NCBI GenBank assembly: GCA_016867835.1
Contig: VGIQ01000002.1
Location: 2,953-66,952, forward strand
Direction: 5' to 3'
From: Calditrichota bacterium
GTDB taxonomy: Bacteria > Electryoneota > AABM5-125-24 > Hatepunaeales > Hatepunaeaceae
DNA length: 64,000 nucleotides
Part shown: positions 1 through 64,000 of the stretch, piece by piece
Position numbering within the stretch: position 1 is the stretch's first letter
Layout of the letters: each line of letters opens with the position of its first letter
Notes under the pieces: model-generated
Told to the model about the DNA's origin: nothing
Database searches by the model: none
The model's input: the letters and a program-made list of their open reading frames with translations, nothing else
Program-made: the position numbers and the translations under genes

Positions 1-895
1 GGGTCAAAATAACTACGACCAACGACATCACCAGCCCAACGACGATGTCGATCGACCGCTTGACGATCCGCACCCCGGGCGACACCAGATGCGGCGAGAC
101 CTCGATCAGCGGCAAGCCGTGGATTTCGACCGTCCCCACCAAGCCGATGACCATTTGGTAGTAGTCGGCTACCAGCATCACCCGCACCGGCAAGGTCGTC
201 AGCCGGTCCAGAATCATCGCTACCTCTGCCGACGATGCCTTGTCGGGAGCGACGAGCACCCATTCGATCCGGTCGCGCTGGATGACCTGCTCGAGGTCGT
301 CAAGTGTTCCGAGGATGGGAAGATCGTCGCCGGTAGTCCCATTATGACTGATGAACCCGGCAACTTGGTAGCCCCAGACCGGTTGATGCCTCAACTGGTC
401 GTAGAGTTGCCTTCCGTTCTCGTTGCAGCCAATGATCAAGGCGCTCGTCAAGTCTTGCCCCCGGCGACGGCGGGCGCGCAGGGTGGTGCTGATCAACAGC
501 CTCCCGCTGCCGACGAGGAGGACCAACCCAATGCCGTAGGAAGCCAGAACGATCTTGGTACGAGTGAGGGGTTCGCCCGGATCGACTGTCGCCAGATAGA
601 GTATCACCACTCCGATAAGGATCGCCTTGGCAAGCGCGACCTGTTCGTCGATGCGGGAGATCACGACGCGCTGCCGGTATAGTCCGCGCAGCCCGAATAT
701 CGACCACCAGAAGAGGGTGAGCGGCAGGAGCGCCAGGTTATAGACCGATGCGCCGCCCTGCGCCTGCACCGCCTGAGTCATCGGTAAGGTGGCAAAAAGT
801 CCGCTCGGGAAGCGCAGAAAATAGGCCATCGCCAACGCGAGAGCCGCTGCCGCGCCATCGCTCAGCAGAGTTGTGAATAGTATGGAGCGGCGCAT
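1..895 (-). CDS. Polyprenyl glycosylphosphotransferase (WbaP/EpsB-like initiating sugar transferase), N-terminal ~298 codons; the gene continues beyond the window start.
   Basis: The minus-strand translation from the ATG at ~893-895 is open all the way to nt 1. It reads MRRSILFTTLLSDGAAAALALAMAYFLRF... with several hydrophobic helices. Then comes ALIIGCNENGRQLYDQLRHQPVWGYQVAGFI...LPILGTLDDLEQVIQRDRIEWVLVA, the CoA/NAD-binding-like region typical of WbaP N-termini. RIVKRSIDIVVGLVMSLV follows, which is the start of the bacterial sugar-transferase domain. The gene is absent from the ORF track because it has no in-window stop. The listed 89..682(+) and 342..707(-) ORFs are in other frames. Confidence 0.7.
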   Translation of the reverse strand, partial: MRRSILFTTLLSDGAAAALALAMAYFLRFPSGLFATLPMTQAVQAQGGASVYNLALLPLTLFWWSIFGLRGLYRQRVVISRIDEQVALAKAILIGVVILYLATVDPGEPLTRTKIVLASYGIGLVLLVGSGRLLISTTLRARRRRGQDLTSALIIGCNENGRQLYDQLRHQPVWGYQVAGFISHNGTTGDDLPILGTLDDLEQVIQRDRIEWVLVAPDKASSAEVAMILDRLTTLPVRVMLVADYYQMVIGLVGTVEIHGLPLIEVSPHLVSPGVRIVKRSIDIVVGLVMSLVVVILT

Positions 896-898
896 CGT

Positions 899-1966
899 CT
901 ATACGGTAGATGTCCGGGCGATCAAATTGCTTACCGCCGTCCAGACCTGTTGCACGGGCAAATCCTCAAGGCAGGCGACATGGTCGAATATACATCCATT
1001 GAACACTCCAAAATAACACGGGCTGCAAGGGAGTCCGAGTTGAACGCCAGCCACCGTATCGCCGGGCGGCAGTTTATGTTGGGGGCCGGTCGGGCCGAAT
1101 ATCCCCACGGTCGGCGCCCCGACCGCCGCTGCGATGTGCAGCGGCCCGGAGTCATTCGCTACCACCATCCGGGCGCGCCTCAGCAGTGCCGCCGCAGTCT
1201 GAACCGACGTCTGACCGCTAAGGTCATAGACGGCTTCAGTTGCCACATCACGCACTTCCCGACAGACATCCCGGTCGTCTGCACCCCCCAGGAGCAGTGA
1301 TTTCAAGCCTGCTTCCTGATGCAGCCGATGTGCGATTCCGGCAAATCCCGAAGCGCTCCAGCGCTTTTCACTTGCCGCAACACTCGGATTGCCGCCTCCG
1401 CCCGGAAGCAGGACGGCATAGGGTCTCTCGCCGATTCCCCATCGGAATAGCAGCAACCCGGCTGCGCGCTCTGCGTCGTCCGATGTCTGCCATTCGTAAC
1501 GAAGTTCGGCCCGTCGCGGCGCGGAAGGCGTTTTGCCGGTCAGTTCGTTCACCGCCAGAGCCGCAAGTTCCCACGCGGTCAAAGCACTATGGCGGGCCTC
1601 GTCGAGCAGAACCCGGCGGGCGCCAAGGCCAAAGGCATAGAGCCTCCCCGGACTTGCCAGCGCTATGAGACGTTCGATTGCCGGATGCTTGTGAAAAACG
1701 ACTGCCGCATCGTAATGCTCTCCCCTGAGTCGCGCGGCAAGTCCTATTATATTGACCGCATTGCGCCAGGGACGGGCGAATATCCACCGGTGCGGGATGA
1801 CGATCCGCCTGTCGAAGCAGGGATTGGCTTCTCCCGCCGGAGCCGCCCAATCGGTCGTCAGCAGCGTCAGTTCGGCGTCGGGAAGGCTCTCGCGCAGGAG
1901 CCGAATCGCCGGAGACGCAATCACCAGATCCCCGAGGGCGTGCAGTTTGACGACGAGGACTTTCAC
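899..1966 (-). CDS. Glycosyltransferase family 9 (ADP-heptose:LPS heptosyltransferase-like).
   Basis: The N-terminus MKVLVVKLHALGDLVIASPAIRLL matches the GT9 hxxxxSxGD signature. The C-terminal NDSGPLHIAAAVGAPTVGIFGPT motif is typical of WaaC/WaaF-type heptosyltransferases. Its stop lies 4 nt from the WbaP-like start. Confidence 0.75.
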   Translation of the reverse strand: MKVLVVKLHALGDLVIASPAIRLLRESLPDAELTLLTTDWAAPAGEANPCFDRRIVIPHRWIFARPWRNAVNIIGLAARLRGEHYDAAVVFHKHPAIERLIALASPGRLYAFGLGARRVLLDEARHSALTAWELAALAVNELTGKTPSAPRRAELRYEWQTSDDAERAAGLLLFRWGIGERPYAVLLPGGGGNPSVAASEKRWSASGFAGIAHRLHQEAGLKSLLLGGADDRDVCREVRDVATEAVYDLSGQTSVQTAAALLRRARMVVANDSGPLHIAAAVGAPTVGIFGPTGPQHKLPPGDTVAGVQLGLPCSPCYFGVFNGCIFDHVACLEDLPVQQVWTAVSNLIARTSTV

Positions 1967-3057
1967 TGCGAAACTGTTGCTACCAGACTTTTGCGCGGCG
2001 GGCGAAGATGCCGTTCAAAATAGCCGGGTATCAGCAGCGAGGCGAGCGATAGTCGATAGCCGCGCATTCGCTCCCGGAAGCCCGGGGTGGCAAACAACAG
2101 AATCGCCAGGATCATCCTCGCGAAAGTGGCTATGCACCAGACGATCCGCGTCATCTCTCCGGCCAACCGCCCGAAGTGTTTCCTAACAAAGAGATAACGG
2201 CTCCAGTTGGCGGAAGCCATCGCCACCGGAGCCGTGAACCGGCTGGAGCCGCCGCCGATATGCTTTACCCTGGCAAGCGGCTCATAGTGCGTTTCCCAAC
2301 CTGCGAGGGCGAGACGAAATTGCAGATCCTCTTCCTCCGAATAGAGGAAGAAGCGCTCGTCCATCAACCCGACTTCGTCGAGAGCGCTTCTGCGCAGCAG
2401 CAACGCGGCGCCGATCAGCCGCTCAACCCGAACGGATTTGGACGGCGCCTTCCAGAGCAGAGTCCGGGCGCCGTCGATCCGGTTCAGCGGCAGCACCCGT
2501 TGCAGCGAAAGTGCATACCAGACCGCCATACCCGGCGTCATGAACGGCTCCGGCCAATGCAACCGGTTGGGACGGTCGTCATCCATTCCGGGACCGACGC
2601 ACCCGACCCGGCTATGCGCATCGAGATAGGAGACAAGCGAATCTAACGCCCCCGGTTGCAGGATCGCATCGGGATTGAGCAGCAAGACCCACTCGCCCGC
2701 CGCACGACGCAACCCGAGGTTGTTCCCGGCGGCGAAGCCTCCGTTCTCACCGGACCGAATCAGCGACACTTCGGGATGAAGTTGTTCAACGAGATCGGCC
2801 GTCCCGTCCGGGGAGTCGTTATCGACGACGATGACCTTGACCGCACTTGAGCCCGACACCCGCACGACCGATGCGAGGCACTCCGCAATCGTCTCGCGCG
2901 AACGATAGGTAACGACGACAACGGTTCCGGGACTAATGGCGGCGCTCGCTGAGAAGTTGACGGTAGAGCCGGTGATATTGCCGGGCGCTAAGGGAGATGT
3001 CGAGGTGGCGGCGGGCGTAATCCCGGCACCGCCGGCGGACTGCCGGCAAGTCGGCAT
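1963..3057 (-). CDS. Glycosyltransferase family 2 (GT-A fold). The start is uncertain: the ATG at 3055-3057 overlaps the preceding gene by ~125 nt.
   Basis: VVVVTYRSRETIAECLASVV...VIVVDNDSPDGT...DAILQPGALDS...EEEDLQFRL are the canonical GT2 DxD/ED motifs. The 3' end overlaps the GT9 start by 4 nt. Confidence 0.7.
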   Translation of the reverse strand: MPTCRQSAGGAGITPAATSTSPLAPGNITGSTVNFSASAAISPGTVVVVTYRSRETIAECLASVVRVSGSSAVKVIVVDNDSPDGTADLVEQLHPEVSLIRSGENGGFAAGNNLGLRRAAGEWVLLLNPDAILQPGALDSLVSYLDAHSRVGCVGPGMDDDRPNRLHWPEPFMTPGMAVWYALSLQRVLPLNRIDGARTLLWKAPSKSVRVERLIGAALLLRRSALDEVGLMDERFFLYSEEEDLQFRLALAGWETHYEPLARVKHIGGGSSRFTAPVAMASANWSRYLFVRKHFGRLAGEMTRIVWCIATFARMILAILLFATPGFRERMRGYRLSLASLLIPGYFERHLRPPRKSLVATVSQ

Positions 3058-4135
3058 GCAGTTCCCTCACGGCGGCAAAGGAGACTGGATCGTCGGGATC
3101 GACAAAGATCCCCAACCGGTTCTCAAGGACGGCGTCCCGGATGATGTCGTTCAGGCCGTCGTCGATCACCACCGGAACTCCCGCAGAGAGGTACTCGGCA
3201 TACTTCACCGGCCAGTTACCATCCTCCCGCCCCGGTAATAGCGCCAACGTGTAGCGGCCGATCACTTTGCGCAGGTCCGTGGGAGCGAGCGCCGACAGGC
3301 TCCACTCCTCACGCTCCAGCCCGGCTTTAGTCAGTCCCGCGGCTACCTTGTCGGGTGCATAGCGAGTGTGCAGGACAAGGCGCGCCCCGGGCAGATGCGG
3401 CTTGAGCATTCCGAACCATCGCCCGATGCGCTCGGGAGGGTAGTAGTAGGCTTCCATCTCCCCCACAAAGACGACCCGGGGCGGACTGTCGGGGCTGTCA
3501 TAGACAGTATAATCCGACGTCAGCGTCCGGCTGGGAACGAACCTGACCCTCCGGGCGCCTCTACTTCGATACCTCTTGCAATAGTCCGGCGTTACGCCGA
3601 TCGTGTATCCGGCTTCGGCGACGATTTCCCGTTCCTTCCTGCGCCAGAATAGATAGGTCGCCCCCCCCGGGTTCCAGCGGCCGCTGGAGACCATTTCCTC
3701 GGGATAGAAGTTGCGGGGATCGAACAGATGTCGAGTCCCCAACTTCCTCGATGTCCAGTGAGCCAGTAATCCGGCAGCGTAACCACGGGAATGAACTACG
3801 TTTATCCGGCGCGACCGGGCAATCCACCAGGCTATCGGGAGCGTCCATAGGAAAAGCAAATACTGCATCGAAAGCGGCCAGTTCGATGCCGCCGGAGTGA
3901 TGCGGAGGATCAGTTCGATATCGCGGTCCCGCAGTTCCTGCCGGGCTATCGCAAAGAGACTCCGGCGCCGAGCATAGAGGCGCGGGCTGACGAAGGAGAG
4001 CAAAGTAACTGCCTCGACACCGGACAATCCGCGCAGACTCTGAAGCATCTCCACCACCTGGCTCCGGACGATACCGCTGTCGATAAGGCTCTCCCCCACT
4101 ACAATATAGAGCAGTCGTAAAGGCGTCGGTTCCAA
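2933..4135 (-). CDS. Glycosyltransferase family 4 (GT-B, group-1 glycosyltransferase).
   Basis: 400 aa. The C-terminal half contains YAEYLSAGVPVVIDDGLNDIIRD...GIFVDPDD, typical of the GT4 EX7E region. It sits within the polysaccharide cluster. Confidence 0.6.
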   Translation of the reverse strand: MEPTPLRLLYIVVGESLIDSGIVRSQVVEMLQSLRGLSGVEAVTLLSFVSPRLYARRRSLFAIARQELRDRDIELILRITPAASNWPLSMQYLLFLWTLPIAWWIARSRRINVVHSRGYAAGLLAHWTSRKLGTRHLFDPRNFYPEEMVSSGRWNPGGATYLFWRRKEREIVAEAGYTIGVTPDYCKRYRSRGARRVRFVPSRTLTSDYTVYDSPDSPPRVVFVGEMEAYYYPPERIGRWFGMLKPHLPGARLVLHTRYAPDKVAAGLTKAGLEREEWSLSALAPTDLRKVIGRYTLALLPGREDGNWPVKYAEYLSAGVPVVIDDGLNDIIRDAVLENRLGIFVDPDDPVSFAAVRELHADLPAVRRRCRDYARRHLDISLSARQYHRLYRQLLSERRH

Positions 4136-4139
4136 TCCG

Positions 4140-5465
4140 TCACCGGCGAAGAGAGCGTCTTACCAGCAGCCAATCTTCTCGTCGAGCGACCAGAACATCG
4201 CGCGCCGTAACTCCCGATTCTCGCAGGAAGAAATAGAGGAACATACTCCCGGTAAGAAAATGCGTTCCTGTCGATGCCAGGGCGGCGCCCATTATACCGA
4301 GTCGCGGAATTAGGATTAGTCCGGCAGCGACATTCAGAACAAATGTAATGACCGAGACAATGACCGAATAATGAGGTTTCCCCCGACCGATCAGATCCCC
4401 GGCGAGCATCGTGGCAAGTGTCAGGACAACCGCGCCGGGAACAAGCACTGCCAGCGGCTTGTATGCCGGTATGAATGCCGGGCCAAAGAGAAGGTATATC
4501 AAAGGGTAGCCGAATATCACCAAGGCGCATCCGGCAAGCAAGGTCAAAGCAAAGCCAATGCGCACCAGGAGAGGAGTCATTTGGTTGCCGGCATCGTCGC
4601 TCCGCTGCGCCACATACGGCAGAAGCACCTGTCCTATCGCCGCTGGAAGATAACGAAGACCGACCAGAATCGCCGCAGCCAGCGAATAATAGCCCACCTC
4701 AGAGCGGGACATAAAGAACGCGATGATAAACAGGTCGAAGCGCGATCGCAGGAATGAAAGGACATTGCTCAAATGAAACGATATCCCGAAACGCAGCATA
4801 GCGAGCAGAGATGGAATATCAAGGCGAAGTCCGCCGACCTCCCGGATGGAATTGGTGAGCAATAAAATACCGGCCGTCAGAATCGCCAGTCCCCAAAGCG
4901 CGATTGCAGTTTCAACAGAGGCCCCGCCGGCAATCCAAACCAAGGCCATGGTGGACACAAAGATCATTTCCCGCGAGACCATAATGAGATTCATCTTGAA
5001 AATGCGGTCGAAGCCTATCAGCATACTGTTTCCGTATTCGAGCAGCAACAGCGGGAGAACAGTCACCGTCGCCATCATCAGCAACCGGTCGGATACGAGA
5101 GGTATGAACCGGTCCCGCACCGTCGGCATAAAAAGCATCGCCAGCGCCGTCCATAAAAAGCCCCATAGCACCGTAAAAAAAAGACTATTACCGGCTACCG
5201 AAGAGCGATTCACGGGCTGCCGTCCGATGAAGTAACTGCATGCCGATCCATAGGATAAATGCCCGATATTGGCAAGGGACATAGCTACCAGCATGGTCAG
5301 CGAGAGCAGTCCCTTGCCGTCCGGACCGAGGGCTCGAGCGATGACGATCTGCCCGACCAACCCGACGGCAAAGGTCCCGAATTGCCCCCCCAGAGCGCTG
5401 ATCAGTTTACTACGCAGTCTGTTGGTGGCAATTCCCGACGCTCTTTCGACTGGTGAGTCCGTCAA
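4140..5465 (-). CDS. Polysaccharide biosynthesis protein / Wzx-like flippase (MOP superfamily).
   Basis: 441 aa with ~12 predicted hydrophobic helices. The N-terminal SKLISALGGQFGTFAVGLVGQIVIARALGPDGKG is typical of PST-family flippases. It is adjacent to the Wzy-like and Wzz-like genes. Confidence 0.6.
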   Translation of the reverse strand: MTDSPVERASGIATNRLRSKLISALGGQFGTFAVGLVGQIVIARALGPDGKGLLSLTMLVAMSLANIGHLSYGSACSYFIGRQPVNRSSVAGNSLFFTVLWGFLWTALAMLFMPTVRDRFIPLVSDRLLMMATVTVLPLLLLEYGNSMLIGFDRIFKMNLIMVSREMIFVSTMALVWIAGGASVETAIALWGLAILTAGILLLTNSIREVGGLRLDIPSLLAMLRFGISFHLSNVLSFLRSRFDLFIIAFFMSRSEVGYYSLAAAILVGLRYLPAAIGQVLLPYVAQRSDDAGNQMTPLLVRIGFALTLLAGCALVIFGYPLIYLLFGPAFIPAYKPLAVLVPGAVVLTLATMLAGDLIGRGKPHYSVIVSVITFVLNVAAGLILIPRLGIMGAALASTGTHFLTGSMFLYFFLRESGVTARDVLVARREDWLLVRRSLRR

Positions 5466-6787
5466 GTTTGTGGCTCGCCTGCCAGGCTATCATTCGCCAT
5501 CAATCGGGATTGGAAGCCCAGCAGAGCAAACAACAGGACCGCCGTCAGACCCGAAACATAGGCATCGACGAGCGATGCGACCATCAGTGCCACAATCGCA
5601 CCGTTGATAGCCAGAACCATCCTCCGCCTCGACGGATCGGCTTCTTTTGAGGCGGTCTTCAACCAGCCGTGTGCCCGTCGCAACATCGATAAAATCATAT
5701 AGGTCAACAACAGCAGCGCAATGATTCCATAATCGAGCAGCCACTTGAGATACATGTTATGGATATGTATTCCCATGGTGAGGCTCTTGGGAAACATCTC
5801 AATATAGATCTTCCGGAAACTTTCCAGACCGATTCCCCAAAACCAGTTGTCGGCAATCAAGCCGGCGCTGTTCATCCAGACCTCAATTCGTCCTACCGCA
5901 GACCAATCTGCGATTACCCCCCGACCCAGGAGCATGGACATCCGCTCGAAAATGAGCGTTGGCATAGCGATAAGTGCTGCAATCACAAGCGGTAGGAAGA
6001 GCCTTAATACCTTCCGATCAAACCTCGCAATATAGGCTATGGCTATCAGTGTGGCCAACATGATCGCTCGCGTCTGGGTTACTAGCAATCCGATAAAAAT
6101 GCCTGCACTGATCAACAGGTTGGCAATCCGATGCGAAGCCTGTTGCGCATAGACCGTCTCCAGGAGCGCCAGCGGCAGCACCAGCCCATAAGCCGCGGCT
6201 ACCAGATTGTAGGAAGACCAGCCAAAGGCAATCCGCTCCAGGCCGGCGGTCAGGTAGTATCCCAGACTAAAGTAACCCACCAGCGCAAAGATCGCGGTTA
6301 TATACCTCAATACGAATTTGATCTCCCGGCGCTGCCAGTCCGTATTTTGAAGAAAAATAAAGACCGCAAGCGGATAGTAAAGGCTGAATAGAAGTGAGGT
6401 CCGGGCATGCAGAAACTGCTCTGCGCGCATAAAAGCCACAACCGACAGCGGAAACAGCAGCAGCAGCGCACCCCAATAAGGAAAATAGAGTTCCAGGCGG
6501 CCTTCCCGCAGCCAGGTCAGGACGAATGAGAGCAATAACAGAAACGCAAAGCCGTGAAAGACATAACTTTCCGAACTCAGGAACATAAGAGGAAGGAACA
6601 GCATCACGTAAGTCTTGAAGTGACTTAGCGACACCAGGAAGGCAATTCCGGCTATGAATAGGGCGGGAAGAACGCCGTAGGATGAATCCTCCACCGCGAG
6701 TCCGGCAGTTAGCGACAGCGCCAAAATGAACGGCACTGCGATGAGGAATGGTCTAATCCCGATACTTAATGTCATGCCGCCGGACAA
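5462..6787 (-). CDS. O-antigen ligase/polymerase family membrane protein (Wzy/WaaL-like).
   Basis: 441 aa polytopic membrane protein. It has a Wzy_C-like segment LVTQTRAIMLATLIAIAYI and a large loop. Its start overlaps the flippase stop by 4 nt. Confidence 0.55.
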   Translation of the reverse strand: MSGGMTLSIGIRPFLIAVPFILALSLTAGLAVEDSSYGVLPALFIAGIAFLVSLSHFKTYVMLFLPLMFLSSESYVFHGFAFLLLLSFVLTWLREGRLELYFPYWGALLLLFPLSVVAFMRAEQFLHARTSLLFSLYYPLAVFIFLQNTDWQRREIKFVLRYITAIFALVGYFSLGYYLTAGLERIAFGWSSYNLVAAAYGLVLPLALLETVYAQQASHRIANLLISAGIFIGLLVTQTRAIMLATLIAIAYIARFDRKVLRLFLPLVIAALIAMPTLIFERMSMLLGRGVIADWSAVGRIEVWMNSAGLIADNWFWGIGLESFRKIYIEMFPKSLTMGIHIHNMYLKWLLDYGIIALLLLTYMILSMLRRAHGWLKTASKEADPSRRRMVLAINGAIVALMVASLVDAYVSGLTAVLLFALLGFQSRLMANDSLAGEPQT

Positions 6788-6795
6788 AGGCCCAT

Positions 6796-8025
6796 CTACT
6801 CGCTGGAACCGATTCTTGAACGCCGACCCGGTAAGCCGATCCCCATGATTCTTTGCCAGATTTGAGGATGTCTCTCAGGTAACCCCTGCCAATATTCGAT
6901 CATAGCAATCGCAAGCAAAGTCAGCACCATTGCTGCGACGACGGATACGGTAACGATCATCCTGCGGGCGGGACGGCTCTTCTTGTTCGGGACATAGGCT
7001 CTATCGAGAACCTGGACATTGGCAGACTCTCGCTCCTCCTGGATCCTTGCCGATTCATACTGCGGATATGTGAACTCGAGCAGACTTGACTGCACCCGGA
7101 TGCGCCGCATAATGTCCACGTAGGTCCGGGAAATATGAGGCATGGTCTGGAGTCCCATATAGAGTTGTCCTTCGCCGCTGTCGATGAGACTCCTCGTGCG
7201 CGCCTCGATTTCCGCTGCCGTAAGGCGAAGTTGTCGAACCGCCGGATGCTGCGGCCCAAGATTGGCTGCCAGGACATCGACCTTGATGCTGGCCGACAGT
7301 TGCTCGGCTTTGAGGTCTGCCAGGGTGTTTATCAGCGCGCCGGTCTGCTCGTTGATGGCGATCGCATTGTTGACAAGTTGGAATCGCACCAACGAGTCTT
7401 GAAGCGTGGCCAGGCTGTCGATGATGCCGGTTAATCTTTTCTCTATGAATATGCGGCTCTTACGGGCGCTCTCTGAGGTGATGTCGCGATAAATGCGATC
7501 GAGTTCCTCGACTGCACCGTTGGCGATCTCCGCGGCAAGTTCTGCCGATCGCTCCTCATAACTTAACTCTATCGAGCGATCTTTCCGCGTCGTGACCAGA
7601 AAGCGAGCATTGAACTGCCGGATGATCTCCTCCGGAAAGATGTCGGAGGGGAGTTGATAGACCTTGCTTAGGTCGTAACGCTTGATCAGGCGCTCCCGCA
7701 ACTCCCGGCTGCCCAGGATCGTCTCATAAATCTCATCGGTGGGAACTTCAAGTCCGAAACTGACCGCCGCAGAAGCGAGATCCTTGGAAAGAAAGCCCGG
7801 CAATCCGCTGCTGCTACCCGAAGGCGGCAAAACGACCGTCGTTGCCCGATACCAGACCGGCAACATAAACGAAACGACGGAAGTAAGCACCGCTGCGGCT
7901 ACAAAGTTCAAGATGAACAGTTTGCGCCAGCGGTAGATGAGCGAGGCCAGATCGATCAGGTTGATGACGCCGGAGCGCTTGACGGTCGAGTCTTCCGACC
8001 GGCTTAAGGATTGCAGTTCTTGCAT
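6796..8025 (-). CDS. Polysaccharide co-polymerase (Wzz/GumC-like chain-length determinant), without a kinase domain.
   Basis: An N-terminal TM helix (LFILNFVAAAVLTSVVSFMLPVWY, with RATTVVLPP), a long coiled-coil periplasmic region and a C-terminal TM helix (IVTVSVVAAMVLTLLAIAMIEYW) match the PCP topology. Confidence 0.55.
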   Translation of the reverse strand: MQELQSLSRSEDSTVKRSGVINLIDLASLIYRWRKLFILNFVAAAVLTSVVSFMLPVWYRATTVVLPPSGSSSGLPGFLSKDLASAAVSFGLEVPTDEIYETILGSRELRERLIKRYDLSKVYQLPSDIFPEEIIRQFNARFLVTTRKDRSIELSYEERSAELAAEIANGAVEELDRIYRDITSESARKSRIFIEKRLTGIIDSLATLQDSLVRFQLVNNAIAINEQTGALINTLADLKAEQLSASIKVDVLAANLGPQHPAVRQLRLTAAEIEARTRSLIDSGEGQLYMGLQTMPHISRTYVDIMRRIRVQSSLLEFTYPQYESARIQEERESANVQVLDRAYVPNKKSRPARRMIVTVSVVAAMVLTLLAIAMIEYWQGLPERHPQIWQRIMGIGLPGRRSRIGSSE

Positions 8026-8030
8026 TATTC

Positions 8031-9674
8031 TTATTGAATTTCGTAACGATAGCCGGCAGCGAGGTGAAATCTCACCGGCAGTATGGATGACCGGTCAAAC
8101 GTGTAGCCTCCGGCGACGGTCCAGCCGGGTCGGAACTCGTATAGCCCGGCAAGTTCGAGGACATTACGATAGGTGCGTCGACCGGATAAAAAGGGCGCCC
8201 CTGACCGGGGCGATCCTGCCGCCGGAACGTCGTCAATGGAGGCTCCACGGTCGCCCTGCCTCCAATGCGTGTAGGAACCCTTTAGTTCGACCTCCCGCCA
8301 TGGCCGATATGACCCTTGAATAGTCAATCGGTCACTATTGGAGGGCTGTGCCAGACCGAGTGGCGTCTCCCAATGGGAATACCGGTTGACCGGGTAATTA
8401 TGGCTGTGGACAAAAGGATCGAGCCGGGCGTATTCGAGCCCCGCTTCAAGCCCGTTCAGTCCCAACCTTGAGGAGCGCATTCCGGCCAGGTACCCTAACT
8501 TATTCCCCGGATCACCGCGTCCCAAAGTCGAAGTCCTCAGGTCGTCGATCAGGAGCGCGCCGTAGAAGGTCGCCCTGTCCCGGAGGATCACTTTGAAATC
8601 GCCGGACATAAGGACGTTGTCAAAGTCTCCGTTCGAGTGCTGCGCTGCGTAATAGAATTGAATCGGGCTGATATATGCCGGATCGAAACCCCGCTCTCCC
8701 CATACCACCGCCTCATTCACGGCAAAAAGCCCCCAGTCGGATACGGCGATCTCGAGCCGGTGAAGCACCAGATGCTTCGGGACAAAGTCGAGCCGGATAT
8801 GGCCTTCGCGCGTCGTGTAGAGGGTGTCGCCGACGACCCCGTAGGGCGACAAACTGCCCACCATCCACCCGTACCGGACGCCGCGTCCAAAGTCGGCTTC
8901 CAGTCGCAACTGATCGAACGGCTGGGCTGCTCCCCCTATCAGGACATTAGCCTCCCGCCCCGGACCCCAACTAACCCGGTCGCGGCCCAGGGTCACGTCG
9001 AGCCTCCGCCAACGGTAGTTGATATATGCCTCGACGGCATCATAGTAGGTCTCGCTGGCGCCCTGAAGAGGTCCGACATACCCGGGCGCATGGGTCAGCA
9101 GTTGATCCCGGCGATGATAAGGCCCGTTGCCTCGCTCGGTGTGATCGACGAACCTGAAGCCGGCGCCCAGTCCTTCCCACCGGGCAGCGAACTGCAATCC
9201 CGTCCCGCGGCGCAGAATGTTCTTGCGACCGGCATCGAAACGCACCGCTCCGATGGGATCCAAGTTAAAGTAGCCGGCTTCCGAGCAAGCGCTATAAAGC
9301 CTCCAGTGCGGGCTCGCCAGCGCCGGCCCGGGCGCGTAGTCGGCCGGCCTGAGGCGCCTCTCGGGTGACTCCCGCATTCCCTCCCGGTCGGCTATATCAA
9401 AGGCATACTCACGCAGGTAATAATCGAGGTCTCGCTTCAGGATAGGGTCGTCCAGGGATTCGTAGTCCGCCGCGATGACCATCAAGTGGCGTCCGATGTC
9501 TGAACGGGCTGCCGGCCGCATGGTTGTTGCGTTCGGGAGCAGTATCCCTCGCTCAACGGCACGGTCGAGAAACCTGTAAATGGGATCCCCGACCGGGACG
9601 GCCGCTGAACCTGCCGCCAGGGCCCGAATTGCCGCGGCAAAGACCACCAGTGCGATCGCCGCCGCTTTAATCAC
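8031..9674 (-). CDS. Secreted protein rich in aromatic/Gly alternations, putative outer-membrane beta-barrel (possibly Wzi-like capsule-assembly protein).
   Basis: The track ORF is 8031..9758. A GTG at ~9672-9674 overlaps the rfbB stop (GTGA) and gives a plausible signal peptide MIKAAAIALVVFAAAIRALAAGSAAV. The C-terminal half has alternating hydrophobic/aromatic strands ending ...AGYRYEIQ. The Wzi assignment is tentative. Confidence 0.35.
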   Translation of the reverse strand: MIKAAAIALVVFAAAIRALAAGSAAVPVGDPIYRFLDRAVERGILLPNATTMRPAARSDIGRHLMVIAADYESLDDPILKRDLDYYLREYAFDIADREGMRESPERRLRPADYAPGPALASPHWRLYSACSEAGYFNLDPIGAVRFDAGRKNILRRGTGLQFAARWEGLGAGFRFVDHTERGNGPYHRRDQLLTHAPGYVGPLQGASETYYDAVEAYINYRWRRLDVTLGRDRVSWGPGREANVLIGGAAQPFDQLRLEADFGRGVRYGWMVGSLSPYGVVGDTLYTTREGHIRLDFVPKHLVLHRLEIAVSDWGLFAVNEAVVWGERGFDPAYISPIQFYYAAQHSNGDFDNVLMSGDFKVILRDRATFYGALLIDDLRTSTLGRGDPGNKLGYLAGMRSSRLGLNGLEAGLEYARLDPFVHSHNYPVNRYSHWETPLGLAQPSNSDRLTIQGSYRPWREVELKGSYTHWRQGDRGASIDDVPAAGSPRSGAPFLSGRRTYRNVLELAGLYEFRPGWTVAGGYTFDRSSILPVRFHLAAGYRYEIQ

Positions 9675-10681
9675 CGCTTGCCGTATTGGCGATGGTAATA
9701 CTCCTGATAAGCACCGCTTGCAACCGACTCGATCCAGTCTGCATTCTCGACATACCAACGAATCGTTGCCGGCAGAGCCTCTTCAAATCGGTGTCCCGGA
9801 CGCCAGCCCAGTTCCTTTTCAGCACGGTCGGTTGCCATCGCATACCGCCGGTCGTGACCGGGACGGTCGGTCACGTGACGAATCAGCGACTCCGGCTTGC
9901 CGAGTGCGGCAAGCGCCTGTCTGACGATGGCGATGTTTGGCATCTCGGCATGTCCGCCAAGGTTATAGACTTCGCCCGGCTTGCCACGTTCAAATGCATT
10001 CAGCAATCCCCGGCAATGATCCTCGACATAGATCCAGTCCCGTACCTGCATGCCGTCGCCATAGACCGGGATGATCCGGTCCGAGAGGGCATTGCGGATA
10101 ATGAGGGGAATCAACTTTTCCGGGAACTGATAAGGCCCGTAGTTGTTCGAGCAGCGCGTGATGACGACGGGTAGTCCGTAAGTTGCGAAATAGGCTTTGG
10201 CTAGTAAATCGGCGCCGGCTTTCGAGGCCGAGTAGGGACTGTTCGGCGCGAGTGGCAAGTCCTCGTGGAACGGCGGATCGTCGGGCGATAGCGAGCCATA
10301 TACCTCATCGGTGGAAACGAGGAGAAAACGACCGACACCTATCTGACGTGCCATTTCGAGCAGCACCTGGGTCCCAAGGACATTGGTGCGCAGGAACGGT
10401 GCCGCATCGAGGATCGAACGGTCCACGTGCGACTCGGCCGCCAGATGGAACACTCCGGAGCAACCCTCCATCGCCGCGCGAACGACTTCCGAATCGCAGA
10501 TGTCGCCCTTGACGAAACGGTACCGGGGATGCGCCTCGACGTCGGCCAGGGACTGGAGATTCCCGGCGTAAGTCAGAGCATCAAGGTTGACGAGTTCCCA
10601 ATCGGGACGTTCGCCCAGGAGAAAGCGGATCAGGTTTGAGCCGATGAAACCGGCTCCGCCGGTGATGAGAATGCGCTTCAA
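9671..10681 (-). CDS. rfbB: dTDP-glucose 4,6-dehydratase.
   Basis: MKRILITGGAGFIGSNLIRFLL is a Rossmann GxxGxxG. The catalytic YxxxK is in SPYSASKAGADLLAKAY, and YGDGMQVRDWIYVEDH is the RfbB hallmark. Confidence 0.85.
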   Translation of the reverse strand: MKRILITGGAGFIGSNLIRFLLGERPDWELVNLDALTYAGNLQSLADVEAHPRYRFVKGDICDSEVVRAAMEGCSGVFHLAAESHVDRSILDAAPFLRTNVLGTQVLLEMARQIGVGRFLLVSTDEVYGSLSPDDPPFHEDLPLAPNSPYSASKAGADLLAKAYFATYGLPVVITRCSNNYGPYQFPEKLIPLIIRNALSDRIIPVYGDGMQVRDWIYVEDHCRGLLNAFERGKPGEVYNLGGHAEMPNIAIVRQALAALGKPESLIRHVTDRPGHDRRYAMATDRAEKELGWRPGHRFEEALPATIRWYVENADWIESVASGAYQEYYHRQYGKR

Positions 10682-10872
10682 TAACGAATCTGGTTAATCT
10701 ACCGATTGCAACCGGCAATGCCAGCGTGGCAACATCGATTTCACGCCCGGAAGCGCTTGCAAGGTCCCGAGCCGGGTGCAATCCTGTAATTTATTCTTTA
10801 TATTGGAACTTGTCAATCCAACGCCGCAGCATCGGGCGTTTCAGCAGGGAATGTAGGAAGGCCGAGGTCGAA

Positions 10873-11253
10873 ATGCCCACACGGGAGATTCTCATCGTCG
10901 ATGATGACGATGACGTTCGCGAGATGTTGGCAAGTTATCTGGAACTGAAAGGTTGCTCGGTTGCCGCTGTCAGCGCGGTGGAGCCGGCCTTCAAGCACCT
11001 CCGCGGCGAAGCCGTTTGCGATCTATTGCTGATCGACGGCACTCTGCCTGGAATGGAGGGATTCGAAGCACTGCAGCAGATCGCGGAACTGCGGCCGGGG
11101 CTTCCGGTGGTGCTCGCTTCGGGTCTGCCGGCTGCGGAGTATGAAGCCATAGCCTTTCGCTACGGCGCGTCTGCCTACCTGCAAAAGCCATTCGACCTGA
11201 AGCGACTCGATGCGCTAATTGAAGACCTGGCTGTAGAGAAACGTTCGTCCTGA
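10873..11253 (+). CDS. Stand-alone response-regulator receiver (CheY-like) protein.
   Basis: The internal ATG at 10873 gives MPTREILIVDDDDDVREMLASYLELKGCSV...LLLIDGTLPGMEGFEALQQI...AYLQKPFD. The phospho-acceptor Asp is in LLIDG and the conserved K is in QKPF. There is no kinase or output domain nearby. Confidence 0.7.
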   Translation: MPTREILIVDDDDDVREMLASYLELKGCSVAAVSAVEPAFKHLRGEAVCDLLLIDGTLPGMEGFEALQQIAELRPGLPVVLASGLPAAEYEAIAFRYGASAYLQKPFDLKRLDALIEDLAVEKRSS

Positions 11254-11293
11254 ACCTTCACCGGCGGCTTTGTCGCCGCGCTGCAAGACGACT

Positions 11294-12706
11294 TTACTTC
11301 GGTGCCGGGAGCACCAGAGTCCGCAGTTCGCTCATCTCCTCCATCGCATACCGCACCCCTTCCCGTCCAAAACCCGATTCCTTGACCCCGCCGTAAGGGA
11401 AGTTATCGACCCTGTAGGTTGGCACGTCGTCGATGATAATGCCGCCTGTTTCGAGCCGGCTGAAAGCCATCATTGCCCGTTTGATATCGCGGGTGAAAAC
11501 ACCGGCTTGCAGACCGAACTTCCAACTATTGACCCGTTCCAGCGCTTCGTCGAAGGTGACGAACCGGGATACGACCGTGACCGGCCCAAAGGCCTCCTCC
11601 GCAACGATCCGGCACTCCCCCGGGACGTCGGTCAAGATAGCCGGACTAATGCGACTGCCATCTCGCTCGCCTCCGGTCAGGAGGATTCCCCCGGCTTGCA
11701 CCGCTTCACCAATCCACTCTTCGATCCGAACCGCTTCCGACTCCGCGATCAGCGCAGCGACTTCGGTCGTCTCGTCGAGCGGATCGCCCAACTTAAGTCC
11801 TTCCACCAGCGGGACGAACTTCGCCATAAAGTCATCATAGACACTATTTGCGACGAGGACGTTCTGCACTGAAATGCAGATCTGCCCGGTATGGGCATAC
11901 CCCCCGACGGCGATGCGCCGAGCCGCATGGTCGAGGTCGGCGGTCTCATCGACGATGGCAGCGGCGTTGCCGCCCAGTTCGAGGCAGACGCGCCTCCGCC
12001 AGGCACGCCGCTTGATCCCCCAGCCGACTTCTGCCGAGCCGGTGAAGGTTACCAGTTGCACCCGGGGATCCTCCACCAGCGGATCGGACAGGGCAGCCGG
12101 AGCCGGGAGGACATTGAACGCACCTTCGGGCAGTCCGGCTTCGATGAGCACCTGTCGCAACATCAACGCAGTAAGCGGCGTGTAACTGGCCGGCTTCAGG
12201 TTGATCGCGCAGCCGGTGGCGATGGCGGGCGCGACCTTATGCGCGACCAGATTGAGCGGGAAATTGAAAGGCGCAATGCCGGTTACCAGCCCGACCGGGA
12301 TCTTACGCACCAGCGCCACCCGGTCTCCCGCCGCGGGAGTAATGTCGAGCGGCAGAAGTTCGCCGCCCCAACCGCGAGCGGCCTCCCCGGCAAGGGTGAA
12401 GGTGGACTCGGCACGCGTAGCCTCGGCGCGGGCTTCCCGTATCGGCTTGCCGCCTTCGAGGGCGATCATTCGGGCGAACTCCTCGCGCTTTTCACGCAGG
12501 AGAGATGCCGCCTTGAGAAGTATCTCCGCGCGCTGGTAGTTGCGCAGCGAGCGCATCGTTAGGGCCGCCTTGGCTCCGACCTCAAGCGCCCGGGAGATGT
12601 CGTCCAGCCCTGCGAAGTGACACTCGCCGACGATTTCTCCCGACCAGGGGCTGCGCACCGCCCGAAAATCAGAACCCCCTGTCATTTGTCCCGCAATTAG
12701 TGGCAT
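11294..12706 (-). CDS. NAD(P)-dependent aldehyde dehydrogenase.
   Basis: 470 aa. VCLELGGNAAAIV carries the catalytic Glu motif. GQICISVQNVLV matches the catalytic Cys motif G-Q-x-C. FTGSAEVGW is also present. Confidence 0.85.
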   Translation of the reverse strand: MPLIAGQMTGGSDFRAVRSPWSGEIVGECHFAGLDDISRALEVGAKAALTMRSLRNYQRAEILLKAASLLREKREEFARMIALEGGKPIREARAEATRAESTFTLAGEAARGWGGELLPLDITPAAGDRVALVRKIPVGLVTGIAPFNFPLNLVAHKVAPAIATGCAINLKPASYTPLTALMLRQVLIEAGLPEGAFNVLPAPAALSDPLVEDPRVQLVTFTGSAEVGWGIKRRAWRRRVCLELGGNAAAIVDETADLDHAARRIAVGGYAHTGQICISVQNVLVANSVYDDFMAKFVPLVEGLKLGDPLDETTEVAALIAESEAVRIEEWIGEAVQAGGILLTGGERDGSRISPAILTDVPGECRIVAEEAFGPVTVVSRFVTFDEALERVNSWKFGLQAGVFTRDIKRAMMAFSRLETGGIIIDDVPTYRVDNFPYGGVKESGFGREGVRYAMEEMSELRTLVLPAPK

Positions 12707-12762
12707 TCGAACAGTATCTGCCTTTCTCCCTTTATCCTTTATCCTTTATCCCTCCAAAAGCC

Positions 12763-12795
12763 CCGCCCCCCGACCGTAAGGCAGCCGGGGGGCGG
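12763..12795 (-). terminator. GC-rich hairpin (10-bp stem CCGCCCCCCG/CGGGGGGCGG, 13-nt loop) downstream of the giant gene, preceded by a CTTTATC x3 mini-repeat.
   Basis: The inverted repeat is read directly from the sequence at 12763-12772 and 12786-12795. It lies 30-60 nt 3' of the stop of 12826..18612. There is no clear U-tract. Confidence 0.3.
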
Positions 12796-12825
12796 CAGAG
12801 GTTCGTCGGAAGTGCCTGGCCCGGT

Positions 12826-15800
12826 TTACCGGACGAGCACCGCCTTCTGGCTGGCCTCGAAATTCCCGGCGCGCATCTTGATGATGTAGATGCCCGAGGT
12901 GAGGCCTTCGGCATTCCAGTTCAGTTCATACTGCCCGGCTTGCAGCGAACCGGTCTGGAGTGTGGCGACCTTGCGGCCGTGCATATCCCAGACGGCGATC
13001 TCGACTGCTTCCGAATGCGGCAGCCCGAACTTCAGCGTCGTGCCGCTGTTGAACGGATTCGGGTACGCCGGCGCCATCGTGAAGACCTGCGGAATCTCGG
13101 GTTGAGACGACTGCTTCACTTCAAGCGGCGGGATGTTGAACCGGAACGGCGCATTAGCCGCTCGCGACAGCACCCGCGCGGAGTCGAAAGCGCTCACCCA
13201 CCACTCGATCGCCTGGGCGATATGCCGGTTGTCCTCCCGACGCTGCCGGGTGAGGGTGTCGAGTATCGGCTGGAACGGCAGCGGCGGCAGACGCAAGGTG
13301 TCGAGGTTGCGGGACGTATCGGGGGCGAAGGGATACTGCACGGTATCGCCGGCCGCGCCACCAACCAGACGGAAGGTTACGGCATAGAATGTCGTATCGA
13401 CCTCCCACCGGTTCGGGATCGCACTCGACCAGGCAAACTGCAGCGATCCAAGCGAGTCGGGATCATACTGGATGGCGTGGTTGTTAGGCGGATCCACCAG
13501 ATTGAAGGCTTGCGGCGGGTCGTTGAGCGGCCGCACCCGGAAGTTGAAGGCGTAGGCTGAATCTCCGCCTTGCCCTTCGGCGACCCCGGTTGAGTCGAGC
13601 GCCCAGACCTGCACCCGCGCTTCGCCGTTCTCCAGATGCGCGGTGTTGAAGTTAGGCGTCAACTGGTAGGTGAACCGCTTCTGGGCGTCGTTCGTGATGA
13701 CGAACCGGAAAAGCCGCACCAGATTCGTATCCTGCGGTGTGGCAACGAAGAAACTGCACGACGCGGTCCGGTTATCGACGTCGGAAATGAGCGCCACCAG
13801 ACTGGCCGCGATCTGAATCACCGGCTCGGGGTTATTGTTGACGGTGGTATCCTCGCGGACGTTCCGGTTGGCAATGGCGTTGGCGCGATAGCCCGGGCGG
13901 TCGTTGACGTGCTCCACATTTACAAGGAAAGCGACAGTATCACCCACTGCCCCGTCGTGACCGCGCACCCGCACCCGCAGCGGCATGTCGTAGTTGTGCG
14001 TCGAATCGCGGGTGAAGAAGTTAGCGGTCGGCTGAGCCGAGAGGATGCCGTTGTTGATCTGCAACTGCAACGGCGCCGGCGGCGCGATGAGTTGGAACTG
14101 GATGTTTTGCCCGTCGGGGTCCTGCCAGAGGCCGTTCAGGTCTTGAATGTCCTCCCGCGCCTGATCCTCGCGCATTTCAACATCCTGCAGGTCGCGCTGG
14201 CGCACCGGGGGCCGGTTCACATCGGCAATGCGCAGATCGACCCGAATCTGGTCCGTAGCGTTGGCGCGATCGGTCACCGTGAACTGCGGCGTATAGTTGC
14301 CCGACTCGTTGAACTGCGGAGTCCAGACAAAGGTCATCGAACCGTCGCCGTTGTCGGCGAACTGCGGACCGTCCTGCGGCAAGCCGCCCCGGTCATTCAT
14401 CGTCCAGACCAACTGGTTGGCTTGATCTTCGACATCCTGGGCACTGAATGAGAACCGCATTTCGACGCCTTCCCGGCCGTCCCGACGCACCTGGGCGCTG
14501 TCGGGAGCGATCACCGGGTTGTCGTTGACGGCGTTGACTACCACCGCAAACTGATAGAGCGTCTCCCCTCCCCGGCCATCGCGGGCGAAGAGCGAGCAGG
14601 CGATCTGGCCGTTGAAGTTGAGAGCCGGCTTGATCCGCAGTTCCGGACGGTTGTTCCGGACCATAATCCGGAGCGAGTCGAGTTGCTGCGGGTCGCGCCG
14701 ACGCACTTCATAACTGAGCGCGTCGCCGTCAGGATCACGGAACATCGTATCGACGAGGGCGTAGGTCGCGACGGCCGCATCCTCGTTCATTGTAACCCGG
14801 TTGTCAGCAAAAGCCCCGATCCGTTGCGGCACGCGGTTGACGTCGGCGATGTTGATCACCGCCGTAGCCTGATCCCGCTGGTTGTTGTTGAACGCGCTGA
14901 AGTAGAGTTTATACTGACCGGATGCGTCGAAGTTGGCATCCCACTGGAAGTTCGCGGTGTTGTTGCGGTTGTCGGCGAATTGAATATTGCCGCGGTTGGC
15001 GTTGGGCAGATCGATGAGCCGCCACTGGTTGTTTTGGAAAACTTGGGAACTATCCCACGCGAACGCCATTTGGCCCGGAGCGTTGGCAAGCGTCAACTGG
15101 AACGCTGCGCGCTCGTTCTCCCGAATGTTGACCGCGTTCGGCGGGTTGACCCGGAAGACGTTGGCGACATTGAGCGTGATTGCGGTAAAGTCGTTGGCAG
15201 TCCAGTTAAGTTCGCCTTCGACGACCTCAATCTCAGGCTCGTATTCCCGTCGCTGGGAGGCATCCCAAATCCGGAACGTCATCTCTTCGCCGGCCCGGAA
15301 GCCGTTGATCAGGATTCGCTCGTCGGCGTCGTCGCCCCACGCCGAGAGGCCGACGCCTTCGCCCGGGTTGGTGACGATGCCCGCTCCGGCGCAGTGCCCG
15401 GCGGGAGTGAAGACCGCAAACTCGTCGTTGACGTCGGCCGGCGCACCGCCCATATTGAACTCGACCGCCAGCACGCTATGGTTCTGGTCGGTCTCAAAAT
15501 ACTGGAAGTGGAAGGGCTGGCCCTGATTGTTCAGGATATTGGTGCCCGAGCCGCAGGGATTGAAGGGGAATTGCGGACGGCGCGCATCATCGCTAAAGAC
15601 AGTCAGAATGCCCTCATAAGCGAAGACCCGTGCCGGCTCGAAGGTCACTTCGACATCGAAGCCTTCGCCCGGACGGACGACGCGATCCTGATTGTTGAAG
15701 TTGTGGGTGATGGTGTTGAAGTTCGAGGCGATCCGGCTGACCGTCAGATCGACGCCGCCATTGTTGCTGATCCGGAAGGTGTGCCTGACGGCTTGCCCTA

Positions 15801-18612
15801 CCCGCACCGGCCCGAACTGCCAGACTGGAGGATCGACGACGATCTCTGCCGCATCGACCTCGCTCTGCCCGCGCAGGTTGAGACGCGTGAAGCCGTTCGA
15901 CTCCCAGGCGCGGGGGCCTTCCGTCCAACTCACTTCGGGGACAATCTCCTGGCGCGTGGCGCGGTCATACATCCGGAAGGCAAAGGCGTCGCCATTGCGG
16001 AAGCCGTCGTCGAACGGGGTGTTGACGTCGTCGCCCCAGCAGGCGACAGCGACCCGTCCTTCTTCCTCCATAACTGCCGCCCCGGCGCATAGTCCTCGCG
16101 GCGTGAAGACCCCGACCTCGTTGCCGCGCGCAAAGGGCTGTTCGTTACCCTGCACGGTAACGAGAATCACCTGCTCACAAAGCAGGGTGTGGTTGACGTT
16201 GGTGGCGAGGGCGTTGAAACGGGTCTGGGAGGCGGTGCCGTGCCCGCGCAGCGCAAAGGCGATGTCGCCGTTGTTCGGGTCATCGGAGATGATGTTGATT
16301 TGCCCGTTATAGACCTGAGCCTGTTGTGGCGAGAACGTGATCGTCAGTTCATACTGATTGCCCGGATCGACCTCGCGCGGCTGGCCCGGCCAGTTCGTAG
16401 CAAAGCCGTTCCCCTGCAGGCGAACATCGTCGATCCTCAGCCGCCCGCCGCCGCGATTGGTCATCACCAGGACATAGTTGTAGTTCCCGCCTATGCGCTG
16501 GACGCCGAAGTAATGGTTGGCGCGCGGCAGAACCAGTTCCGGCTCGCGCACCTGATCGACGCCAAGCCCGAAGAGGTCGATGTAGAGCACCGAATCGACC
16601 GGGTCGCTGGAACGAAGCGTCAGTCGCCCCGCGTAATCGACCTCGGCCGATGGCGCAAAGGTCACGGTGATGTCGCGCCCGTCTCCGACGCCGATATCGA
16701 ACTCGCCTTCGAAGTCGGTGGTGAACTCGTTCATATCTGTGGCGACGTCTTCGACCGTCAGAACGCCCTGGCCGCGGTTGGTAATGCGGAAGGTCCAGTC
16801 CTCGGTGCTGCCGACCTCAACCTGACCGTAAAAATTGCGATGATCGGATAGTTCGATATCCGGTGCGGCGACGACCCGCCCCGCCAGTCGCAGAACTGAG
16901 AACTCGCCGGTGAAGACTTCGGGACCTTCGACCCATTCGGCCGCAGCCCAAGCCTCGACGCGGGCGTCCGCATCCCAGACCTTGAAGCGGAATGCCTCGT
17001 TGACGTTAAAGCCGTCGATGAGGTCGGTGTCTTCATCGTCACCCATTGCCGCCATGCCGACCCGTCCGTCGTTGCCGATCACACCGCCGCCGGCGCAATA
17101 GCCGCCGCGGGTAAAGACGCCGACCTCGCTCCTGGCGCCAAGCGCGTTGCCATCGAGCGTCGCTTCGACAACCAGCAGCGAATGGTTGAAGCCGGTCGTA
17201 TAGTAACGGAAGTGCCGGCCGTCGGCTTGAGTCGCAACACCCCCGACCATGGCCGTGATTTCGCCGTTCTCGGGATCATTCGATGCCACCGTCAGCGTTG
17301 CATTGTAGAACCCCTCGGCTCCAGGTCCAAAGGTAACCGGGACATAGAGATAATCGCCCGGCCGGACGCGCTGTTCGACGTTGGGGAAGTTCACGTTGAA
17401 GGCCTGATGATCGCTGGAGACGCTCTGCACCATCAGGTCGCTGCCGCCGCTGTTGAGGATGACCATCCGCCAGGACGCAGCCTGACCGACAGAGACATTG
17501 CCGTAGAAGTGCTCTTCCTCGTAGAGGCCAATCGAGGGCGGCTCGCCCGGCTCGACGCCTTCACCCAAAAGTCGGACCGAGACTTCGCCCTGATCCGGAT
17601 CGTTGCTCGATATGGTGAGGCTGCCTTCATAGGCCTGCGCCGCGGCCGGCCGGAAGGTAACGACCACCTGGGCGTTGCCGTCGGGAGCGACGCGCAGTTC
17701 GTCATCGAAATCGGTGGTGAAGACGTTGTTATCGGATGATATTTCGGAGACGACCAGGGTCTGGTCGCCGTTATTGCCGATGAAAAGCGACCAGTTGCGC
17801 GCCTGATCGATGAGGACGCGGCCAAAGCTGCGCTCGTTTGCCGAGAGGACGATATTGGGCGGGGCGGCGGCTTCGCCGGAGCCGGTCAGCGATATCGTAA
17901 CCTGATCGTTGTCCGGGTCATCGCTGACGATCGTAAGCGTCTCGTCCCAACTGTCCACCTCTTCCGGCGCAAAGGTCACGGTGAAGTCCCGTGCTGCTCC
18001 GGCGGCGATCTCAACCTCGCCCTGGAAGTTAACCGCGAACGGCCCGCCGCCTATGGACATATCTGAAACGGTGAGCGTGGCGCGGCCGCGATTTTGCACG
18101 GTGAAGGTCTGTTCGGCGACCCGCCCAACCCGGACGGCGCCGAAGTCAAGTCCTTCTACAGAAACGCTTATGTCGGGCACGGCTTCACCGCGCGCGGCTT
18201 CAAGGCTCAGGGCAACGAAACTGTTGCCCTCAAAGACCGGATTGCCGTCCACCACTTCGCTGATGTCGGCGAGGAGTTCTTCGTCGGCATCACGGTCCCA
18301 GACCCGGAACGCCAGTTGTTCGCCGGCGCGAAATCCGGGCACCCGCCCCTCGACTTGCCAGGCCGCAATTCCGACCGGAAAACCGTTATTGTCAACTGCA
18401 GACGCACCGGCACAATCGCCACCGGGGGTGAAGACTCCGATTTCGTCGCGCGCCACGAGATCTTCGCCGTCAAGTGTGCATGACATCACCAGGATGCTCA
18501 TGTTGACGTCCGTCTCGGTGTAGCGGAAATAATCCAGTGCCGCAGCATTGTTCGCGGCAGTCAGGAGCAGTCCACCCGTAAGCGTAACGAGAAGTGATTG
18601 CAAGCGCTTCAT
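12826..18612 (-). CDS. Giant secreted adhesin-like protein (1928 aa) with a T9SS C-terminal sorting domain.
   Basis: The ATG at 18610-18612 (MKRLQSLLVTLTGGLLLTAANNAAAL signal peptide) is preceded by a GGAGGAA RBS. The track ORF extends 72 nt further upstream. Architecture: four copies of a ~110-aa module (YFRYTETDVNMSILV...DEIGVFTPGGDCAGA...AAW...FRAGE..AFRVWD...EG...NGF.AL.L), each followed by Ig-like choice-of-anchor-D-type domains (ISVSVEGLDFGAVRVGRVAEQTFTVQNRGRATLTV...). Then come cadherin-like repeats with xNDNP/VNDRP motifs (VNAVNDNPV, VEHVNDRPG, RPLNDPPQ). The C-terminal YPNPFNSGTTLKFGLPHSEAVEIAVWDMHGRKVATL...GIYIIKMRAGNFEASQKAVLVR is a T9SS CTD. Confidence 0.8.
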   Translation of the reverse strand: MKRLQSLLVTLTGGLLLTAANNAAALDYFRYTETDVNMSILVMSCTLDGEDLVARDEIGVFTPGGDCAGASAVDNNGFPVGIAAWQVEGRVPGFRAGEQLAFRVWDRDADEELLADISEVVDGNPVFEGNSFVALSLEAARGEAVPDISVSVEGLDFGAVRVGRVAEQTFTVQNRGRATLTVSDMSIGGGPFAVNFQGEVEIAAGAARDFTVTFAPEEVDSWDETLTIVSDDPDNDQVTISLTGSGEAAAPPNIVLSANERSFGRVLIDQARNWSLFIGNNGDQTLVVSEISSDNNVFTTDFDDELRVAPDGNAQVVVTFRPAAAQAYEGSLTISSNDPDQGEVSVRLLGEGVEPGEPPSIGLYEEEHFYGNVSVGQAASWRMVILNSGGSDLMVQSVSSDHQAFNVNFPNVEQRVRPGDYLYVPVTFGPGAEGFYNATLTVASNDPENGEITAMVGGVATQADGRHFRYYTTGFNHSLLVVEATLDGNALGARSEVGVFTRGGYCAGGGVIGNDGRVGMAAMGDDEDTDLIDGFNVNEAFRFKVWDADARVEAWAAAEWVEGPEVFTGEFSVLRLAGRVVAAPDIELSDHRNFYGQVEVGSTEDWTFRITNRGQGVLTVEDVATDMNEFTTDFEGEFDIGVGDGRDITVTFAPSAEVDYAGRLTLRSSDPVDSVLYIDLFGLGVDQVREPELVLPRANHYFGVQRIGGNYNYVLVMTNRGGGRLRIDDVRLQGNGFATNWPGQPREVDPGNQYELTITFSPQQAQVYNGQINIISDDPNNGDIAFALRGHGTASQTRFNALATNVNHTLLCEQVILVTVQGNEQPFARGNEVGVFTPRGLCAGAAVMEEEGRVAVACWGDDVNTPFDDGFRNGDAFAFRMYDRATRQEIVPEVSWTEGPRAWESNGFTRLNLRGQSEVDAAEIVVDPPVWQFGPVRVGQAVRHTFRISNNGGVDLTVSRIASNFNTITHNFNNQDRVVRPGEGFDVEVTFEPARVFAYEGILTVFSDDARRPQFPFNPCGSGTNILNNQGQPFHFQYFETDQNHSVLAVEFNMGGAPADVNDEFAVFTPAGHCAGAGIVTNPGEGVGLSAWGDDADERILINGFRAGEEMTFRIWDASQRREYEPEIEVVEGELNWTANDFTAITLNVANVFRVNPPNAVNIRENERAAFQLTLANAPGQMAFAWDSSQVFQNNQWRLIDLPNANRGNIQFADNRNNTANFQWDANFDASGQYKLYFSAFNNNQRDQATAVINIADVNRVPQRIGAFADNRVTMNEDAAVATYALVDTMFRDPDGDALSYEVRRRDPQQLDSLRIMVRNNRPELRIKPALNFNGQIACSLFARDGRGGETLYQFAVVVNAVNDNPVIAPDSAQVRRDGREGVEMRFSFSAQDVEDQANQLVWTMNDRGGLPQDGPQFADNGDGSMTFVWTPQFNESGNYTPQFTVTDRANATDQIRVDLRIADVNRPPVRQRDLQDVEMREDQAREDIQDLNGLWQDPDGQNIQFQLIAPPAPLQLQINNGILSAQPTANFFTRDSTHNYDMPLRVRVRGHDGAVGDTVAFLVNVEHVNDRPGYRANAIANRNVREDTTVNNNPEPVIQIAASLVALISDVDNRTASCSFFVATPQDTNLVRLFRFVITNDAQKRFTYQLTPNFNTAHLENGEARVQVWALDSTGVAEGQGGDSAYAFNFRVRPLNDPPQAFNLVDPPNNHAIQYDPDSLGSLQFAWSSAIPNRWEVDTTFYAVTFRLVGGAAGDTVQYPFAPDTSRNLDTLRLPPLPFQPILDTLTRQRREDNRHIAQAIEWWVSAFDSARVLSRAANAPFRFNIPPLEVKQSSQPEIPQVFTMAPAYPNPFNSGTTLKFGLPHSEAVEIAVWDMHGRKVATLQTGSLQAGQYELNWNAEGLTSGIYIIKMRAGNFEASQKAVLVR

Positions 18613-18833
18613 TGTTCCTCCAGAAAGAGTCGAGGTGTAAGATGCCCAAAGATAGGGCAAAAGAGGCGTTCTGTCAAGCCCCATATTGAAAATCAGTCGG
18701 CCCTGAATTGCAAGATAGCCTTGTCCAACTCCCTCTGAGGTGCGTCAAATCACCTGCCCTTGGATAAGGATGTATGACTGCTCCGGTCACCTGCCGGTCG
18801 GGTCAAACCTACCCCCCATGAAACCGTTTTGTT

Positions 18834-19934
18834 CTACCGCAACAGATGGAGCGGCGTCGTCCGCCGAATCCCGCGTCCTTCAAGTTGCAGGAAATAGGAC
18901 CCGGCCGGCAAGACTCCGAGGTCCAATGCCAGGGCGCTGCGTCCCGCTTCGAACCGGCGGCTGGCGACGGTGCGGATGCGACGACCGGCGGGGTCGGTGA
19001 GCACCAGTCGGTAGTCCCCGCTTTGCGCAATACCGAGTTCAATCCGGACGGCGCCGTTGGTCGGATTGGGATGGATACGTAGAAAGTCGTAGGCAACCGG
19101 GTTCGCCGGTCCCCGCACCGCATTGTAAGGATCGTTGGACAGTAGAAAACGCGTTTCGCCGCCGGTGCGGTAGGCGGTATCGCCCTGCGTGATTTCCCAT
19201 TCGAGCGGTTGGTGCTCGGCATCGGGACGGAAGTAGTAGGTCGAATCGTCGCGACGATAACGCAAATAAAAGGCGAGCGCTTCACCGGCTTGATATCCAT
19301 CCACGGTATCTTCGGTCGCCGGGTCGTCGGCATAAGCCCAGCCGGAAGCCTCGCCGGCTTCAGCATTCCAAATCAGAACCCCGACCGGACGGTCGTCGGG
19401 AGCGACGATGGCGATCTGATCCAGATCCGCCGGCGCCATTGCCTCTTCGAGCCAGAAAACCTCGATGCCCGAGCAGGTGAACCGGTGGCGCCCGCCGGTC
19501 GCCCGCACCGACCACTCAGCGCCGCCCTCGCGCAAATCTACGATCATCAGGCCATTCGGCTGCCAGACTTCCTCGCCCTGCAGGACGAAGACGCCCTCGA
19601 GGTTGATTTCTGTCTCTGCCGAAACGTCCCAGTAGGCGAACCGGATCGGCTCACCGGCGCGGAATCCGTCGATCTCTTCAGTCAGGGCGTCGTCGCCCCA
19701 AGCCGGAAGCCCGGCCGGGAATCTATCGACGACCGCTCCGCCGCCGCAGACGCCGTCGGGAGTGAAGAGCCCGATCTCGTCGTCCGCACTCCAGTGCAGG
19801 CTGACGAGGAAGATGTCCCGCACCAGTATCGACATGTTGACGTCGGTGGTGTCGAAGTCGTAGTGCGACGCCATCGCCGCCCCGGGCAGCAGGGCACAAA
19901 AAATAAGTATGTATTTACAGATGTTCCGGATCAA
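18834..19934 (-). CDS. Secreted 366-aa protein with two copies of the locus-specific ~110-aa module and a T9SS C-terminal domain.
   Basis: TTG start with an AAGGGAG RBS. The signal peptide is MIRNICKYILIFCALLPGAAMA. Module 1 is HYDFDTTDVNMSILV...DEIGLFTPDGVCGGGAVV...AWGDD...FRAGEPIRFAYWD. The CTD is IHPNPTNGAVRIELGIAQSGDYRLVLTDPAGRRIRTV...GSYFLQLEGRGIRRTTPLHLLR. Confidence 0.7.
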   Translation of the reverse strand: MIRNICKYILIFCALLPGAAMASHYDFDTTDVNMSILVRDIFLVSLHWSADDEIGLFTPDGVCGGGAVVDRFPAGLPAWGDDALTEEIDGFRAGEPIRFAYWDVSAETEINLEGVFVLQGEEVWQPNGLMIVDLREGGAEWSVRATGGRHRFTCSGIEVFWLEEAMAPADLDQIAIVAPDDRPVGVLIWNAEAGEASGWAYADDPATEDTVDGYQAGEALAFYLRYRRDDSTYYFRPDAEHQPLEWEITQGDTAYRTGGETRFLLSNDPYNAVRGPANPVAYDFLRIHPNPTNGAVRIELGIAQSGDYRLVLTDPAGRRIRTVASRRFEAGRSALALDLGVLPAGSYFLQLEGRGIRRTTPLHLLR

Positions 19935-20102
19935 TGATACTCCCTTGAATATTCGAACAAGGTCCCCCCTCGTCGTTCCCTCCGGTATTCGCGTCCGGCG
20001 CTACTGACGCCGGATAGATAATCTCTTCCTGCCCTAAAGATAGGGCTATGGTTCGCCCGACGCAACGCATTGCAGCATTCAGTATTGCCAACATTGCGCA
20101 GC

Positions 20103-23100
20103 CTATCGCATCAGGACGACCTTCATCTGCCGACGGTCGCTTCCGAGTTGCACTTCGAGCATATAAATCCCGCTTGGCCAGATCTCCCCGTTGATCGTCC
20201 AAAAATGCCAACCGGCAACATAGGTCCGCCTACCGGTGTCGTGAACAACCCGACCGGCGAGGTCGTGCACGCGGAGTCGAGTCCAAGCCGCTTCCGGTAG
20301 TCCGAACCGGACCACCGTCCGGGCATTGAAGGGATTGGGCCAGGCCGGCGACAGTTCCGGAGAAGCGGGCAGTCCTTCCTTCCAACCCGTAACCGCGATA
20401 ACGGCAAAAGCATCCGCTGCCCAGACCAACCGGCCGTCAAGCGCCTCTGACGTCCCCTTCCGGAGGCCGGTTTCAGTCGCAAGATAAATCTCGAACGACT
20501 CGCCGTCCTGCGCGCCATCGATTTTACCGGTCAGAGGATCGTCTCCCATTAGCGCTACGCCGAGCGCTTCGCCGGTCCAGTTGCCTTCGCCGATGACAAC
20601 GCCCGACTCACCCGCCGTGCGAACGACGACCTTCGTTCCCGATTCGATATCGGGCGGAAGCGAGACCAGCAGCAGGCTCATGTCCGACCCGGTCGGGCGG
20701 ACACGAGGCGGCGGTGCGTTGAAGTCTCCCGGAAGCGCAGCCAATTCCCCGGCTTGATAGACCAGATCGCGCGCCTGGCGCATCTTGATCCGGTAGCCCT
20801 GACCGGGGAGCATCGTCCGCATCCCAAAGAAGCCGAACGGCGGCGCAATGAAGTCCCCGGCGCCGTTCTTGGCGATTACGATGTCGTCCATGATCCGCGC
20901 CAGCGCCGTCTCGGTCGCGACCGGCCGGTCGAGGAGGTAACTGACTGAATTCCAACTCTGAATCAGCGGGATCGCCTGATTGGCCGGGATGCGTTCGCCG
21001 GTTACGATGAAACTGTCCCCCTCCGAAACATTAACCTGATAGGCCGAGAGCGCGTCCCAAGGTCCGAGGTTAATGAAGTTCCAGCGCGGCGACCAGAACC
21101 TCCCGAGTCCGTCCTTGACCAACAGCAAGTGTTCGCGCTGGAGCACCGGGCCGAGCAGCAGCCGGATATCGGTCTCCACCGGCCGGACAAAGGATGAGAC
21201 GAGGTTCCAACCCCGCGCGAGCGGGACCGTCTGATGCACCGGAATAGCCGCGGCGAGGCTCACCGTCGCCTCCGCTCCGACCTGAAAGAAGGGTATGCCC
21301 TCAGCATATTCGGCAATGGCGACATACTCCCGCCCCGATACGGCATCCCAAAGCCGGAAGGCGAGCGCGTCGCCGGGCAGGAAGGCTCCGCCGTGGTGGA
21401 AGAGCGTCAGGTCGAGCGGACGACCGAGCCAGCGCGCCAGACCGCCGACCCGATTGCGCGGCGATATCGCGGCGATCTCGCTGCTGATGGCGAGGTTTTG
21501 GCCCAACAGCGACGCCGCCTCTATATGAATGATCATTCCTTCGTCGCCTTCGTCAGGAACGTTGAAATGACGGAAACCTTCGATCACATCGACGCGGACG
21601 GGCAGAATGGCTTGCGCTGCACCTTCAGACCAGAACGCGACGTCGGCGGTCAGGATTTCACCACCCCGCGCACCTTGCGGCACGCCTAATGTCAGGTCGA
21701 ACTCGACCGTCTCATCCGGCTCGATCCCGCCTTCCAGCGGCTCAACGACGATCCACGACACGCGCGGCTGGATCTCGAGCCCGGTCAGGAACTGCGGCGA
21801 CGTGCCATGCACCAGTCCGAGCACCCAGCGGCCTCGATCCCAATCGCCGGTGATGAACGCCCCCGTCGGAGGCCCGCCGTAGGTGTGGACTGATTCGATC
21901 CGGTCGGACTCCGGGTCGGCGCGATAGATGCCGGTCGTGCCGTCCGGTTCGAAGTTGAGCGCGTAAAGGTGCATCCCCTGACCGTCTCCGGGATGCCACG
22001 CCAAACCATAGACCCCTCGCAAGCCGTGACCATCCCAGCGGACGAGCACCTCGCCGTCGCGGTTCACCAGATACCAGGGCTGATCCCACTCGGTCGCCCA
22101 GAAACCGTCCTCGCCCGGATCCCAGGCCAGCGCGCGATTGACCTGAAGCGGCGCGCCGCGCTGCGAACCGGCAGCGGCGCCGTCGGGTCGGAAGGCGTAG
22201 ATGAGGCTGTCCTGGGAGCCGTAGAGCAGCGTCCCGTCGGTCGCGAGGTCGCGCAGTCCCCAACCGGTCAGCCGTTGCAGCGGCTGGGCAAAGGTGCGCG
22301 ACAGCCGTCCGTCTTCGGTCATTACGCCGATCTGCGCGCCGCGTGACGGATCGAAAGCCGACACGAAGAACTTCCCGTTCAGGAACTCGGCTCCCATAAC
22401 CCTCGCGAGTCCGGTGATCTGGCGGATGTCGTATTGGAACAGGCGCTCCCAGGGCTCGTCGCGACCGGGGGCATTTCCGTCGGCGGGCCTAAGACCCCGT
22501 CCGGGAGCGTCGCGCCAGCCGCCCGAGGGGGTGATCCGGATGCGCCAGTCAAGCGGCAGTTGGCCCTCGTTGGTTACGCTGAAGCCGACCCCAATCTGTT
22601 CGTTCCCGCCCAGCGAGAACTGAACACTGTCCGGTGCGAGCGCAACCGTCGGCCGGTCGAGGTCGAAGTCGAGCCGCAAACTGTCGCGCGCGGCCAGGTC
22701 CAGCGCCATTTCTGAAGCGCGATAACCCGGCTTGGTTGCCGTAAAGGTCACCCGGCCCGGCAGCAGACCGGTGATCCGGTAGGAGCCGTTCTGCCCGGTC
22801 AAAACTGAGCCGCGGGTCGTCGTGACGAGGGCTCCGGCCAGTGCTGCGCCTTCCAGATCGCGCACGAAGCCGTAAGCCTGCGCATAGACGGCGACCGTCG
22901 TCCCCCACAGCGTCAGGTCGTCGATATACCAGCCCGGATACCAGTTGATGTCGTCATCCGAGGCGAACCGGAAGCGCAACCTAATGCCCCGCCCAAGGTA
23001 GGGCGAGAGATCGGCGGTTACCAATTGCCAGTCGCCGTTTGCGCCGGTCCAGCCGGGGAGGTTTTGCAGCGCGCCGACGCTCTGGTCGGGATACCCGCCG

Positions 23101-26100
23101 GCCGGCTCGAGCAGCGTCCAGGGCCCGCCATCGACCGAAATCTGCAACTGCCCGCCGTCATGGCTCGCTTCGGTCGCATACCAATGATAGAACTCGACGC
23201 GAGCGGTGCGCGAAGTGACGATATACTCGTTGACGGTAGTCAGAAACCACTCGGCGCTGTTATCGTAGCGTCCTTGACCGGGCCGTGTCGCCCAGGCGTA
23301 ACGGCCCCGGTTGGCCCGTCCCGGCCCGGTGCGGTTATTGACGTTGCCGAGCGCTGAACTGCGGCTCCAGGAACCGAACGGCGACGGCGAAAAGACCGCG
23401 ACGAGCGCACTTTCAAAGTCATAGTATTGACCGAGTCCGACCGGAAGGAGGGTGTCGCGCGGCGCGCTGCGGTTGGGAACTTCGTCGAGGGCTATGAAAT
23501 GGAACGTCTTCCAGCCTTCCTGACCATCCTGAATGGAGCCGCGATAGATCAGTTCCTCGCGGACGGTGGCAACCGCCTGGCCGTCGATGGAGACCTCGCA
23601 GCCTGCATAGTCGATGCACTGCGTGCCGTCGGCGTTGATGGCGGGGGCCGTCCAGGAGACGGTGTAGTCAGCGCCGCTGCGCTGAAGGGCGATCGCTCCT
23701 ACCCGGCCCGGCGGCATGTTAGCGCGCCCGGCGACTTCCGGCCCCTCAATCCGAGATTCATCCTGATAGAAAGCGTCGATCCGGTAGCGATATTCGTGGT
23801 CCTCGTTTTCGCTGCCGACCACGTGGGTGTAAGTCCGGAGATCGGTCTCTTCGACCAGTTCATCATCGACAAAGACCGAATAGAACTCGGGCGGATCGCG
23901 CCGCGGCAGCCGGTTGCGGTCCGGCATGCGAACGACTTCCGGAAGTCCCGGCACGATAACCGGCACGCCTGGAACCGGACAGAGAACAACCTCCGGCGAG
24001 GCTTTGGCAAAGACCTCATCCGCAGCCCGTAGCCGGCGCTCCGGCGCAATGTCGCGCTCTTCGCCATCCTGATAGCGATAGACCGTCGCGCGCATGATCG
24101 GATCGCCGGGCAATCCGTTATAAAGTCGCCAGACGCCGTCAAGCCGCAAATAGACCGACCCGGGGGTGTCGAACGCCGGATCGAGCCCGACCGCTTCGAC
24201 CCGCGGCGGGACGTTGTCGGGGTTGTTGTCGGGATGCTGGCTCCAACCGAAGAAGAAGTTCCCGGACAGGAAGCGCAGCGTCCGCGGCAGGAGGGTCGTA
24301 GTCCCGTTGACGGAGTTGTTCAGAATCTGCTGCGACCAGAGCAGTTCCCCCGGCAGGCCGGTGTTGGGGTCTTCGGCGAAGACATAGAAGAAGATCTGTT
24401 GATACTGGCCATCGGGCCAGAAAGCGCCGTTGAAGTCGGCGTTGCGGATCTGATAGAGGGTCAGCGCGGCGATGTCGTATTCGCCTTCTACCCGGTATTT
24501 GACCGCCGTTATGTCGTCGCGGCCGCGCAGGTAGAAGCCGTTGGCGAGGACGCCGGTGTCGTAGCGCAGGACGGTCGTGTCTCCGTCAATACCGGGAGGC
24601 AGCCAGGACAGGCGAATCTGGCTGTCGGAGTAACCGTTGGCGACGATGCCGCGAACCGCCATCCGGTCGTCGAGGATGAAATTCGCTTCCGATTCGCTGT
24701 CGTCCTGAACCTCGACTTCAACCTCCCGGTCGGCCTGCCAGCCCCGCATCCTGGCGACGATCCGGTACCGGCCTGGCGGCACCAACAGGTCGTAGGCTCC
24801 GGCATTATCGGTGGTGTCGATCCCGCGCGCCCGGCCATTCTCCGTTACCGCACTCACCTCAACACCTGCCAGTCCGGCCTGATTGTCATAGACCGACACG
24901 GCGCGTCCGACGACCCGGCCAAAGGGGAGATGCTGCATTTGAAAGTTTCGCTCGATCTCGGCGTCGGCGGCAACGGCAAAAGAATCGCTGGCGTAGGCAG
25001 CAAATCCGGGCATCGTTGCGGTGAGGCGGTAGCGGCCCGGGAAGATATTGGTGAAGACAAACCGGCCTACGAAGTCGGGCTGCACGGTCCGGTTGTTGAG
25101 GCTTACCCGAGCCAGGAAGGGCATCGCTTCGCGGTCGAAGGTTACCTGTCCAAAGAGCCGTCCCGGACCGCCGTGCACGGTAAGTGTGATAGGAGCCGCG
25201 ATGATCTCGCCGCGCCGCAGGTCGTGCACCTCCATCCGCGCTTCGCGAAGGCCTTCAAGGTAGTAGGAGCCATCGAATCCGACGGTCAGTTCGGTCGAGC
25301 CTTGCGCAGCGACCGCTCCGGCTCCGGGACTTACCGTCACCCAGTTCGCACGGGGGTGCAGTTCATAGATCTTCAGAAGGTCGCGCGACCGGCCTTGAAT
25401 GACCACGCCGAGCATCCAGGTGCGCGTATCGTAGAGATAGGTAATGAAAGCGCCGCCGGGGAAGCCCTCCTCGGGCGCAGCGGTTACGAGTTGCCGCACC
25501 AACTGCCGGGTGCGCGGATTCCAGCGATAGATAGCCGCTCCGCCGTCGTCGGACTCCTGATTGTGGATATAGAGGTGCATCCCGTCGGGATCGGCCGGAT
25601 TCCAGGCCATTCCCATCACCCCGCGCAGGCCGTGCGCAGTGTAGCGGTCGAGCACCTGACCGGTGGCGGACATGCGAATCCAACTATTGTCCCGGTCGCC
25701 GATCCAATAGGTTGAATCGGACGGCACCCAGGCTACGGCGCGGGAAAGCGGGAGCGGCGAAGCAGCCAGTTCCCCGTCCCGGACGCCGGTCGTCGGATTG
25801 AAACGCTGAAGGCGGCTCGCATAGGCACCATAAACGAAGCGTCCGTCGTAGGTGAGATCGCGGATGCCCCAACCGGTCGCCTCGGGAGGCTGATCCGCGG
25901 TTCGAACGTGTCGTCCGTCGCGGTCGAACCAGTAGAAGCGCGAGCGCGGATCGAAGGGCCGGCCGAACTCGCCGGCCGTGGTGATGAACTGATAGTCCGC
26001 CGGCGCTCCGGTTGCGATCATCGTCGCGCCGTAAAAGTATTGCTCGCCGGTCGGAGCGGTGAGGTCTATGGTGCGCACATGATCCCAGGCCGGGTCGCGG

Positions 26101-28853
26101 CGGGGGACTTCGTCCTGAGCCTCGTCGAGCATCTCCGGACCGGCATTCTGACGACCGACATTGTAGTCGAGGTAAATCCGGTAGTCGGTCGCCATCGCTC
26201 CGTTATTGCGGAGCGTGACGCGAACCTGGGTCGTCGTGCCGAAATCGAGTTCGCCATCGACGTTCTCGGGATCGAGCAGCAATTGGCTGTCATAGATCTC
26301 GAGAGCGAAGCCGGTGTTGATCGTCGAATCGGGGAGGATGTCGAGGGCGCGCTCCTGGCTGATGTAGCCGGTTTTCGCTGCGCGCAACGTCCGGCGTCCA
26401 ACCGGAATGTCGAGAAAACTGGCCTGCCCGTTGCCGGCGGTGAAGGTCGTCCAATTATTGTCGAGCGTTAACTGCGCACCCTCCAGACCGGCGCCGCCGG
26501 CGGCATCGACAACCCGGACATTGATGCTGCCGAGCCGCGGCAGGACGAGATCGTCGATGAACCACCCGGCGTAGTCGCGCAGGTTGCTGTCGTCGGACTT
26601 AAAGGTGAGCCGGACACGCATCCGCTGGCCGGCAAACTGCGACAAATCGCACGAGACCGGCCTCCAGCCGTTGCTGCGACCGCTGAATGCAGGCCCCTCG
26701 TCGAAGGCGAAGACCGCGTTGTCGGGGTAACCGCTGACAGGATAGAGCAGTTCCCACCGCGCGCCGTTGTCGAGGGAGTATTCGATCCGCCCGCCGTCCC
26801 AGCCCGGCTCGGTATCGTAGAAGTGCTTAAAGTCGAGGTAGGCGCGGCGCGCCCGGGTAAGGTCGATAACGGGAAGATAGAGATGCCAAGTCGCGAGGTC
26901 GCCGTAGGGCCGATTGAGGAGCGTCCCCCAGGCGCGCTGGCCCGAAGCGGCGCCAACCGCAGGTACGCCCCACTCCCAGCCGCCGCGCAGCGGCTGACCC
27001 ACGAGGCCGCTCCCGTTCTGCTCGAAATCGGTGCTGAAACCGATTGTAAGGGCGGCAATGGGCGTAGCGGATACCGGACCCAGCGGCTCCGAGAGCCGGT
27101 CGGGGTCTTCATATCGGGCGCGGATGCTGAATTCATAAGCCCGGCCGTTCTCGAGTTCGATGACCGTGTATTCGGGGACGTTGGTCGCGTCGAGTTCTTC
27201 GCCATCGACATAGATGACGTAGCCGGTCAAATCGTCGCGGCGGGGCCGTTCGTGGGCGGCAGCGAGGTGGCGGTTCAGGTCGGTGCGCAGTTCCGCGAGT
27301 CGACGGCGGTCGAGGTCGGACGGCTTGCCGCCCTCACGCCGGTCGGCAAGAAGCCGGATCATCCGGCGCAGTTCAAGCATCCTTTGGCGGTCGCCGTCGC
27401 CGGGCCGCGGCGGGTCCCACGCGAGGCGGACTTCGCGGTCGTCGACGTCGACTCGCAGGTTGCGGGGAGGCGGGAACTCGGGCGGCGCCGACCGGAAGAA
27501 CTGAACGATCCGCTCCATCAGAGCCAGTTTTGTCCCGCGCTCGCCATCGACCAGCCCGCCGAACTCGAATGATGCGCCGATGGTGGCATAGGTGAGCCCG
27601 TTATAAGCGACCATCCCGACCGCCGGATTGCCGCGATCGACAAAGGTGAAGACGTCGAGCGCTTCTCCCTCGCTGCGAATGTGATCGACGAACTGGTTGA
27701 GTTGCGCCTGATAACCGTCGAATATCAGTCCCTCGGCGAGCGTTCCGCGCTGGCCGGTAACCGGCGGCGAAGCCGGCCCGCCGTCCCGAAGGCCTTCGAT
27801 AAAGAAGCGGGGATGGACGGCGGTCACTTCGTCGCGCGCCCAGGTGTCGCCGCCCTCCAAATAGAGCGACCCGCCGATCCGGAGGTAGTCGTCGAGGATG
27901 CGGCCTTCTTCAGCGGTGAGCGCGTGATAAGCCTGACCGTCGAGGCCGTGGTTGCCAAGATTGACGAAGACCGCTTCGTAAGACCGGAGGTCGTTCGGGA
28001 GGGCTTGATTGAGGCGCAGTTTCAGGTGCGCGACGCGATGGCCCAACTCGCGCAGCGCAGCGCCCTGCTCATCGCCCGACGTCGTTACGGCTCCGGCGTC
28101 CCAAATGAGGAACCTTCCCGGGCCGTGAGTGCTGACCAGAAAGGCGGTCTGGCTCGCCACTTCAATGCCTTCGCCGTCGTGGAGCAGGGTCAAGCCTTGC
28201 TCGCCGCCGGAGCCTTCGATGCCGATGCTGCCGGTCGAAAGGTCGAAAGCCTCGCCGACAGTCTGGTATTGCAAGATGATATCCCCGTCGGGCTCGAGGA
28301 TCACCTGCATGGTGATGGTGTTGTCTGGCGAGCGGCCCTCCTCGACCAGTTCCGCCAGGCGCTGGTATTCAACGATCAGATTGCCGTTCCAGTTGGCGCG
28401 GTAGATCGCCGCGCGGCCCCAGAACATCTGGGGATTAAGGTCTTTCCAGTAGAGCGCGATCAGGTTGTCGGGGGGCTGGTCGTCGGGGAGTTCGGCGTGC
28501 ACGGCATTCTGATAGCCGTCGGCCGGGCCGAAGCCGATAAAGCCATTAGAGGAAATCCAGAACTGGTCGTAGAGGCGGCCGAAGAAGGGAAACCGGAAAC
28601 CGATGTCGAAGGGGCCTTGAAAGTCGTTGTCGCGGAGATTGACGAGGGGCTCGCCGAGGTCTTCGATCTCGCGCCAGAGGTATTCGGCTTCATAGAGCGC
28701 ATAACCTCCGGCGTCGTCGCGACGCGGCTGAGCCTGAACGGTCAAGACCGAAGTAAGCAGGCAAAAGGCGGACAGGGTGAGATGAAGCGCGGAGCGTGAA
28801 AGTCGCAACGGTATGCCCTCAAGTAGAATCGACAACGGCCGGGTGAACCACAT
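20103..28853 (-). CDS. Giant (2916 aa) multidomain secreted protein with a T9SS C-terminal domain.
   Basis: N-terminal signal-like segment LRLSRSALHLTLSAFCLLTSVLTVQAQ. Recognisable pieces include an FN3-like domain (PPRNLRVDVDDREVRLAWDPP) and at least three carboxypeptidase-regulatory-like domains (GSINVRVVDAAGGAGLEGAQLTLDNN...; GRFVFTNIFPGRYRLTATMPG; GAYDLLVPPGRYRIVARM). There are two lectin/MAM-like beta-sandwich domains (..YLDFKHFYDTEPGWDGGRIEYSLDNGARWELL...GWFIDDLVL and ..EFYHWYATEASHDGGQLQISVDGGPWTLL..GWYIDDLTL), beta-propeller-like repeats, and degenerate copies of the locus module (GVALMGDDPLTGKIDGAQDGESFEIY). The CTD is AWPNPFNARTVVRFGLPEAAWTRLRVHDLAGRVV...GIYMLEVQLGSDRRQMKVVLMR. Confidence 0.8.
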   Translation of the reverse strand: MWFTRPLSILLEGIPLRLSRSALHLTLSAFCLLTSVLTVQAQPRRDDAGGYALYEAEYLWREIEDLGEPLVNLRDNDFQGPFDIGFRFPFFGRLYDQFWISSNGFIGFGPADGYQNAVHAELPDDQPPDNLIALYWKDLNPQMFWGRAAIYRANWNGNLIVEYQRLAELVEEGRSPDNTITMQVILEPDGDIILQYQTVGEAFDLSTGSIGIEGSGGEQGLTLLHDGEGIEVASQTAFLVSTHGPGRFLIWDAGAVTTSGDEQGAALRELGHRVAHLKLRLNQALPNDLRSYEAVFVNLGNHGLDGQAYHALTAEEGRILDDYLRIGGSLYLEGGDTWARDEVTAVHPRFFIEGLRDGGPASPPVTGQRGTLAEGLIFDGYQAQLNQFVDHIRSEGEALDVFTFVDRGNPAVGMVAYNGLTYATIGASFEFGGLVDGERGTKLALMERIVQFFRSAPPEFPPPRNLRVDVDDREVRLAWDPPRPGDGDRQRMLELRRMIRLLADRREGGKPSDLDRRRLAELRTDLNRHLAAAHERPRRDDLTGYVIYVDGEELDATNVPEYTVIELENGRAYEFSIRARYEDPDRLSEPLGPVSATPIAALTIGFSTDFEQNGSGLVGQPLRGGWEWGVPAVGAASGQRAWGTLLNRPYGDLATWHLYLPVIDLTRARRAYLDFKHFYDTEPGWDGGRIEYSLDNGARWELLYPVSGYPDNAVFAFDEGPAFSGRSNGWRPVSCDLSQFAGQRMRVRLTFKSDDSNLRDYAGWFIDDLVLPRLGSINVRVVDAAGGAGLEGAQLTLDNNWTTFTAGNGQASFLDIPVGRRTLRAAKTGYISQERALDILPDSTINTGFALEIYDSQLLLDPENVDGELDFGTTTQVRVTLRNNGAMATDYRIYLDYNVGRQNAGPEMLDEAQDEVPRRDPAWDHVRTIDLTAPTGEQYFYGATMIATGAPADYQFITTAGEFGRPFDPRSRFYWFDRDGRHVRTADQPPEATGWGIRDLTYDGRFVYGAYASRLQRFNPTTGVRDGELAASPLPLSRAVAWVPSDSTYWIGDRDNSWIRMSATGQVLDRYTAHGLRGVMGMAWNPADPDGMHLYIHNQESDDGGAAIYRWNPRTRQLVRQLVTAAPEEGFPGGAFITYLYDTRTWMLGVVIQGRSRDLLKIYELHPRANWVTVSPGAGAVAAQGSTELTVGFDGSYYLEGLREARMEVHDLRRGEIIAAPITLTVHGGPGRLFGQVTFDREAMPFLARVSLNNRTVQPDFVGRFVFTNIFPGRYRLTATMPGFAAYASDSFAVAADAEIERNFQMQHLPFGRVVGRAVSVYDNQAGLAGVEVSAVTENGRARGIDTTDNAGAYDLLVPPGRYRIVARMRGWQADREVEVEVQDDSESEANFILDDRMAVRGIVANGYSDSQIRLSWLPPGIDGDTTVLRYDTGVLANGFYLRGRDDITAVKYRVEGEYDIAALTLYQIRNADFNGAFWPDGQYQQIFFYVFAEDPNTGLPGELLWSQQILNNSVNGTTTLLPRTLRFLSGNFFFGWSQHPDNNPDNVPPRVEAVGLDPAFDTPGSVYLRLDGVWRLYNGLPGDPIMRATVYRYQDGEERDIAPERRLRAADEVFAKASPEVVLCPVPGVPVIVPGLPEVVRMPDRNRLPRRDPPEFYSVFVDDELVEETDLRTYTHVVGSENEDHEYRYRIDAFYQDESRIEGPEVAGRANMPPGRVGAIALQRSGADYTVSWTAPAINADGTQCIDYAGCEVSIDGQAVATVREELIYRGSIQDGQEGWKTFHFIALDEVPNRSAPRDTLLPVGLGQYYDFESALVAVFSPSPFGSWSRSSALGNVNNRTGPGRANRGRYAWATRPGQGRYDNSAEWFLTTVNEYIVTSRTARVEFYHWYATEASHDGGQLQISVDGGPWTLLEPAGGYPDQSVGALQNLPGWTGANGDWQLVTADLSPYLGRGIRLRFRFASDDDINWYPGWYIDDLTLWGTTVAVYAQAYGFVRDLEGAALAGALVTTTRGSVLTGQNGSYRITGLLPGRVTFTATKPGYRASEMALDLAARDSLRLDFDLDRPTVALAPDSVQFSLGGNEQIGVGFSVTNEGQLPLDWRIRITPSGGWRDAPGRGLRPADGNAPGRDEPWERLFQYDIRQITGLARVMGAEFLNGKFFVSAFDPSRGAQIGVMTEDGRLSRTFAQPLQRLTGWGLRDLATDGTLLYGSQDSLIYAFRPDGAAAGSQRGAPLQVNRALAWDPGEDGFWATEWDQPWYLVNRDGEVLVRWDGHGLRGVYGLAWHPGDGQGMHLYALNFEPDGTTGIYRADPESDRIESVHTYGGPPTGAFITGDWDRGRWVLGLVHGTSPQFLTGLEIQPRVSWIVVEPLEGGIEPDETVEFDLTLGVPQGARGGEILTADVAFWSEGAAQAILPVRVDVIEGFRHFNVPDEGDEGMIIHIEAASLLGQNLAISSEIAAISPRNRVGGLARWLGRPLDLTLFHHGGAFLPGDALAFRLWDAVSGREYVAIAEYAEGIPFFQVGAEATVSLAAAIPVHQTVPLARGWNLVSSFVRPVETDIRLLLGPVLQREHLLLVKDGLGRFWSPRWNFINLGPWDALSAYQVNVSEGDSFIVTGERIPANQAIPLIQSWNSVSYLLDRPVATETALARIMDDIVIAKNGAGDFIAPPFGFFGMRTMLPGQGYRIKMRQARDLVYQAGELAALPGDFNAPPPRVRPTGSDMSLLLVSLPPDIESGTKVVVRTAGESGVVIGEGNWTGEALGVALMGDDPLTGKIDGAQDGESFEIYLATETGLRKGTSEALDGRLVWAADAFAVIAVTGWKEGLPASPELSPAWPNPFNARTVVRFGLPEAAWTRLRVHDLAGRVVHDTGRRTYVAGWHFWTINGEIWPSGIYMLEVQLGSDRRQMKVVLMR

Positions 28854-28892
28854 AGCAGCGAAGTAACACCATTACCCACTGACCAGTATGTC

Positions 28893-28920
28893 AATATAGC
28901 AACTTCCAGCCAAAAAACAA
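28893..28920 (-). promoter_or_regulatory. Promoter-like motif upstream of the 2916-aa gene. Coding-strand sense is TTGTTT-N16-TATATT, and it is shared with the 1860-aa gene.
   Basis: The + strand AATATAGCAACTTCCAGCCAAAAAACAA at 28893-28920 aligns with AATATAGCGGCTTTCAGTCAAAAGCAA at 34823-34849 (23 identical positions). Both lie 40-70 nt upstream of the respective start codons. Confidence 0.4.
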
Positions 28921-29001
28921 CTCTATCCCGTCATAAAGAGCCTGCTGAAAGCCTCGACTCATACACGCCGCACGCCCTCGTCCGGCGAGTAATGTGGAGA
29001 T

Positions 29002-29037
29002 TGGTGGCGTGCGGACGTCCTCGTCCGCACGCCACCA
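29002..29037. terminator. Perfect 16-bp-stem hairpin (TGGTGGCGTGCGGACG tcct CGTCCGCACGCCACCA) followed on the + strand by a second small hairpin GGCAC cttt GTGCC. Likely terminator between the two giant genes.
   Basis: The inverted repeat is read directly. It lies ~135 nt 3' of the stop (29173) of the 29173..34755 gene and ~150 nt 5' of the start of 20103..28853. Confidence 0.45.
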
Positions 29038-29172
29038 TTAAAGGCACCTTTGTGCCCGAATGGCCTGTCGCGTAGGGGCCGAGGAGACCGAAGGTCTCTT
29101 CATGCCCGATTATAAAGGGCAGAATCATCCGCAGGATGATTTTGCCCCAAGCGCAAGATCAAGCGCTCGCGC

Positions 29173-32100
29173 CTACCGGATAAGCGCCCCCTTTACTCTC
29201 AGCACCCGCCCTTCGGAGCGGAGTTCGAAGATGTAAAGCCCTGCCGGGGCGCCTGCGGCATCCCACTCTACGAGGTGCCGGCCCACTTCGAGCCGCCCCC
29301 GGTCAAGGAGCGCAACTTGCCGTCCGTTCAGGTCCCGCACCACGAGCGCAACCTCGCCGGGCCGGTCCAGGGTGAAGGCGAGCGTCGTCCGGGGGTTAAA
29401 CGGATTCGGATAGACCGGCTGCAGAGCAAACGTGTAAGGCGACCAGTCATTGGCCGGAGCCGACGTGGGCGGCGGAATGCGCAGCGACCGCGACGTTGCC
29501 GACGGCCTTATCGCGACCCCGTCGGTCGCTTCGACCCGCCAAACGACGGTGAGCGTGTCCCGAATGCCGAACTGCCGCATCAAGGTGTCAAGGTCGCTCA
29601 CGGCGAGTTCCGTCTCAACTCCAGCCTGCCAGATGAGCGTCGTGTCCTGCTGCCCGGCACGAAACTGGAACCGCAGCGAGTAGTTCACCGCGTCGCCATC
29701 GACGTCGTTCGACGCCGTCCAGCGGAACGTCGTCCGGAAGTCCGCCAGGATGGTGCCGTCATCGGGAGCCAGCAGGTTGAAGGCTCCGGGCGCATCGTTG
29801 ACCGGGCGGACGGTGACCCGGAAGGCTGTTGCGGCTTCCTCGCCGGAGGGATCGCGGGCCGTTACGGTGATCTGGGCGCCGCCCGCCAGGTGGAAGTTGG
29901 GCGCCGGATCGACCACCAACAGCGAACCTTGCCGGATGCCCATTCCGAGTCCTCCGGGCGCGCCGGCAAAGGCATACTCGAGCACGTCGCCGTCGGGATC
30001 GCTGAAGACGGCACTCAATTCGGCGATTTGGAGTGAGCCGGCGTCCTCATCAAAGACAACGTCTTCGATAGCGCCGTCCAGTTCCGGCCCGCGATTGACG
30101 TTGTTGACGGTGACCAGCACCGACACCTCGTCGCTTTCGCCACCGGCATCGACGGCCGTGCAGAGGAAGGTGTATTGCCCTTCGTCATCGAAAGTCGGCG
30201 TCCAGAGGAACTCCGCCGTTCCGTCGCCGTTGTCGGTGAATTCCCAACCTTCGGGAAGGTTGCCCGGATCGGACCGCCAGGCGACATCGTCGCCATCCGG
30301 ATCGTCGGCCCGAAACGGAAGCCGAAGTTCCGCGTTTTCATTGACATCGACGGCGAACCGGTCGTCCTCGGTCGGTTCACGAATTACCGGCGGACGGTTG
30401 ACGTCGTTCACGGTGATGACCAGGATGATCTCATCGGCTTCGCCGGAGGGATCTTCGACAACAAAGAGCGGGCGATATTCGCCGGCGTCGTCGAACGTCG
30501 GCATCCAGCGGAAGGCGGCGGTCCCGTCACCGTTGCCGGTGAACTCCCAGCCGTCGGGCAGTCCGCCTGTATCGGCAAGTTGCCAGACCAGGTCGTCGCC
30601 GTCCGGATCATCGGCGGCGAATTCGACGACGAACTCCGCCGCCTCGCTTGCTTCAACCGCGAACACCCCGTCGTCAACCGGCTCGGTGATGACGGGGCTC
30701 CGGTTGACGTTGGTGACGACGATGGTCACCTCGACATCGGCAACCGCCTCACCGTCGCTGACCCGGAAGACGGGATCATACTCTCCGGCGTCGTCGGGAC
30801 CGGTCTGCCAGACAAAGGTCCCGCTGCCGTCGCCGTTATCTTGGAAAGCGGCGTCATCCGGCAAGCCTCCACGGTCGGCAAGGGTCAGTCGTAGGTCGTC
30901 GCCGTCGATGTCAGAGGCAGTTAGATCGAACCGGACGACATCGCCTTCGCGGACTTCGATGGGGCGATCGGGAAACTCCGTCCAGACCGGTGGATCGTTG
31001 ACCGGACGAACAGTTACGCCGAAGGTGTGCGGCGTTTGGGCATCGCGGCGCAGCACGGGGCCGCCGTCGGCGGGCCGAAGCCCTCTCCGGGCCCGAACTT
31101 CTTCTGCGGCACCGCCATTGACCCTGAGGGCTGCTCGCGCACCCATCAGGCCTTGACGACCATCGTCGGCAGTGACTGTGATTTCCACTTCGCCGTTGAA
31201 GTTGGCATCGGGCTGCAGCGACAGGACGTTGTTGTCGTCGAGTCTGAGGTTCAGGCGCTCGCCGCCTTCGACGGAAAACTGCAGGTCGTCTCCGTCGGGA
31301 TCGGCGAAGACGTCGTCAAGATCGGCGACGTTGGTCCGGCCGGCATCTTCGTCGATGACCAGATCTTCGATCTCCTGCACGACTATCGGCGCGCGGTTGA
31401 GGTCGTCGATGACGATGATAACTTCGGCTTCGACCTCGAATTCACCGTCGGTTAGCGTGAGCATCGCGCGAAACTCCCCGGCATCGTCATAGCCGGTTTG
31501 CCACTCGAAGAAGCCGGTGCCGTCACCGCGGTCGGTGAACGCCGCTCCTTCGGGCAGATTGCCGCGGCCAAAGCGAATGGCGAGGTCGTCGCCATCGGGG
31601 TCGGATCCTTCGACGTCGAAGTCTATGAAATCGGTCTCGGCGGCACGGATCGGTTCAGGCCGCTGGTCCCAACGCGGCGGGCGATTGGGCTGGAATCCGG
31701 TTCCCGTTACCGGGACTTGAACCACCGGCCGGTCGGGGTCGTCCGACTCTATGCTGATCCGGCCGTCGAACCGACCTTCGGCATCGGGGGCAAAGATCAC
31801 CGCAACGGCAAAATAGCCGCCCGGGTCAACCTGTTGCTCGCCTTCGAACCCGACCTGGAAGGCTTCGTTGTCGCCGGCGACTGCCGAGACCGTTAGGACG
31901 CCTTCACCGGCGTTGTGGATTTCCAACTCGAATTCGACTTGAGCACCGATGTTGACGGCTCCGAAATCGTGCCTGTCGGGGATGACGATCCGCGGTTCGA
32001 GGCTGGCGGTGAGACGAAAGACGGTGAAGCCGTTTACTTCGAAGGCATCTTCACCATCCACCAGTTCCTTACGAGCCACCCACTCGCGCTCCGCGTCCGC

Positions 32101-34755
32101 GTCCCAGTAACGGAAGGCAAACGACTCGCCGGCGCGGAAGCCGAGCACGTCGTTATCCCCGGCTTCGTCGCCCCAGGCGGCCAGGCCAAAGGCCTGATCG
32201 CCCGGCTCCTCGAGGGTTATTGCCCCCGCGCAAACATTGCCGGGGGTGAAAACGCCGACTTCATCCCCAGCCTCGAGCGGCTCGTCCATCAGGTGTGCCG
32301 AGAGGATGAGCAGCGAATGGTTGGCATCTGAAGACCGGTAGAGAAAGTGATCGCCTGCGCGAGGCCGCATTGCCGAGATTGCCAGCACGGCTAAACTGTT
32401 GGTCGAGTAGAGACCTTCGCCTTCTTCGTATTCGGCTTCGGCGGCAACCTCGAGGCCTTCCCCGGGCAGCCAGATGCGCCAGGAAATTTCCTCATCGGCG
32501 CGAAAGCCTTCGATGACCTCCTGCGTGGTGAAATCGTCGCCCCACGCCGCGAGACCAACGGGGAAGCCATGCACGACGGCGGCTCCGGCGCAGGTGCCGC
32601 GCGGCGTGAAGACGCCGATCTCGCTGCCGTCGGGGAGGCGGTCGCCCTCGATCATGGCATCGGTAATGAGCAGCGACATGTTGTTGTCGGTCTGCTCGAA
32701 GTCCCAATGAAAGAGCGGCGGCGCGCCTTGTCCGGTCAGAGCAACGTCGACCTCGCCCCGGTCGGGGTCGTCGGAGAAGATCGTCAGGCGGCCCTCGAAC
32801 TGCGCTTCGTCGTCCGGCTCAAAGTAGATCGTAAGATCGCGCGATTCGCCGACGCCGAGCGCAAAGGCGCCGTCGTCCGCAAGAGTGAAGACCGCGGGGC
32901 TGATTGTGAAGCGCTCGACCTGAAGCGGGCTCCCACCAGCGTTGCTGATGCGCAGCGAGGCTTCGCCGCGGCGGCTGACCCGGACCTCTCCAAAGTCGAT
33001 AAGGTCGGTTGAGAGTTCGATGGCGGGCGGCGCGTCTTCGACGCCGAACCCGGCCAGTTGGACGACGATCCGGGGCCGGTCGGGATCGTCGGAGAGGACG
33101 ACGACCGACCCGGCGAACTCGCCTCCGGCCGGCGGCGCGAAGTTCACTCCAACCTCAATCTCAGCACCGGGTGCGATCAGAGCGGGCAGTTCCGGAGCCG
33201 CGATGTCGAAGGCTTCGCCGTTGAGGGTAATCTCCTCGACCGTGAGATCGGCGTTTCCGGAATTGCCGACTACGAGCATCCATTCCCGCTGGTCGCCTGC
33301 GGCCACCCGGCCGAAGTCATAGGCTTCTTCGTTAAGCCGAATCCGGGGGGACTCGCCGGCATGCGCCGAGAGCCGGACGGCAATAAAGCCGTTCGCTTGA
33401 TAGCGGTTTTCCCCTTCGATGAACTCGGCCTCGGCGGCGAACTCTTCACCCGCTGAGCGATCCCAGTAGCGCCATAAAATGGCCTCATCGGCGCGGAAGC
33501 CTTGTATCCCGGCTTCGCTGGGGTCTTCGCCCCATAGTGCCATGCCGACCGGCCATTCGCCATCGAGCGTAACTCCTCCGGCGCAAAGCCCGTCCGGGGT
33601 GAAGACGCCGATTTCGTCATCAGCCTCGAGTGATTCGCCGTCCAGCACGGCTTCGGTGATCAGCGCGGACATATTGTCGCCGGTCATTTGATAGCGGAAG
33701 TGCTGCCCGACCGGGATGCCGCGTCCCGAGAGCGGAACCTCGACCCGTTCGTTGTTAGGGTCGTTCGAGACGATGACGAGCGAGCCTTCGTATTGCACTG
33801 GCTCATCCGGAGTGAAGGAGACGTCCAAAACGATACTCTCGCCCGGTTCGACGGCGAACTCCCCCGAGGGATCGACATTGAAGGTTCTGCCTTCGAAGGC
33901 AATGTTCCCTTCAAGGAGGGCTTCGCCTTCGTTGCCGAGGCGGACTTGAGCGACAGCCATCGCTCCCACATCTACCGCCCCGAAGTTGACCTCGCGAGGG
34001 TCGAGGACGATTTGCGCTAATGGCTCGGCGATGCCGGCGCCACCCAGCGCGACGAAGACTTCTTCCTGGTCCGGGTCGTTGGAGGCGATAGTGAGAGTGG
34101 CTTCGTATTCTGCCACTTCGGACGGCGTGAAGGTAACAGCAACATCGAATGACTCCCCGGGTGCAACGGTCCAGCCCTCGTCGGGGAAATCGGTGGAGAA
34201 GGCGTCGTTATCGGAGGCGATGTTCCCTACGGTCAGGTCAGCGCCGCCGACGTTGGATATACTGAACGACCAACCCGCCTGATTGCCGACCGTCACCTGA
34301 CCGAAGTGGTGCTCCGATTCGGAAAGTTGGATCTGGGCCGGTCGCTCGACCTCGGCTGAGAGCCTGAGGAGCGAAAAACCGTTCGCAGTGAAGACCTCAT
34401 CGCCCTCCTGGAATTGGGCTTGGGCGGGCACTTCGCGCTCTTCATCCGAGTCCCAGAAGCGGAAAGCGAACCTATCGCCGGCGCGAAAGCCGGGATTCTG
34501 ACCTTCGACCTGCCAGGCGGCGATGCCGACCGGGAAGCCGTTGTTGTCAACGGTAAAGGCTCCCCCGCAGACGTTGCCGGGGTTGAAGACGCCGATTTCG
34601 TCGCCGGCAACGAGGCTTTCGCCGTTAAGCGTCGCCTCGGTTACGAGCAGACTGTGGTTGACGTCGGTCTGCGCAAACCGAAAGTGTTGCGCCAGCAGGG
34701 GCAGGGGCGCCAGGGTAAGCAGAAAAGCAAGGCGTAGGAAGTAGTTCGTGGTCAT
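29173..34755 (-). CDS. Giant secreted adhesin-like protein (1860 aa) with a T9SS C-terminal domain; paralogous architecture to 12826..18612.
   Basis: ATG at 34753-34755 with a GGAGGAT RBS (MTTNYFLRLAFLLTLAPLPLLAQ signal peptide). The track ORF starts 54 nt upstream. It has four copies of the module (HFRFAQTDVNHSLLV...DEIGVFNPGNVCGGA...; HFRYQMTGDNMSALI...; FHWDFEQTDNNMSLLI...; HFLYRSSDANHSLLI...). These alternate with choice-of-anchor-D-like Ig domains. Five cadherin/Ig-like repeats follow (..PVNDPPVW.., VTNVNRSPVI, VNDVNRPPVI, VNNVNRGPEL, VRPVNDAPGAF). The CTD is VYPNPFNPRTTLAFTLDRPGEVALVVRDLNGRQVALL...GLYIFELRSEGRVLRVKGALIR. Confidence 0.8.
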   Translation of the reverse strand: MTTNYFLRLAFLLTLAPLPLLAQHFRFAQTDVNHSLLVTEATLNGESLVAGDEIGVFNPGNVCGGAFTVDNNGFPVGIAAWQVEGQNPGFRAGDRFAFRFWDSDEEREVPAQAQFQEGDEVFTANGFSLLRLSAEVERPAQIQLSESEHHFGQVTVGNQAGWSFSISNVGGADLTVGNIASDNDAFSTDFPDEGWTVAPGESFDVAVTFTPSEVAEYEATLTIASNDPDQEEVFVALGGAGIAEPLAQIVLDPREVNFGAVDVGAMAVAQVRLGNEGEALLEGNIAFEGRTFNVDPSGEFAVEPGESIVLDVSFTPDEPVQYEGSLVIVSNDPNNERVEVPLSGRGIPVGQHFRYQMTGDNMSALITEAVLDGESLEADDEIGVFTPDGLCAGGVTLDGEWPVGMALWGEDPSEAGIQGFRADEAILWRYWDRSAGEEFAAEAEFIEGENRYQANGFIAVRLSAHAGESPRIRLNEEAYDFGRVAAGDQREWMLVVGNSGNADLTVEEITLNGEAFDIAAPELPALIAPGAEIEVGVNFAPPAGGEFAGSVVVLSDDPDRPRIVVQLAGFGVEDAPPAIELSTDLIDFGEVRVSRRGEASLRISNAGGSPLQVERFTISPAVFTLADDGAFALGVGESRDLTIYFEPDDEAQFEGRLTIFSDDPDRGEVDVALTGQGAPPLFHWDFEQTDNNMSLLITDAMIEGDRLPDGSEIGVFTPRGTCAGAAVVHGFPVGLAAWGDDFTTQEVIEGFRADEEISWRIWLPGEGLEVAAEAEYEEGEGLYSTNSLAVLAISAMRPRAGDHFLYRSSDANHSLLILSAHLMDEPLEAGDEVGVFTPGNVCAGAITLEEPGDQAFGLAAWGDEAGDNDVLGFRAGESFAFRYWDADAEREWVARKELVDGEDAFEVNGFTVFRLTASLEPRIVIPDRHDFGAVNIGAQVEFELEIHNAGEGVLTVSAVAGDNEAFQVGFEGEQQVDPGGYFAVAVIFAPDAEGRFDGRISIESDDPDRPVVQVPVTGTGFQPNRPPRWDQRPEPIRAAETDFIDFDVEGSDPDGDDLAIRFGRGNLPEGAAFTDRGDGTGFFEWQTGYDDAGEFRAMLTLTDGEFEVEAEVIIVIDDLNRAPIVVQEIEDLVIDEDAGRTNVADLDDVFADPDGDDLQFSVEGGERLNLRLDDNNVLSLQPDANFNGEVEITVTADDGRQGLMGARAALRVNGGAAEEVRARRGLRPADGGPVLRRDAQTPHTFGVTVRPVNDPPVWTEFPDRPIEVREGDVVRFDLTASDIDGDDLRLTLADRGGLPDDAAFQDNGDGSGTFVWQTGPDDAGEYDPVFRVSDGEAVADVEVTIVVTNVNRSPVITEPVDDGVFAVEASEAAEFVVEFAADDPDGDDLVWQLADTGGLPDGWEFTGNGDGTAAFRWMPTFDDAGEYRPLFVVEDPSGEADEIILVITVNDVNRPPVIREPTEDDRFAVDVNENAELRLPFRADDPDGDDVAWRSDPGNLPEGWEFTDNGDGTAEFLWTPTFDDEGQYTFLCTAVDAGGESDEVSVLVTVNNVNRGPELDGAIEDVVFDEDAGSLQIAELSAVFSDPDGDVLEYAFAGAPGGLGMGIRQGSLLVVDPAPNFHLAGGAQITVTARDPSGEEAATAFRVTVRPVNDAPGAFNLLAPDDGTILADFRTTFRWTASNDVDGDAVNYSLRFQFRAGQQDTTLIWQAGVETELAVSDLDTLMRQFGIRDTLTVVWRVEATDGVAIRPSATSRSLRIPPPTSAPANDWSPYTFALQPVYPNPFNPRTTLAFTLDRPGEVALVVRDLNGRQVALLDRGRLEVGRHLVEWDAAGAPAGLYIFELRSEGRVLRVKGALIR

Positions 34756-34822
34756 AGATCCTCCGCATGTAGGCCGGAACCGCCGCTGACAGTTACGGCC
34801 GATGGACAAGGTAGATGGAGGT

Positions 34823-34849
34823 AATATAGCGGCTTTCAGTCAAAAGCAA
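34823..34849 (-). promoter_or_regulatory. Promoter-like motif upstream of the 1860-aa gene (coding-strand TTGCTT-N15-TATATT). It is the counterpart of 28893-28920.
   Basis: See the alignment in the previous promoter feature. Confidence 0.4.
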
Positions 34850-34887
34850 GTTGATACTGCGCACATGGGTGCGATAATGTTCTTGGG

Positions 34888-35889
34888 TCAGCCTCCAGAT
34901 TTAAGTTTTGATACGGTGGTAACGTATTCCTCGACCATCCGGCGGACGACCTCTCCGGCTGGGAGCACTTCCTGAATGTCTCCCGCCGCCTCGCCGGCTT
35001 CCATATAGCCCTCCACAAGGTCGCCATCGAACGTCCCCCGACGTGCGCGGCCACGGCCGAGCAAGGCGGTCAATTCCTCTTCGGAAGCGCCGTGCGTCTC
35101 AGCATCGCGGGCCTTTTGCGCAAACTCGCCCAGCAGCATGCGCGTCGGACTTAACTTCTTCAGCGTCAATGTCGTAGCCGGTTCGCCGGAGGCGACGACG
35201 GCCTCCTTATAGGCGTAAGAGGCGGAACTCTCGACGGTGCAGGCGAACCTCGTTCCAACCTGGACGCCGTCGGCGCCCAGTGCCAGCGCGGCAGCAAGAC
35301 CCCGCCCATCGCGAATACCTCCGGCAGCGAGGATTGGAACGCCGACGTGATCGGCCAGTCGCGCCGTCAAGACGAATGTGGTTACCTCTTCATAGCCATT
35401 GTGCCCGCCCGCCTCAGTGCCCTCGCCGACGACGGCATCGACGCCGCGTTCGACGGACTTGAGAGCCAGTTTGAGCGACGGCACGACATGGGTGACGATG
35501 CAGCCAGATTCCTTTAATAGCGACGTGAACTTACCGGGATTGCCGGCGGAGGTGAAGACGTTGCGAATTCCACCGTCGAGGGTAACGCGGACGAGGTCGG
35601 CGGCATCGTCGCGCATCAGCGGAATGTTGACTCCGAGCGGCCCATCCCAGACGGCGCGGGCATTGGCGATATGCAATGCTAACAGATCGGGCTTCATCGA
35701 GCCGGCGCCGATTAGGCCGAGCCCTCCAGCCTGAGATACTGCAACGGCCAACTTCCAGCCCGCAGTCCAGATCATCCCGCCCTGGACTATCGGGTAGCGG
35801 ATGCCATAGAGCGCGGTGATGCGGGTCGGGAGGGTCTCCGGCAGACCGGCGCGCCCGCCCCCCCCCATAGCGGTGTCAGTGTCTCCCAC
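34888..35889 (-). CDS. Nitronate monooxygenase / FabK-like NAD(P)H-dependent flavin oxidoreductase.
   Basis: GIRYPIVQGGMIWTAGWKLAVAVSQAGGLGLIGAGSM is the NMO/FabK FMN-binding signature in a TIM barrel. The GTG start overlaps the TAG stop of the upstream rubrerythrin-like gene. Confidence 0.7.
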   Translation of the reverse strand: MGDTDTAMGGGGRAGLPETLPTRITALYGIRYPIVQGGMIWTAGWKLAVAVSQAGGLGLIGAGSMKPDLLALHIANARAVWDGPLGVNIPLMRDDAADLVRVTLDGGIRNVFTSAGNPGKFTSLLKESGCIVTHVVPSLKLALKSVERGVDAVVGEGTEAGGHNGYEEVTTFVLTARLADHVGVPILAAGGIRDGRGLAAALALGADGVQVGTRFACTVESSASYAYKEAVVASGEPATTLTLKKLSPTRMLLGEFAQKARDAETHGASEEELTALLGRGRARRGTFDGDLVEGYMEAGEAAGDIQEVLPAGEVVRRMVEEYVTTVSKLKSGG

Positions 35890-36377
35890 TACGGACCGAC
35901 GAGGAGGATGTCGGCTCCGTTGAACTCGAACCAGCCGGGGAACTCGGCGACGGCTTCATACTCCGCCCGGAGCGTCCGCTCGTGCCCCTCCTCAAACTGC
36001 GCCAGATAGTAGAGCAGCCGCTGTCCGGAGGGGTCCGACGATCGCCCGGCGGCATCGCGATAGAACTTCGCCGCTTGACGCTCCTTTTCGATAGCGTAGA
36101 GCAATATCTCGGGCAGCGGCAGGTTGACGGGGATCGGCGCATAGGAGCGGAGCGCCTTCTTGGGCAGGCGCGGCTTCGCTTCGCCAGTTGAGGCGGCGAG
36201 TAATCGGTAGAGCATCTCGCGGTGCGATTCCTCCTCCCTTGCCAGTGCGAGAAATTTCCCCTTGGCGAGGGGATTCTGCACCTTAAGCGCGAGAAGACGG
36301 TAGAGTTTGCGGGCCTGGATTTCCTGCGCCACCGCCAGGCCGATCACTTCAACGCCGGTCAGTTCAGGATCGGGCAT
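35889..36377 (-). CDS. Rubrerythrin-like ferritin-like di-iron protein (no rubredoxin domain).
   Basis: 162 aa with two ExxH-containing helices (LAREEESHREMLYRLL; LAQFEEGHERTLRAEYE) plus EKERQAAKFYRDAA. It is co-oriented with an upstream peroxiredoxin and a downstream NMO. Confidence 0.6.
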   Translation of the reverse strand: MPDPELTGVEVIGLAVAQEIQARKLYRLLALKVQNPLAKGKFLALAREEESHREMLYRLLAASTGEAKPRLPKKALRSYAPIPVNLPLPEILLYAIEKERQAAKFYRDAAGRSSDPSGQRLLYYLAQFEEGHERTLRAEYEAVAEFPGWFEFNGADILLVGP

Positions 36378-36390
36378 AAGACTCCATGGA

Positions 36391-36460
36391 AAGTGCTCAA
36401 GTGAGCACGTGCTCGAGAACTCAAGTGGTCAAGTGCTCAAGTGAGCAAGTGAGTAAGTAA
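36391..36460. promoter_or_regulatory. Repeated palindromic operator-like element between the peroxiredoxin and rubrerythrin-like genes.
   Basis: A 17-bp unit AAGTGCTCAAGTGAGCA occurs twice (36391-36407 and 36431-36447). Each contains the inverted repeat GTGCTCA-ag-TGAGCAC. Extra CAAGTG(A) half-sites are at 36422-36429 and 36448-36458. It lies 15-80 nt upstream of the rubrerythrin-like start (36377). Confidence 0.5.
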
Positions 36461-36507
36461 ATATCAAGGTGCGACCCGATGCCTGACCGGCTCCGTTAGG
36501 AGCAACC

Positions 36508-37095
36508 CTACTTCGCGAGGGCTTCGACAGCGGCGAGAACCTCCTTCGCGTGGCCATCGACTTTGACCGGCGACCATACCCGACGCACGGTCCCGGAGGA
36601 ATCGATCAGCACCGTAGTGCGGATGACGCCTTCGTATTCCCGCCCATACATAGACTTCGTGCCCCAAACCCCGTAAGCGTTCAGCATCACCTGTGCGGTG
36701 TCGGCCAGCAGGGAAAAGGGGAGCGAATGCTCGGCGATGAACTTCGTATGACTCTCAGGCGTGTCGGGACTGACGCCGAGAATCGTTGCGCCGGCCTTTT
36801 GGATGCGGGCGTAGTTGTCGCGGAAGTCGCACGACTCCTTGGTGCAGCCGGAGGTGAAGTCCTTCGGGTAGAAGTAGAGCACCAGACTACGGCCCTGGTG
36901 GTCGGCCAGCCGGACGACCTTGCTGCTCTCGTCGGGTAGGCCGAAGTCGGGCGCCGGCGATCCGACCTTGGGCAGCGCGGGGGTTGTATCTTCAGGCATG
37001 GGGTGATCCTTGGAGTATGCTGGAAACGGCAAAGTGAATAAGCCGCAGACGACGAACATCGCTACGGCGAAACTGGAGTAGGCTTTATTGTGCAA
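36508..37095 (-). CDS. bcp: Peroxiredoxin (thiol peroxidase, Bcp/PrxQ-type, AhpC/TSA family) with an N-terminal signal peptide.
   Basis: VGSPAPDFGLPDESSKVVRLADHQGRSLVLYFYPKDFTSGCTKESCDF contains the peroxidatic Cys in the FTxGCT motif. The N-terminus MHNKAYSSFAVAMFVVCGLFTLPFPAYS looks like a signal peptide. Confidence 0.8.
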   Translation of the reverse strand: MHNKAYSSFAVAMFVVCGLFTLPFPAYSKDHPMPEDTTPALPKVGSPAPDFGLPDESSKVVRLADHQGRSLVLYFYPKDFTSGCTKESCDFRDNYARIQKAGATILGVSPDTPESHTKFIAEHSLPFSLLADTAQVMLNAYGVWGTKSMYGREYEGVIRTTVLIDSSGTVRRVWSPVKVDGHAKEVLAAVEALAK

Positions 37096-37123
37096 GATTT
37101 GGTCCGAACTACTTGACGAGTTC

Positions 37124-39940
37124 TTATCGCATCACGACCACCTTTATTGCTCTGCGCGCCTGCGGGGTGGTTGCTGTCAAATAATATATGCCGGTGGGAA
37201 CCCCTTCCCAATCGACTGCGACCCGTATCTGCGTCATGCTGACAGCAAGAGGTTCAAGGTGCGAGGACCATACGACCCGGCCGGCTATATCGAAAAGTTG
37301 CAGGTGTGTCGGGAGGCCCTCCAGTATGGTGAACGCGACCGTCCCGCGTCCATTGAGCGGGTTGGGGTGCAGCGAGAGGGTCAGGTCGCTTGAAGCCGCC
37401 ACCGGAGGAGGCTGCACCCGGGCAACCGTCCCGGTGAGTTCGATCCGGCCGATTTCCCAGCCGCCCATTTCGACTCCCTCATCGGCCCCGAAGCGGAGCC
37501 GCACTTTTACCGGACCGGACGGACCGCCTAACAAGACTCGATCCTCCCGCCAGTCGAAACTGCCGTTCCAGCACGGTCCGCCGGGGAACGAGCCGTTATC
37601 GACCGCGACGCCGTTGTAGCCGTTTAATGGCGCTGTGCGCCGCCATCCTTCGCCGCGGTTCACTTCGACGATGCCGCCGTCGTAAAGTTGCTCGGCTTCC
37701 ATCCGGTGGTAGATGCTTAGCCCCGCATCGCTGCCGAAGAGCATGAGCGGCAGTTCAAGCGCGCCGTCCGACATCGGCGGGTAGGAGGTAGTATCGGGCC
37801 CGCCAAAGGCGAGACCGCCGGCAAAATCGGGCCCGCCTGCGGTGTCCCACCTCCAGACCGAACGATAGGTCTCCTGAACTGGATAAATTACGGCCCAATA
37901 AGCCGAATCGTTCAAATTGGGTGCAAACCGAAAGTCGCTCCGGCAAGGCAGAATCATCATCCCGATCGAGCGGACGACCCCACCGGCTGCCGCTCCGAGT
38001 TGGGTGACGACGCCGCCCGAAAGGCGCGGCTCACCGATAATGCTGAATCCCACCGGAACGCTTACGCCGCGAGCGCCGGGAGCAATCGCAGGCAAGGCCG
38101 TTTCGGCAGCATCGAATACCAGAGCACTATCGAAAGAGAGCAGCGTAAGGCGTCCGCCGGGACGGAAGCCGTCGCCTCCGTCATTGAAAAGGCTCACGAG
38201 GAGACTACCAGACTCGCCCGGCTCGACGAGGTCGTTGCCGTCGCCGGTAGTCTCGTCGAACTGGAAGCCTCCGGCGACCAGCCGGGAACTGCGGACTTCG
38301 AGGAACACCCGGTCATACCAGATTTCGCCGTCGTCGGGCTGAAAGACGGCATCGAGCCGCACCCGGTGCCGGTCGGGTGTCTCCGGTGCGATGCGCAGCC
38401 GGAAGCCTTCAACGAAAACTTCGTCGCCGGACTCGATCTCACCGATACGGCTCGCCGCGGCGATCAGTTCGACCGCCGGATCGTTCGTCGTCAGTTCAAC
38501 GCGGATGTCACTTAAAGTCTCGCGGGCGAGGTTGTTCACCAGCAAGGTCATATCGATCTGCTCGCCGGCGTCGGCAATGCCGTCATTGTCGCCGGCGCTG
38601 TCATCGACCCAGATGAACTCGGCGGCTCGCAACCCCCGCCGCAGTTTCAGGGTGGGATCGCCGATGTGCGTCATCCCGTAGAACCACGATCGCGCCCAGT
38701 TGACGTGCCCCGGCTCGCGTCCATGCAGGGCGAACCACCGGCGAAGGGATTCGCCGAAACTAATGCCGTTTGCCATGTGGCGATAATAGTCGTCGAAGAA
38801 GAGCATCCCGCCGACCTTGGCCGGACCGACTGCGCCAAGCGCCGAGGGACTCCGCAAGGCATAGAGCGCCCCCATACAGAGGTTGCGCGAGAGGTTCATC
38901 ACCGAGCAAGCGAAGAGATTATAGAATAGAACGTTGGGAGCAACCTCCTCGCGCAGATTCCGGAACCGGAAATAGTCGAAAACGCGCCGGTTCTGGGTGT
39001 GAAAAGCGTGGGCATCGGCGGTCGAATGGACGGCCACCTGCATCAGTTCGAAGCCGTCGCCGGTCAGGTAGTCGCGGTAGGTCGAAGCGCTTGTAGTCTC
39101 AGGCTCCTCTACCAGTTCGACCCGGCCAAACGCGAGACCGATATCCCCGGCCCATTGGTTGGCGACAATTCTCCAGTCGTCATCGATGAATGCAACCGCG
39201 CGATGCGGCAAGCGGTGTGCGCCCCGCCGGTAAGCCGATATCCGGTCGAGATATAGCGCCGTGGTGGTGTCTTCGCGGATGCGGCTCAGGTTGTAAGCCG
39301 CTATCCGTCCGAGCCAGATGTCGGGCGCCCAGGCACCGCTATGGACATCGTATATGCCGTTGCCCGAAGTGTCCTGCCATTCGCCGTCGAGGTCCATATA
39401 GAAGAGGTCGATAGGGAACTCGTGCAAACGCGGGTTGTCGGGGACGTTTTCATTATAGAAGTATTCGCGATCCTCAAACCAGGCGAGAGCGATCTCGCCG
39501 CAGAGGACGACGCCCACGAGGTCATCACCGCCCAATTCGATCAAGGTCGCTTTCACGTCAGCAGGCGAGCCACCTTCCAAATTGACCTGGACGACGTCCC
39601 AGCCGTCGGCGGCGACTTCCTGAGCGTAGCGCTCAAAGCGCTCCTCCATCTGGTTGAACAAGTTGTTGTTGACGGCGATGACGACGGTGCCCTCTTCGTC
39701 GCGACGCGGGAATCGGCGGACGCCTTCGAAGCGGGAGATGCCGAAAACCTCGAGCGGACGTTCGGGGAACCTATTCAGGTATTCGGCGCGGGTGGGAAGC
39801 GGCGCTCCGGTCGGATCGCGGGACGGCTCGAGGTGGTAGCGCGACGGCGGAGCCGCAAAGACGAATGCAGAATGTAGAATAAAGAATGCAGAATAAAGAA
39901 CTAATGCTCGCTTGCAGAACTTCGTGTAACTATGGAGCAC
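37124..39940 (-). CDS. Secreted cysteine-protease-like protein (peptidase C25/gingipain-like catalytic region) with a T9SS C-terminal domain. The start is uncertain.
   Basis: The track ORF runs to 40180, but its first ~80 codons come from a low-GC repeat region. A GTG at ~39938-39940 gives the signal peptide VLHSYTKFCKRALVLYSAFFILHSAFVFAAPP. A candidate His/Cys pair lies in QVAVHSTADAHAF and FYNLFACSVMNL. The CTD is SLHPNPLNGRGTVAFTILEGLPTHLQLFDIAGRVVWS...GIYYLTATTPQARRAIKVVVMR. The C25 assignment is tentative. Confidence 0.5.
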   Translation of the reverse strand: MLHSYTKFCKRALVLYSAFFILHSAFVFAAPPSRYHLEPSRDPTGAPLPTRAEYLNRFPERPLEVFGISRFEGVRRFPRRDEEGTVVIAVNNNLFNQMEERFERYAQEVAADGWDVVQVNLEGGSPADVKATLIELGGDDLVGVVLCGEIALAWFEDREYFYNENVPDNPRLHEFPIDLFYMDLDGEWQDTSGNGIYDVHSGAWAPDIWLGRIAAYNLSRIREDTTTALYLDRISAYRRGAHRLPHRAVAFIDDDWRIVANQWAGDIGLAFGRVELVEEPETTSASTYRDYLTGDGFELMQVAVHSTADAHAFHTQNRRVFDYFRFRNLREEVAPNVLFYNLFACSVMNLSRNLCMGALYALRSPSALGAVGPAKVGGMLFFDDYYRHMANGISFGESLRRWFALHGREPGHVNWARSWFYGMTHIGDPTLKLRRGLRAAEFIWVDDSAGDNDGIADAGEQIDMTLLVNNLARETLSDIRVELTTNDPAVELIAAASRIGEIESGDEVFVEGFRLRIAPETPDRHRVRLDAVFQPDDGEIWYDRVFLEVRSSRLVAGGFQFDETTGDGNDLVEPGESGSLLVSLFNDGGDGFRPGGRLTLLSFDSALVFDAAETALPAIAPGARGVSVPVGFSIIGEPRLSGGVVTQLGAAAGGVVRSIGMMILPCRSDFRFAPNLNDSAYWAVIYPVQETYRSVWRWDTAGGPDFAGGLAFGGPDTTSYPPMSDGALELPLMLFGSDAGLSIYHRMEAEQLYDGGIVEVNRGEGWRRTAPLNGYNGVAVDNGSFPGGPCWNGSFDWREDRVLLGGPSGPVKVRLRFGADEGVEMGGWEIGRIELTGTVARVQPPPVAASSDLTLSLHPNPLNGRGTVAFTILEGLPTHLQLFDIAGRVVWSSHLEPLAVSMTQIRVAVDWEGVPTGIYYLTATTPQARRAIKVVVMR

Positions 39941-40175
39941 TCTTGCACGCGCAGGCGGGCATCCAGTCGAGGAATGCTGGTCTGGTTTCCCGCCTTCGCG
40001 GGAACGACTATCATAATACAACCTCTCATTGCAATGAGTCATTATGAAAGCAGAACGATAGGCGATAGAGTCTCCCCTTGACCTATTCCTGCCAAGAGAA
40101 GTCTCAGCATTCATCAATCTGCAATTTGCAATTTGCATTCTGCATTCCGCATTATTAATTCTACATTCTTCATTC
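39861..40175. repeat. Low-GC (~42%) region bounded by inverted A/T-rich repeats (GCAGAATGTAGAATAAAGAATGCAGAATAAAGAA vs TTGCATTCTGCATTCCGCATTATTAATTCTACATTCTTCATTC). It contains the 14-bp perfect palindrome CTCATTGCAATGAG (~40024-40037).
   Basis: Read directly from the sequence. It sits between the ABC ATPase stop (40184) and the C25-like gene. The distal repeat also encodes the hydrophobic core of that gene's signal peptide. Confidence 0.5.
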
Positions 40176-40183
40176 AGCACACT

Positions 40184-40936
40184 TCACTCTGCCCCGGCAT
40201 CGACAGCGTGCAGGAAGACCTCTTCCAGATTAGCGGCATGAAAGCGGTCGCGCAGTTCCGAAAGTGTCCCGGTCGCGGCGATGGTGCCCTTATGGATGAT
40301 CGCGATGCGGTCGGCCAGGCGCTCGGCTTCGCCCATATCGTGGGTCGAAAGAAGGACGCACTTGCCGTTGTCGCGCGCCGATCTGATGAAGTGGACGATA
40401 TTGCGCGCCGCCAGGACATCGAGGCCGGAGGTCGGTTCGTCGAGGATCAGGACCGGCGGATCGTGGACGACGGTGCGCGCGATGTTCACCTTCTGGCGCT
40501 GGCCGGTCGAGAGTTTGGCGCAGCGGCCGTTCCAGAAGGTGTCCATACCGAGTTCACGCTTCAAGTGTTCGCAACGTTCCGTGAGGAGGCCGTCCGACAG
40601 TCCGTTCAAGGCTCCAAAATAGGCGATCGTCTCGGCGGCGGTGAGGCGTCCATAGAGGCCGGTGTCGCCGGAGAGGAAGCCGAGTTGCCGCCGGACGGCG
40701 TCGGGGCGGGCGAGCAGGTCGGCGTCGCCGATCCGGGCGCTGCCGCCGGTCGGGGTCAGGATCGTCGCAAGCATCCTAAGGGTTGTCGTCTTGCCGGCGC
40801 CGTTGGGCCCGAGAAGGCCGAGGATTTCGCCGGGATAGGCGTCGAACGAGACCCCCGCAACGGCGTCGATCCGGCCTCGCTTCCGGTCGTAAAAGACCTT
40901 GCTCAGGCTATGGACATCAACTGCCGACTGGGACAA
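40184..40936 (-). CDS. ABC transporter ATP-binding protein (ABC-2/GldA-like). No permease gene is adjacent.
   Basis: Walker A is GPNGAGKTT. The signature is LSTGQRQKV. Walker B is VLILDEPTSGLD. The H-loop is LLSTHDM. Confidence 0.85.
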   Translation of the reverse strand: MSQSAVDVHSLSKVFYDRKRGRIDAVAGVSFDAYPGEILGLLGPNGAGKTTTLRMLATILTPTGGSARIGDADLLARPDAVRRQLGFLSGDTGLYGRLTAAETIAYFGALNGLSDGLLTERCEHLKRELGMDTFWNGRCAKLSTGQRQKVNIARTVVHDPPVLILDEPTSGLDVLAARNIVHFIRSARDNGKCVLLSTHDMGEAERLADRIAIIHKGTIAATGTLSELRDRFHAANLEEVFLHAVDAGAE

Positions 40937-41109
40937 GGCAGACCTCTATTATTGCCTGTTGCAGTTAGTTCTGGAACTCTCCCCTCTGCATCGCGAGGGG
41001 GAATATATGGGGTGCAATTAGGGTTGCTCTTCTACCCCCCTATTAAGTCCCCCCGCAGAGCAGGAGGACAAGATAAGGTCATATTGCACCCATTTGTTAC
41101 AATTAGGAG

Positions 41110-42513
41110 TTACCGCCTCGTGTCCATCCCCGATCGCTGGATGAAGTCGCGATACCACTCCGGGTTGACGACTTCGCCGCGCAAGGTTGAGTGGACGAGG
41201 ACGTAATCGCCCAGCCCGCTCCGATCGACGAAGACGCAGACCGCGCCGCCATCGACGGTGTGGTAGTTCCAGACCTCGTAGGGCTTGGCATGGGCGTCGA
41301 GGGGGTGTTGCTCGCGTTCGGCCGGTTCGCCAAAGAGGACATAGATGCGGCCGCGGTCGGTCTTATGGCCGGGTGAGCGAGTGTTGTCCCAGCGCTGATC
41401 GGCCTCGGCTACGCGATATCTAAACTGCAGTCGTGCCGGCACCTCGGGGGTGCGGGGGTCATCGTCGTAACGGCGCCAAAAGGCTTCGAGAAACGAGCCG
41501 CGTTCGCGGGCGCTGCGCCCGGCGAGGGCATCGAGTTGATTGCGCCCCAATAGAAAGGTGATCTCACCTAACTCCTCCTCGACTGAGGCGCTGTCGAAGT
41601 AGGTCGCGCCGGTTGCGACCGTGCGGGGTGGAAGCGCGTCATCGTGAAGGAAAAACTTGCGATCCCGCGATGCCGGCCCACCCGGGCCTTCGACGACGAG
41701 ATGGAGCCGGTAACTGCCCGACCCAAGCCCTCCGAGGGGCAAACTGTCGAGGTCGGCGAACGGCTCGGGCCCGCCGGTCAACTGCCCGACCGGAAAGGTG
41801 CGGACTGTCTCCCCGGCAGCGTCGGATACCCACCTCCTAATCCGGTAGTCGCCCGGTCCGGTCGATTGCGATGCCGGGTATAATTCAAGATAGTAGTAAA
41901 GGAACGGCGGCTGCTGACCGAAGAGGCGGCGCGGATTAGGGATGAACGTGAAGTCGCCGCGGTCGAAGCGGGGATGCTCGCCGGGGCCTAACAGGTAGCC
42001 TCCCAGTTCGAGGTCGGAGATGGCGAAGGTCGTATCGCTAAAGGCCGGAACTTCGATCCGCAGCGACGTCTGATTGTAGCGTGCACCGAGTGAGTCGGCT
42101 ACGTAGATGCTGAAGGTATAAGTTCGGGGCGCGAGGGCATAGACCCGCCCGTCGATGATCCGCTGGGTCGCAAAACCTGATTCGGGCGCCGCGATTATAT
42201 CCTCGACCGACCACCGGTCGCTGCCCACGATTTGTAGGCCATCATCGATCACGACCAGGCAGTTGAGGGCGCCATACCACCCGTCGGGCGTCTGCCGATG
42301 GGTGAAAGCCGAACGCGACAGATCGAGGTAGATTTCGACGATTGATCCGCCGCCATCGCCCTTGAAAGTGCAGTGATCGACGGTGATCTTTAGCGCCGGA
42401 TCGACCGGTCCGGTGAACTTCCCGGGCAGAGCGATCGTTGACGCCCGGACAGGATACGACAGCGCGATGACCAGCAGCAGCGAAAGTTGCATACCCGGCA
42501 AGCGCTTATTCAT
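41110..42513 (-). CDS. GWxTD-domain-containing secreted protein.
   Basis: The ATG at 42511-42513 gives MNKRLPGMQLSLLLVIALSYPVRAST. The C-terminal region has WDNTRSPGHKTDRGRIYVLFGEPAEREQH...YEVWNY, which matches the GWxTD family (TIGR04514-like) signature with G-H-K-T-D. The start overlaps the smc stop by 8 nt. Confidence 0.45.
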   Translation of the reverse strand: MNKRLPGMQLSLLLVIALSYPVRASTIALPGKFTGPVDPALKITVDHCTFKGDGGGSIVEIYLDLSRSAFTHRQTPDGWYGALNCLVVIDDGLQIVGSDRWSVEDIIAAPESGFATQRIIDGRVYALAPRTYTFSIYVADSLGARYNQTSLRIEVPAFSDTTFAISDLELGGYLLGPGEHPRFDRGDFTFIPNPRRLFGQQPPFLYYYLELYPASQSTGPGDYRIRRWVSDAAGETVRTFPVGQLTGGPEPFADLDSLPLGGLGSGSYRLHLVVEGPGGPASRDRKFFLHDDALPPRTVATGATYFDSASVEEELGEITFLLGRNQLDALAGRSARERGSFLEAFWRRYDDDPRTPEVPARLQFRYRVAEADQRWDNTRSPGHKTDRGRIYVLFGEPAEREQHPLDAHAKPYEVWNYHTVDGGAVCVFVDRSGLGDYVLVHSTLRGEVVNPEWYRDFIQRSGMDTRR

Positions 42514-45500
42514 CTGACTTACGTGCTGGAACGGTTGCGGGATAGCCATTCTCTTCGATCTTCACCGACACGAGCCGCGACGTCCCGTCGTCGTTAAGGG
42601 TCACCCCGAAGAGGCAGTCGGCCGCCTCCATCGTCCGCTTGTTATGGGTTACGATAAGGAACTGCGTATCGGTGGAGAACCGGCGAACGATGCGGTTGAA
42701 GCGGCCGATATTGGCGTCGTCGAGGGGCGCATCGACCTCGTCGAGGATGCAGAAGGGGCTGGGGCGCTCGCGGTAAATGGCGAAGAGGAAGGCAATGGCG
42801 GTGAGCGCTTTCTCGCCGCCGGAGAGCATCGACAGGCTTTGCATCTTCTTGCCGGTCGGGGTAGCCCAGATGCGGACATCGGCTTCGAGCGGGTCATCGC
42901 CGACGAGGCTAAGCCGCGCTTCACCGCCTTCGAAGAGACTCCGGAAGAGGTCTTGAAAGTGGCGGTCGATGCGGTCGAAGGTCTCGCGCAGGCGGCGGCG
43001 CGCTTCGCTGTTGATGCGGGTGATCGTCTCTTCCAGCAGTTCGATGCCGCTTTCGAGGTCTTTCTTTTGATCGCCCAGAAATTTATATCGTTCCTCGACG
43101 TCCTTCAACTCTTCGAGCGCCAGCATGTTGACGGGCCCGACCGATTGCATCCGCACCTTGATCTGATCGACCGAAAGACTGCCGAGTTCCATCCCGTCGA
43201 GTTCCATCTGCGCCTGAGCGGTTGTTTCGGCAGTGATCGAGTCGGGATCGATGCGGGCGTCTTCGGTCAGGCGGCGGTCGATTTCACGGAGACGCTCCCG
43301 GCTGGAGACGGCTTCGAGTTCGAGGTCCGTCCGGGCGGAGGCAAGCGATTTCTGTTGATCTTGCAATTGCTTAAGGGCGGCGTTCAAGCGGTCGCGGTCG
43401 CGCTTGACGGCATCGCGCTCCTGACGGTTGGTTTCGAGACGGACGGACTCCTCACTCTTCTCGCTCTTAAGCAAGTCGAGTTGCCCGGATAGACTTTCGA
43501 GCGCCTGCCGGGTTTGCGTTATCTCACTTTCAAGCCCGGCGAACCCCGCTTCCAAGTGGCCAAGTGCGGTTCCGATCTCACGCCGTTCCAGTTCGGTGCG
43601 CACCACGGCACTGCGCTGAGCCGCGATCCGCTCGCCCAGACGGGCGCGCTCTGCAGCGGCGGCATCGCGTCGGTCGGCGAGGGACCCTTGCTCCTGCTCG
43701 ATGTTGCTCAGGCGTTCGGCAGCGGCATCGAAGTCCTGGCGCAGTTGCGCGAGGCGCTCGTCGTCGATCCCATTTGCGTCATCCGACAGGGGGGGGAGTT
43801 CCTCGAGGAGTCGGCGCAGGCGTTCTTCTTCGTGAGATGCTTCGGCGATCTGTCTTTCGAGGAGGTCTTTGTCGGCTATGAGTGAGACAACTTGCCGGCC
43901 TGTCTGATCCAGTCTGTCGGCTGCATCGCGAAGCCGGCGACGAGCCTTATCGAGTGCTTCCGCAGCCTGCTCCTGTGCCGCGCTTGCGGTCTGGAAGGAC
44001 TTTCCGGACACTTCAGCCGCATTTTGGGCGGTAGAAAGTCGCTTCTTCGCTTCGCGCAGCCGGGCATTCCAGCCGACGCGGAGGGATTCCGGATCGAGAG
44101 CCTCGCGGCGCAGGATGCCGTCCGGATCGAGGATGACGCCGTCGCGTCCGACAAGGCAGACCCGATTCTTCGCCGCCCAGCCGGAAAGACGTTCGATAGC
44201 GGCGACGTCCTTTACGATCAAGGTGCGCCCGAGCCGGTGTTTAAGGAACGTTCCGAATGCGCCGTCGTTTCGAACCGCTTCAGAGGCCGGGACAGCGTCG
44301 GCTCCATCCGGCAGCGACAGCGGGGGCGGAGGCGGCGCTTCATGGAGTAGCGGCAGTTGAACCACCAGTGCGCCCTCCCTGGCGGCACGGATCCAGCCGA
44401 AGCCTTCGTCCGGGGAGTCGGCTTCGAGGGCTTCGAGGATCGGTCGCAGCGCGGCGGCGAGCGCCGTCCGGTCTTCTTCCTGGCACTCGAGCCGGGAGGC
44501 GAGCGAGCGGAGTTCGCGACTCGCCAGCGTCGCATGCAGCGCAGTCGGGAGCGAGGCTGCGCTCATTAGGCGAACCTCAAGGCTCTCGACCTCGCTCCGG
44601 GCAGCCTCCAATGCAGAGGCTGCACCACGCAGTTTAGTTTGCGCCTCGCGTCCGGCTTGCTCCCGTTCGGCAAACTCCGTTTGCAGGCGGGCGACCGCAT
44701 CCCGGGAGGCTGTCGCTTCCTCCTGCCGGGTGCGCAGGTCACTTTTGGCAGATTGGAGGTCTCGGGATACAACCTCGAGGCGGGTTACGGCGGGACGATG
44801 TCGTTCGACGACCAAAGTCAGGTCGCGCTCCAGCGCAGATCGTCGGGCAGCCGTTTGACGAGCCGTCTCACGAGCGCTCGCGAGGCTCTGCTCCAGGTCG
44901 TGAAAGGCGCGGCGGGTGCGGTCATAAGCCTCGCGCGCCGAAGCGAGTTGCGCTGCCATCTCCCGCGATAGCGCGGTTAGTTGCTCGTATTCGGCTTCCC
45001 GAGTCGTGAGGTCTTCGGTCAGCGTTAAAGTGTCGCCCTCTGAATCACCGGCCGCCAGAGATTCGAGTCGCGCCTTCAACGTTGTGCGGCGATCGTGGTC
45101 GGCGGCGCGACGCGCTTCGAGGTGTTCGAGACGCTGCCGGACAAGGGCCAGTTCGCCCTCCAACTCGGCTTCGCGACGTTCCAGTTTGCGCGTCGCGTCA
45201 AGCCCCCGTCCGATGCGGTCGTTCAAGATGAGGTCTTTGCTTTCGAGAGCGAGAACCTCCGCCGTCGTGCGGGTTAACTCCGCTTCGACACGGGACGCTT
45301 CGCTTTCGATTTCAGCCAGACGCCCGCTGTAGCGATCCCGGATTTCGACCAACCGGAGCCGTTCGGCAGCCAGTTCGACCAAGAGACGCAGTTCGAGGGC
45401 GCGCTGGAGTGACTGGTGCCGCTTGGCGCGGGAGGCTTGACGCTTGAGGGTGCCGTAACTCTTCTCGACTTCGAGGAAGAGGTCGTTGATGCGGAGGAGT

Positions 45501-46060
45501 GATTCGCGAGTCGTCTTGAGGCGGCTTTCCGCGGCGGCGCGGCGTGACTTGTAATGCGAAATGCCGGCGGCTTCCTCGACCAGGCCCCGGCGCGCCTCGT
45601 GCGAGCCGGAGATGATCCCATCGACCATTGGCAGTTCCATTATCGAGTAGGTGTGCGGGCCGAGGCCGGTGTCGGTGAAGAGGGCTTGAATGTCGCGCAG
45701 GCGGGAGGCATCCCGGTTTATCAGGTATTCCGACTCGCCGGAGCGGAAGAGGCGCCGCGTCAGAGCAACCTCACTGTATGGCGCCGGAAGGATGCCCTTG
45801 TCGTTGTCGAGAGTCAACGTAACTTCGGCCATCCCGAGCGGACGCCGCTTGGCGGTCCCGGCAAAGATAACCGACTCCATCCGCTCGGCCCGGAGCGCGC
45901 CGGAGCGCTGCTCGCCCAGAACCCAGCGGACGGCATCGACGATGTTGGTCTTACCGCAGCCGTTCGGGCCGACGACCGCCATGATCCCGGGACGGAACTC
46001 GAGCACCGTCCGGGCGGCGAAGGACTTGAAGCCGGTCATTTCGAGCCGGTTAATGAACAA
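42506..46060 (-). CDS. smc: Chromosome segregation protein SMC.
   Basis: 1184 aa. The N-terminus MFINRLEMTGFKSFA...AVVGPNGCGKTNIVDAVRWVLGEQ carries Walker A. It has long coiled coils and a hinge. The C-terminus has LSGGEKALTAIAFLFAIY and FCILDEVDAPLDDANI. Confidence 0.9.
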   Translation of the reverse strand: MFINRLEMTGFKSFAARTVLEFRPGIMAVVGPNGCGKTNIVDAVRWVLGEQRSGALRAERMESVIFAGTAKRRPLGMAEVTLTLDNDKGILPAPYSEVALTRRLFRSGESEYLINRDASRLRDIQALFTDTGLGPHTYSIMELPMVDGIISGSHEARRGLVEEAAGISHYKSRRAAAESRLKTTRESLLRINDLFLEVEKSYGTLKRQASRAKRHQSLQRALELRLLVELAAERLRLVEIRDRYSGRLAEIESEASRVEAELTRTTAEVLALESKDLILNDRIGRGLDATRKLERREAELEGELALVRQRLEHLEARRAADHDRRTTLKARLESLAAGDSEGDTLTLTEDLTTREAEYEQLTALSREMAAQLASAREAYDRTRRAFHDLEQSLASARETARQTAARRSALERDLTLVVERHRPAVTRLEVVSRDLQSAKSDLRTRQEEATASRDAVARLQTEFAEREQAGREAQTKLRGAASALEAARSEVESLEVRLMSAASLPTALHATLASRELRSLASRLECQEEDRTALAAALRPILEALEADSPDEGFGWIRAAREGALVVQLPLLHEAPPPPPLSLPDGADAVPASEAVRNDGAFGTFLKHRLGRTLIVKDVAAIERLSGWAAKNRVCLVGRDGVILDPDGILRREALDPESLRVGWNARLREAKKRLSTAQNAAEVSGKSFQTASAAQEQAAEALDKARRRLRDAADRLDQTGRQVVSLIADKDLLERQIAEASHEEERLRRLLEELPPLSDDANGIDDERLAQLRQDFDAAAERLSNIEQEQGSLADRRDAAAAERARLGERIAAQRSAVVRTELERREIGTALGHLEAGFAGLESEITQTRQALESLSGQLDLLKSEKSEESVRLETNRQERDAVKRDRDRLNAALKQLQDQQKSLASARTDLELEAVSSRERLREIDRRLTEDARIDPDSITAETTAQAQMELDGMELGSLSVDQIKVRMQSVGPVNMLALEELKDVEERYKFLGDQKKDLESGIELLEETITRINSEARRRLRETFDRIDRHFQDLFRSLFEGGEARLSLVGDDPLEADVRIWATPTGKKMQSLSMLSGGEKALTAIAFLFAIYRERPSPFCILDEVDAPLDDANIGRFNRIVRRFSTDTQFLIVTHNKRTMEAADCLFGVTLNDDGTSRLVSVKIEENGYPATVPARKSDE

Positions 46061-46225
46061 GGCTTGGGGCTTTGGGGTGTAGGTTAGGAGTAAAGGCGCC
46101 TGCGCCAGCGCAGATTATCATTCAATATAACGCCGGGTGCCGGTTCAATCAACCCGATGCGGTTGCAGGTGGAAGCCTGAAACGGCTATATTAAAGGTTT
46201 GTAACCTAATCCGGCGGTAAGTGTG

Positions 46226-46278
46226 CCGTCGGATGTCCCCATCCGACGGTGGAGCGGTCAGATGAGGACATCTGACCG
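46226..46278 (+). promoter_or_regulatory. Two adjacent stable hairpins in the smc/gyrA divergent intergenic region, in the putative gyrA leader.
   Basis: CCGTCGGATG-tccc-CATCCGACGG (10-bp stem, 46226-46249) and GGTCAGATG-agga-CATCTGACC (9-bp stem, 46257-46278). They lie ~140-190 nt upstream of the gyrA ATG. Confidence 0.35.
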
Positions 46279-46415
46279 CACAATTGGCTTCCACCCCAGA
46301 GGTGAAAGCAGCAAACGCCTATCGCTGGATCAGGGGTCTGTATAGGATCGGGAGGGCTTCTCTTCGGTCTCACATCAGAAATAGACGAACGCCTCGAGAA
46401 CAAGACAATCCGCGA

Positions 46416-48965
46416 ATGAATATCATCCAAGGGGAGCGGATCATACCGCGGCCGATCGAAGACGAGATGCGGGACAGTTATCTCGACTATTCGATGTCGG
46501 TCATCGTCCAGCGCGCCCTCCCCGACGTCCGGGACGGCTTGAAGCCGGTCCATCGCCGCATCCTCTACGGAATGAACGAACTCGGTCTTGGACCGGGACG
46601 GCCCTATAAGAAGTCGGCGCGCATCGTCGGCGATGTGATGGGTAAGTATCACCCTCACGGCGATGCAGCAATCTATGATGCCCTCGTCCGGATGGTGCAG
46701 ACCTTTTCCATGCGGGCGCCGCTCATCGACGGGCAGGGGAACTTTGGATCGGTCGATGGCGACAGCCCGGCAGCGATGCGATACACCGAGGCGCGGATGG
46801 AGCGCCTTGCCGACGAGTTACTGGCCGACATAGAGAAGGAGACCGTCCCCTTTACCGGCAACTACGACGACACGCTCCAGGAGCCAGTCGTCCTGCCGGC
46901 GAAGTTCCCGAACCTGCTGGTCAACGGCTCGTCCGGTATCGCAGTCGGAATGGCGACCAACATCCCTCCCCACAACCTGGGCGAGATCATCGACGCTCTC
47001 GAAGCGCTGATCGAGGATCCCAGCCTGCCGGTCGTCAACCCCGAAGAGCCTGAACGGGCGATCTTCAACTTGCGCGACTTCAGGAAAGGACTGGTGCAAG
47101 GCCCCGACTTCCCGACCGGCGGCATCATCTACGGCATCGAAGGCGTCCGGGACTATCTGACAACCGGACGAGGCCGGGTTACCGTCCGGGCCAAAGCGAC
47201 CGTCGAGACCCCCAAGAACGCCCGCGAGCGGATCGTCGTCGTCGAAATCCCCTATCAGGTTGACAAGACGCGCCTGATCGAGAAGACTGCCGAACTGATC
47301 AACGACAAGAAGATCGAAGGCATCGCCGACATTCGCGATGAGTCGGACCGCGACGGCATGCGGATCGTCTATGAACTGAAGCGCGACGCCGTGCCCGAGG
47401 TGGTGCTTAACAACCTCTATGCCCACACCCAGTTGCAGACCACCTTCGGGGTCATAATGCTGGCGCTGGTGGGCGGAGTTCCGAAGGTGATCGACATCAA
47501 GCGGGCGCTCGAGGAATACCTCAAGCACCGCCACGAGGTCGTAACAAAGCGGACCGAATACGATCTGCGGAAGGCAAAGGAACGGGAGCACATCTTCGAG
47601 GGGCTTAAGATCGCCGTCGATAACCTCGACGAGGTGATCGAGATAATCCGCTCGTCGAAGGAGCCGTCCGAAGCGCGGAGCCGGTTGATGACGCGATTCG
47701 GCCTCTCGGAGATTCAGGCGAAGGAGATCCTCGATATGCGCCTGGCGCGGCTCACCGGCCTCGAACGGCAGGCGATAATCGACGAACTGCGTCAGATCAA
47801 GGAACTGATTTTCGACCTCGAAGGGATCCTCGGGTCGAAGGAACGGCGGATGATGATCGTGAAGGAGGAGTTGCTCGACATCAAGGTGCGCTATGCCGAC
47901 GACCGACGCACCGAGATCGTCCCCGAAACGGGCAGTTTCACGATTGAGGATATGATCGCCGAAGAGGATATGGTGATCACGGTGACCAAGACCGGCTATA
48001 TCAAGCGCTTCCCGGTCTCGGGCTACCGGCGTCAGCGGCGCGGCGGAAAGGGCTTGTCGGGACATACTCCGCGCGAGGAAGACGCCATCCAGCACCTCTT
48101 CGTCGCTTCGACGCACAACTACATCCTCTTCTTCACCGACCGCGGGCAGTGCCATTGGCTGAAGGTGCATGAGATTCCGTCGCTGGGAAGGGTAGCGCGC
48201 GGCAAGCCGATCGTCAACCTGATCGACATCGCTCCCGGCGAGCAGATCGCCGCGCTGGTCAATGTGGCGAAGTTCGACTCCGGGCACTATCTTCTCTTTT
48301 GCACCCGGAGCGGGACGGTTAAGAAGACGCCGCTCGACGCCTACTCCAATCCCCGGCGCGGCGGCATCCGGGCTATCAGCGTCGATGCCGACGACGCGCT
48401 GACGGGCGTCGATCTGACCGACGGCAAATGCGACATCGTGCTCGGCGCATCGAACGGCAAGGCGGTGCGGTTCAACGAATCCGACGCCAGGCCGATGGGA
48501 CGAACCGCAGCGGGGGTCATCGGGATGCGGCTCGGACCGGGCGACCGGATTGTGGGGATGGTCGTCGCCCGCCGGGAAGGGACGCTGATGGTGGTGAGCG
48601 AAAAGGGCTACGGCAAGCGCTCGCCGCTGCACGAATACCGTCTGACCCGACGGGGCGCTTCGGGCGTCAAAGCGATGAACACGACGCCGATTACGGGGCC
48701 GCTTATCGCACTGATGGAGGTAACCGACTCCGACGACCTGCTGATCATAACCAGTTCGGGCATTGTCATCCGGCAGCCGGTGTCGGCGATTCGCTCGATC
48801 GGCCGGGTGACACGCGGCGTCCGGCTGATCAATCTGAACCGCGAAGACGGGGCACTCGACACCATCGCCGATATATCGAAGGTGGTGCGGGAGGACGACG
48901 AGGGCGAGACTGACGACGCCCTCATCGGCCTGGACGAGGAACAGAGCGGTTTGTTCGGGGAGTAA
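46416..48965 (+). CDS. gyrA: DNA gyrase subunit A.
   Basis: The ATG at 46416 gives [53 protein letters not shown]...[10 protein letters not shown] (active-site Tyr region). It has the GyrA-box QRRGGKG and C-terminal beta-pinwheel repeats. The track ORF starts 132 nt upstream. Confidence 0.95.
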
Positions 48966-49123
48966 ACCGGCACTCTGCGGACTTTGCGTCTCTGCGTGAG
49001 ATTATTCATGTGGCTTTGGCAGCTTTGAGCGAGCAGATCCCGCGGTCGCGCTTCATACACCAACACCAGAAGACAAATTGATTCTCCTTATCCAGCGATG
49101 ACCGATGGTAGCCTTCACCCGGC

Positions 49124-49223
49124 GGGTGTTCTCTGTAGCGCCGCCATCTTGGCGGCAAGTCGAAGCCAGCAACGGGTGTTCTTTGTAGCGCCGCCATCTT
49201 GGCGGCAAGTCGAAGCCAGCAAG
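49124..49223. repeat. 2 x 50-bp tandem direct repeat, each unit containing the hairpin GCCGCCA-tct-TGGCGGC.
   Basis: GGGTGTTCTCTGTAGCGCCGCCATCTTGGCGGCAAGTCGAAGCCAGCAAC at 49124-49173 is repeated at 49174-49223 with 2 mismatches. It lies ~160 nt 3' of gyrA. Confidence 0.7.
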
Positions 49224-49407
49224 ATGCTGGCGCTACGGTATCGCGGGATTAGGATAATACGATTGCAGCGAACTATGGCGGGAAACACGTCCTCGAAGGT
49301 CCGCTAAGGATGCCCCATGAAAGTCCGGTCATGATTCGTTCGATCTGGCTGATCCCCGTTGGATCAGCAGTTCCGATTCTCATATCTGCTTATCCCGCAG
49401 AGAAAAA

Positions 49408-49635
49408 ATGATAGGAGAATTCGCAATAGTCGCCCTACTTAAGGATCTGCCCGAATATGGACTGGAAGAAGGTGACTTGGGCACCGTAGTGCATATTTAT
49501 GATGGCGGTGAGGCGTTTGAAGTGGAATTCATGACCTTCGACGGCAACACCATCGCAGTGGCGACGATCGAAGCCTTCAAATTGCATCCAGTGGGACCCG
49601 ACGAAGTGCCGAGATCGCGGCATCTGGTAGCCTAA
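49408..49635 (+). CDS. Small DUF4926-like protein.
   Basis: 75 aa: MIGEFAIVALLKDLPEYGLEEGDLGTVVHIYDGGEAFEVEFMTFDGNTIAVATIEAFKL. The family assignment is from memory of the DUF4926 pattern. Its TAA stop overlaps the tyrS ATG (TAATG). Confidence 0.45.
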   Translation: MIGEFAIVALLKDLPEYGLEEGDLGTVVHIYDGGEAFEVEFMTFDGNTIAVATIEAFKLHPVGPDEVPRSRHLVA

Positions 49636-50867
49636 TGCCCTTCCTGCCACCTGAAGAACAACTGAGGATCCTGAAGGATGCCGTTCCGCCGGTCGAGATC
49701 ATCGACGAGGCCGAACTGCTCTCCAAACTGGAGCGTTCCTTTGCGTCCGGCAAGCCTTTGCGAATCAAACAAGGCTTCGATGCCTCCGCTCCTGACCTGC
49801 ACATCGGCCACGCGGTGTCGCTTTGGAAGTTGCGCGCGTTTCAGGACCTTGGGCACAAGGTGATCTTCCTGATCGGCGACTTCACGGCGATGATCGGCGA
49901 CCCATCGGGGAAGTCGAAAACGCGGCCCCGCCTCTCTCGGGAGGAAGTGCTTGTCAACTCCGAAACCTACCGGCAGCAGGTATTTCGCATCCTGCGTGAC
50001 GACCCGGAGGTGCTCGAAGTCCGCTTCAACAGCGAGTGGCATGCGAAGCGGGACGTCTATCAGTTCCTCGAACTGGCGAGCCGCCGGACGGTGGCGCGGA
50101 TACTTGAGCGGGACGACTTTATGAAGCGGTTCCAGGCGCAGGAGGATATATCGCTCCTGGAGTTCCTCTACCCGCTGGTCCAGGCTTATGACTCGGTGGC
50201 GCTCGAAGCCGATGTCGAGTTGGGTGGCATGGATCAGAAGTTCAACCTCGTCCTGGCGCGGCAGATACAAAGGTCTTATGGGCAGGAACCGCAGGTGCTC
50301 TTCCTGATGCCGCTACTGAAAGGATTGGACGGCAACGAGAAGATGTCGAAGAGCCTCGGCAACTACATCGGCGTAACCGATACCGCGGACGACATCTACG
50401 GCAAGGTGATGAGCATCCCGGACAGTTTGCTGGAGGAATACTTCGTGTTGGCGTCGGGGCTTGGCAGCGTGGAAGCCCGGTCGGTGGTACGGGAGGACCC
50501 TTACCAGGCCAAGCACCGTCTGGCGCACCTTATCACGGCGCGTTACTGCGGCGAAGAGGCGGCACAGAAGGCGGGGGAGGGGTTTCGCGCGAGGTTCAAG
50601 GAGGGCAAACCGCCGGAGTTTAAGGAACTCGAAGACCAGAACCGGGTCTGTCTCTGTGAGCCCGGTGAGAAGGTATATTTACCTCGAATCATGCAGGACT
50701 TCGGTGCCGTCTCTTCCGGAAGTGCTGCCAAGCGTCTGATCGATTCCGGTTCGGTGCGCATCGACGGGGAGAAGATTCCAGTCGGCACTTATGAGGTGGT
50801 TGCGGACGGCCATGAGCATATTGTGAAGGTCGGCAAACGCTTTTACTTCGGCTATGCTCCGAAATGA
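49635..50867 (+). CDS. tyrS: Tyrosine--tRNA ligase.
   Basis: HIGH motif in APDLHIGHAV, KMSKS motif present, and a C-terminal S4-like domain (AAKRLIDSGSVRIDGEKI). Confidence 0.9.
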   Translation: MPFLPPEEQLRILKDAVPPVEIIDEAELLSKLERSFASGKPLRIKQGFDASAPDLHIGHAVSLWKLRAFQDLGHKVIFLIGDFTAMIGDPSGKSKTRPRLSREEVLVNSETYRQQVFRILRDDPEVLEVRFNSEWHAKRDVYQFLELASRRTVARILERDDFMKRFQAQEDISLLEFLYPLVQAYDSVALEADVELGGMDQKFNLVLARQIQRSYGQEPQVLFLMPLLKGLDGNEKMSKSLGNYIGVTDTADDIYGKVMSIPDSLLEEYFVLASGLGSVEARSVVREDPYQAKHRLAHLITARYCGEEAAQKAGEGFRARFKEGKPPEFKELEDQNRVCLCEPGEKVYLPRIMQDFGAVSSGSAAKRLIDSGSVRIDGEKIPVGTYEVVADGHEHIVKVGKRFYFGYAPK

Positions 50868-51005
50868 CATGTGAATGGATTGAGAGGCCGTTGTGGGCAG
50901 GCGGGTAAGCATTCCTTATCCGGCTTTAAGCATGCCACCAGACGCCTTCGACTGGTGGCTAACGGATATTGGCTAAAGTGGGGCGAAGGCGTCCCCTTGA
51001 CACTG

Positions 51006-51481
51006 AATTGGTCGGATCGGAATCCGACCCTACGCGACAAATTGGTCGGATCGGAATCCGACCCTACGCGACAAATTGGTCGGATCGGAATCCGACCCTA
51101 CGCGACGAATTGGTCGGATCGGAATCCGACCCTACGCGACGAATTGGTCGGATCGGAATCCGACCCTACGCGACGAATTGGTCGGATCGGAATCCGACCC
51201 TACGCGATGAATTGGTCGGATCGGAATCCGACCCTACGCGACGAATTGGTCGGATCGGAATCCGACCCTATGCGACAAATTGGTCGGATCGGAATCCGAC
51301 CCTACGCGACGAATTGGTCGGATCGGAATCCGACCCTACGCGACGAATTGGTCGGATCGGAATCCGACCCTACGCGACAAATTGGTCGGATCGGAATCCG
51401 ACCCTACGCGACAAATTGGTCGGATCGGAATCCGACCCTACGCGACGAATTGGTCGGATCGGAATCCGACCCTACGCGAAA
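51006..51481. repeat. Tandem array of 14 near-identical 34-bp units, each containing a perfect 8-bp-stem hairpin.
   Basis: The unit AATTGGTCGGATCGGAATCCGACCCTACGCGAC(A/G) repeats head-to-tail with no spacers. Unit starts are 51006, 51040, ... 51448, and only 3-4 variable positions occur over 476 bp. The internal inverted repeat is GGTCGGAT-cgga-ATCCGACC. The period is not a multiple of 3, so the track ORFs 50871.., 50969..51493 and 51280..51756 across it show a 34-aa pseudo-repeat and are artefacts. A 10-bp inverted repeat GACGCCTTCG...CGAAGGCGTC lies immediately upstream at 50941-50993. Confidence 0.9.
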
Positions 51482-51494
51482 AGACACATTTGAA

Positions 51495-52853
51495 ATGGAA
51501 TCTATGCGCATGCCAATTCTCATCCTGCTTTCCCTGCTCCTCGCCGGCGCCGCCGTCGCCCACTTCGGCGCGAAGTTCGAGCCACCGGACGGACGCATCT
51601 ATCACGGCTCGGGCTGGAACTACATCGACAGCCATCGACGCTACGAGGAGATGTTCCCCGGCGACAAACGTCCGCTCATCCTGCAGACCAACGTCTCGAT
51701 TCCCGGCACCCGCGGCACCGACGTCGCTCGACTGGTGCGGGGTATGGAACAGATGATCATCCACCCCGACAGTCAGTTCGTCGAATTCAGCATGCACTGG
51801 CAGGGCCGCGACGCGGCGGTGATGCTCGACTCGATCTACGTCCATACCGACCAGTGGGATCGCTATGTCGATACCCTCGAAATCGCCTTTCGGCGGGTCA
51901 ATCGCCCCTTTTTCCTTCGCCTCGGATTCGAGTTCAACGGGGATTGGAATCCCTATCATCCTTACATCTTTCCCCAGGCTTTTCGCAAACTGGTGATCGA
52001 ACTTCGCCGCCGCGGGATCGACCAGTTCGCGACGGTCTGGTGCTACGAACCGGACGCTCCGGGCGATTTTGCAGACTCAACGCGGCAGGGCTGGAAGTGG
52101 TATCCGGGGGACGATGTCGTCGATTGGTTTGGCCTTGATCTCTTCAACCATGCGCACTTCGATCCCGCCGAGCCCGATTCGCAGCGCGGGCAACTCTCAC
52201 GCAAGGGCAAGAGCGAAGCATTCCTCAGGTTCGCCGAAACGCGGGGCAAGCCGGTCTTTCTGAACGAACTCTCGGCCATCGATATTCAGGCTACGCCCGA
52301 CTCGCTCGACGAAGATCACGCCGACGGGCGTGCCGACTGGGAGGTCTGGTTCGAACCGTTCTTCGATTTCGTCGCTGCACATCCGATCATTAAGGGCTGG
52401 AACTACATCAACGTCGATTGGAACGTCGTCGGTGACTACGGCGAGATGGGCTGGCGCGACGCGAGGCTCGAGATCAATACCTATATTCGCGAGCGTTGGG
52501 TGGCGCAGGTGTCAGGGGACCGGTTCATTCACGCCGGATGGGATATCACCCAAGACCTCGGCGTCCGGGATGGCAGGGCGCCGCTGCCTCGCTTGATGTC
52601 GTTTGAGGCCTGGCCCAATCCCTTCAACGCTCAAATGCGCATCGCGTTCGACCTACCGCATTCGGGGATCGTCAGACTTATGCTGTTCGATCCGTCCGGG
52701 CGCGAGGCAGGGACACTCCTTGGCAGCCGGTGGCTCTCTGCCGGCCGGAATGGACTCACTCTTGATGGTGGTGCGCTGCCGGCAGGCTCCTATATGCTCC
52801 GGCTCGACGCGGGAGGATGGCAGGCTGAGCGGAAGGTGGTAATGATAAAGTGA
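51495..52853 (+). CDS. Secreted glycoside hydrolase (GH26-like) with a T9SS C-terminal domain.
   Basis: The ATG at 51495 (alternatives 51504/51510) gives the MESMRMPILILLSLLLAGAAVA signal peptide. FLRLGFEFNGDWNPY resembles the GH26 RxxHExNGxW acid/base motif. WYPGDDVVDWFGLDLF resembles the GH26 nucleophile region. The CTD is AWPNPFNAQMRIAFDLPHSGIVRLMLFDPSGREAG...GSYMLRLDAGGWQAERKVVMIK. Confidence 0.5.
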   Translation: MESMRMPILILLSLLLAGAAVAHFGAKFEPPDGRIYHGSGWNYIDSHRRYEEMFPGDKRPLILQTNVSIPGTRGTDVARLVRGMEQMIIHPDSQFVEFSMHWQGRDAAVMLDSIYVHTDQWDRYVDTLEIAFRRVNRPFFLRLGFEFNGDWNPYHPYIFPQAFRKLVIELRRRGIDQFATVWCYEPDAPGDFADSTRQGWKWYPGDDVVDWFGLDLFNHAHFDPAEPDSQRGQLSRKGKSEAFLRFAETRGKPVFLNELSAIDIQATPDSLDEDHADGRADWEVWFEPFFDFVAAHPIIKGWNYINVDWNVVGDYGEMGWRDARLEINTYIRERWVAQVSGDRFIHAGWDITQDLGVRDGRAPLPRLMSFEAWPNPFNAQMRIAFDLPHSGIVRLMLFDPSGREAGTLLGSRWLSAGRNGLTLDGGALPAGSYMLRLDAGGWQAERKVVMIK

Positions 52854-53061
52854 ACGAGTGAGCGAGTGAGCGGGTAAGCGCGAAGGTGGGCAGTGACCCT
52901 TATCCGCCCGCATGCTTGAGTTCACAACCTGGCAGCATTCATTTTGCTCTCACGGGGGGTTGCATTTGGATCGACAAGTTGTTTATATTGCAGGATGATG
53001 GGAAGGTTTTCTCCGTTCATCGTTCATCAGCAACTTCGACAAGCCACGGAGGTCGTTAGGT

Positions 53062-55089
53062 ATGCGTAAGGTCCTCTTTCTTCTCTTGGCGCTCGTCCTG
53101 GCGGCAGTGCCGCTCCAGGCGCAGGAACATGGCGCGGTCGCCGGTCAGGTCGTCGGCGCCGATGGAGGCGCGATCGGGGGCGCGGTCGTTACGCTCTTCA
53201 TGAATAACCAGCGCATCGGCGAGACGGTCTCGAACGATGAAGGCCGGTTCGGGTTCGAACGCGTTCCGACCGGCGTCGGCGTCGCCTGGGCCGTCGCCAG
53301 GGACATTGGACAGGGATCGGCGCGGGTTGAGGTTGCGGCCGGCCAGGTCAGTAACATCACCATCACCATCAACGTCCAGAATGGCGGAGGGGACGCTTTT
53401 GGCAGGGTCGTCGGGCGGGTGGTCAATCAGGAAGGCGCACCCTGGGCCGGAGCGCATGTAACGCTGGCTGGAAATCAAGGCGTCGTCCAGCAGACCCGCA
53501 CCAACAACGAAGGGCATTTCGCCTTCGATCGTGTTCCGCCGGGAGTCTATGAATGCACCGCGGTCGTCGAAGGTGTCGGCCGAGCGTCGCAGCGGGTCGA
53601 ATCGGTCCGCGCCGGCGTTGCCGAAGTACGGTTGGTGATCGCTGAAGACGACAACGGCGGTGGCGGCGGCGACGACGACCAGTTCGGCCGCGTCGTCGGT
53701 ATCGTCCTGACGGCTGACGGAGCCGCCGTATCAGGTGCGGCAGTGCACCTTTTCCGGGAGAATGACCTTGCGCTGAGAACCGGCACGGACGGGCACGGAC
53801 GCTTCGTCTTTGAGCGCGTTCCGGCGGGTGACTATCGAATCATCGCCGCGCACGACCGGTTCGGTCGCGCCGATGGCGAGGTAGCCGTCGAAGGCGGCGG
53901 CGTAGCCGAAATCCGGCTTGTCCTACAGAACGACAACGGCGGTGGCGGTGACGATCAGTTTGGGCGCGTCGTCGGACGGGTAACCGATCCGGAAGGCAAT
54001 GCCTTCGCCGGTGCCGCAGTCGTCCTCCACGGCGTCAACGGCATCGCGATGCGCACCGGCACCGACGGGCAGGGCGCGTTTGTCTTCGAGCGCGTTCCGG
54101 CCGGCGTCTATGAGATCGTAGCCGACGCCGGAGACCATGGCCGGGCCGGTCAGCGCATCGATGTTGAGGCGGGGGCTGTCGTCGAAGTTCATCTGGTGAT
54201 CGAAGGCAACGGCGGCGGGGGCGACGATCAACCCGGCCGGGTCGTTGGCCAGGTGGTTAATGCCGACGGGCAGCCTCTCGGCGGCGTCAGGGTCTTCCTG
54301 GTAGGGATCAATCATCGCTTCGCTCAAGAAAGACAAGCCGACCGCGAGGGCCGGTTCGTTTTCGAGCGCGTTCCTGCCGGGCTTTATAATGTCGGAGCCG
54401 ATGCCGGTGACCACGGGCATGTAATCCAGCAGATCGAAGTGGCAGCCGGAGCGGTCGTCGAAGTGCGGCTTGTGCTTGGCCGCAACGGCGGAGGCGGCGG
54501 CGATGACGAACAACGTTACGGCCGGGTGAGCGGCGTTGTTGTCGATGGCGAAGGCAACCCCATTGAGGGAGCCATCGTCACGCTCGAAAATGACCGCCAT
54601 AATGCAGAAACCGCAACCGGCGAAGACGGGCACTTCCTCTTCCCGTGGGAGCCGGTCGGCCACTATCTGATCACGGCAACGGCCGAAGATGTCGGCGACG
54701 CCGTCGCGCGGATCGGGATTCGCGCCGGACTCGAGACGGTTGTCCGGCTGGTGATTCACAATCGCGAAGGCCTCCGGCCGGCGGGCGACCCCGAGGCGGT
54801 GAACCCGGAAGTGACTCCGCTTCCGCTTGGCACCGGGCTGGTCAGCGTCTATCCGACGCCGTTTAACCCTGCTGCCACCGTGACCGTAGTGCTGCCCATA
54901 GCCGCGAGCGGCCGGGTGGCGCTCTACGACCTCCATGGCCGCGCGGTGCAAACGCTCTACGAAGGGACGTTGCAGGCGGGTCGGAGTTCGTTCAGTCTGC
55001 CGGGGAGGAACCTCGATGCCGGGCTGTACATAGTCTCGGCGGAGACGTCGGTGGGCCGGTTCACGGCGCGGGCGGTGCTGGTTAGGTAG
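53062..55089 (+). CDS. Secreted protein of six tandem carboxypeptidase-regulatory-like (CarbopepD_reg) domains with Gly/Asp linkers and a T9SS C-terminal domain.
   Basis: MRKVLFLLLALVLAAVPLQAQ signal peptide. The six ~95-aa units each begin GRVVG(R/Q)VV..G....GA.V.L and contain T(D/N)(N/G)EG(H/R)F.FERVP.G.Y. They are separated by NGGGGDD linkers. The CTD is VSVYPTPFNPAATVTVVLPIAASGRVALYDLHGRAVQTL...GLYIVSAETSVGRFTARAVLVR. Confidence 0.7.
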   Translation: MRKVLFLLLALVLAAVPLQAQEHGAVAGQVVGADGGAIGGAVVTLFMNNQRIGETVSNDEGRFGFERVPTGVGVAWAVARDIGQGSARVEVAAGQVSNITITINVQNGGGDAFGRVVGRVVNQEGAPWAGAHVTLAGNQGVVQQTRTNNEGHFAFDRVPPGVYECTAVVEGVGRASQRVESVRAGVAEVRLVIAEDDNGGGGGDDDQFGRVVGIVLTADGAAVSGAAVHLFRENDLALRTGTDGHGRFVFERVPAGDYRIIAAHDRFGRADGEVAVEGGGVAEIRLVLQNDNGGGGDDQFGRVVGRVTDPEGNAFAGAAVVLHGVNGIAMRTGTDGQGAFVFERVPAGVYEIVADAGDHGRAGQRIDVEAGAVVEVHLVIEGNGGGGDDQPGRVVGQVVNADGQPLGGVRVFLVGINHRFAQERQADREGRFVFERVPAGLYNVGADAGDHGHVIQQIEVAAGAVVEVRLVLGRNGGGGGDDEQRYGRVSGVVVDGEGNPIEGAIVTLENDRHNAETATGEDGHFLFPWEPVGHYLITATAEDVGDAVARIGIRAGLETVVRLVIHNREGLRPAGDPEAVNPEVTPLPLGTGLVSVYPTPFNPAATVTVVLPIAASGRVALYDLHGRAVQTLYEGTLQAGRSSFSLPGRNLDAGLYIVSAETSVGRFTARAVLVR

Positions 55090-55127
55090 GTTTGGGCATC
55101 TGACACCAGACTTCAGATCCAGCCAGA

Positions 55128-55152
55128 GGGGCAGGTGGAAATCACCTGCCCC
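55128..55152 (+). terminator. Intrinsic terminator: GGGGCAGGTG-gaaat-CACCTGCCCC followed by TTTGATATT.
   Basis: A perfect 10-bp stem is read from the sequence 39 nt after the stop of 53062..55089. The T-rich tail is on the + strand. Confidence 0.6.
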
Positions 55153-55261
55153 TTTGATATTAGTGTTGGCGGATAGACCGAGACCTGGCTATAGTGACTT
55201 GAAATGCGTCTCTACAGCGTTGTGTGAGGCATCCAATGAGGGACTCAGCCCGCCTAATGTG

Positions 55262-57706
55262 TCAGCGCATCAAAACGGCCTTTACGGTGCGGGAATGGGA
55301 GCCGGTTTGAAGGCGGAGGAAAAAGATGCCGGAGGGAAGTGTGAAAGTGCTAAAGTGCGAAAGTGCGAAAGTATGGCTCCCGGGGGATAGCGGGCCGTCG
55401 TGGAGGCGGAGGATTTCCCGGCCGTCTATCGCGTAGAGGCCGATCCGGACGGGCATGAGACCCCCCACCTGCGCTCTTGGAGGGCGGACATTCTTGTCCG
55501 CCCTTAGGGCAGGCAAAAATGCCTGCCCTCCAAGATCAACTGTCACCGTCGCCTTATCGTTAAACGGATTAGGAGCAATCGTAAGCGAGAGTGGCGCGTC
55601 ATCCCCGCTTCCCCCCTCGTCATCCCCGCTTCCCGCCTCGTCATCCCCGCGCAAGCGGGGATCCAGTCCAGCACTTAGAGAATGGACATAGACAACCCAA
55701 ACTTGCACATCCTCCTCCCATTCTTCCTCGCCGACCTGCTCCCGCGCATACCCACTTACTATGTATCTGCCCGTGTCTTGAAATGAAATGGACAAAGTGG
55801 ACTCGATGGACATAGTGTCGGCTTCATTCAGCGTCCACCAGAACTGAATCGAGTCGTTGTTGGCATTGAAGGGAGTTAATTCGAAGGTCGTTTCCTGACG
55901 AGGCTCGAGGGAGATTTCAGCGAGATTCGGCTCATAAGCCCGAATGACTCCCCGCACCTGAATCGCCCATTGGACGGAATCGGCCGGCACGGGATCGACG
56001 TTCGGATCGAAGACCTTTGCTTTCAGAGCATAGCCACCCGTCCGGTCGAACGCGTAGGACCGGATTCCGATCCGGTCATCCCCTGCCACTTCCTCCCACC
56101 TCACCGCCGCTGAGTCGTAAATCATCCACTCATATCGCAGATTCTCCATATCTCCGATGTAGGCAATGGAGTCGAGGGCGAAGTCGATCTCGCTGTTGCG
56201 CTGAACGGTGAGGGATAGATGCTCAGGTGTGTACTCCACTATCAAAAGTTCCATAACAGCAACATTCCATCCAATGACGCGTGATTGCTCGCCGGAAGTA
56301 ACCCGGCACTCTATTCGTGTTTGTCCCAGTTCATCAAATTGAATGGTTGCTGATGAATCGCGATCGATCACCTGCCCAGCAGCATTCCGCCATAGATAGG
56401 ATATGGCCGCACCATTCTGGTTTCGCGCCTGCACAGCAAACGTCTGGCGCGTGCCAATCAACAGCGACAGCGTCGTATCGCGCGGTGACCATGAAATGAA
56501 CTGGGGGCCAATGACTTCGCGCTCTAATTTGATCAGCAGCCCGTTCTTGCCCTCGTTGTTGCGCTCAAAGGTGGCGGTGCCGGCACCATAGAGCGACCCA
56601 TCGCTGCCCTGAATGACCCCGCCGAAAGAATGTGACCGCCCTACCCCCTGTCCAAACCCGTTTTCGGGAAGCAGAAAGTATATTTCCTTCCAAAGTTCGT
56701 CGCCGTTGGGGCCGATACGGACTACTGCCGGGTGATGGGTGTCGCCTTGATCGCGCGGGAACCAGAAAAATCCCGCCAATATAAAGCCGCCTTCGGCTAC
56801 CCGTGCTGCCGCATTACATTGATCCATACCCCATAGTTGGCGATTGGCAAAACTGTAGCGGCGTCCCCACATTAGGTCGCCGTTGCTATCGACCAGAACC
56901 GCAGCCATATCTATTGGCTCCGGCTGTCCTCTATTATCGCCGGTAAAACCGGCGATCAGGAACTGGCCCTGGCCGGTGGAAGTCATGGTCATAGATAAGT
57001 TACTGACGTCAATCCGATAGGAATTCCACCAGATCACTTCGCCATTATCGGATCTTATTTTGAAGGCCAAGAACTGGTATCCGGGCACATTTTCAATAAG
57101 CACATCACCTCCGACAATCACTCCATCTTCGGCTTCTCGCAGGCCCACAAGATGATGTCGTGTTCCTAACGAATACTCCCGCTCCCAGATCAACTCTCCT
57201 TCACCATCGATACAAATGACCACGCCAAGATAATCGCCATTTTCAATACTGGTTATGAGAAACCGGCCATCCTTCAATTCAATTATTGCGGTTCCTCGTC
57301 CTCGACGAAATGTTCGAAACCAGATCTCCTCACCATCAGAATCTACCCGCATAACTGCAATACGATTACTGCGATCTCTATTTTCACCTATGCCAGCGCA
57401 GGCTAGGAAGTCGCCATTATCCGCCTCGATGACACTTGCCAAACTTCTCAAACCGCCCTCCGCCTCATATTGTCTATCCCATATAATTTGCCCATCATCG
57501 TCGAGTCTAAGCAATCGGCCGCAACGAACGCTGTTTCCATTGGTCGCATATCCGCTCATTATCAGACCATCGTTTGGCACAGAATAGACATCCAAAATGC
57601 CGTCATCTCCTCCCGAGTCATACATCCGCATCCATAAGGGATTTGGCTGACCAAAAGAGGCGAATGCCGTCAGGATTACAACGAATATTGAGGTATGGAC
57701 TTTCAT
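55262..57706 (-). CDS. Secreted SBBP-type beta-propeller plus Ig/PKD-like domain protein with a T9SS C-terminal domain carrying an internal insertion.
   Basis: The ATG at 57704-57706 gives the MKVHTSIFVVILTAFASFGQ signal peptide. The track ORF starts 120 nt upstream. Repeats of DG..(I/L)..GYT.......D..IW..Y type (DGLIMSGYATNGNS...DDDGQIIWDRQY; DGRFLITSIENGD...GEGELIWEREY; ...) form the propeller. Ig-like domains follow, then an acidic GSGDDE linker. The CTD APNPFNDKATVTVDL-[GGQAFLPALRADKNVRPPRAQVGGLMP]-VRIGLYAIDGREILRLHDG...GIFFLRLQTGSHSRTVKAVLMR contains a ~27-aa insertion relative to the other CTDs in this window. Confidence 0.65.
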   Translation of the reverse strand: MKVHTSIFVVILTAFASFGQPNPLWMRMYDSGGDDGILDVYSVPNDGLIMSGYATNGNSVRCGRLLRLDDDGQIIWDRQYEAEGGLRSLASVIEADNGDFLACAGIGENRDRSNRIAVMRVDSDGEEIWFRTFRRGRGTAIIELKDGRFLITSIENGDYLGVVICIDGEGELIWEREYSLGTRHHLVGLREAEDGVIVGGDVLIENVPGYQFLAFKIRSDNGEVIWWNSYRIDVSNLSMTMTSTGQGQFLIAGFTGDNRGQPEPIDMAAVLVDSNGDLMWGRRYSFANRQLWGMDQCNAAARVAEGGFILAGFFWFPRDQGDTHHPAVVRIGPNGDELWKEIYFLLPENGFGQGVGRSHSFGGVIQGSDGSLYGAGTATFERNNEGKNGLLIKLEREVIGPQFISWSPRDTTLSLLIGTRQTFAVQARNQNGAAISYLWRNAAGQVIDRDSSATIQFDELGQTRIECRVTSGEQSRVIGWNVAVMELLIVEYTPEHLSLTVQRNSEIDFALDSIAYIGDMENLRYEWMIYDSAAVRWEEVAGDDRIGIRSYAFDRTGGYALKAKVFDPNVDPVPADSVQWAIQVRGVIRAYEPNLAEISLEPRQETTFELTPFNANNDSIQFWWTLNEADTMSIESTLSISFQDTGRYIVSGYAREQVGEEEWEEDVQVWVVYVHSLSAGLDPRLRGDDEAGSGDDEGGSGDDAPLSLTIAPNPFNDKATVTVDLGGQAFLPALRADKNVRPPRAQVGGLMPVRIGLYAIDGREILRLHDGPLSPGSHTFALSHFSTFTLPSGIFFLRLQTGSHSRTVKAVLMR
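55474..55534. repeat. Compound palindromic (REP/MITE-like) element lying in frame inside the T9SS CTD coding sequence of 55262..57706.
   Basis: The outer stem is CTTGGAGGG...CCCTCCAAG (55476-55484 / 55525-55533). It encloses two hairpins: GGGCGGACA-ttct-TGTCCGCCC and AGGGCAGGCA-aaaa-TGCCTGCCCT. The GGGCAGG/CCTGCCC stem type also forms the terminator at 55128-55152. Confidence 0.55.
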
Positions 57707-57776
57707 GATGGTGATGTGCTTGATTGTGCAGTCGGGCGGGCGGGGGGCGCCCTTGGCTCCCCGCCCGCCTGTTTGC

Positions 57777-58199
57777 TTACTGACGTTCTTCGACTTTCCA
57801 GTCGAATGTCTGCGGATCCGTAGCATCGTAGGTCTGCAAATCGCCTTCTGGCTCGAAGCCGGTATAGAGACCGGAGGCGGTCAGCCGTACTTGCCAGCGG
57901 TACGAAACAGATTGGAAGTCAGCGTAGTAATCAGCCTCGATCTGAGTTGCATAGACCCAGTCGCCCCAAACACCTGGCGCGACTTCTATACGAAACTGGA
58001 CCGAGGCGTCATACTGGCCGACCCACTCTTCGTCAATTAACTCGAGAATTCGAGTCTGCAGCCGAACTGCCTGAGCATCGGATGGTGCTAGCAGTCCTAC
58101 AATAAGCAGAATTGCCGAAGCAATGAATGTGATGCGACGTAGTGTCACTGTGGAATCTCCGTTGATTGTCGTTGATGAGATTGCCTCGCCTGTCTGCAA
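57777..58199 (-). CDS. Small secreted protein of unknown function.
   Basis: 140 aa. The hydrophobic segment ITFIASAILLIVGLLAPSDAQA looks like a signal peptide. The start may be an internal GTG. I recognised no known domain. It lies 71 nt upstream of the SBBP propeller gene. Confidence 0.35.
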   Translation of the reverse strand: MQTGEAISSTTINGDSTVTLRRITFIASAILLIVGLLAPSDAQAVRLQTRILELIDEEWVGQYDASVQFRIEVAPGVWGDWVYATQIEADYYADFQSVSYRWQVRLTASGLYTGFEPEGDLQTYDATDPQTFDWKVEERQ

Positions 58200-58572
58200 C
58201 AGGCTCGCGATGACGTTGCGTCATCGCCGGATCAAACGACTACCTTACGGCGGAGCGCGGCTTCGCTGCCGTCTTAGGCGTGAGCGGCATCGCCCTCCCC
58301 CGAGTCAGGTGGAATGGGGAAGTCGAAGTTGTCGATGATGATGACGGGATCGGGATCCCGTCCAAAGCAGGGAAGGAAGAGCATCGGCGTCGGACTTAGG
58401 AATCTGCCTTAAGGAACAGTGATAGCGTCAGGTCTTAAGCAATCGTCGAAGTCCGCAAGCGGGCAGTGCAGGTCAGGATAAGATAAGCAGCAACGTGTCG
58501 ATTTGCAAGAAGATACGAGAGGAGGTTGACGTTGTTGGAGCCGGGCTAATTGGTGCGGTCGCTCCTTGCTCC

Positions 58573-59784
58573 TCAGCGCATCGCCACATCCTGCCCGCGC
58601 AAGGCCTCCATTCCAAACTGGAGCGCACTCAACAGGTGCCGTTCTTCCCGCTCGTCACCGCGCTTGCGAGCCTCGGCGATCATCGTCCGCAGACGTTCCA
58701 CAAAGAGGCCTTCGGCGGTGCGGGGATTGGGATCTGAGTTGTCGTCGAGCGAAAAGTCGGCGGTCACGGCGCTGTCGTCCACCCTCAAGTGCCAGCAAGC
58801 GCTCTGGAGAAAGTCGTCGGAGAGGTCGATCCGGCTGCCGGGGGGATAGCGACCTTCCAACTCGACGAGGCAGATGTCCTCGCGGCGGACATGGGCGTCC
58901 TGAAGCGACTTCTCAATTCGTTCCTGAACGGCTGCAGAATGGGCTGCGCCATCGAGCGATACCACAAGCCTAACGATGCGGCGGGTATCGAGTTCCCGGA
59001 AGCGAAGTTCGTCCGGCACAACGCCGCCCGGTCGAACGAGACCGACCAGGCAGCCGCGCTCGCCCGGCTCGTCGATGGTTAAGGCAGCGGCAGCCCCCGG
59101 ATAAGCCGCCCGCACCCGGCCTTGCGAGTCGTGGATGACGGAATGACTGTGATAATGCCCTAACGCAGCATAGTCGAAGTTGTGACGGAGAAGTTCCTCG
59201 TCGGAAAAGGGCAGCGTCCGCTTCTTGCCGGGAGGCAGGCTCCCGCCGTCGCGCGAGCCATGCAGAACCGCAATATGGAGCGCTCCATCGGGCCGGTCGA
59301 TGTTTTCGGCCAACCGACGGCTCTGCACCAACTGGTTGCTGTGAAACGCCAGGCCGCTGAAGACGACGCCCTGTAGTTCCGGAAACGTCCGGGGGGTGAA
59401 GTCGTAGTCGCGAAAAATGTGGATATTGTCCGGCCACCTGTGGCCGGTGCGCGCTTCGAGGAGGCTGTCGCTGTAGTAACTGGCGGGGTGATAATAGTCG
59501 TGATTGCCGGGCGCGATGACGACCGGCAGTCCGGCGCGGCCGAGATAATCGACGACGACCAGGGCTTCCTCCTGGCCGGAGCCTTCCTCCCAGAGGTCTC
59601 CGGCGATGAGGATTACCTGGACCGATTCCTCGCGCGCGATCTCGACCGTTCGCCGCAGAACCTCGCGCAGTTCACGGGCTCGCACCTGAGCCTTATCGTA
59701 AGGAAGGCGCAGGCGCCCGCCGACGGTGTCGGCGCCGAGGTGCAGATCGGCAAGGTGCAGGAATTTCAGGGAGTCAAGGGGCAT
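58573..59784 (-). CDS. SbcD/Mre11-family metallophosphoesterase nuclease (YhaO/SbcF-like).
   Basis: MPLDSLKFLHLADLHLG is calcineurin-like phosphoesterase motif I. ILIAGDLWE is motif II. VIAPGNHD is motif III. The phosphoesterase core is complete, including AVLHGS and LGHYH. Confidence 0.8.
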   Translation of the reverse strand: MPLDSLKFLHLADLHLGADTVGGRLRLPYDKAQVRARELREVLRRTVEIAREESVQVILIAGDLWEEGSGQEEALVVVDYLGRAGLPVVIAPGNHDYYHPASYYSDSLLEARTGHRWPDNIHIFRDYDFTPRTFPELQGVVFSGLAFHSNQLVQSRRLAENIDRPDGALHIAVLHGSRDGGSLPPGKKRTLPFSDEELLRHNFDYAALGHYHSHSVIHDSQGRVRAAYPGAAAALTIDEPGERGCLVGLVRPGGVVPDELRFRELDTRRIVRLVVSLDGAAHSAAVQERIEKSLQDAHVRREDICLVELEGRYPPGSRIDLSDDFLQSACWHLRVDDSAVTADFSLDDNSDPNPRTAEGLFVERLRTMIAEARKRGDEREERHLLSALQFGMEALRGQDVAMR

Positions 59785-59804
59785 AAGGGATGATTTACCG
59801 AAAG

Positions 59805-60560
59805 TTAGACTCCAAATACTTCAGAATAGAGCTGCTTTCGAGCTTGATCTTGTTCCAATTCGGCATAAATCTCGGTGATTTTTTCATAAGATAGAAAATT
59901 GACATTTGGACCAATGATGCGATACGCCTCCTTTCGTTTCTCAGATTCGAACTTTCTAAAACGATCTTGCGGTGCGACAACATTGAACTGAGTCCTAAAA
60001 TAGCGCAACTCGTCGAATTTGAGAAGAGCAGACCGAAAATCCGTTGAATGTTCGACTTCAAATATACTAATTGGATAAAGTATTGGAGGTGGATTCGAAC
60101 GAGCATCTTGGAACCAGATTACATCAAAAAATCGCGCCGACCTATCGATGATTTCATCATAAGTGAATCGAGGGCACTCGCGAACGGTGCATATATTAGC
60201 CAGTGATTTGCCATTGAATTTCTTAGACTTATCATTCGAGTATGTCTTGAACCCTTTAAACTCACCCAGTTCGAGGAGCATTCCCTGAATGTGAGTGTGT
60301 TGAAATTCCTTAAATGCAATTTGTTCGACTGGCACTGGCTCTGACACAAACGAATGCTTGGCAAGTGCATACACTCCTACTCCAATTCGCTTAAATCTTG
60401 GATCGCGCTGAACGCGCTCTTGTATAGTCTTATCTGGAGTTTTGCCTGTAAGCGAACGATATTTGAGGAATTCTTGATAGATTAATCGCAAAGATGCAAA
60501 TCCGCCATTTTCTAGCATCACTCGTTCAATGGCATCTGAGTAACTGATAGTGTTTTTCAC
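59805..60560 (-). CDS. Low-GC gene encoding an N-terminal HARE-HTH-like winged helix fused to a putative nuclease-like (PD-(D/E)xK-like?) domain.
   Basis: GTG start 2 nt after the SbcC-like stop, with a GGAGG RBS. SYSDAIERVMLENGGFASLRLIYQEFLKY...DPRFKRIGVGVYALAKH matches the HARE-HTH pattern ending F.R.G.G.Y.L. The C-terminal half has FDVIWFQD...ILYPISIFEVEHSTDFRSALLKF as a candidate catalytic beta-strand pair. Gene GC is ~42% versus ~65% in the flanks. Confidence 0.45.
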   Translation of the reverse strand: MKNTISYSDAIERVMLENGGFASLRLIYQEFLKYRSLTGKTPDKTIQERVQRDPRFKRIGVGVYALAKHSFVSEPVPVEQIAFKEFQHTHIQGMLLELGEFKGFKTYSNDKSKKFNGKSLANICTVRECPRFTYDEIIDRSARFFDVIWFQDARSNPPPILYPISIFEVEHSTDFRSALLKFDELRYFRTQFNVVAPQDRFRKFESEKRKEAYRIIGPNVNFLSYEKITEIYAELEQDQARKQLYSEVFGV

Positions 60561-60562
60561 GG

Positions 60563-63448
60563 TTACCCCTCCACCCCTTTGAGTTCGATCCTTCTCACCC
60601 GATCCTCAAACAGTCCGCCCATCTGTTCCCCCAGCCAGCGGTGACGCTCCTCGTGGCAGGACATCACCAGCACCTGATGCTGGCGCGAGAGTGAGTTGAG
60701 AAAGAAGCGCATTCCGGAGATGAACTTATCGTCATCGACCGCGGCGAGCGGCTCGTCGAGCACCACCGGCATCGGCCCGACCGCCGAACGGGAAAGGTAG
60801 CGGGCTATGCCGAGCCGGGCCGCAAGGAAGACCTCGTCGCGCGCCCCGGTTGAGAGGACGGCTTCGACCTCGTGAGATGAATGGCGCTTGCCGGTCGCCG
60901 TATCGAGGACCGTAAAGGTGAGATGCTCGTCGAATTTCAGTTCGCTGTAACGGGGGTTCAGCGCGACCAGAAAAGGCGCGGCCTCTTCCGACAGCGCCGT
61001 CGCCCAGTTTCGATAGACCTCGCGCGAGATATCCGATAGCACTTGCAGCGCGGTCTCGACGTCCGAACGAAAGGTCTCTATGCGCTCGATCCGGTCTTCC
61101 CAATCCGCTGCCTTGCGTTTAAGGATACCGTAATTCCCTTCGTAACGGTCGAGGACTGTGACCACTGCGCGTTCGAGCGATCGTCGCTCCTCTTCGAGAC
61201 TCTTGGTATGTCGGTTAGCATTATCGGCCGCTTCCTGATAGAACTCGCGCGAATGCGGCGGAACCGGCGGAACGTTGTCGAATTTGGCGCGGAGTTGCGA
61301 AAGACGCTCGCGTTTGGCAGCCAGATCGACCTCCGGAAGTTGTTCACGCTCGATACGAGGCTGCAGTTCGGTCCGGACGGTGCGCAGGCGGTGATGCTTG
61401 TCGAGTGCCGACTTAAACGTGGCGACGGCTTCGGCCGGCGGCAGGGATGGGTCGATACTGCCGAGGCGGAGGATTTCCTCAAAGAGCGCCCGATTCGCTG
61501 AGAGGTCCGATTTCAGCCGCTCGATGTCGCGCTCGATTTCGTCGCGTCGTGCTTTGGCGGTCTTGAATTCCTCCGACAGGCGAACCGCCTTGCGGTAGCG
61601 CTCGAGCAACGATTCGGCTGCCGCCTTGAGAGCGCTTCGTTCGGGAAAGGTGAGGCCGGCCCGGTCGAAGAACTTGCGCAGGAGATCGGCGGCGGCGGAT
61701 GCCTCACCGGAGGCGCGCTCGACAGCATTCTCAGCCGTCAACAGCGGTTCGACGGCATCGGACATCTGATCGTAGAACAGATAGTCGTTCATTAACCCGG
61801 TGCCGTCAGGCTCGCCCAGGCGAACGGCGAGGTCGGTCAGGTCGCGCGTTATCTGTTCGAGGCGGGATCCGGACTCCTCCTCTTCGGTCATCGCTTCGCC
61901 GAGGTCTTCGTTCAGTTTACGCAGGGCAGCAGCATCGGCGCCTCCGCCCGAAGCACCCCGGGCGATAGCGCCCGCCGCACCGAAGAAGACCCCTAGGCCG
62001 GCCAGAACCTGTCCGAGCCATTCGCCCTTGGTGAGCAGAATGAGTGCACCGCCCGTAAGGACGGTAATCGCTGCCAGCAGGAAGAACGTCCGGGCGGTCG
62101 CGGCGACGCGCTTCTGACGGGTAATGATAAGGCTTCGCTCGCGCTCGACCCACTCTCGCCGGGTGCGCTGTTCGCGAAACTTGCCGTCCACCTCGGCATA
62201 GAGAGCTCGAAAGGACTCGACGAAGCGCTTTTCGTCAGCAGTTAAACTACCGAATAGAGCCTTCAGCCGGGTGAACTGCTCGCGGTCGAGACCTCGTTCG
62301 TCGAGGCTTGACCGGAGGCGGTTCAATTCCCTATCGGCATCGTTCAACCGTTCGAGGCGGTCACCCAACCGCGAGACGGCGCTATCGAGTTCCCTTAGGT
62401 CGCTCTCGCCAACCCCGGCGAGCGTGCGTTCGTCCTGCAGCGCCTTCTCCACCTTCTCAAGCGGTGCGATGCCTTCGCTCGCGAGCCTCTCTTCGGCGCG
62501 GACGGCATCGGCGGATTTTTGAGCGATGAGACCTTCAAGGCTGATGAGTTGGTCGGCGCGGGCAGCCGGGAATTGCTCGAAAAGCGTTAACTCGCTCGCC
62601 TCGACGGCAAGCCGGGCCGCCTCGGCGGCGAGGGCATCCTGCTTTTCGAGGAGTAGCGACGATTCGCGAATCTCGGCCGCGTCGCCGTTTTTCAGAGCCT
62701 CGGTTTGCGTCTGCCGGAGCGTTTCAAGCGACGTCTCGATCTCGCGCATGCGGGCGATTTGCGGCTCTATGGACGCGCGCTGATGGTCCAGGGTGGCGAT
62801 TTCGCGGCGGACGCTGTCGAGTTCCTCTTGGAGCCGTTTGAGGGCAGTTTCAACCTTTACGGACGGGCTGTTGCGGGTGATGTCAGGAATGCGGTCGAGG
62901 GCGCCGCGAAGCCGTTCGATGGCCTGACCGGAAGTGGTGCCGCCTTCGATGGAGGTCGCGACCTGCTGGATGTGATGAGTCAGGTCGCCCGGCTCGGTTA
63001 GGGTAAGTTGCTCGTCCTGCCGGAGGTAGAACGATTTGAGAAACGACTCCACCGAGAGGCCGAGCAGTTTTTCGCCGATTTGGTAGCGTCCCTTGCCGAT
63101 GTGAAATTCGTCGGCGAGATCGCGGCCGGAATCGCGGTCGATAAGGCGAACATCACCGGAAGCGAAGTCGCGCTCGATGCGCCAACGCTGGGTGCCAAGA
63201 TAAAAGTCGAGTTCGACGCCGAACTCGTCGGGGTCAGTCCATGGTGTTACTTGACGCTTATGGGGACGTTTACTGCTCGTTTTCCCCATATGTTCCTCGA
63301 TGCCGTAGAAGGCGGCGAGGATTGCGGCGACAAGGGTGGACTTGCCGGCTTCGTTGTCAGCGACGGCGAGGTTGAGCCGGTCGGGGGCGAAGTCGATCCG
63401 GGTGCGCAGGCAGCCGAAGCCGCGGATGTTCAGGGATTCAAGGTGCAT
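60563..63448 (-). CDS. SbcC/Rad50-family AAA ATPase (YhaN/SbcE-like, 961 aa).
   Basis: MHLESLNIRGFGCLRT...AVADNEAGKSTLVAAILAAFYG carries Walker A. About 700 aa of coiled coil follow. The C-terminus has VVLDEPLAAVDDDKFISGMRFFLNSLSRQHQVLVMSCHEE with Walker B and the D-loop. Its length and architecture match Bacillus YhaN-type partners of Mre11-like YhaO. Confidence 0.8.
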   Translation of the reverse strand: MHLESLNIRGFGCLRTRIDFAPDRLNLAVADNEAGKSTLVAAILAAFYGIEEHMGKTSSKRPHKRQVTPWTDPDEFGVELDFYLGTQRWRIERDFASGDVRLIDRDSGRDLADEFHIGKGRYQIGEKLLGLSVESFLKSFYLRQDEQLTLTEPGDLTHHIQQVATSIEGGTTSGQAIERLRGALDRIPDITRNSPSVKVETALKRLQEELDSVRREIATLDHQRASIEPQIARMREIETSLETLRQTQTEALKNGDAAEIRESSLLLEKQDALAAEAARLAVEASELTLFEQFPAARADQLISLEGLIAQKSADAVRAEERLASEGIAPLEKVEKALQDERTLAGVGESDLRELDSAVSRLGDRLERLNDADRELNRLRSSLDERGLDREQFTRLKALFGSLTADEKRFVESFRALYAEVDGKFREQRTRREWVERERSLIITRQKRVAATARTFFLLAAITVLTGGALILLTKGEWLGQVLAGLGVFFGAAGAIARGASGGGADAAALRKLNEDLGEAMTEEEESGSRLEQITRDLTDLAVRLGEPDGTGLMNDYLFYDQMSDAVEPLLTAENAVERASGEASAAADLLRKFFDRAGLTFPERSALKAAAESLLERYRKAVRLSEEFKTAKARRDEIERDIERLKSDLSANRALFEEILRLGSIDPSLPPAEAVATFKSALDKHHRLRTVRTELQPRIEREQLPEVDLAAKRERLSQLRAKFDNVPPVPPHSREFYQEAADNANRHTKSLEEERRSLERAVVTVLDRYEGNYGILKRKAADWEDRIERIETFRSDVETALQVLSDISREVYRNWATALSEEAAPFLVALNPRYSELKFDEHLTFTVLDTATGKRHSSHEVEAVLSTGARDEVFLAARLGIARYLSRSAVGPMPVVLDEPLAAVDDDKFISGMRFFLNSLSRQHQVLVMSCHEERHRWLGEQMGGLFEDRVRRIELKGVEG

Positions 63449-63460
63449 TTAGGGCGGTGC

Positions 63461-64000
63461 CTATCGGGATAATGGCCAATTACCATAATCGCGCAGTTCA
63501 TCATCCGTGAGTTCATCAGGTGCGACTAACCTGTAGTGCTTCTCATCGGAAATAGCCGGACCGTCATCGTCCACTACAAAAGTGAACAGAGCAATTAAAT
63601 TACTCTCGATGAACTGAGCTGCGATAGCGCTACATATCAAACCTGGGTATTTTTGTTCGCAAAGGGCTATATCCTGCTCTATTTGAACAATACCCAGTTG
63701 GTCTGAGCCTCCTTTCGCTTGCACTGGGAAGACATAATGCGCCCCGCGCTTGTCAACCCCCACGTATATCTCGTCAGTCTCTACTTGTCCAATACCCTCG
63801 ACTGTGGTTCTGAGGTGGCTTTGAAGGGAGTAGCAAGCAACGCCTGTGAATACATCAATTAGCCTGTTATACCGTATCTTGGTAAGGAGAGCCTGTTCAT
63901 CACCTATCGAATACCTCGCTACTATTCCCGGAGTAGAGTCAGGAATCTTGGTTACCGCAAGTGATATATTCGGCGTAATTCTCGGGGCAGAGGTGAGCGC
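63461..64000 (-). CDS. C-terminal part of a low-GC gene of unknown function (possible nuclease-like fold). The N-terminus lies beyond the window.
   Basis: The minus-strand frame is open from the window end down to the stop at ~63461. It reads ...IPDSTPGIVARYSIGDEQALLTKIRYNRLIDVFTGVACYSLQSHLRTTVEGIGQVETDEIYVGVDKRGAHYVFPVQAKGG...GNWPLSR. The track lists only the internal 63461..63763 piece. GC is ~48%. I have no confident family assignment. Confidence 0.35.
   Translation of the reverse strand, partial: ALTSAPRITPNISLAVTKIPDSTPGIVARYSIGDEQALLTKIRYNRLIDVFTGVACYSLQSHLRTTVEGIGQVETDEIYVGVDKRGAHYVFPVQAKGGSDQLGIVQIEQDIALCEQKYPGLICSAIAAQFIESNLIALFTFVVDDDGPAISDEKHYRLVAPDELTDDELRDYGNWPLSR

Follow-up and report, generated by a model that had tools for sequence, protein, structure and literature searches.

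REPs are small, non-autonomous elements that are bound and cut as single-stranded hairpins by RAYT (TnpA-REP, HUH/Y1). Their multiplication as inverted doublets, in the form of REPINs or BIMEs, is the mode known from Proteobacteria. The closest described system to the locus analysed here is that of the GTAG REPs, which are found as single copies, as dimers and in clusters 'reiterated in tandem'. Most of them lie between genes that are unidirectional or convergent, and some lie within genes (PMC3733652). Head-to-tail REP pairs are rare in most of the genomes surveyed (PMC3733652). The GTAG tag and the hairpin are the determinants by which RAYT recognizes its substrate on single-stranded DNA, and a CA dinucleotide is a known RAYT cleavage site in Marinomonas (PMC8266576). 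RAYT genes flanked by long inverted repeats are also described in passages of the GTAG-REP survey (PMC3733652). In Escherichia coli, REPs protect mRNA 3' ends and take part in Rho-dependent attenuation, according to background cited in two papers (PMC2817692, PMC5317091). For Caldithrix abyssi, an 18-nt palindrome that is unrelated to the repeat described below has been reported (PMC5317091).

We analysed a 64-kb stretch of DNA from a Calditrichota bacterium (64,000 nucleotides of contig VGIQ01000002.1), which we call the window and which has a G+C content of 60.7%. Positions 51005-51480 hold a tandem array of 14 head-to-tail 34-bp units on the minus strand, recovered by TRF as a single array (51005-51479, 14.0 copies, period 34, 97% matches, no indels, score 901) and delineated further by its variants, a hairpin scan and a covariance model. 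Read on the minus strand, each unit consists of a 9-nt family head, GTCGCGTAG, that contains the unpaired GTAG, a 20-nt hairpin, GGTCGGAT-TCCG-ATCCGACC, and a 5-nt AATTY linker. The hairpin has a perfect 8-bp stem and a 4-nt loop in all 14 units. On the plus strand, the corresponding palindrome GGTCGGAT-CGGA-ATCCGACC is free of mismatches in 14/14 units and has no match elsewhere in the 64-kb window, while shuffled sequences gave 0.05 expected matches and reached 14 in 0/100 cases. Both the array and the perfection of its palindrome in every unit, as described in an earlier sequence-only reading, are therefore real features of this assembly, as TRF and the hairpin scan agree. A single unit is predicted to fold with -12.5 to -13.1 kcal/mol as RNA and -8.5 to -8.8 kcal/mol as DNA. 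GTAG REPs are defined structurally by a palindrome of 20-50 nt with a stem of 6-13 bp and by folding as a single strand, and the unit shows both the dimensions and the fold.

The units are nearly identical. Only three unit columns vary (1, 29 and 34): column 1 has G in nine units and A in five, column 29 has T in unit 8, and column 34 has T in unit 6 and, where the array ends, A in the final unit. The sequence-only reading had counted at most four variable sites, which is correct for columns but not for bases, since seven internal substitutions are spread over the 476 nt of the array. None of them falls within the hairpin, and all seven are CpG transitions (CG->CA five times and CG->TG twice). 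GTAG lies directly 5' of the hairpin in 13/14 units. The exception is unit 8 (51243-51276, minus strand), the sole unit with a mutated tag, in which a CpG transition changed GTAG to ATAG (CTACG->CTATG on the plus strand). The array also has an internal structure: units 1-4 are exactly equal to units 11-14, which creates a 135-nt exact repeat with copies at 51005 and 51345.

The array lies between two genes that point in the same direction. Upstream, the gene for SMC (42506-46060, minus strand) is followed on the plus strand by gyrA (46284-48965), a DUF4926 gene (49408-49635) and tyrS (49635-50867; PF00579, 6.8e-72), the immediate neighbor of the array. The protein encoded by tyrS is 100% identical to an NCBI entry from a Calditrichaeota MAG. 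The 137 nt between the tyrS stop codon and the array hold two ordinary hairpins. Downstream is a GH26-like gene with a signal peptide (51504-52853, plus strand). Its start is placed at 51504 by JGI, with an alternative in-frame ATG at 51495, so that 15-24 nt separate the array end from the start codon. It is followed by a gene for a six-fold CarboxypepD_reg protein with a T9SS tail (53062-55089, plus strand). The flanks had been read as tyrS and a T9SS glycoside hydrolase gene. Of these, tyrS stands, while the GH26 assignment of the downstream gene is weak (24.5 bits; cut-off 20.2) and its T9SS tail remains below threshold (TIGR04183, 16.7 against 23).

Could the array be part of a coding sequence? 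The plus strand of the unit contains no stop triplet, and a 660-aa ORF (50871-52853) spans the array and continues into the GH26-like gene. It is solely the absence of stop triplets in the unit that lets this long ORF cross the array. We rejected a coding repeat, considering that the signal peptide begins just past the array and that an independent gene call starts at 51504; both indicate that the array is non-coding. The same conclusion had been reached previously from the observation that the period is not a multiple of three. That argument is not valid on its own, because a 34-nt period on a stop-free plus strand can be read as a 34-codon repeat.

Near-identical short repeats are hard to assemble, and an assembly artefact had been named as one outcome that would undo the observation. 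According to this explanation, a short-read assembler looped through a shorter repeat and thereby produced the array or its 14-unit length. The longest exact internal repeat, at 135 nt, indeed approaches the upper limit of common k-mer and read lengths. Other assemblies of the population are fragmented, with two of them breaking in the neighboring 50-bp repeat, and contigs retrieved through the DUF4926 gene end within tyrS, short of the left edge of the array. JGI contig L037, from an independent assembly, is 100% identical to the window over 1883 nt (51366-53248); it begins 116 nt inside the array and agrees at every base with the final 3.4 units and with the transition into the GH26-like gene, the A, A, G order of linker variants included. 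Since L037 reproduces this part of the array and its right junction, the array is real in the environment. The irregular pattern of the seven internal variants is also unlike a simple assembly loop, and we consider an artefact extremely unlikely. What doubt there is concerns the copy number alone. Short reads cannot fix the array length, given the break of L037 inside the array and the 135-nt internal repeat. It is conceivable, if rather doubtful, that the copy number is not exactly 14, and there is next to no probability that the locus has no array whatever.

We next describe the family to which the unit belongs, whose signature is a CGCGTAG head and the core CGGATTCCRATCCG, with an 8-bp stem and a TCCR loop. 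Members were found at about 25 metagenome loci, on contigs that are not assignable to the genome of the window, in samples that include the population of the window. A scan with the pattern CGCGTAG-NNN-CGGATTCC-N-ATCCG returned 20 stretches, mostly from samples Ga0194127, Ga0194120, Ga0194126 and Ga0172380. At least Ga0194127 contains the population of the window, as L036 is 99.9% identical to 54360-60887 and L037 is 100% identical. Within the metagenome stretches, family copies occur as singles and as inverted doublets, the latter in L012, L017, L023, L024 and L030. A 1.36-kb contig (L025) consists solely of head-to-tail GTAG-hairpin modules that belong to a different REP and also have a 34-nt period. 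Head-to-tail steps of 31 and 36 nt were seen in relatives too, and a fixed enzymatic step of 34 nt is therefore not supported. In a contig from one of these metagenomes we also observed a CRISPR array in which four spacers are REPs of the CGCGTAG family, an observation that fits an active, DNA-level behavior of these elements.

A scan of the genome collection with the loop left free gave nine single matches in unrelated phyla, which we take to be convergent GTAG hairpins with the exception of L005. This Caldithrix MAG has the same head as the array, a TCCA loop and more CGCGTAG hairpins around the match. The exact stem variant of the array (GGTCGG...CCGACC with a TCCG loop) was not found elsewhere in our scans, and L005 is the nearest to it. 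The 24-mer GTAGGGTCGGATTCCGATCCGACC had no metagenome matches, but this zero is not evidence of absence, as the same scan overlooked L037, which contains the 24-mer. No blastn match was obtained in plasmids and phages. Two viral contig matches to a 17-base pattern are within chance expectation, and no Rfam family reached its gathering threshold anywhere in the window.

The variation among family members allowed us to ask which parts of the hairpin are maintained. We aligned 19 distinct family variants, in which the inner five stem pairs and the GTAG were fixed by the search pattern. The invariance of GTAG in 19/19 variants is thus fixed by the pattern, and the inner five pairs are uninformative for the same reason, which leaves the three outer pairs free to vary; the 3' side of the stem lies wholly outside of the pattern. 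These three pairs are formed in 53/57 cells, compared to 97.4% across all eight pairs, and each of them shows double-sided changes. The covariation score was 0.270, against 0.083 for shuffled alignments, of which 0/500 reached the observed score, and at most 0.104 for slid controls. This alignment demonstrates that the family keeps its predicted outer stem pairing through compensatory changes. A covariance model of the family (R1) matched all 14 array units over their full length and on the minus strand only, with 47.8 bits for each of 13 units and 40.7 bits for the ATAG-bearing unit 8. In the window, it found nothing below an E-value of 0.03 besides the 14 units and one solitary copy.

The solitary copy lies at 56050-56081 on the plus strand (44.5 bits, E 1.3e-10) and reads ACGCGTAG-GACCGGAT-TCCG-ATCCGGTC. 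Its head and loop are those of the array, and its stem differs by two compensatory changes. It is located in frame inside an 854-aa gene on the minus strand (55262-57826), where it encodes DDRIGIRSYA; the T9SS tail of this gene is weak and sub-threshold. Homologs of the 854-aa protein, at roughly 30% identity, can be aligned across this segment, in which they are shorter by just three residues. The element is kept in the homologous genes of seven metagenome contigs (L013, L015, L020, L022, L026, L029 and L036), of which L036 comes from the same population as the window.

The window contains further GTAG elements. An REP-like element at 29064-29111 (plus strand, 14.5 bits), in the space that separates two giant ORFs on the minus strand, has a different, bulged hairpin. 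Its head at 29067, GTCGCGTAGGG, is identical to the 11-nt extended head of the array and is the sole exact head match beyond the array in the window. A second GTAG-hairpin family, here named B, is found at 49135-49236, between gyrA and the DUF4926-tyrS pair. It comprises two head-to-tail copies of GTAGC-GCCGCCA-TCT-TGGCGGC with a period of 50 and one inverted copy with the compensated stem GCCAGCA/TGCTGGC. A hairpin is also present in the gyrA leader (46224-46252), which had been taken as a hint that the array belongs to a dispersed REP-like family. Dispersal is supported by the other copies in the window and by those in related metagenome contigs, but the gyrA-leader hairpin does not contribute to it. 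We excluded this hairpin from the family, since neither of its strands carries a GTAG and the model matches it, on both strands, over the stem only and with 10-11 bits (E 0.3-0.5).

REPs depend on a transposase for their mobility, and we looked for RAYT genes in the window and near family members elsewhere. A tblastn search with the RAYT of a relative found no RAYT gene in the 64-kb window, and the small window ORFs that we checked for RAYT encode a response regulator, a rubrerythrin, a peroxiredoxin and similar proteins. The related contigs gave a different picture. L017 contains a 148-aa gene (3021-3467) that passes the NCBIfam model NF047646 for REP-associated tyrosine transposases with 86.3 bits (cut-off 80), and a gene on L011 (7419-7862) passes the same model with 83 bits (cut-off 80). 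Both genes also match PF01797. Repeats of about 60 nt, ending in CGCGTAGCGGCGG, lie on both sides of the L017 gene, and a full REP doublet of the family lies about 180 nt downstream of the gene, continuing from the downstream repeat. In one related contig, family members thus adjoin a genuine RAYT gene. The sample that yielded L017 also contains L010, whose tyrS shares 68% identity with that of the window. On L011, tyrS is 64% identical to that of the window and the RAYT gene is flanked by another GTAG hairpin.

In L006, a contig of Armatimonadota, clusters of REPs with GTAGGGTCGGAT...ATCCGACC lie on either side of a stretch with a weak tblastn match to the L011 RAYT (28% identity, E ~1e-6). 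The closest homolog of the L017 RAYT on a long contig is that of L034 (81% identical); long inverted repeats, and not the family REP, lie on either side of it. The homologs of the L017 RAYT have no informative taxonomic labels, and none is labelled Calditrichota.

The GTAG head, the covarying hairpin, the copies elsewhere and the RAYT gene in a relative bear out the earlier suggestion of a REP-like family with dispersed members, one of which was amplified locally to form the array. We consider it likely that one variant of a GTAG-tagged REP was multiplied head-to-tail at this site. The starting point would have been a lone REP with some 5 nt of flanking sequence that became tandem through slippage or unequal recombination, and the array would then have been homogenised or recently expanded, gaining only CpG transitions in its linker. 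Its low divergence, with seven substitutions in 476 nt and an untouched hairpin, suggests such a recent expansion or ongoing homogenisation. As read from the assembled units, duplication of blocks of several units accounts for at least part of the array's growth, since units 1-4 are exactly equal to units 11-14. The transposase itself might instead have built the concatemer, either by repeated insertion of a 34-nt element beside a cleavage or target site that each copy recreates, or by rolling-circle copying of an excised single-stranded circle. Either route would leave a concatemer without foreign linker, which agrees with a unit that is almost entirely REP. A CA dinucleotide lies at the 3' foot of the unit hairpin on the GTAG strand, as at the Marinomonas cleavage site (PMC8266576), the different REP in L025 is also arranged head-to-tail at 34 nt, and complex arrays have been proposed to derive from the processing of circular intermediates (PMC3733652). 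Yet the identical terminal four-unit blocks are predicted by recombination or slippage and not by one-by-one insertion, the 31- and 36-nt spacings in relatives show that 34 is not fixed, and there is no RAYT nearby. We therefore regard construction by RAYT as unlikely and favor amplification by slippage or recombination. The array itself is most likely selfish or neutral DNA with side effects. A bolder proposal is that RAYT-type enzymes of this lineage, unlike the inverted-doublet mode of Proteobacteria, multiply REPs head-to-tail through self-targeted insertion or rolling-circle concatemerisation of a single-stranded unit of roughly 34 nt, with arrays before secreted-enzyme genes serving as tunable, length-variable dampers of expression; we judge this improbable.

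No promoter-like site was found ahead of the array, and a consensus scan of 50868-51495 found no intrinsic terminator, the hairpin being followed by CUACGCGAC without a U-run. Transcription probably runs through the array in the direction from tyrS to the GH26-like gene, and the transcript would carry 14 stable hairpins, each with about -12.5 kcal/mol. In analogy to the REPs of E. coli, such hairpins could form a barrier to 3'-exonucleases that stabilises the tyrS mRNA, and they may damp or uncouple read-through expression of the GH26-like gene without acting as an intrinsic terminator. Stabilisation of the tyrS mRNA combined with damped read-through would, on this analogy, be the likeliest effect of the array. 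Two other functions have to be weighed against it. If the array were a dedicated protein-binding array, its 20-bp palindromes would be operator-like sites on double-stranded DNA for a dimeric protein, independent of the transposase, that titrate a repressor, a nucleoid-associated protein or gyrase, or that insulate the tyrS and GH26 domains. The regular 34-bp spacing of 14 perfect inverted repeats would suit this role, as would a hairpin core that is invariant in the array, with all substitutions in the linker; in E. coli, BIME-2 clusters also bind gyrase and REPs bind Pol I (PMC2817692). The family as a whole argues against it, because the outer stem sequence drifts freely while pairing is kept, which indicates selection for a folded single strand and not for a fixed double-stranded site. 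In addition, the unpaired GTAG is conserved on one side only, the 34-bp spacing is out of helical phase, and no candidate regulator was found adjoining the array, all of which make a dedicated protein-binding array very unlikely. The folding of the array RNA, which is far better than that of shuffles (z = -8.5), and the co-oriented flanking genes, which make transcription likely, could alternatively point to a structured RNA gene, processed into functional hairpin small RNAs like a spacer-less CRISPR-type or multi-hairpin sRNA locus. The array is not a CRISPR, as had been recognized before: its units abut without spacers, and no cas domains were found among the 17 window ORFs scanned with Pfam, a subset of those in the window. 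Considering also that no Rfam family reached threshold in the window, that no promoter-like site precedes the array and that the conservation is already explained by the GTAG tag and the RAYT association, a structured RNA gene is most improbable.

These results extend the GTAG-REP/RAYT system to Calditrichota and provide a clean example of a one-directional, nearly linker-free REP array. The array is an expected kind of bacterial repeat and reveals no new system. The sequence-only reading had named membership in a known REP or BIME family as a second outcome that would undo its proposal. This applies in kind, as the unit is a GTAG-tagged REP, but not to the sequence family: in a limited literature search, we did not find the CGCGTAG/CGGATTCCRATCCG family described, nor GTAG REPs for Calditrichota. 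If the copy number varies between strains, the array could serve as a convenient strain marker and would show, as a natural experiment, how the number of REP hairpins affects upstream mRNA stability and downstream expression. There are also practical consequences for annotation and assembly. The plus strand is open in all frames, and gene prediction may mistakenly let the GH26-like gene run across the array, at which short-read assemblers also break.

Among known systems, the array shares some properties with mycobacterial MIRUs (VNTRs), which are likewise near-identical short tandem units between co-transcribed genes and hard to assemble. As in MIRUs, the copy number of the array is expected to vary by slippage or recombination. 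MIRUs differ from the array in their length of 40-100 bp and in having neither the GTAG-hairpin anatomy nor an association with a transposase. REPINs (Bertels & Rainey; RAREFAN 10.1101/2022.05.22.493013) belong to the same class of elements and share the presumed mobilising enzyme. They are inverted REP doublets that form one larger hairpin; such doublets we found in the five relatives with inverted doublets listed above but not in the array, where the lack of an inverted partner rejects a REPIN or a REPIN chain. BIME-2 and atypical BIMEs of E. coli and the SMAG elements of Stenotrophomonas likewise form tandem intergenic clusters of up to about a dozen REPs. The BIME-2 and SMAG clusters lie downstream of a gene and are candidate stabilisers of mRNA 3' ends and gyrase-binding sites. 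BIMEs alternate their REPs in orientation and have defined linkers, whereas the array has one orientation and no alternation. We rejected a BIME since the family model places 14/14 units on the minus strand and no copy is inverted.

The closest match is the GTAG-REP super-family of Di Nocera, De Gregorio & Rocco 2013 (PMC3733652), whose members also go by the name of REP/REPtron elements of RAYT transposases and with which the array shares the unpaired GTAG at the end of the palindrome and whose reported ranges include its 8-bp stem and 4-nt loop. Like the CGCGTAG family, this super-family has sub-families with complementary stem changes. Its copies are mostly located between co-oriented genes and occasionally within genes, as are the array and the copy at 56050, respectively. 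Its RAYT genes are flanked by family members, which here is the case in relatives, with no RAYT in the 64 kb of the window. The array differs from the super-family in that all 14 copies have one direction and are separated by a 5-nt linker only. It is therefore ordinary in kind, and its one-directional 14-copy layout is unusual but not unprecedented.

Within the window, the family of repetitive extragenic palindromes (REPs) that makes up the tandem array is also represented inside a coding sequence. This copy (56050-56081) lies in frame within a minus-strand gene (55262-57826), where it encodes DDRIGIRSYA. The gene product is a beta-propeller/Ig-like protein of 854 aa whose T9SS tail is weak and scores below threshold. 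The REP is preserved base for base in the homologous genes of seven metagenome contigs. More distant homologues, at roughly 30% identity, align straight through the REP-encoded segment and are just three residues shorter there. The REP at this site therefore does not look like a clean insertion.

A further likeness to the array was found upstream of the studied region, where three very large ORFs follow one another on the minus strand (12826-18684, 20103-28853 and 29173-34809, encoding 1952, 2916 and 1878 aa). The intergenic gap between the latter two (29004-29111) holds two elements. One is a perfect 15-bp hairpin, GGTGGCGTGCGGACG-TCCT-CGTCCGCACGCCACC, which is very strong (-23.5 kcal/mol, z = -10). 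The other, which comes after it, is a REP-like element whose 11-nt head, GTCGCGTAGGG, is exactly that of the array.

A second GTAG-hairpin family (GTAGC-GCCGCCA-TCT-TGGCGGC) occupies positions 49123-49236, between gyrA and the DUF4926-tyrS genes. Here, a 50-bp tandem of two copies is accompanied by a third, inverted copy whose stem is compensated. Two of the Logan assemblies of the window's population begin within this repeat, at about position 49193. Just upstream of the gyrA start, two strong hairpins stand side by side (46224-46280). The first, CCGTCGGATG-TCCC-CATCCGACGG, has a folding energy of -20.2 kcal/mol as RNA, and the second is GCGGTCAGATG-AGGA-CATCTGACCGC. The sequence-only reading had proposed a hairpin in this leader as a relative of the array hairpin, but we rejected the pair as members of the REP family; it may instead be a leader structure of gyrA.

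Inside the 14-unit array itself (51005-51480), all seven internal substitutions, which perhaps stem from as few as three independent events and thus make for weak statistics, are transitions at CpG dinucleotides located in the linker or the tag. None of the seven affects the three CpGs of the hairpin. Changes confined to CpGs may hint at deamination driven by cytosine methylation, combined with either constraint on the hairpin or its homogenisation.

A DNA-pattern scan of the metagenome contig collection with a 24-mer of the array returned no match, yet the same 24-mer is present three times in a JGI contig found through a protein look-up (Ga0194127_10124245). The scanned collection is therefore smaller than the full set, and negative scans do not equate to absence.

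REPs of the array's family also appear as CRISPR spacers. In two contigs (Ga0194120_10028033, positions 24-2430, and Ga0194127_10091177), a CRISPR array with 34 repeats, each 37 nt long (GTTGCACCCGGTCGAAAGGCCGGGTGAGGATTGAAAC), neighbours a gene carrying a T9SS tail. Four of its spacers, close to the degenerate-repeat end, are such REPs; three of them share one sequence (AAGACGGCGGATCGGAATCCGCCGCTACGCGGAGGGC), and the fourth is a variant. They may be self-derived spacers, duplications or a sign of real targeting.

Other contigs contain clustered REPs. One (Ga0194126_10215964, positions 1-1356) consists entirely of tandem modules of 164-168 nt, each with three distinct GTAG hairpins that all point the same way, and one of these REPs recurs locally every 34 nt, the step of the window's array. 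In an Armatimonadota MAG contig (L006), REP clusters including GTAGGGTCGGAT...ATCCGACC span 329-1529, arranged as doublet repeats of 70-79 nt. They flank on both sides a region (776-1081) that weakly matches, in a tblastn comparison only (28% identity, E ~1e-6), the REP-associated tyrosine transposase at L011:7419-7862, which itself passes NCBIfam NF047646. The occurrence of the same stem in this distant phylum is probably convergent.

Follow-up and report, generated by a model that had tools for sequence, protein, structure and literature searches.

A probable REP doublet, inverted and in frame, within the C-terminal sorting domain of a predicted T9SS cargo gene from a Calditrichota bacterium

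Results

A compound palindrome inside a sorting domain

The window analysed here is a 64-kb stretch of contig VGIQ01000002.1 (assembly GCA_016867835.1) from a Calditrichota bacterium. On its minus strand lies an open reading frame whose sequence predicts a T9SS cargo protein, with an N-terminal repeat region, Ig-like domains and a type-A C-terminal sorting domain (CTD). A preliminary description of this DNA had labelled the protein an SBBP propeller; it has no Pfam match above threshold, and a weak DUF5122 propeller hint is all that points in that direction. The features of the locus are as follows:

55262 to 57826, minus strand: host open reading frame, 854 aa from the first ATG (787 aa in the JGI gene call of L001)
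55265 to 55597, minus strand: T9SS type-A CTD hosting the insert, 111 aa
55466 to 55531, minus strand: 22 inserted codons, GGQAFLPALRADKNVRPPRAQV, as delimited by CTD alignment
55475 to 55535, no strand assigned: the entire compound palindrome, two REP units inverted tail to tail and separated by a 3-nt spacer, with the outer stem TCTTGGA/TCCAAGA
55474 to 55507, plus strand: REP unit 1, CTCTTGGA-GGGCGGACA-TTCT-TGTCCGCCC-TTAG, with hairpin H1 at 55481-55504
55503 to 55536, minus strand: REP unit 2, ATCTTGGA-GGGCAGGCA-TTTT-TGCCTGCCC-TAAG, with hairpin H2 at 55506-55529
55597 to 55650, minus strand: 21-nt tandem repeat, 2.6 copies, in which the linker palindrome's right arm recurs (GDDE-G-SG repeats)
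55641 to 55664, minus strand: second, unrelated REP-like palindrome, GGATCCCCGC-TTGC-GCGGGGATGA, encoding LDPRLRGDD

Read from 55474 to 55536, the element is TCTTGGA-GGGCGGACA-TTCT-TGTCCGCCC-TTA-GGGCAGGCA-AAAA-TGCCTGCCC-TCCAAGA, and the three-stem architecture first proposed for it, an outer stem enclosing two hairpins, is borne out. A repeat search returned H1 and H2 as perfect 10-bp stems with 4-nt loops, and the whole as a 30-nt inverted repeat (55475-55504 / 55506-55535) that is 83% complementary; unit 2 departs from unit 1 at two stem positions, and the changes compensate each other. As DNA, the 61-base element folds at -29.5 kcal/mol, compared to -10.9 +/- 2.6 for its shuffles (z -7.3; none of 200 as good), and as RNA in the mRNA sense it folds at -50.5 kcal/mol (z -7.4). 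Both units are short palindromes that form a stable hairpin in the size range of REP units (~20-60 nt), the element consists of these two units and nothing else, and four of its six reading frames are open. On neither strand does a T/U run follow either hairpin, as it would in an intrinsic terminator, and an Rfam scan of the element returned only sub-threshold, miRNA-like noise.

The element sits in frame between strands 1 and 2 of the CTD, as had been described. Alignment with the other CTDs of the window, of which there are seven rather than the six first counted, shows a clean insertion relative to all the rest, and sets its size at 22 residues instead of the ~27 originally given. The domain otherwise resembles the T9SS type-A CTD (TIGR04183 / PF18962) in its PNPFN start, its seven-strand beta-sandwich and its C-terminal K-x-V-L-x-R; it differs in the strand 1-2 excursion, in an HMM match below the curated cutoff, and in a tandem-repeat-encoded segment further along. 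As encoded, it scores 20.2 bits with TIGR04183 over a partial match (residues 52-107; cutoff 23), and with the 22 residues deleted it scores 27.6 bits over the full length; it is because of the excursion that the match falls under the cutoff. In an AlphaFold model of the CTD (pLDDT 81.7, pTM 0.73), the insert is a low-confidence excursion (pLDDT 52-58) between strands E19-24 and E50-57, and the best Foldseek matches of the model in the PDB are themselves T9SS CTDs: mirolase (8qb1), NucA (8glk_D), RgpB (7pq4) and PorZ (5m11). The model predicts an intact beta-sandwich from which the insert would protrude as a floppy surface loop.

The second palindrome, at 55641-55664, is also in frame and occupies the linker immediately upstream of the CTD. 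Paralogues carry a stem-compensated variant of it, GGATTCCGGC-TTTC-GCCGGAATGA (LDSGFRRNDD), and the copy number of the neighbouring 21-nt tandem repeat varies between them.

A dispersed family of REP-type units

Both halves of the element fit a 28-nt consensus, CYTGGA-GGGCRGRCA-YTYY-TGYCYGCCC, and with its sister variants the family can be defined as CYTGGA/GGTA-GGGCGGACA-YTCY-TGTCCGCCC. Its members lie mostly between genes, in Calditrichota (the cultured Caldithrix abyssi included), Planctomycetota, Acidobacteriota and other MAGs; a literature search for the stem sequences found no paper containing them. Scanning genomes with the hairpin pattern gave at least 120 loci, against a composition-based estimate of ~1-10 chance matches, and among the matches listed the Caldithrix MAG CAYHEC01 and the MAG JALGVR01 each account for at least 12 loci, some copies preceding genes and others lying between them. 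Two features outside the search pattern recur: YTCY loops, present in 74 of 133 hairpins, and a GGA tag 5' of the Y-rich-loop orientation (70 cases vs 22; p = 5e-7). A covariance model, R1, built on 52 units, all from other genomes, scored unit 1 at 48.9 bits (E 1.3e-11) and unit 2 at 40.1 bits (E 3.9e-9). Its training units had been retrieved with a pattern taken from the window itself, and the independent evidence in these scores is confined to loop, tag orientation and outer flank. The 64 kb contain no further copy of the unit, the next-best match of R1 scoring 12.8 bits. The stems had also been thought to match a hairpin at 55124-55156, but the two share GGGCAGG only, and R1 scores the latter at background (12.5 bits, E 0.27); it is a terminator-like hairpin with no conserved counterpart downstream of the paralogues.

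These results bear on whether the 22 residues are simply a lineage-specific protein loop, selected as a peptide and encoded by an incidental palindrome. The peptide has changed little (pN 0.04), and the length between beta1 and beta2 does vary in distant orthologues, with a tandem AYPTRLTVN expansion in P0030 and a longer loop in P0031. The depth of the fold speaks against this reading, as do the agreement of both halves with an intergenic family of other phyla in tag, stem and loop, and a synonymous constraint, described below, beyond what selection on the peptide explains; because of the family-model scores we consider it largely refuted and very improbable.

Outward-tagged inverted doublets occur elsewhere in the family with a 24-nt spacer (L064, L093, L144, L183 and L186, and L110 under a looser stem criterion), and unit 1 is identical over 35 nt to L094, a Caldithrix-MAG copy. 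L183 and L186 are from the window's own lake sample and share an intergenic doublet within a ~129-nt stretch that is identical between them and whose flanks are unrelated; their tetranucleotide correlation to the window is the highest of all loci (0.93), and composition and the shared sample, as the only basis, suggest that they may derive from the window's genome. Doublets with a 3-nt spacer were seen only within the CTD gene family, the nearest intergenic form being one with a 7-nt spacer (L163). This restriction, together with the near-perfect inverted repetition of a 30-nt half, would suit a palindrome made locally, by template switching or inverted duplication during replication and with no pre-existing repeat inserted. 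Each half, however, is a full family unit with its orientation-specific CYTGGA tag, and identical units are found at unrelated intergenic sites of other genomes and of the window's own lake sample, so that we regard a purely local origin as improbable; a single inserted unit may, in a second step, have been duplicated locally in inverted orientation.

The tag of the window units is GGAG, within CYTGGAGGGC, and not the canonical GTAG or CGTC, but GTAG-tagged sister variants with the same stem, GGTAGGGC, are found in L067 and L106. In the latter, a Y1_Tnp open reading frame (PF01797, 34.8 bits; phmmer against E. coli RayT, 1.2e-5) lies between inverted GTAG-tagged hairpins of the same stem family, a single case that involves a related variant. 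A jackhmmer search among the collected loci yielded no additional RAYT, and the 64-kb window has no Y1/RAYT reading frame. An open reading frame between two direct REP copies in L145 was ruled out as a transposase by inspection. Apparent in-gene copies among the genome loci were likewise discarded, the "spanning ORFs" being almost all spurious G/C-rich frames, or the copies lying upstream of real starts; a scan of viral contigs with the bare hairpin gave 54 generic G/C hairpins, none of them tagged, and was uninformative.

An old insert shared by a gene family

The preliminary description had envisaged a recent, strain-specific landing. This does not hold, given that the same doublet is found at the identical codon position in at least 11 homologous gene copies, at 68-91% identity, from Lake Tanganyika metagenomes. 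The carriers are L176, L178, L179, L180, L182 (two copies), L188, L190 and P0019-P0024, and two carriers are tandem paralogues on one contig. The insert is absent from orthologues at 25-38% identity, nine of which (25-32%) all have the short canonical strand 1-2 loop, and from the sister gene P0025, which is the nearest insert-free relative and whose CTD is altogether different. No allele of the host CTD with an empty site was found among the relatives, and we infer the insertion from distant orthologous sequences and the family consensus, not from a before-and-after pair. No unrelated genome was seen to encode this loop in non-palindromic DNA, an observation that would have marked it as an ordinary loop; in the relatives that have the loop, it is still encoded by the palindrome. 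The insertion happened before a small family of paralogues and orthologues, both tandem and dispersed, diversified, and all its members keep the doublet: the insertion is old and tolerated, not a recent jump.

Strong palindromes are places where metagenome assemblies can be broken or joined, and L176 starts inside the element, which raises the question of an assembly or sequencing artefact such as a chimeric join at the hairpin. Since four JGI samples yield at least nine independent contigs in which the in-frame structure recurs and the flanks have diverged to different degrees, this explanation is refuted, and its probability is negligible.

Conservation of the stems

The host genes are under purifying selection, with a pN/pS of 0.16 for the upstream domain and of 0.33 for the CTD. 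Together with the seven other CTD proteins of the window, the selection on the CTD is indirect evidence that the domain may serve in T9SS secretion. Within the insert, pS is 0.145, about one third of the synonymous divergence in the remainder of the gene and lower than in any other 22-codon window (minimum 0.25, median 0.42; 0 of 190 as low), a descriptive comparison, with no formal test, over few related sequences and overlapping windows. Ascertainment bias was rejected as the cause: four sequences found by protein search, with no DNA pattern involved, gave the same result (0 of 111 windows). The decay expected of neutral coding DNA is not seen in the palindrome.

The pattern of change invites the reading that a former REP doublet is now kept for a cis role of the double hairpin in the cargo genes: it could impose a translational pause ahead of the sorting domain, serve as a site where RNase III/E processes the mRNA or where the mRNA is stabilised, or bind a protein at the DNA level. 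The low synonymous divergence fits this, as does H1, which is a perfect hairpin in all nine DNA copies; three of the four changes in the H2 stem are transitions that keep pairing (A-U, G-U or G-C on the mRNA-sense strand), and the outermost pair covaries, being C-G in three copies and U-A in two. Against it, the covariation is not significant (79 of 500 shuffles reach it), the fourth H2 change, in L190, is a transversion that breaks one pair, P0023 and P0024 imply a further change in an arm, and the element has no U-tract, no known motif and nothing in Rfam. Palindrome-templated repair, or gene conversion between paralogues, would moreover produce equally low diversity in the absence of function. 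We therefore view an exapted structure as possible but, on balance, doubtful.

Segment-wise identities hinted at a role of the element as a recombination breakpoint, L182a differing from the window at 16 of 65 positions upstream of the element and at 0 of 73 downstream. This was rejected; the significant MaxChi breakpoints fall ~45 nt upstream, at the linker/CTD junction, and 105-143 nt downstream, at a mid-CTD cassette.

Discussion

The element is best accounted for as an inverted REP doublet, similar to a REPIN or BIME, which was inserted from a transposase-multiplied family and then inherited by the gene family; we put the probability of this at about 0.8. REP/REPIN-RAYT systems comprise short, palindromic, G/C-rich, tagged units that are mostly extragenic and form inverted doublets (Bertels and Rainey, 2011, PMC3116915; Di Nocera et al., 2013, PMC3733652), and of the REPs that lie inside genes more than half are in dimers or groups, which encode 20-30 residues (PMC3733652). 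The window family shares the G/C-rich, palindromic and tagged unit, its dispersed and mostly extragenic distribution in other, multi-copy genomes, the inverted doublets able to form a larger hairpin, and, once and for a related variant in L106, hairpins flanking a Y1 transposase gene. It differs in its tag, in a spacer of 3 nt in the window as opposed to tens of nt, and in that the window copy is intragenic, fixed and common to a whole paralogue family.

A second comparison is with the Rickettsia palindromic elements (RPEs), which lie in frame in coding genes, encode a fold-compatible peptide and are kept across related genomes (PMC10969869). The likeness is one of behaviour only: the window element too is in frame, at a surface-compatible site, and retained in relatives. 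RPEs, however, measure ~100-150 bp, are confined to Rickettsia and belong to other sequence families, whereas the window element is 61-66 nt long, comes from an FCB-type bacterium that is free-living, and can be recognised as a REP doublet. Intragenic REP dimers and in-frame RPEs having already been described, it is a further instance of a known general type.

The initial suggestion had been a REP/MITE-like element in the manner of Correia or RUP repeats. The dispersed REP-type family upholds the first half of that label, but not the second. Correia, ERIC and RUP MITEs carry the terminal inverted repeats of a parent IS and target-site duplications, and are 100-200+ bp long. They resemble the window element as small, non-autonomous palindromes that are sometimes within or fused with ORFs and form RNA hairpins that RNases process; their terminal inverted repeats, target-site duplications and length are all absent from it, and we found no direct repeat at its flanks (...ACAGTTGA / GCGCAGG...). 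The better description is a REP doublet of a RAYT-type family.

We envisage that a Y1 (RAYT-type) transposase, acting in trans, would have multiplied REP units in the form of single-stranded hairpins, and that one doublet entered, or was captured in, DNA for the exposed strand 1-2 loop of a type-A CTD. The usual 24-nt spacer would have come down to 3 nt, and the 66 nt added would have contributed 22 residues with the reading frame kept, the frame surviving because most frames through the element, four of six, are open. Upkeep of the hairpins could then reflect selection on DNA or RNA structure, or else templated repair or conversion intrinsic to palindromes. Domestication of the doublet, with the double hairpin under selection at the level of the nucleic acid and acting in cis just before the CTD is translated, we hold to be unlikely; its possible actions would include a translational pause, mRNA processing or stabilisation, and a DNA-binding or recombination site.

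The locus provides a clean case, outside the Proteobacteria, of a REP-type repeat turned coding sequence, and one that is dated by its presence across a whole paralogue family; as a by-product, a REP family spanning several phyla is defined. The CTD strand 1-2 loop appears to tolerate 22 extra residues, which is useful for the engineering of CTD fusions. The low synonymous divergence raises the question of whether intragenic REP hairpins are kept by function or by palindrome-templated repair and, if domestication proved true, a "selfish" extragenic repeat would have become a functional intragenic element.

Structure of the element and its host domain

Repeat search detected a pair of hairpins in the minus-strand ORF 55262-57826 (H1, 55481-55504; H2, 55506-55529), each with a perfect 10-bp stem and a 4-nt loop, the entire element being spanned by a 30-nt inverted repeat; no similar hairpins are present elsewhere in the 64-kb window. 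The three-stem structure put forward in the preliminary description was reproduced by folding the element as single-stranded DNA (-29.5 kcal/mol, against -10.9 +/- 2.6 for 200 dinucleotide shuffles, none of them equally stable; z = -7.3), and the mRNA-sense strand adopts the same fold as RNA (-50.5 kcal/mol, z = -7.4).

Palindromic features of the window and of locus L106
55474-55536, in minus-strand ORF 55262-57826: the element, TCTTGGA-GGGCGGACA-TTCT-TGTCCGCCC-TTA-GGGCAGGCA-AAAA-TGCCTGCCC-TCCAAGA
55124-55156: 11-bp G/C hairpin followed by TTTGATATT, between convergent ORFs 53062-55089 (plus) and 55262-57826 (minus)
51005-51479, minus strand: array of REP units, GTAG-GGTCGGAT-TCCG-ATCCGACC
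49123-49222: GTAG-tagged hairpin within each of two units, GTAG-CGCCGCCA-TCT-TGGCGGC
L106 (Acidobacteriota MAG): inverted hairpins flanking an ORF, GGTA-GGGCAGACA-TTCC-TGTCTGCCC ... GGACAGACA-AGAA-TGTCTGTCC-TACC

A T9SS-type sorting domain (CTD) stands at the C-terminus of eight proteins encoded in the window, and when these are aligned a 22-column insertion between strand 1 (TVTVDL) and strand 2 (VRIGLYA) is found in the host CTD only (1/8). The original observation of an insertion between the first two strands is confirmed, with small corrections: it measures 22 residues rather than about 27, and the other CTD proteins available for comparison number seven, not six. The full host protein has no match in Pfam at E <= 0.01; its isolated CTD scores 20.2 bits against TIGR04183 (cutoff 23), with the match confined to the distal part, and once the 22 residues are deleted the match extends over the full length at 27.6 bits and the PF18962 score rises from 17.5 to 22.7 bits. 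The AlphaFold model of the host CTD (pLDDT 81.7, pTM 0.73) predicts a preserved beta-sandwich; the insert, which includes a short helix, leaves it as an excursion of low confidence (pLDDT 52-58), and the PDB structures closest to the model are solved T9SS CTDs, namely mirolase, NucA and RemZ in the translocon, RgpB, and PorZ. The element thus breaks into a canonical CTD loop and keeps the reading frame.

Other repeats occur in and around such domains. The distant orthologue P0030 carries a tandem peptide expansion in the strand 1-2 region (AYPTRQPVN-AYPTRLTVN-AYPTRLTV), indicating that this loop gains extra sequence by other routes too. Within the host CTD an 8-nt tandem repeat, AAGTGCGA x4.5 (55337-55372), encodes HTFALSHFSTFT; a AAGTGCTC repeat at 36391-36451 resembles it, and in the homologous loci L178 and L188 the corresponding segment is swapped for a different 18-nt tandem (GVTSGGG x2). 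The seven other T9SS type-A CTD proteins of the window, some very large (1878-2916 aa), are encoded between 12826 and 55089, a part of this FCB-type genome densely packed with secretome genes.

Membership in a dispersed REP family

Scanning one genome per GTDB species with the pattern GGAGGGCRGRCANNNNTGYCYGCCCT returned at least 120 loci, compared with roughly 1-10 expected by chance on our own composition-based estimate. Matches cluster by genome, with at least 12 loci in each of the MAGs CAYHEC01 (Caldithrix) and JALGVR01 and, among the matches listed, several each in a Planctomycetaceae MAG, a Verrucomicrobiota MAG, Candidatus Hatepunaea and others. Two features not imposed by the search pattern are conserved among the matches listed: a YTCY loop in 74 of 133 hairpins (about 3% by chance, by our estimate), and a GGA tag lying 5' of the hairpin when oriented by its pyrimidine-rich loop (70 versus 22, binomial p = 5e-7). 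The oriented family unit is CYTGGA-GGGCGGACA-YTCY-TGTCCGCCC; each half of the window element matches it, on opposite strands and with the tags outward. A covariance model trained on 52 units exclusively from other genomes recovered both units in the window, one with 48.9 bits (E 1.3e-11) and the other with 40.1 bits (E 3.9e-9); no other match there exceeded 12.8 bits. As a REP doublet the element belongs to a dispersed family for which Rfam returned nothing and whose stem sequences were not found in the searchable literature.

Tail-to-tail doublets with a 24-nt spacer are also found at loci L064, L093 and L144, and at L110 by a looser stem criterion only; L163 has a doublet with a 7-nt spacer. 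In the genomes that supplied the units of the model, family copies are intergenic or upstream of true starts. In the Bacteroidetes MAG SH-MAG12, units of the form AACGGA-GGGCGGACA-TTCC/TCCA-TGTCCGCCC form direct tandem arrays (L141 2974-3183; L160 3561-3772) with a period of 78-79 nt, a CRISPR-array-like layout without variable spacers.

The window genome holds GTAG-tagged REPs too, as seen in 14 head-to-tail copies of a classical unit (34-nt period, 97% identical) between a tyrS-like ORF and a GH26/CTD gene; a long ORF call crossing this array as NWSDRNPTLRDELVGSESDPTR repeats (50871-52853) is probably spurious. Two tandem 50-nt units lie downstream of a gyrA-like ORF.

Presence in relatives and evolution of the insert

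A search of metagenomes with CYTGGAGGGCRGRCATTYTTGYCYGCCC gave 12 loci. Five of these, L176, L178, L179, L180 and L182, originate in the Lake Tanganyika samples Ga0194127 and Ga0194119 and carry the compact doublet at the identical position of homologous CTD genes with 86-91% DNA identity to the window; L182 comprises two tandem paralogues, both with the doublet. Locus L001 duplicates the window locus at 99.9% identity. Protein searches, which are independent of the DNA pattern, added P0017/L188, P0018 (= L182a), P0021/L190 (at a different genomic location), P0019, P0020, P0022, P0023 and P0024, all with the peptide GG(R/Q/K)A(F/V)LP(A/V)LRADKNVR(P/L)P(R/S)(A/V/E)Q(V/M). Orthologues of 25-38% identity have short loops. 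The element is old and common to relatives, and the idea of a recent or strain-specific landing falls, given the same doublet at the same position in the lake homologues and the protein-search relatives.

The host genes are maintained under purifying selection (pN/pS 0.16 in the upstream domain, 0.33 in the CTD). Over the 22 inserted codons pN/pS is 0.28; pS there is 0.145, compared with flanking pS values of 0.37-0.41, and across the aligned 3' part of the gene the other 22-codon windows, 190 in number, all have a higher pS (minimum 0.25, median 0.42). Synonymous divergence is equally low in the half of the element that did not serve as search key, and also among four sequences found without the DNA pattern (0.145; 0/111 windows as low). 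H1 is perfect in 9/9 DNA copies. H2 varies at four stem positions: at three a transition leaves A-U, G-U or G-C in the sense strand, and at the fourth, in L190, a transversion disrupts the pair. The outermost pair covaries (C-G in three copies, U-A in two), which is not significant on so few sequences. Judged from the low pS and the retained stems, the palindrome is not decaying as ordinary coding DNA does. Selection on DNA or RNA structure, palindrome-templated repair, and conversion among paralogues may each underlie the low synonymous divergence, and these data do not separate them.

The host family is mosaic, with linkers of three types and mid-CTD cassettes of two, variously combined; MaxChi places breakpoints at the linker/CTD junction and mid-CTD, and none in the element. 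There is evidence for CTD cassette exchange, P0025 having an upstream domain nearly identical to that of the family and a different CTD without the insert, and for tandem paralogy, L180 (1594-1840) and L182 having tandem gene copies where the window has a single one. The linker just before the host CTD holds a second, different palindrome family in frame (55641-55664, encoding LDPRLRGDD), whose right arm is reiterated in tandem at 55597-55650. At the same place both L182 copies have a stem-compensated variant (ATTCCGGC/GCCGGAAT, LDSGFRRNDD), and the linker of L178 and L190 is unrelated. A further linker-type copy, GGTTTCCCGC-CTTC-GCGGGAACGA (39984-40007), near the 5' end of ORF 37124-40180, is probably intergenic.

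A presumed transposase link and relation to known systems

In REP/REPIN-RAYT systems a Y1 transposase gene is flanked by inverted REP hairpins (PMC3116915, PMC3733652). This architecture recurs in L106, a 2.7-kb contig in which, at 850-1451, an ORF resembling E. coli RayT (phmmer 1.2e-5) and scoring 34.8 bits against Pfam Y1_Tnp (cutoff 23) lies between two inverted hairpins that share the stem family of the window element and carry the classical GTAG tag. A Y1/RAYT transposase is thus the presumed engine of the family, the link being drawn from this one locus. The element would have been inserted as single-stranded hairpin DNA by such a transposase acting in trans; with a net gain of 66 nt and four of its six frames open, it would have left the reading frame intact. 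More speculatively, the common 24-nt-spacer form may have lost 21 nt in frame to give the 3-nt spacer.

Two contigs from the same lake sample, L183 (1605-1688) and L186 (3476-3559), contain a 24-nt-spacer doublet inside an identical segment of about 129 nt with unrelated flanks, intergenic in L186, consistent with a mobile, dispersed unit that extends beyond the doublet. Their tetranucleotide correlation to the window (0.93) is the highest among more than 180 loci and lies within the spread shown by 5-kb pieces of the window itself, suggesting, not proving, that dispersed copies are carried by the window organism or a close relative.

The initial interpretation is partly supported. The analogy with Correia and RUP elements holds for behaviour and not for family, since the window element is without TIR/TSD structure. 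The proposed kinship with a nearby terminator was rejected: the hairpin at 55124-55156 is unrelated to the REP family and not conserved beside paralogues, and is a candidate ordinary intrinsic terminator for the plus-strand gene 53062-55089. REPs wholly inside ORFs, more than half in dimers or groups and encoding 20-30 residues, were described by Di Nocera et al. (PMC3733652), and Rickettsia RPEs are the classic in-frame palindromic-repeat insertions (PMC10969869), so the element is of a known kind and not the first. What is new is the T9SS sorting signal as host domain, the lineage, a repeat family with a GGAG tag, fixation throughout a family of paralogues and a measured constraint on synonymous sites. 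That the hairpins have gained a function in cis is unlikely, though if true it would make the case more interesting.

Follow-up and report, generated by a model that had tools for sequence, protein, structure and literature searches.

The locus analysed here is probably a vertically inherited DNA repair operon that received two independent insertions of foreign restriction genes, at an ordinary hotspot and with inserts that are not partners of the repair pair. The operon, with the order Band7(SPFH)-Band7-SbcE-SbcF, would encode a membrane-anchored Rad50/SbcC-family ATPase together with an Mre11/SbcD-family nuclease, and each of two intergenic junctions would have taken up a separate low-GC foreign piece. 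The first-pass annotation had offered two readings of the low-GC genes, an integration hotspot or a composite system in which the ATPase and nuclease work with an acquired effector, and the evidence presented below favours the former.

Organization of the locus

The four ORFs of the first-pass annotation were present as described on the minus strand of the window, that is, the whole 64,000-nucleotide stretch of Calditrichota DNA that was analysed (Table 1). The genes encoding the ATPase, a low-GC product of 251 aa and the phosphoesterase follow one another, and a further low-GC gene, represented by its 3' end, lies upstream. This last ORF is real and is cut by the window edge; the remainder of the insert to which it belongs was found beyond the window at positions 2219–4343 of a contig (L001) that is 100% identical to window positions 58490–64000 and extends 3.8 kb past the window. 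The occupied arrangement was identical in three independent sequencing runs and in a metagenome-assembled genome (MAG), and no empty-site allele was found among contigs encoding an identical Mre11-like protein. The gaps between the inserted genes and their operon neighbours are of 2–36 bp. No promoter or terminator signals above background were identified by a sigma-70/terminator scan, whose model may not suit this phylum.

Table 1. Features of the repair operon and its inserts within the window.
Feature	Positions	Strand	Remarks
SbcF/YhaO-like Mre11/SbcD-family phosphoesterase, 403 aa	58573..59784	-	GC 0.635, GC3 0.745, native high GC
20-bp spacer, stop codon of inserted gene to start codon of Mre11-like gene	59785..59804	.	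Downstream border of insert 2
Insert 2: putative winged-helix + PD-(D/E)xK (NmeDI_C) nuclease, 251 aa, GTG start	59805..60560	-	GC 0.41
SbcE/YhaN-like SMC/Rad50-family ATPase, 961 aa	60563..63448	-	Native high GC (0.62)
Codons for central hydrophobic hairpin of the ATPase, aa 448-496	61961..62107	-	Coiled-coil apex
Insert 1, part within the window: 3' 540 bp, C-terminal 179 aa of the 267-aa endonuclease	63461..64000	-	

The ATPase and the Mre11-like nuclease

The assignment of the 961-aa product to the SMC/Rad50-type ATPases was borne out by its head motifs, namely Walker A (NEAGKST, aa 32–38), signature (LSTGA, 865), Walker B (VVLDE, 895) and H-loop (CHEERH, 931–936), all of which are invariant across 24 homologues. 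Matches were obtained with Pfam AAA_23 (9.6e-12), AAA_27 (2.4e-6) and SbcC_Walker_B (4.9e-4), and also with the NCBIfam Rad50 model (1.6e-13), at a score of 49.6 that is far below its cut-off of 700. Full-length homologues (n = 36) are each of about 960 aa and share 36–58% identity. The CxxC zinc hook is absent from the whole ATPase, whose sole cysteines are at positions 13 and 931, and the apex consists of two adjacent hydrophobic helices (aa 448–496) that are kept in 24/24 aligned members and in the homologues from Bacillota and Armatimonadota. This agrees with the description of Bacillus subtilis SbcE, which lacks CxxC and whose hydrophobic central domain was called unique (Krishnamurthy et al., 2010; PMC2811018). 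By the zinc-hook test, and at the level of sequence, the ATPase/nuclease pair is thus SbcE/SbcF (YhaN/YhaO)-like and not canonical SbcCD or Rad50-Mre11.

The second member of the pair also agreed with its earlier description as a calcineurin-type Mre11/SbcD nuclease. It matched Pfam Metallophos (3.7e-14) and NCBIfam sbcd (7.8e-14), with an SbcD equivalog score of 52.1 that lies below the cut-off of 77.65, and it keeps five of the five phosphoesterase motifs (DLHLG at 13, GDL at 62, GNHD at 93, LHG at 174 and GHYH at 209). Judging from their B. subtilis homologues SbcE/SbcF (YhaN/YhaO), the two proteins would process DNA double-strand breaks; a role in double-strand-break repair and competence is known for the B. 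subtilis pair only (PMC2811018).

Conservation of the operon and foreign origin of the inserts

A survey of relatives for adjacency of the two genes revealed that Calditrichota share the order Band7a-Band7b-ATPase-Mre11. Genes for orthologues of the Mre11-like protein (39–51% identity) immediately follow that of the ATPase in 10 loci of Calditrichota (L011–L015, L017–L020 and L043), at distances of 2–215 bp, whereas in the window both genes are held apart by a 778-bp insert. In homologous loci of Armatimonadota and Bacillota, Mre11 comes first and the ATPase follows. The order ATPase-then-nuclease had been regarded as reversed, which is correct with respect to these two phyla; however, it does not reflect a rearrangement, and on comparative grounds is a conserved trait of the lineage or phylum. 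Membrane-anchored relatives of Rad50/Mre11 of the SbcE/SbcF type are in this way documented outside Gram-positives, as a conserved Band7-linked operon of Calditrichota.

Both inserts are missing from 13/13 related Calditrichota loci, and homologues of the methyltransferase and 267-aa endonuclease of insert 1 or of the 251-aa protein were not found in any of 30 genome loci of relatives. Nor did any of these 30 loci carry the same four genes, a finding that would have spoken against insertion. Composition gave a concordant picture, with GC3 values of 0.37–0.45 in the inserts vs. 0.73–0.79 in the flanking genes. In addition, the tetranucleotide AGCT is purged from the host (O/E 0.06), and 7 of the 11 sites fall within the 2.95 kb of the inserts, giving a density of 2.37/kb compared to 0.06/kb elsewhere (a 38-fold excess). 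The absence from relatives, the low GC3 and the excess of AGCT all support that both low-GC inserts are independent foreign acquisitions, as the first-pass annotation had suggested. Neither direct nor inverted repeats across the borders, target duplication, terminal repeat, integrase or tRNA were detected at either insert. The idea that the 251-aa nuclease targets the purged AGCT, which would explain its tolerance by the host, was discarded, as the gene itself has two AGCT sites and the genome retains sites.

Insert 1

The upstream ORF had been considered merely nuclease-like, but it is the endonuclease gene of a whole system. Insert 1 encodes a 442-aa methyltransferase and a 267-aa endonuclease, whose genes overlap by 8 bp, and it is, as judged from its sequence, a complete type II restriction-modification pair placed between Band7b and the ATPase gene. 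The endonuclease matched the PADLOC model REase_II PDLC03404 both as the fragment of the window (8.7e-81) and at full length (6.2e-114, positions 1–258/260); a PDB sequence search gave no match to it. Its homologues, with 53% identity, were found on small mobilizable enterobacterial plasmids. The methyltransferase matched PADLOC MTase_II PDLC03224 (8e-41) and Pfam N6_N4_Mtase (9e-14), and contains the motifs FCGTG at position 65 and SPPY at 257, the latter indicating that it is probably of the N4-cytosine type.

Insert 2

The gene of 756 bp encoding the 251-aa protein (GC 0.41, GC3 0.37) is the lowest-GC stretch of the 64-kb window, 4.7 SD under the mean in a scan of GC content. A GGAGGGG sequence precedes its start codon, within the end of the ATPase gene. 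The protein yielded no match in local Pfam, NCBIfam and PHROGs, and the profile of its family yielded none in a PDB sequence search. However, its AlphaFold model (pLDDT 91) consists of an N-terminal winged helix, whose matches by structure comparison include the HARE-HTH of RNA polymerase delta, and a C-terminal restriction-endonuclease fold, in agreement with the HARE-HTH-plus-nuclease architecture initially proposed. The C-terminal domain corresponds to NmeDI_C (PF27126), which is precomputed for this protein and for all its listed homologues; hhalign aligned the protein with a 421-aa annotated relative at 98% probability. A match to PADLOC PDLC03534 (5e-5) was limited to model positions 177–325 of 351 and the N-terminus is a winged helix, for which the protein was not taken as a full-length NmeDI-like enzyme. 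We infer a putative acidic site of BamHI-like type, E...D...ExE, formed by E97, D146, E168 and E170. The winged helix would bind DNA and the NmeDI_C-type PD-(D/E)xK domain would cleave it.

Homologues of the 251-aa protein (n = 489, about 50% identity) are spread over many phyla, so that the family appears from its distribution to be widely transferred. The gene had lower GC than its flanks in 6/6 of the first loci, with a mean deficit of 0.05 over 78 loci. A phage origin was dropped, no relatives being found in phage genomes, IMG/VR or BFVD.

Family neighbourhoods and possible roles of the 251-aa nuclease

The neighbourhoods of the family were studied in a metagenome survey of 80 loci, from which 45 flanked on each side by 1 kb or more (well-flanked loci) were selected. 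An intact PDLC03351-type methyltransferase adjoins the nuclease in 10 of them (about 22%), in some cases with an overlap of 8 bp, and by this association the family is considered of restriction type. Fragments only of this methyltransferase, beside an intact nuclease, were found in 19/45 loci and neither form in 16/45. Five loci considered first had suggested a family of solitary nucleases throughout, which this larger sample overturned, since methyltransferases or their fragments occur in about two thirds of the well-flanked loci. Type II systems usually decay the other way round, and not by truncation of the methyltransferase beside an intact nuclease. Within the 64-kb window, no PDLC03351-type or D12-type methyltransferase homologue was found; the methyltransferase nearest to the 251-aa gene is the one of insert 1, three genes upstream (3.7 kb), in the same direction and paired with another endonuclease.

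These data may be read, within the hotspot explanation and without contradicting it, as indicating that the 251-aa gene is the restriction half of a PDLC03351-type unit, that it came in, or was retained, without the methyltransferase half and that another methyltransferase protects against it in trans, either the 442-aa enzyme or one encoded elsewhere in the genome. We regard this refinement as possible, somewhat short of an even chance. The presence of the partner family or its fragments in 29/45 well-flanked loci of several lineages agrees with it, as do the invariance of the putative catalytic residues in solitary copies and the location of a DNA methyltransferase upstream in the same transcriptional direction. 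However, the 442-aa methyltransferase shares just the motif I region with the usual partner (31–42% over about 50 aa) and its gene overlaps that of its own endonuclease, and the reversed decay order in 19/45 loci also speaks against it.

This decay order would instead be expected if methylation were harmful, i.e., if the 251-aa protein were a stand-alone modification-dependent (type IV-like) enzyme whose winged helix reads a modified base, such as m6A, and which would need no methyltransferase and attack modified invading DNA. The architecture itself, a winged helix plus a nuclease, is suggestive. Likewise, the nuclease has no intact methyltransferase beside it in 35/45 well-flanked loci and none of any kind in 12 of the 24 loci flanked by 3 kb or more, and the solitary copies of five unrelated genomes are surrounded by housekeeping genes. 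Stand-alone enzymes have been defined as those with no DNA methyltransferase among three genes on either side, and m6A-dependence was shown for several winged-helix fusions (PMC11037411); at the locus studied here, a methyltransferase gene stands third upstream of the nuclease. On the other hand, a methyltransferase that is intact and translationally coupled has been retained in four or more independent lineages, which fits a methylation-sensitive enzyme, the domain order is the reverse of that of DpnI, the likeness seen to characterised winged-helix readers is one of architecture, and winged helices such as that of FokI are not methyl-specific. We consider a type IV-like role unlikely.

Another explanation is that the gene is selfish or decaying, either as a homing-type nuclease spreading into intergenic sites or as an inactive remnant being lost. 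Its consistent AT-richness, its patchy distribution across phyla, the gene fragments often present at its flanks and the occurrence of ORF-only inserts with 0–25 bp to their neighbours (loci L006 and L040 and the window) are compatible with this. Nevertheless, the ORF is uninterrupted, its active-site residues do not vary and its fold is modelled with confidence, and the same arrangement is found in the three sequencing runs and the MAG. The insertion sites have no common sequence, the flanks of solitary copies from six genomes having no shared motif. Homing genes are abundant in phages and viral contigs, and none of the relatives was found there. Both variants were accordingly judged quite improbable.

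The composite system proposed in the first-pass annotation would have the acquired nuclease working with the Rad50/Mre11-like pair. It could, for example, make breaks for the pair to process or serve as effector of an SMC-type defence system such as Lamassu. The gene fits precisely into the operon, in the orientation of its intact neighbours and only 2 and 20 bp away from them, and solitary family members elsewhere lie near the DNA-metabolism genes nth, recN, holB and xerD/dNK/recO. These neighbours are anecdotal, however, each being different. The ATPase matched PADLOC LmuB (2.3e-20), but only over its coiled-coil/C-terminal part, as a generic SMC/coiled-coil similarity; no LmuA or LmuC model matched the neighbouring proteins and the synteny is housekeeping-like, so that membership of Lamassu was rejected. 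Above all, co-occurrence is lacking: the nuclease is present in 0/13 related ATPase loci, and a homologue of the ATPase or Mre11-like protein of the window neighbours the nuclease in 0/85 loci of its family. The pair is, in addition, inherited vertically, and unrelated cargo occupies the same junction in other genomes. The composite reading is largely refuted by the lack of co-occurrence and has become extremely improbable.

The operon junctions as probable landing sites

The same two junctions hold AbiU2, MNT/HEPN, VapC-type PIN, DUF4258/UPF0150, IS200-like and kinase-STAND genes in other Calditrichota, their occupancy being 4/14 and 2/9 in what is a small sample of metagenome-assembled genomes. 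The integration-hotspot reading of the first-pass annotation gained support from this comparison, by which both junctions appear to have taken up defence, toxin-antitoxin and mobile genes repeatedly within the phylum. The intergenic junctions of the SbcE/SbcF operon may serve, in other words, as small landing pads for such genes.

According to the hotspot explanation, insert 2 would have arrived almost as an ORF only between the ATPase and nuclease genes, and the inserted genes would ride on operon transcription, as their spacing and the absence of internal promoter and terminator signals suggest. They would act as restriction or defence genes in their own right, the solitary nuclease being presumably active, and would not cooperate with the repair pair. 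Tight, precise packing on the same strand of a break-repair operon could reflect selection for co-expression. Another reading, that the winged-helix/NmeDI_C nuclease is autonomous, remaining active after methyltransferase loss, be it modification-dependent or otherwise self-limiting, and that its repeated ORF-only placement in DNA-metabolism operons, here between the Rad50-like ATPase and the Mre11-like nuclease, is selected, seems very unlikely to us; if true, a break-making enzyme under the control of the break-processing machinery would constitute an ad hoc restriction-plus-processing module. Restriction genes at variable hotspots are commonplace, and nothing here overturns current understanding. 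The analysis does flag a family of about 240-aa winged-helix/NmeDI_C nucleases as uncharacterised, and its odd decay order makes it a reasonable target for restriction enzymology.

Comparison with known systems

The pair resembles B. subtilis SbcE/SbcF in several respects: the SMC/Rad50-type ATPase is about 960 aa in length, its long coiled coils flank a hydrophobic central domain, the CxxC zinc hook is missing, and the partner gene encodes an Mre11/SbcD-like calcineurin-fold nuclease; AAA_27, the Pfam family of the YhaN-type head, also matches the ATPase of the window. It differs in gene order (ATPase then nuclease in Calditrichota, the reverse in Bacillota), in the two Band7/SPFH genes that precede the pair in Calditrichota and in the identity with Bacillota homologues, which is of merely 25–33% at both ends of the ATPase.

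With regard to the 251-aa protein, R.NmeDI of Neisseria meningitidis (PMC2095814) shares with it a homologous C-terminal nuclease domain of about 145 aa, and both are modular, with a recognition part followed by the cleavage domain. However, R.NmeDI is larger (351 aa), with an unlike N-terminal part in place of the 80-aa winged helix, and its gene overlaps that of its own methyltransferase, whereas the 251-aa gene has no adjacent one. DpnI, FcyTI and HhiV4I (PMC11037411) and the Mrr-type type IV enzymes similarly fuse a winged helix to a restriction-type nuclease and, as in these, most members of the 251-aa family lack an intact neighbouring methyltransferase. The winged helix precedes the PD-(D/E)xK domain in the 251-aa protein, the reverse of DpnI, and, unlike the stand-alone fusion enzymes, the family keeps a coupled methyltransferase in part of its well-flanked loci.

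Finally, the locus agrees with defence islands and integration hotspots in the variable cargo found at the same junctions of a conserved gene cluster. Unlike usual hotspots, these junctions are inside an operon and away from any tRNA or integrase site and, unlike typical islands, the inserts are small (0.8–3 kb) and free of recognisable mobility genes or repeats.

Native operon and its relatives

The two high-GC genes of the region (about 0.62–0.64) encode an SMC/Rad50-type ATPase with Walker A (NEAGKST), signature (LSTGA) and Walker B (VVLDE) motifs, and a phosphoesterase in which all five calcineurin-type motifs were found. The ATPase had 36 full-length homologues (36–58% identity, about 960 aa each) from Calditrichota-type genomes. 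Its centre consists of two adjacent hydrophobic helices (aa 448–496 in the window protein), present in 24 of 24 aligned ATPases, and CxxC was absent from all 24; both traits are common to the Bacillota and Armatimonadota homologues. In Bacillus subtilis, SbcE (YhaN) has a hydrophobic central domain and lacks the zinc hook, its gene adjoins that of the SbcD-like SbcF (YhaO), and the protein takes part in double-strand-break repair and competence (PMC2811018). The window ATPase likewise has a hydrophobic middle and no zinc hook, and the pair is, judged by sequence, SbcE/SbcF-like rather than canonical SbcCD; by analogy, it would act in repair. A Lamassu assignment of the ATPase was rejected: the PADLOC LmuB match reflected generic SMC similarity, and LmuA and LmuC were absent.

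Features of the window, with supporting matches or remarks
Feature	Position	Strand	Remarks
SMC/Rad50-type ATPase, 961 aa	63448-60563	minus	Pfam AAA_23 9.6e-12, AAA_27, SbcC_Walker_B
251-aa low-GC gene, 756 bp	60560-59805	minus	2 bp past ATPase stop, 20 bp before nuclease start
Mre11/SbcD-type phosphoesterase, 403 aa	59784-58573	minus	Metallophos 3.7e-14, NCBIfam sbcd subfamily 7.8e-14
Low-GC open frame	64000-63461	minus	Runs past window edge; GC about 0.48
AGCT sites	5283, 17826, 49021, 59830, 59841, 62204, 63617		
T9SS-sorted protein gene	55262-57826		GC dips to 0.46-0.47 at 56801-57700
Tandem array	51005-51479		In 5' part of mechanically called ORF 50871-52853

One genome per species was scanned in the survey of relatives proposed by the first-pass annotation, and 30 loci were mapped by tblastn. 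The order Band7a-Band7b-ATPase-Mre11 was kept across Calditrichota, with ATPase and nuclease genes 2–215 bp apart, without the inserts of the window, in nine loci (L011–L015 and L017–L020) and 3 bp apart in L043. The ATPase-then-nuclease order had been described as reversed; this holds against Bacillota and Armatimonadota, where the nuclease gene comes first, but it is the ordinary order among Calditrichota relatives and is therefore a lineage trait and not a local rearrangement.

Two restriction-type inserts

The public contig L001, 100% identical to window 58490–64000, runs 3.8 kb further and reads, in the direction of transcription, two Band7/SPFH genes (both of high GC), methyltransferase, 267-aa protein, ATPase, 251-aa gene and Mre11-like gene. 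The two paralogous Band7/SPFH (HflK/HflC-like) membrane-protein genes (L001 346–2183; also in relatives' loci L011, L013, L015 and L017–L021) stand directly 5' of the membrane-anchored SbcE-like ATPase gene in most Calditrichota loci, and a functional tie between SPFH proteins and the Rad50-like ATPase is possible.

The low-GC frame noted upstream of the ATPase was confirmed and is open to the window edge. On L001 it belongs to the 267-aa protein, a full-length match to the REBASE-derived type II endonuclease model PDLC03404 (6e-114), whose gene shares 8 bp with that of a 442-aa N6_N4-type DNA methyltransferase (each about 0.47 GC). The latter matched type II methyltransferase models (8e-41) and carries FCGTG and SPPY motifs; SPPY presumably points to N4-cytosine methylation. 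Thus, the frame is the endonuclease of a complete, ordinary type II restriction-modification pair. Relatives 53% identical to the endonuclease were on mobilizable enterobacterial plasmids of 4–6 kb.

The low-GC gene reported between ATPase and nuclease was also verified: at GC 0.41 it is the lowest-GC stretch of the 64 kb (4.7 SD under the mean), and it encodes a restriction-endonuclease fold. An identical hypothetical protein was found in a Calditrichaeota MAG, and 489 homologues (about 240 aa, 45–54% identity) were detected in Planctomycetes, Acidobacteria, Anaerolineae, Neisseriaceae, Bacteroidia, Thioglobus and others, every one with a precomputed Pfam NmeDI_C domain. The fold lies at the C-terminus (AF1548 8.4, NgoMIV 8.3, BspD6I 7.9, BamHI 6.7), and the invariant E97, D146, E168, E170 and K181 fall on expected fold elements, as a predicted BamHI-like acidic active site. 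Set against an annotated type II endonuclease of 421 aa by profile comparison, the protein was homologous over only its last 145 or so residues (98% probability), and the PADLOC NmeDI-type model PDLC03534 aligned to the same part. R.NmeDI itself has 351 aa, cleaves either side of RCCGGY and is encoded by a gene overlapping its methyltransferase gene (PMC2095814); the cleavage module is common to both proteins, whereas the DNA-binding module of the 251-aa protein is different and small.

Foreign origin and insertion junctions

Homologues of the methyltransferase, the 267-aa endonuclease and the 251-aa protein were found in none of the 30 relatives' loci. GC3 was 0.45, 0.45 and 0.37 in these genes, versus 0.73–0.79 in the four native ones. 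AGCT is nearly absent from host DNA (11 sites in the 67.8 kb of window and L001 extension, observed/expected 0.06), and 7 of the 11 sites are inside the two inserts (2.95 kb), at 2.37/kb versus 0.06/kb outside; the CTAG distribution is similar. CTAG (observed/expected 0.11), GTAC (0.21), GTCGAC (0.09) and CATG (0.47) were also strongly avoided over the 67.8 kb, and the avoidance of these five sites implies that the lineage has long been under restriction pressure. The inserts have not gone through this purge. Since they are unlike in GC and a native ATPase gene lies between them, two separate events are indicated; GC3, AGCT density and absence from relatives' loci bore out the independent insertions proposed earlier. 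The bordering genes are intact on both sides, and the inserts yielded neither target duplications nor terminal repeats, and neither tRNA genes nor integrases. Because gaps are 2–36 bp, no mobility signals were found and no promoter or terminator signals exceeded shuffled background, co-transcription with the operon is suggested, not proven. The occupied arrangement was common to the contigs of three sequencing runs and the MAG, with no empty-site allele among them.

Other cargo occupies the same junctions in relatives. Two Caldithrix genomes have about 3 kb each between ATPase and Mre11 (MNT/HEPN, a T9SS-sorted protein and a PIN toxin in the first; UPF0150, DUF4258, an MqsA-like ORF, a T9SS-sorted protein and an IS200-like transposase in the second), and in a further relative a Ser/Thr-kinase/AAA_16/TPR protein gene directly follows the ATPase. 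AbiU2, an abortive-infection gene, lies at the Band7b/ATPase junction of one relative. Including the window, 4/14 ATPase/Mre11 and 2/9 Band7b/ATPase junctions were occupied, with different cargo every time, which supports the suggested insertion hotspot in a small sample.

The T9SS-sorted secreted proteins of the Caldithrix loci (L009 10621–12042 and L010 10782–12314) have 473 and 510 aa, and a similar class occurs just 3' of the operon in the window, where the MAG continues into a lower-GC gene of this kind. Contigs of three independent sequencing runs (L001, L002 and L128) stop at one position, window ~58490, 83 bp 3' of the Mre11-like stop codon, which suggests repeat or strain-variable DNA there. 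Elsewhere, a seemingly perfect tandem array has 14 copies (97% matches) of the 34-bp unit GAATTGGTCGGATCGGAATCCGACCCTACGCGAC, each with a short hairpin (GTCGGAT/ATCCGAC); the lack of spacers sets it apart from CRISPR arrays.

Contexts of the nuclease family

In the first five loci, the nuclease genes were solitary between same-strand housekeeping genes and lower in GC than their flanks, with no methyltransferase within 6 kb. A metagenome survey of 80 loci revised this picture. In about 10, the start of the nuclease gene shares 8 bp with the gene of a 258-aa methyltransferase (PADLOC PDLC03351, 2e-91), and a D12-class methyltransferase often follows downstream; in many others the 258-aa enzyme is reduced to its first 60–120 residues or N-terminal domain upstream of an intact nuclease gene; still others are flanked by conserved small ORFs or by pieces of IceA-like endonucleases. 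Of the 45 loci flanked by 1 kb or more on each side, the adjacent methyltransferase was intact in 10, fragmentary in 19 and missing in 16. The recurrence of the same methyltransferase family indicates an ancestral type II pair. Across these surveyed loci (L045–L124), the small ORFs (about 85–110 aa, tightly coupled on either side) match no known family, and leftover pieces of genes for D12 methyltransferases and IceA-like endonucleases are frequent. No relatives of the 251-aa protein were found in phage genomes or viral contigs. Tolerance of this solitary nuclease could rest on another methyltransferase that protects the host DNA in trans, on a dependence on base modification, as in the winged-helix fusion enzymes of PMC11037411, or on a lack of activity.

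Neither the ATPase nor the Mre11-like gene of the window had homologues at any of 85 loci of this family. The composite of Rad50/Mre11 and acquired effector proposed in the first-pass annotation therefore failed the co-occurrence test in both directions (0/30 ATPase loci, 0/85 nuclease loci); the gene layout was confirmed, and the insertions and hotspot were supported. The best-supported reading is a native SbcE/SbcF-type operon with two unrelated restriction-type inserts at hotspot junctions. The operon would be a vertical core into which both segments came, and the entry points would be junctions that gather such genes in this phylum. By kind, the parts of the locus belong to known classes: the operon is SbcEF-like, the first insert is a type II restriction-modification pair, and the second is a modular nuclease of restriction type, at a defence hotspot. 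The sole unusual thread is a nuclease family that often outlives its methyltransferase.
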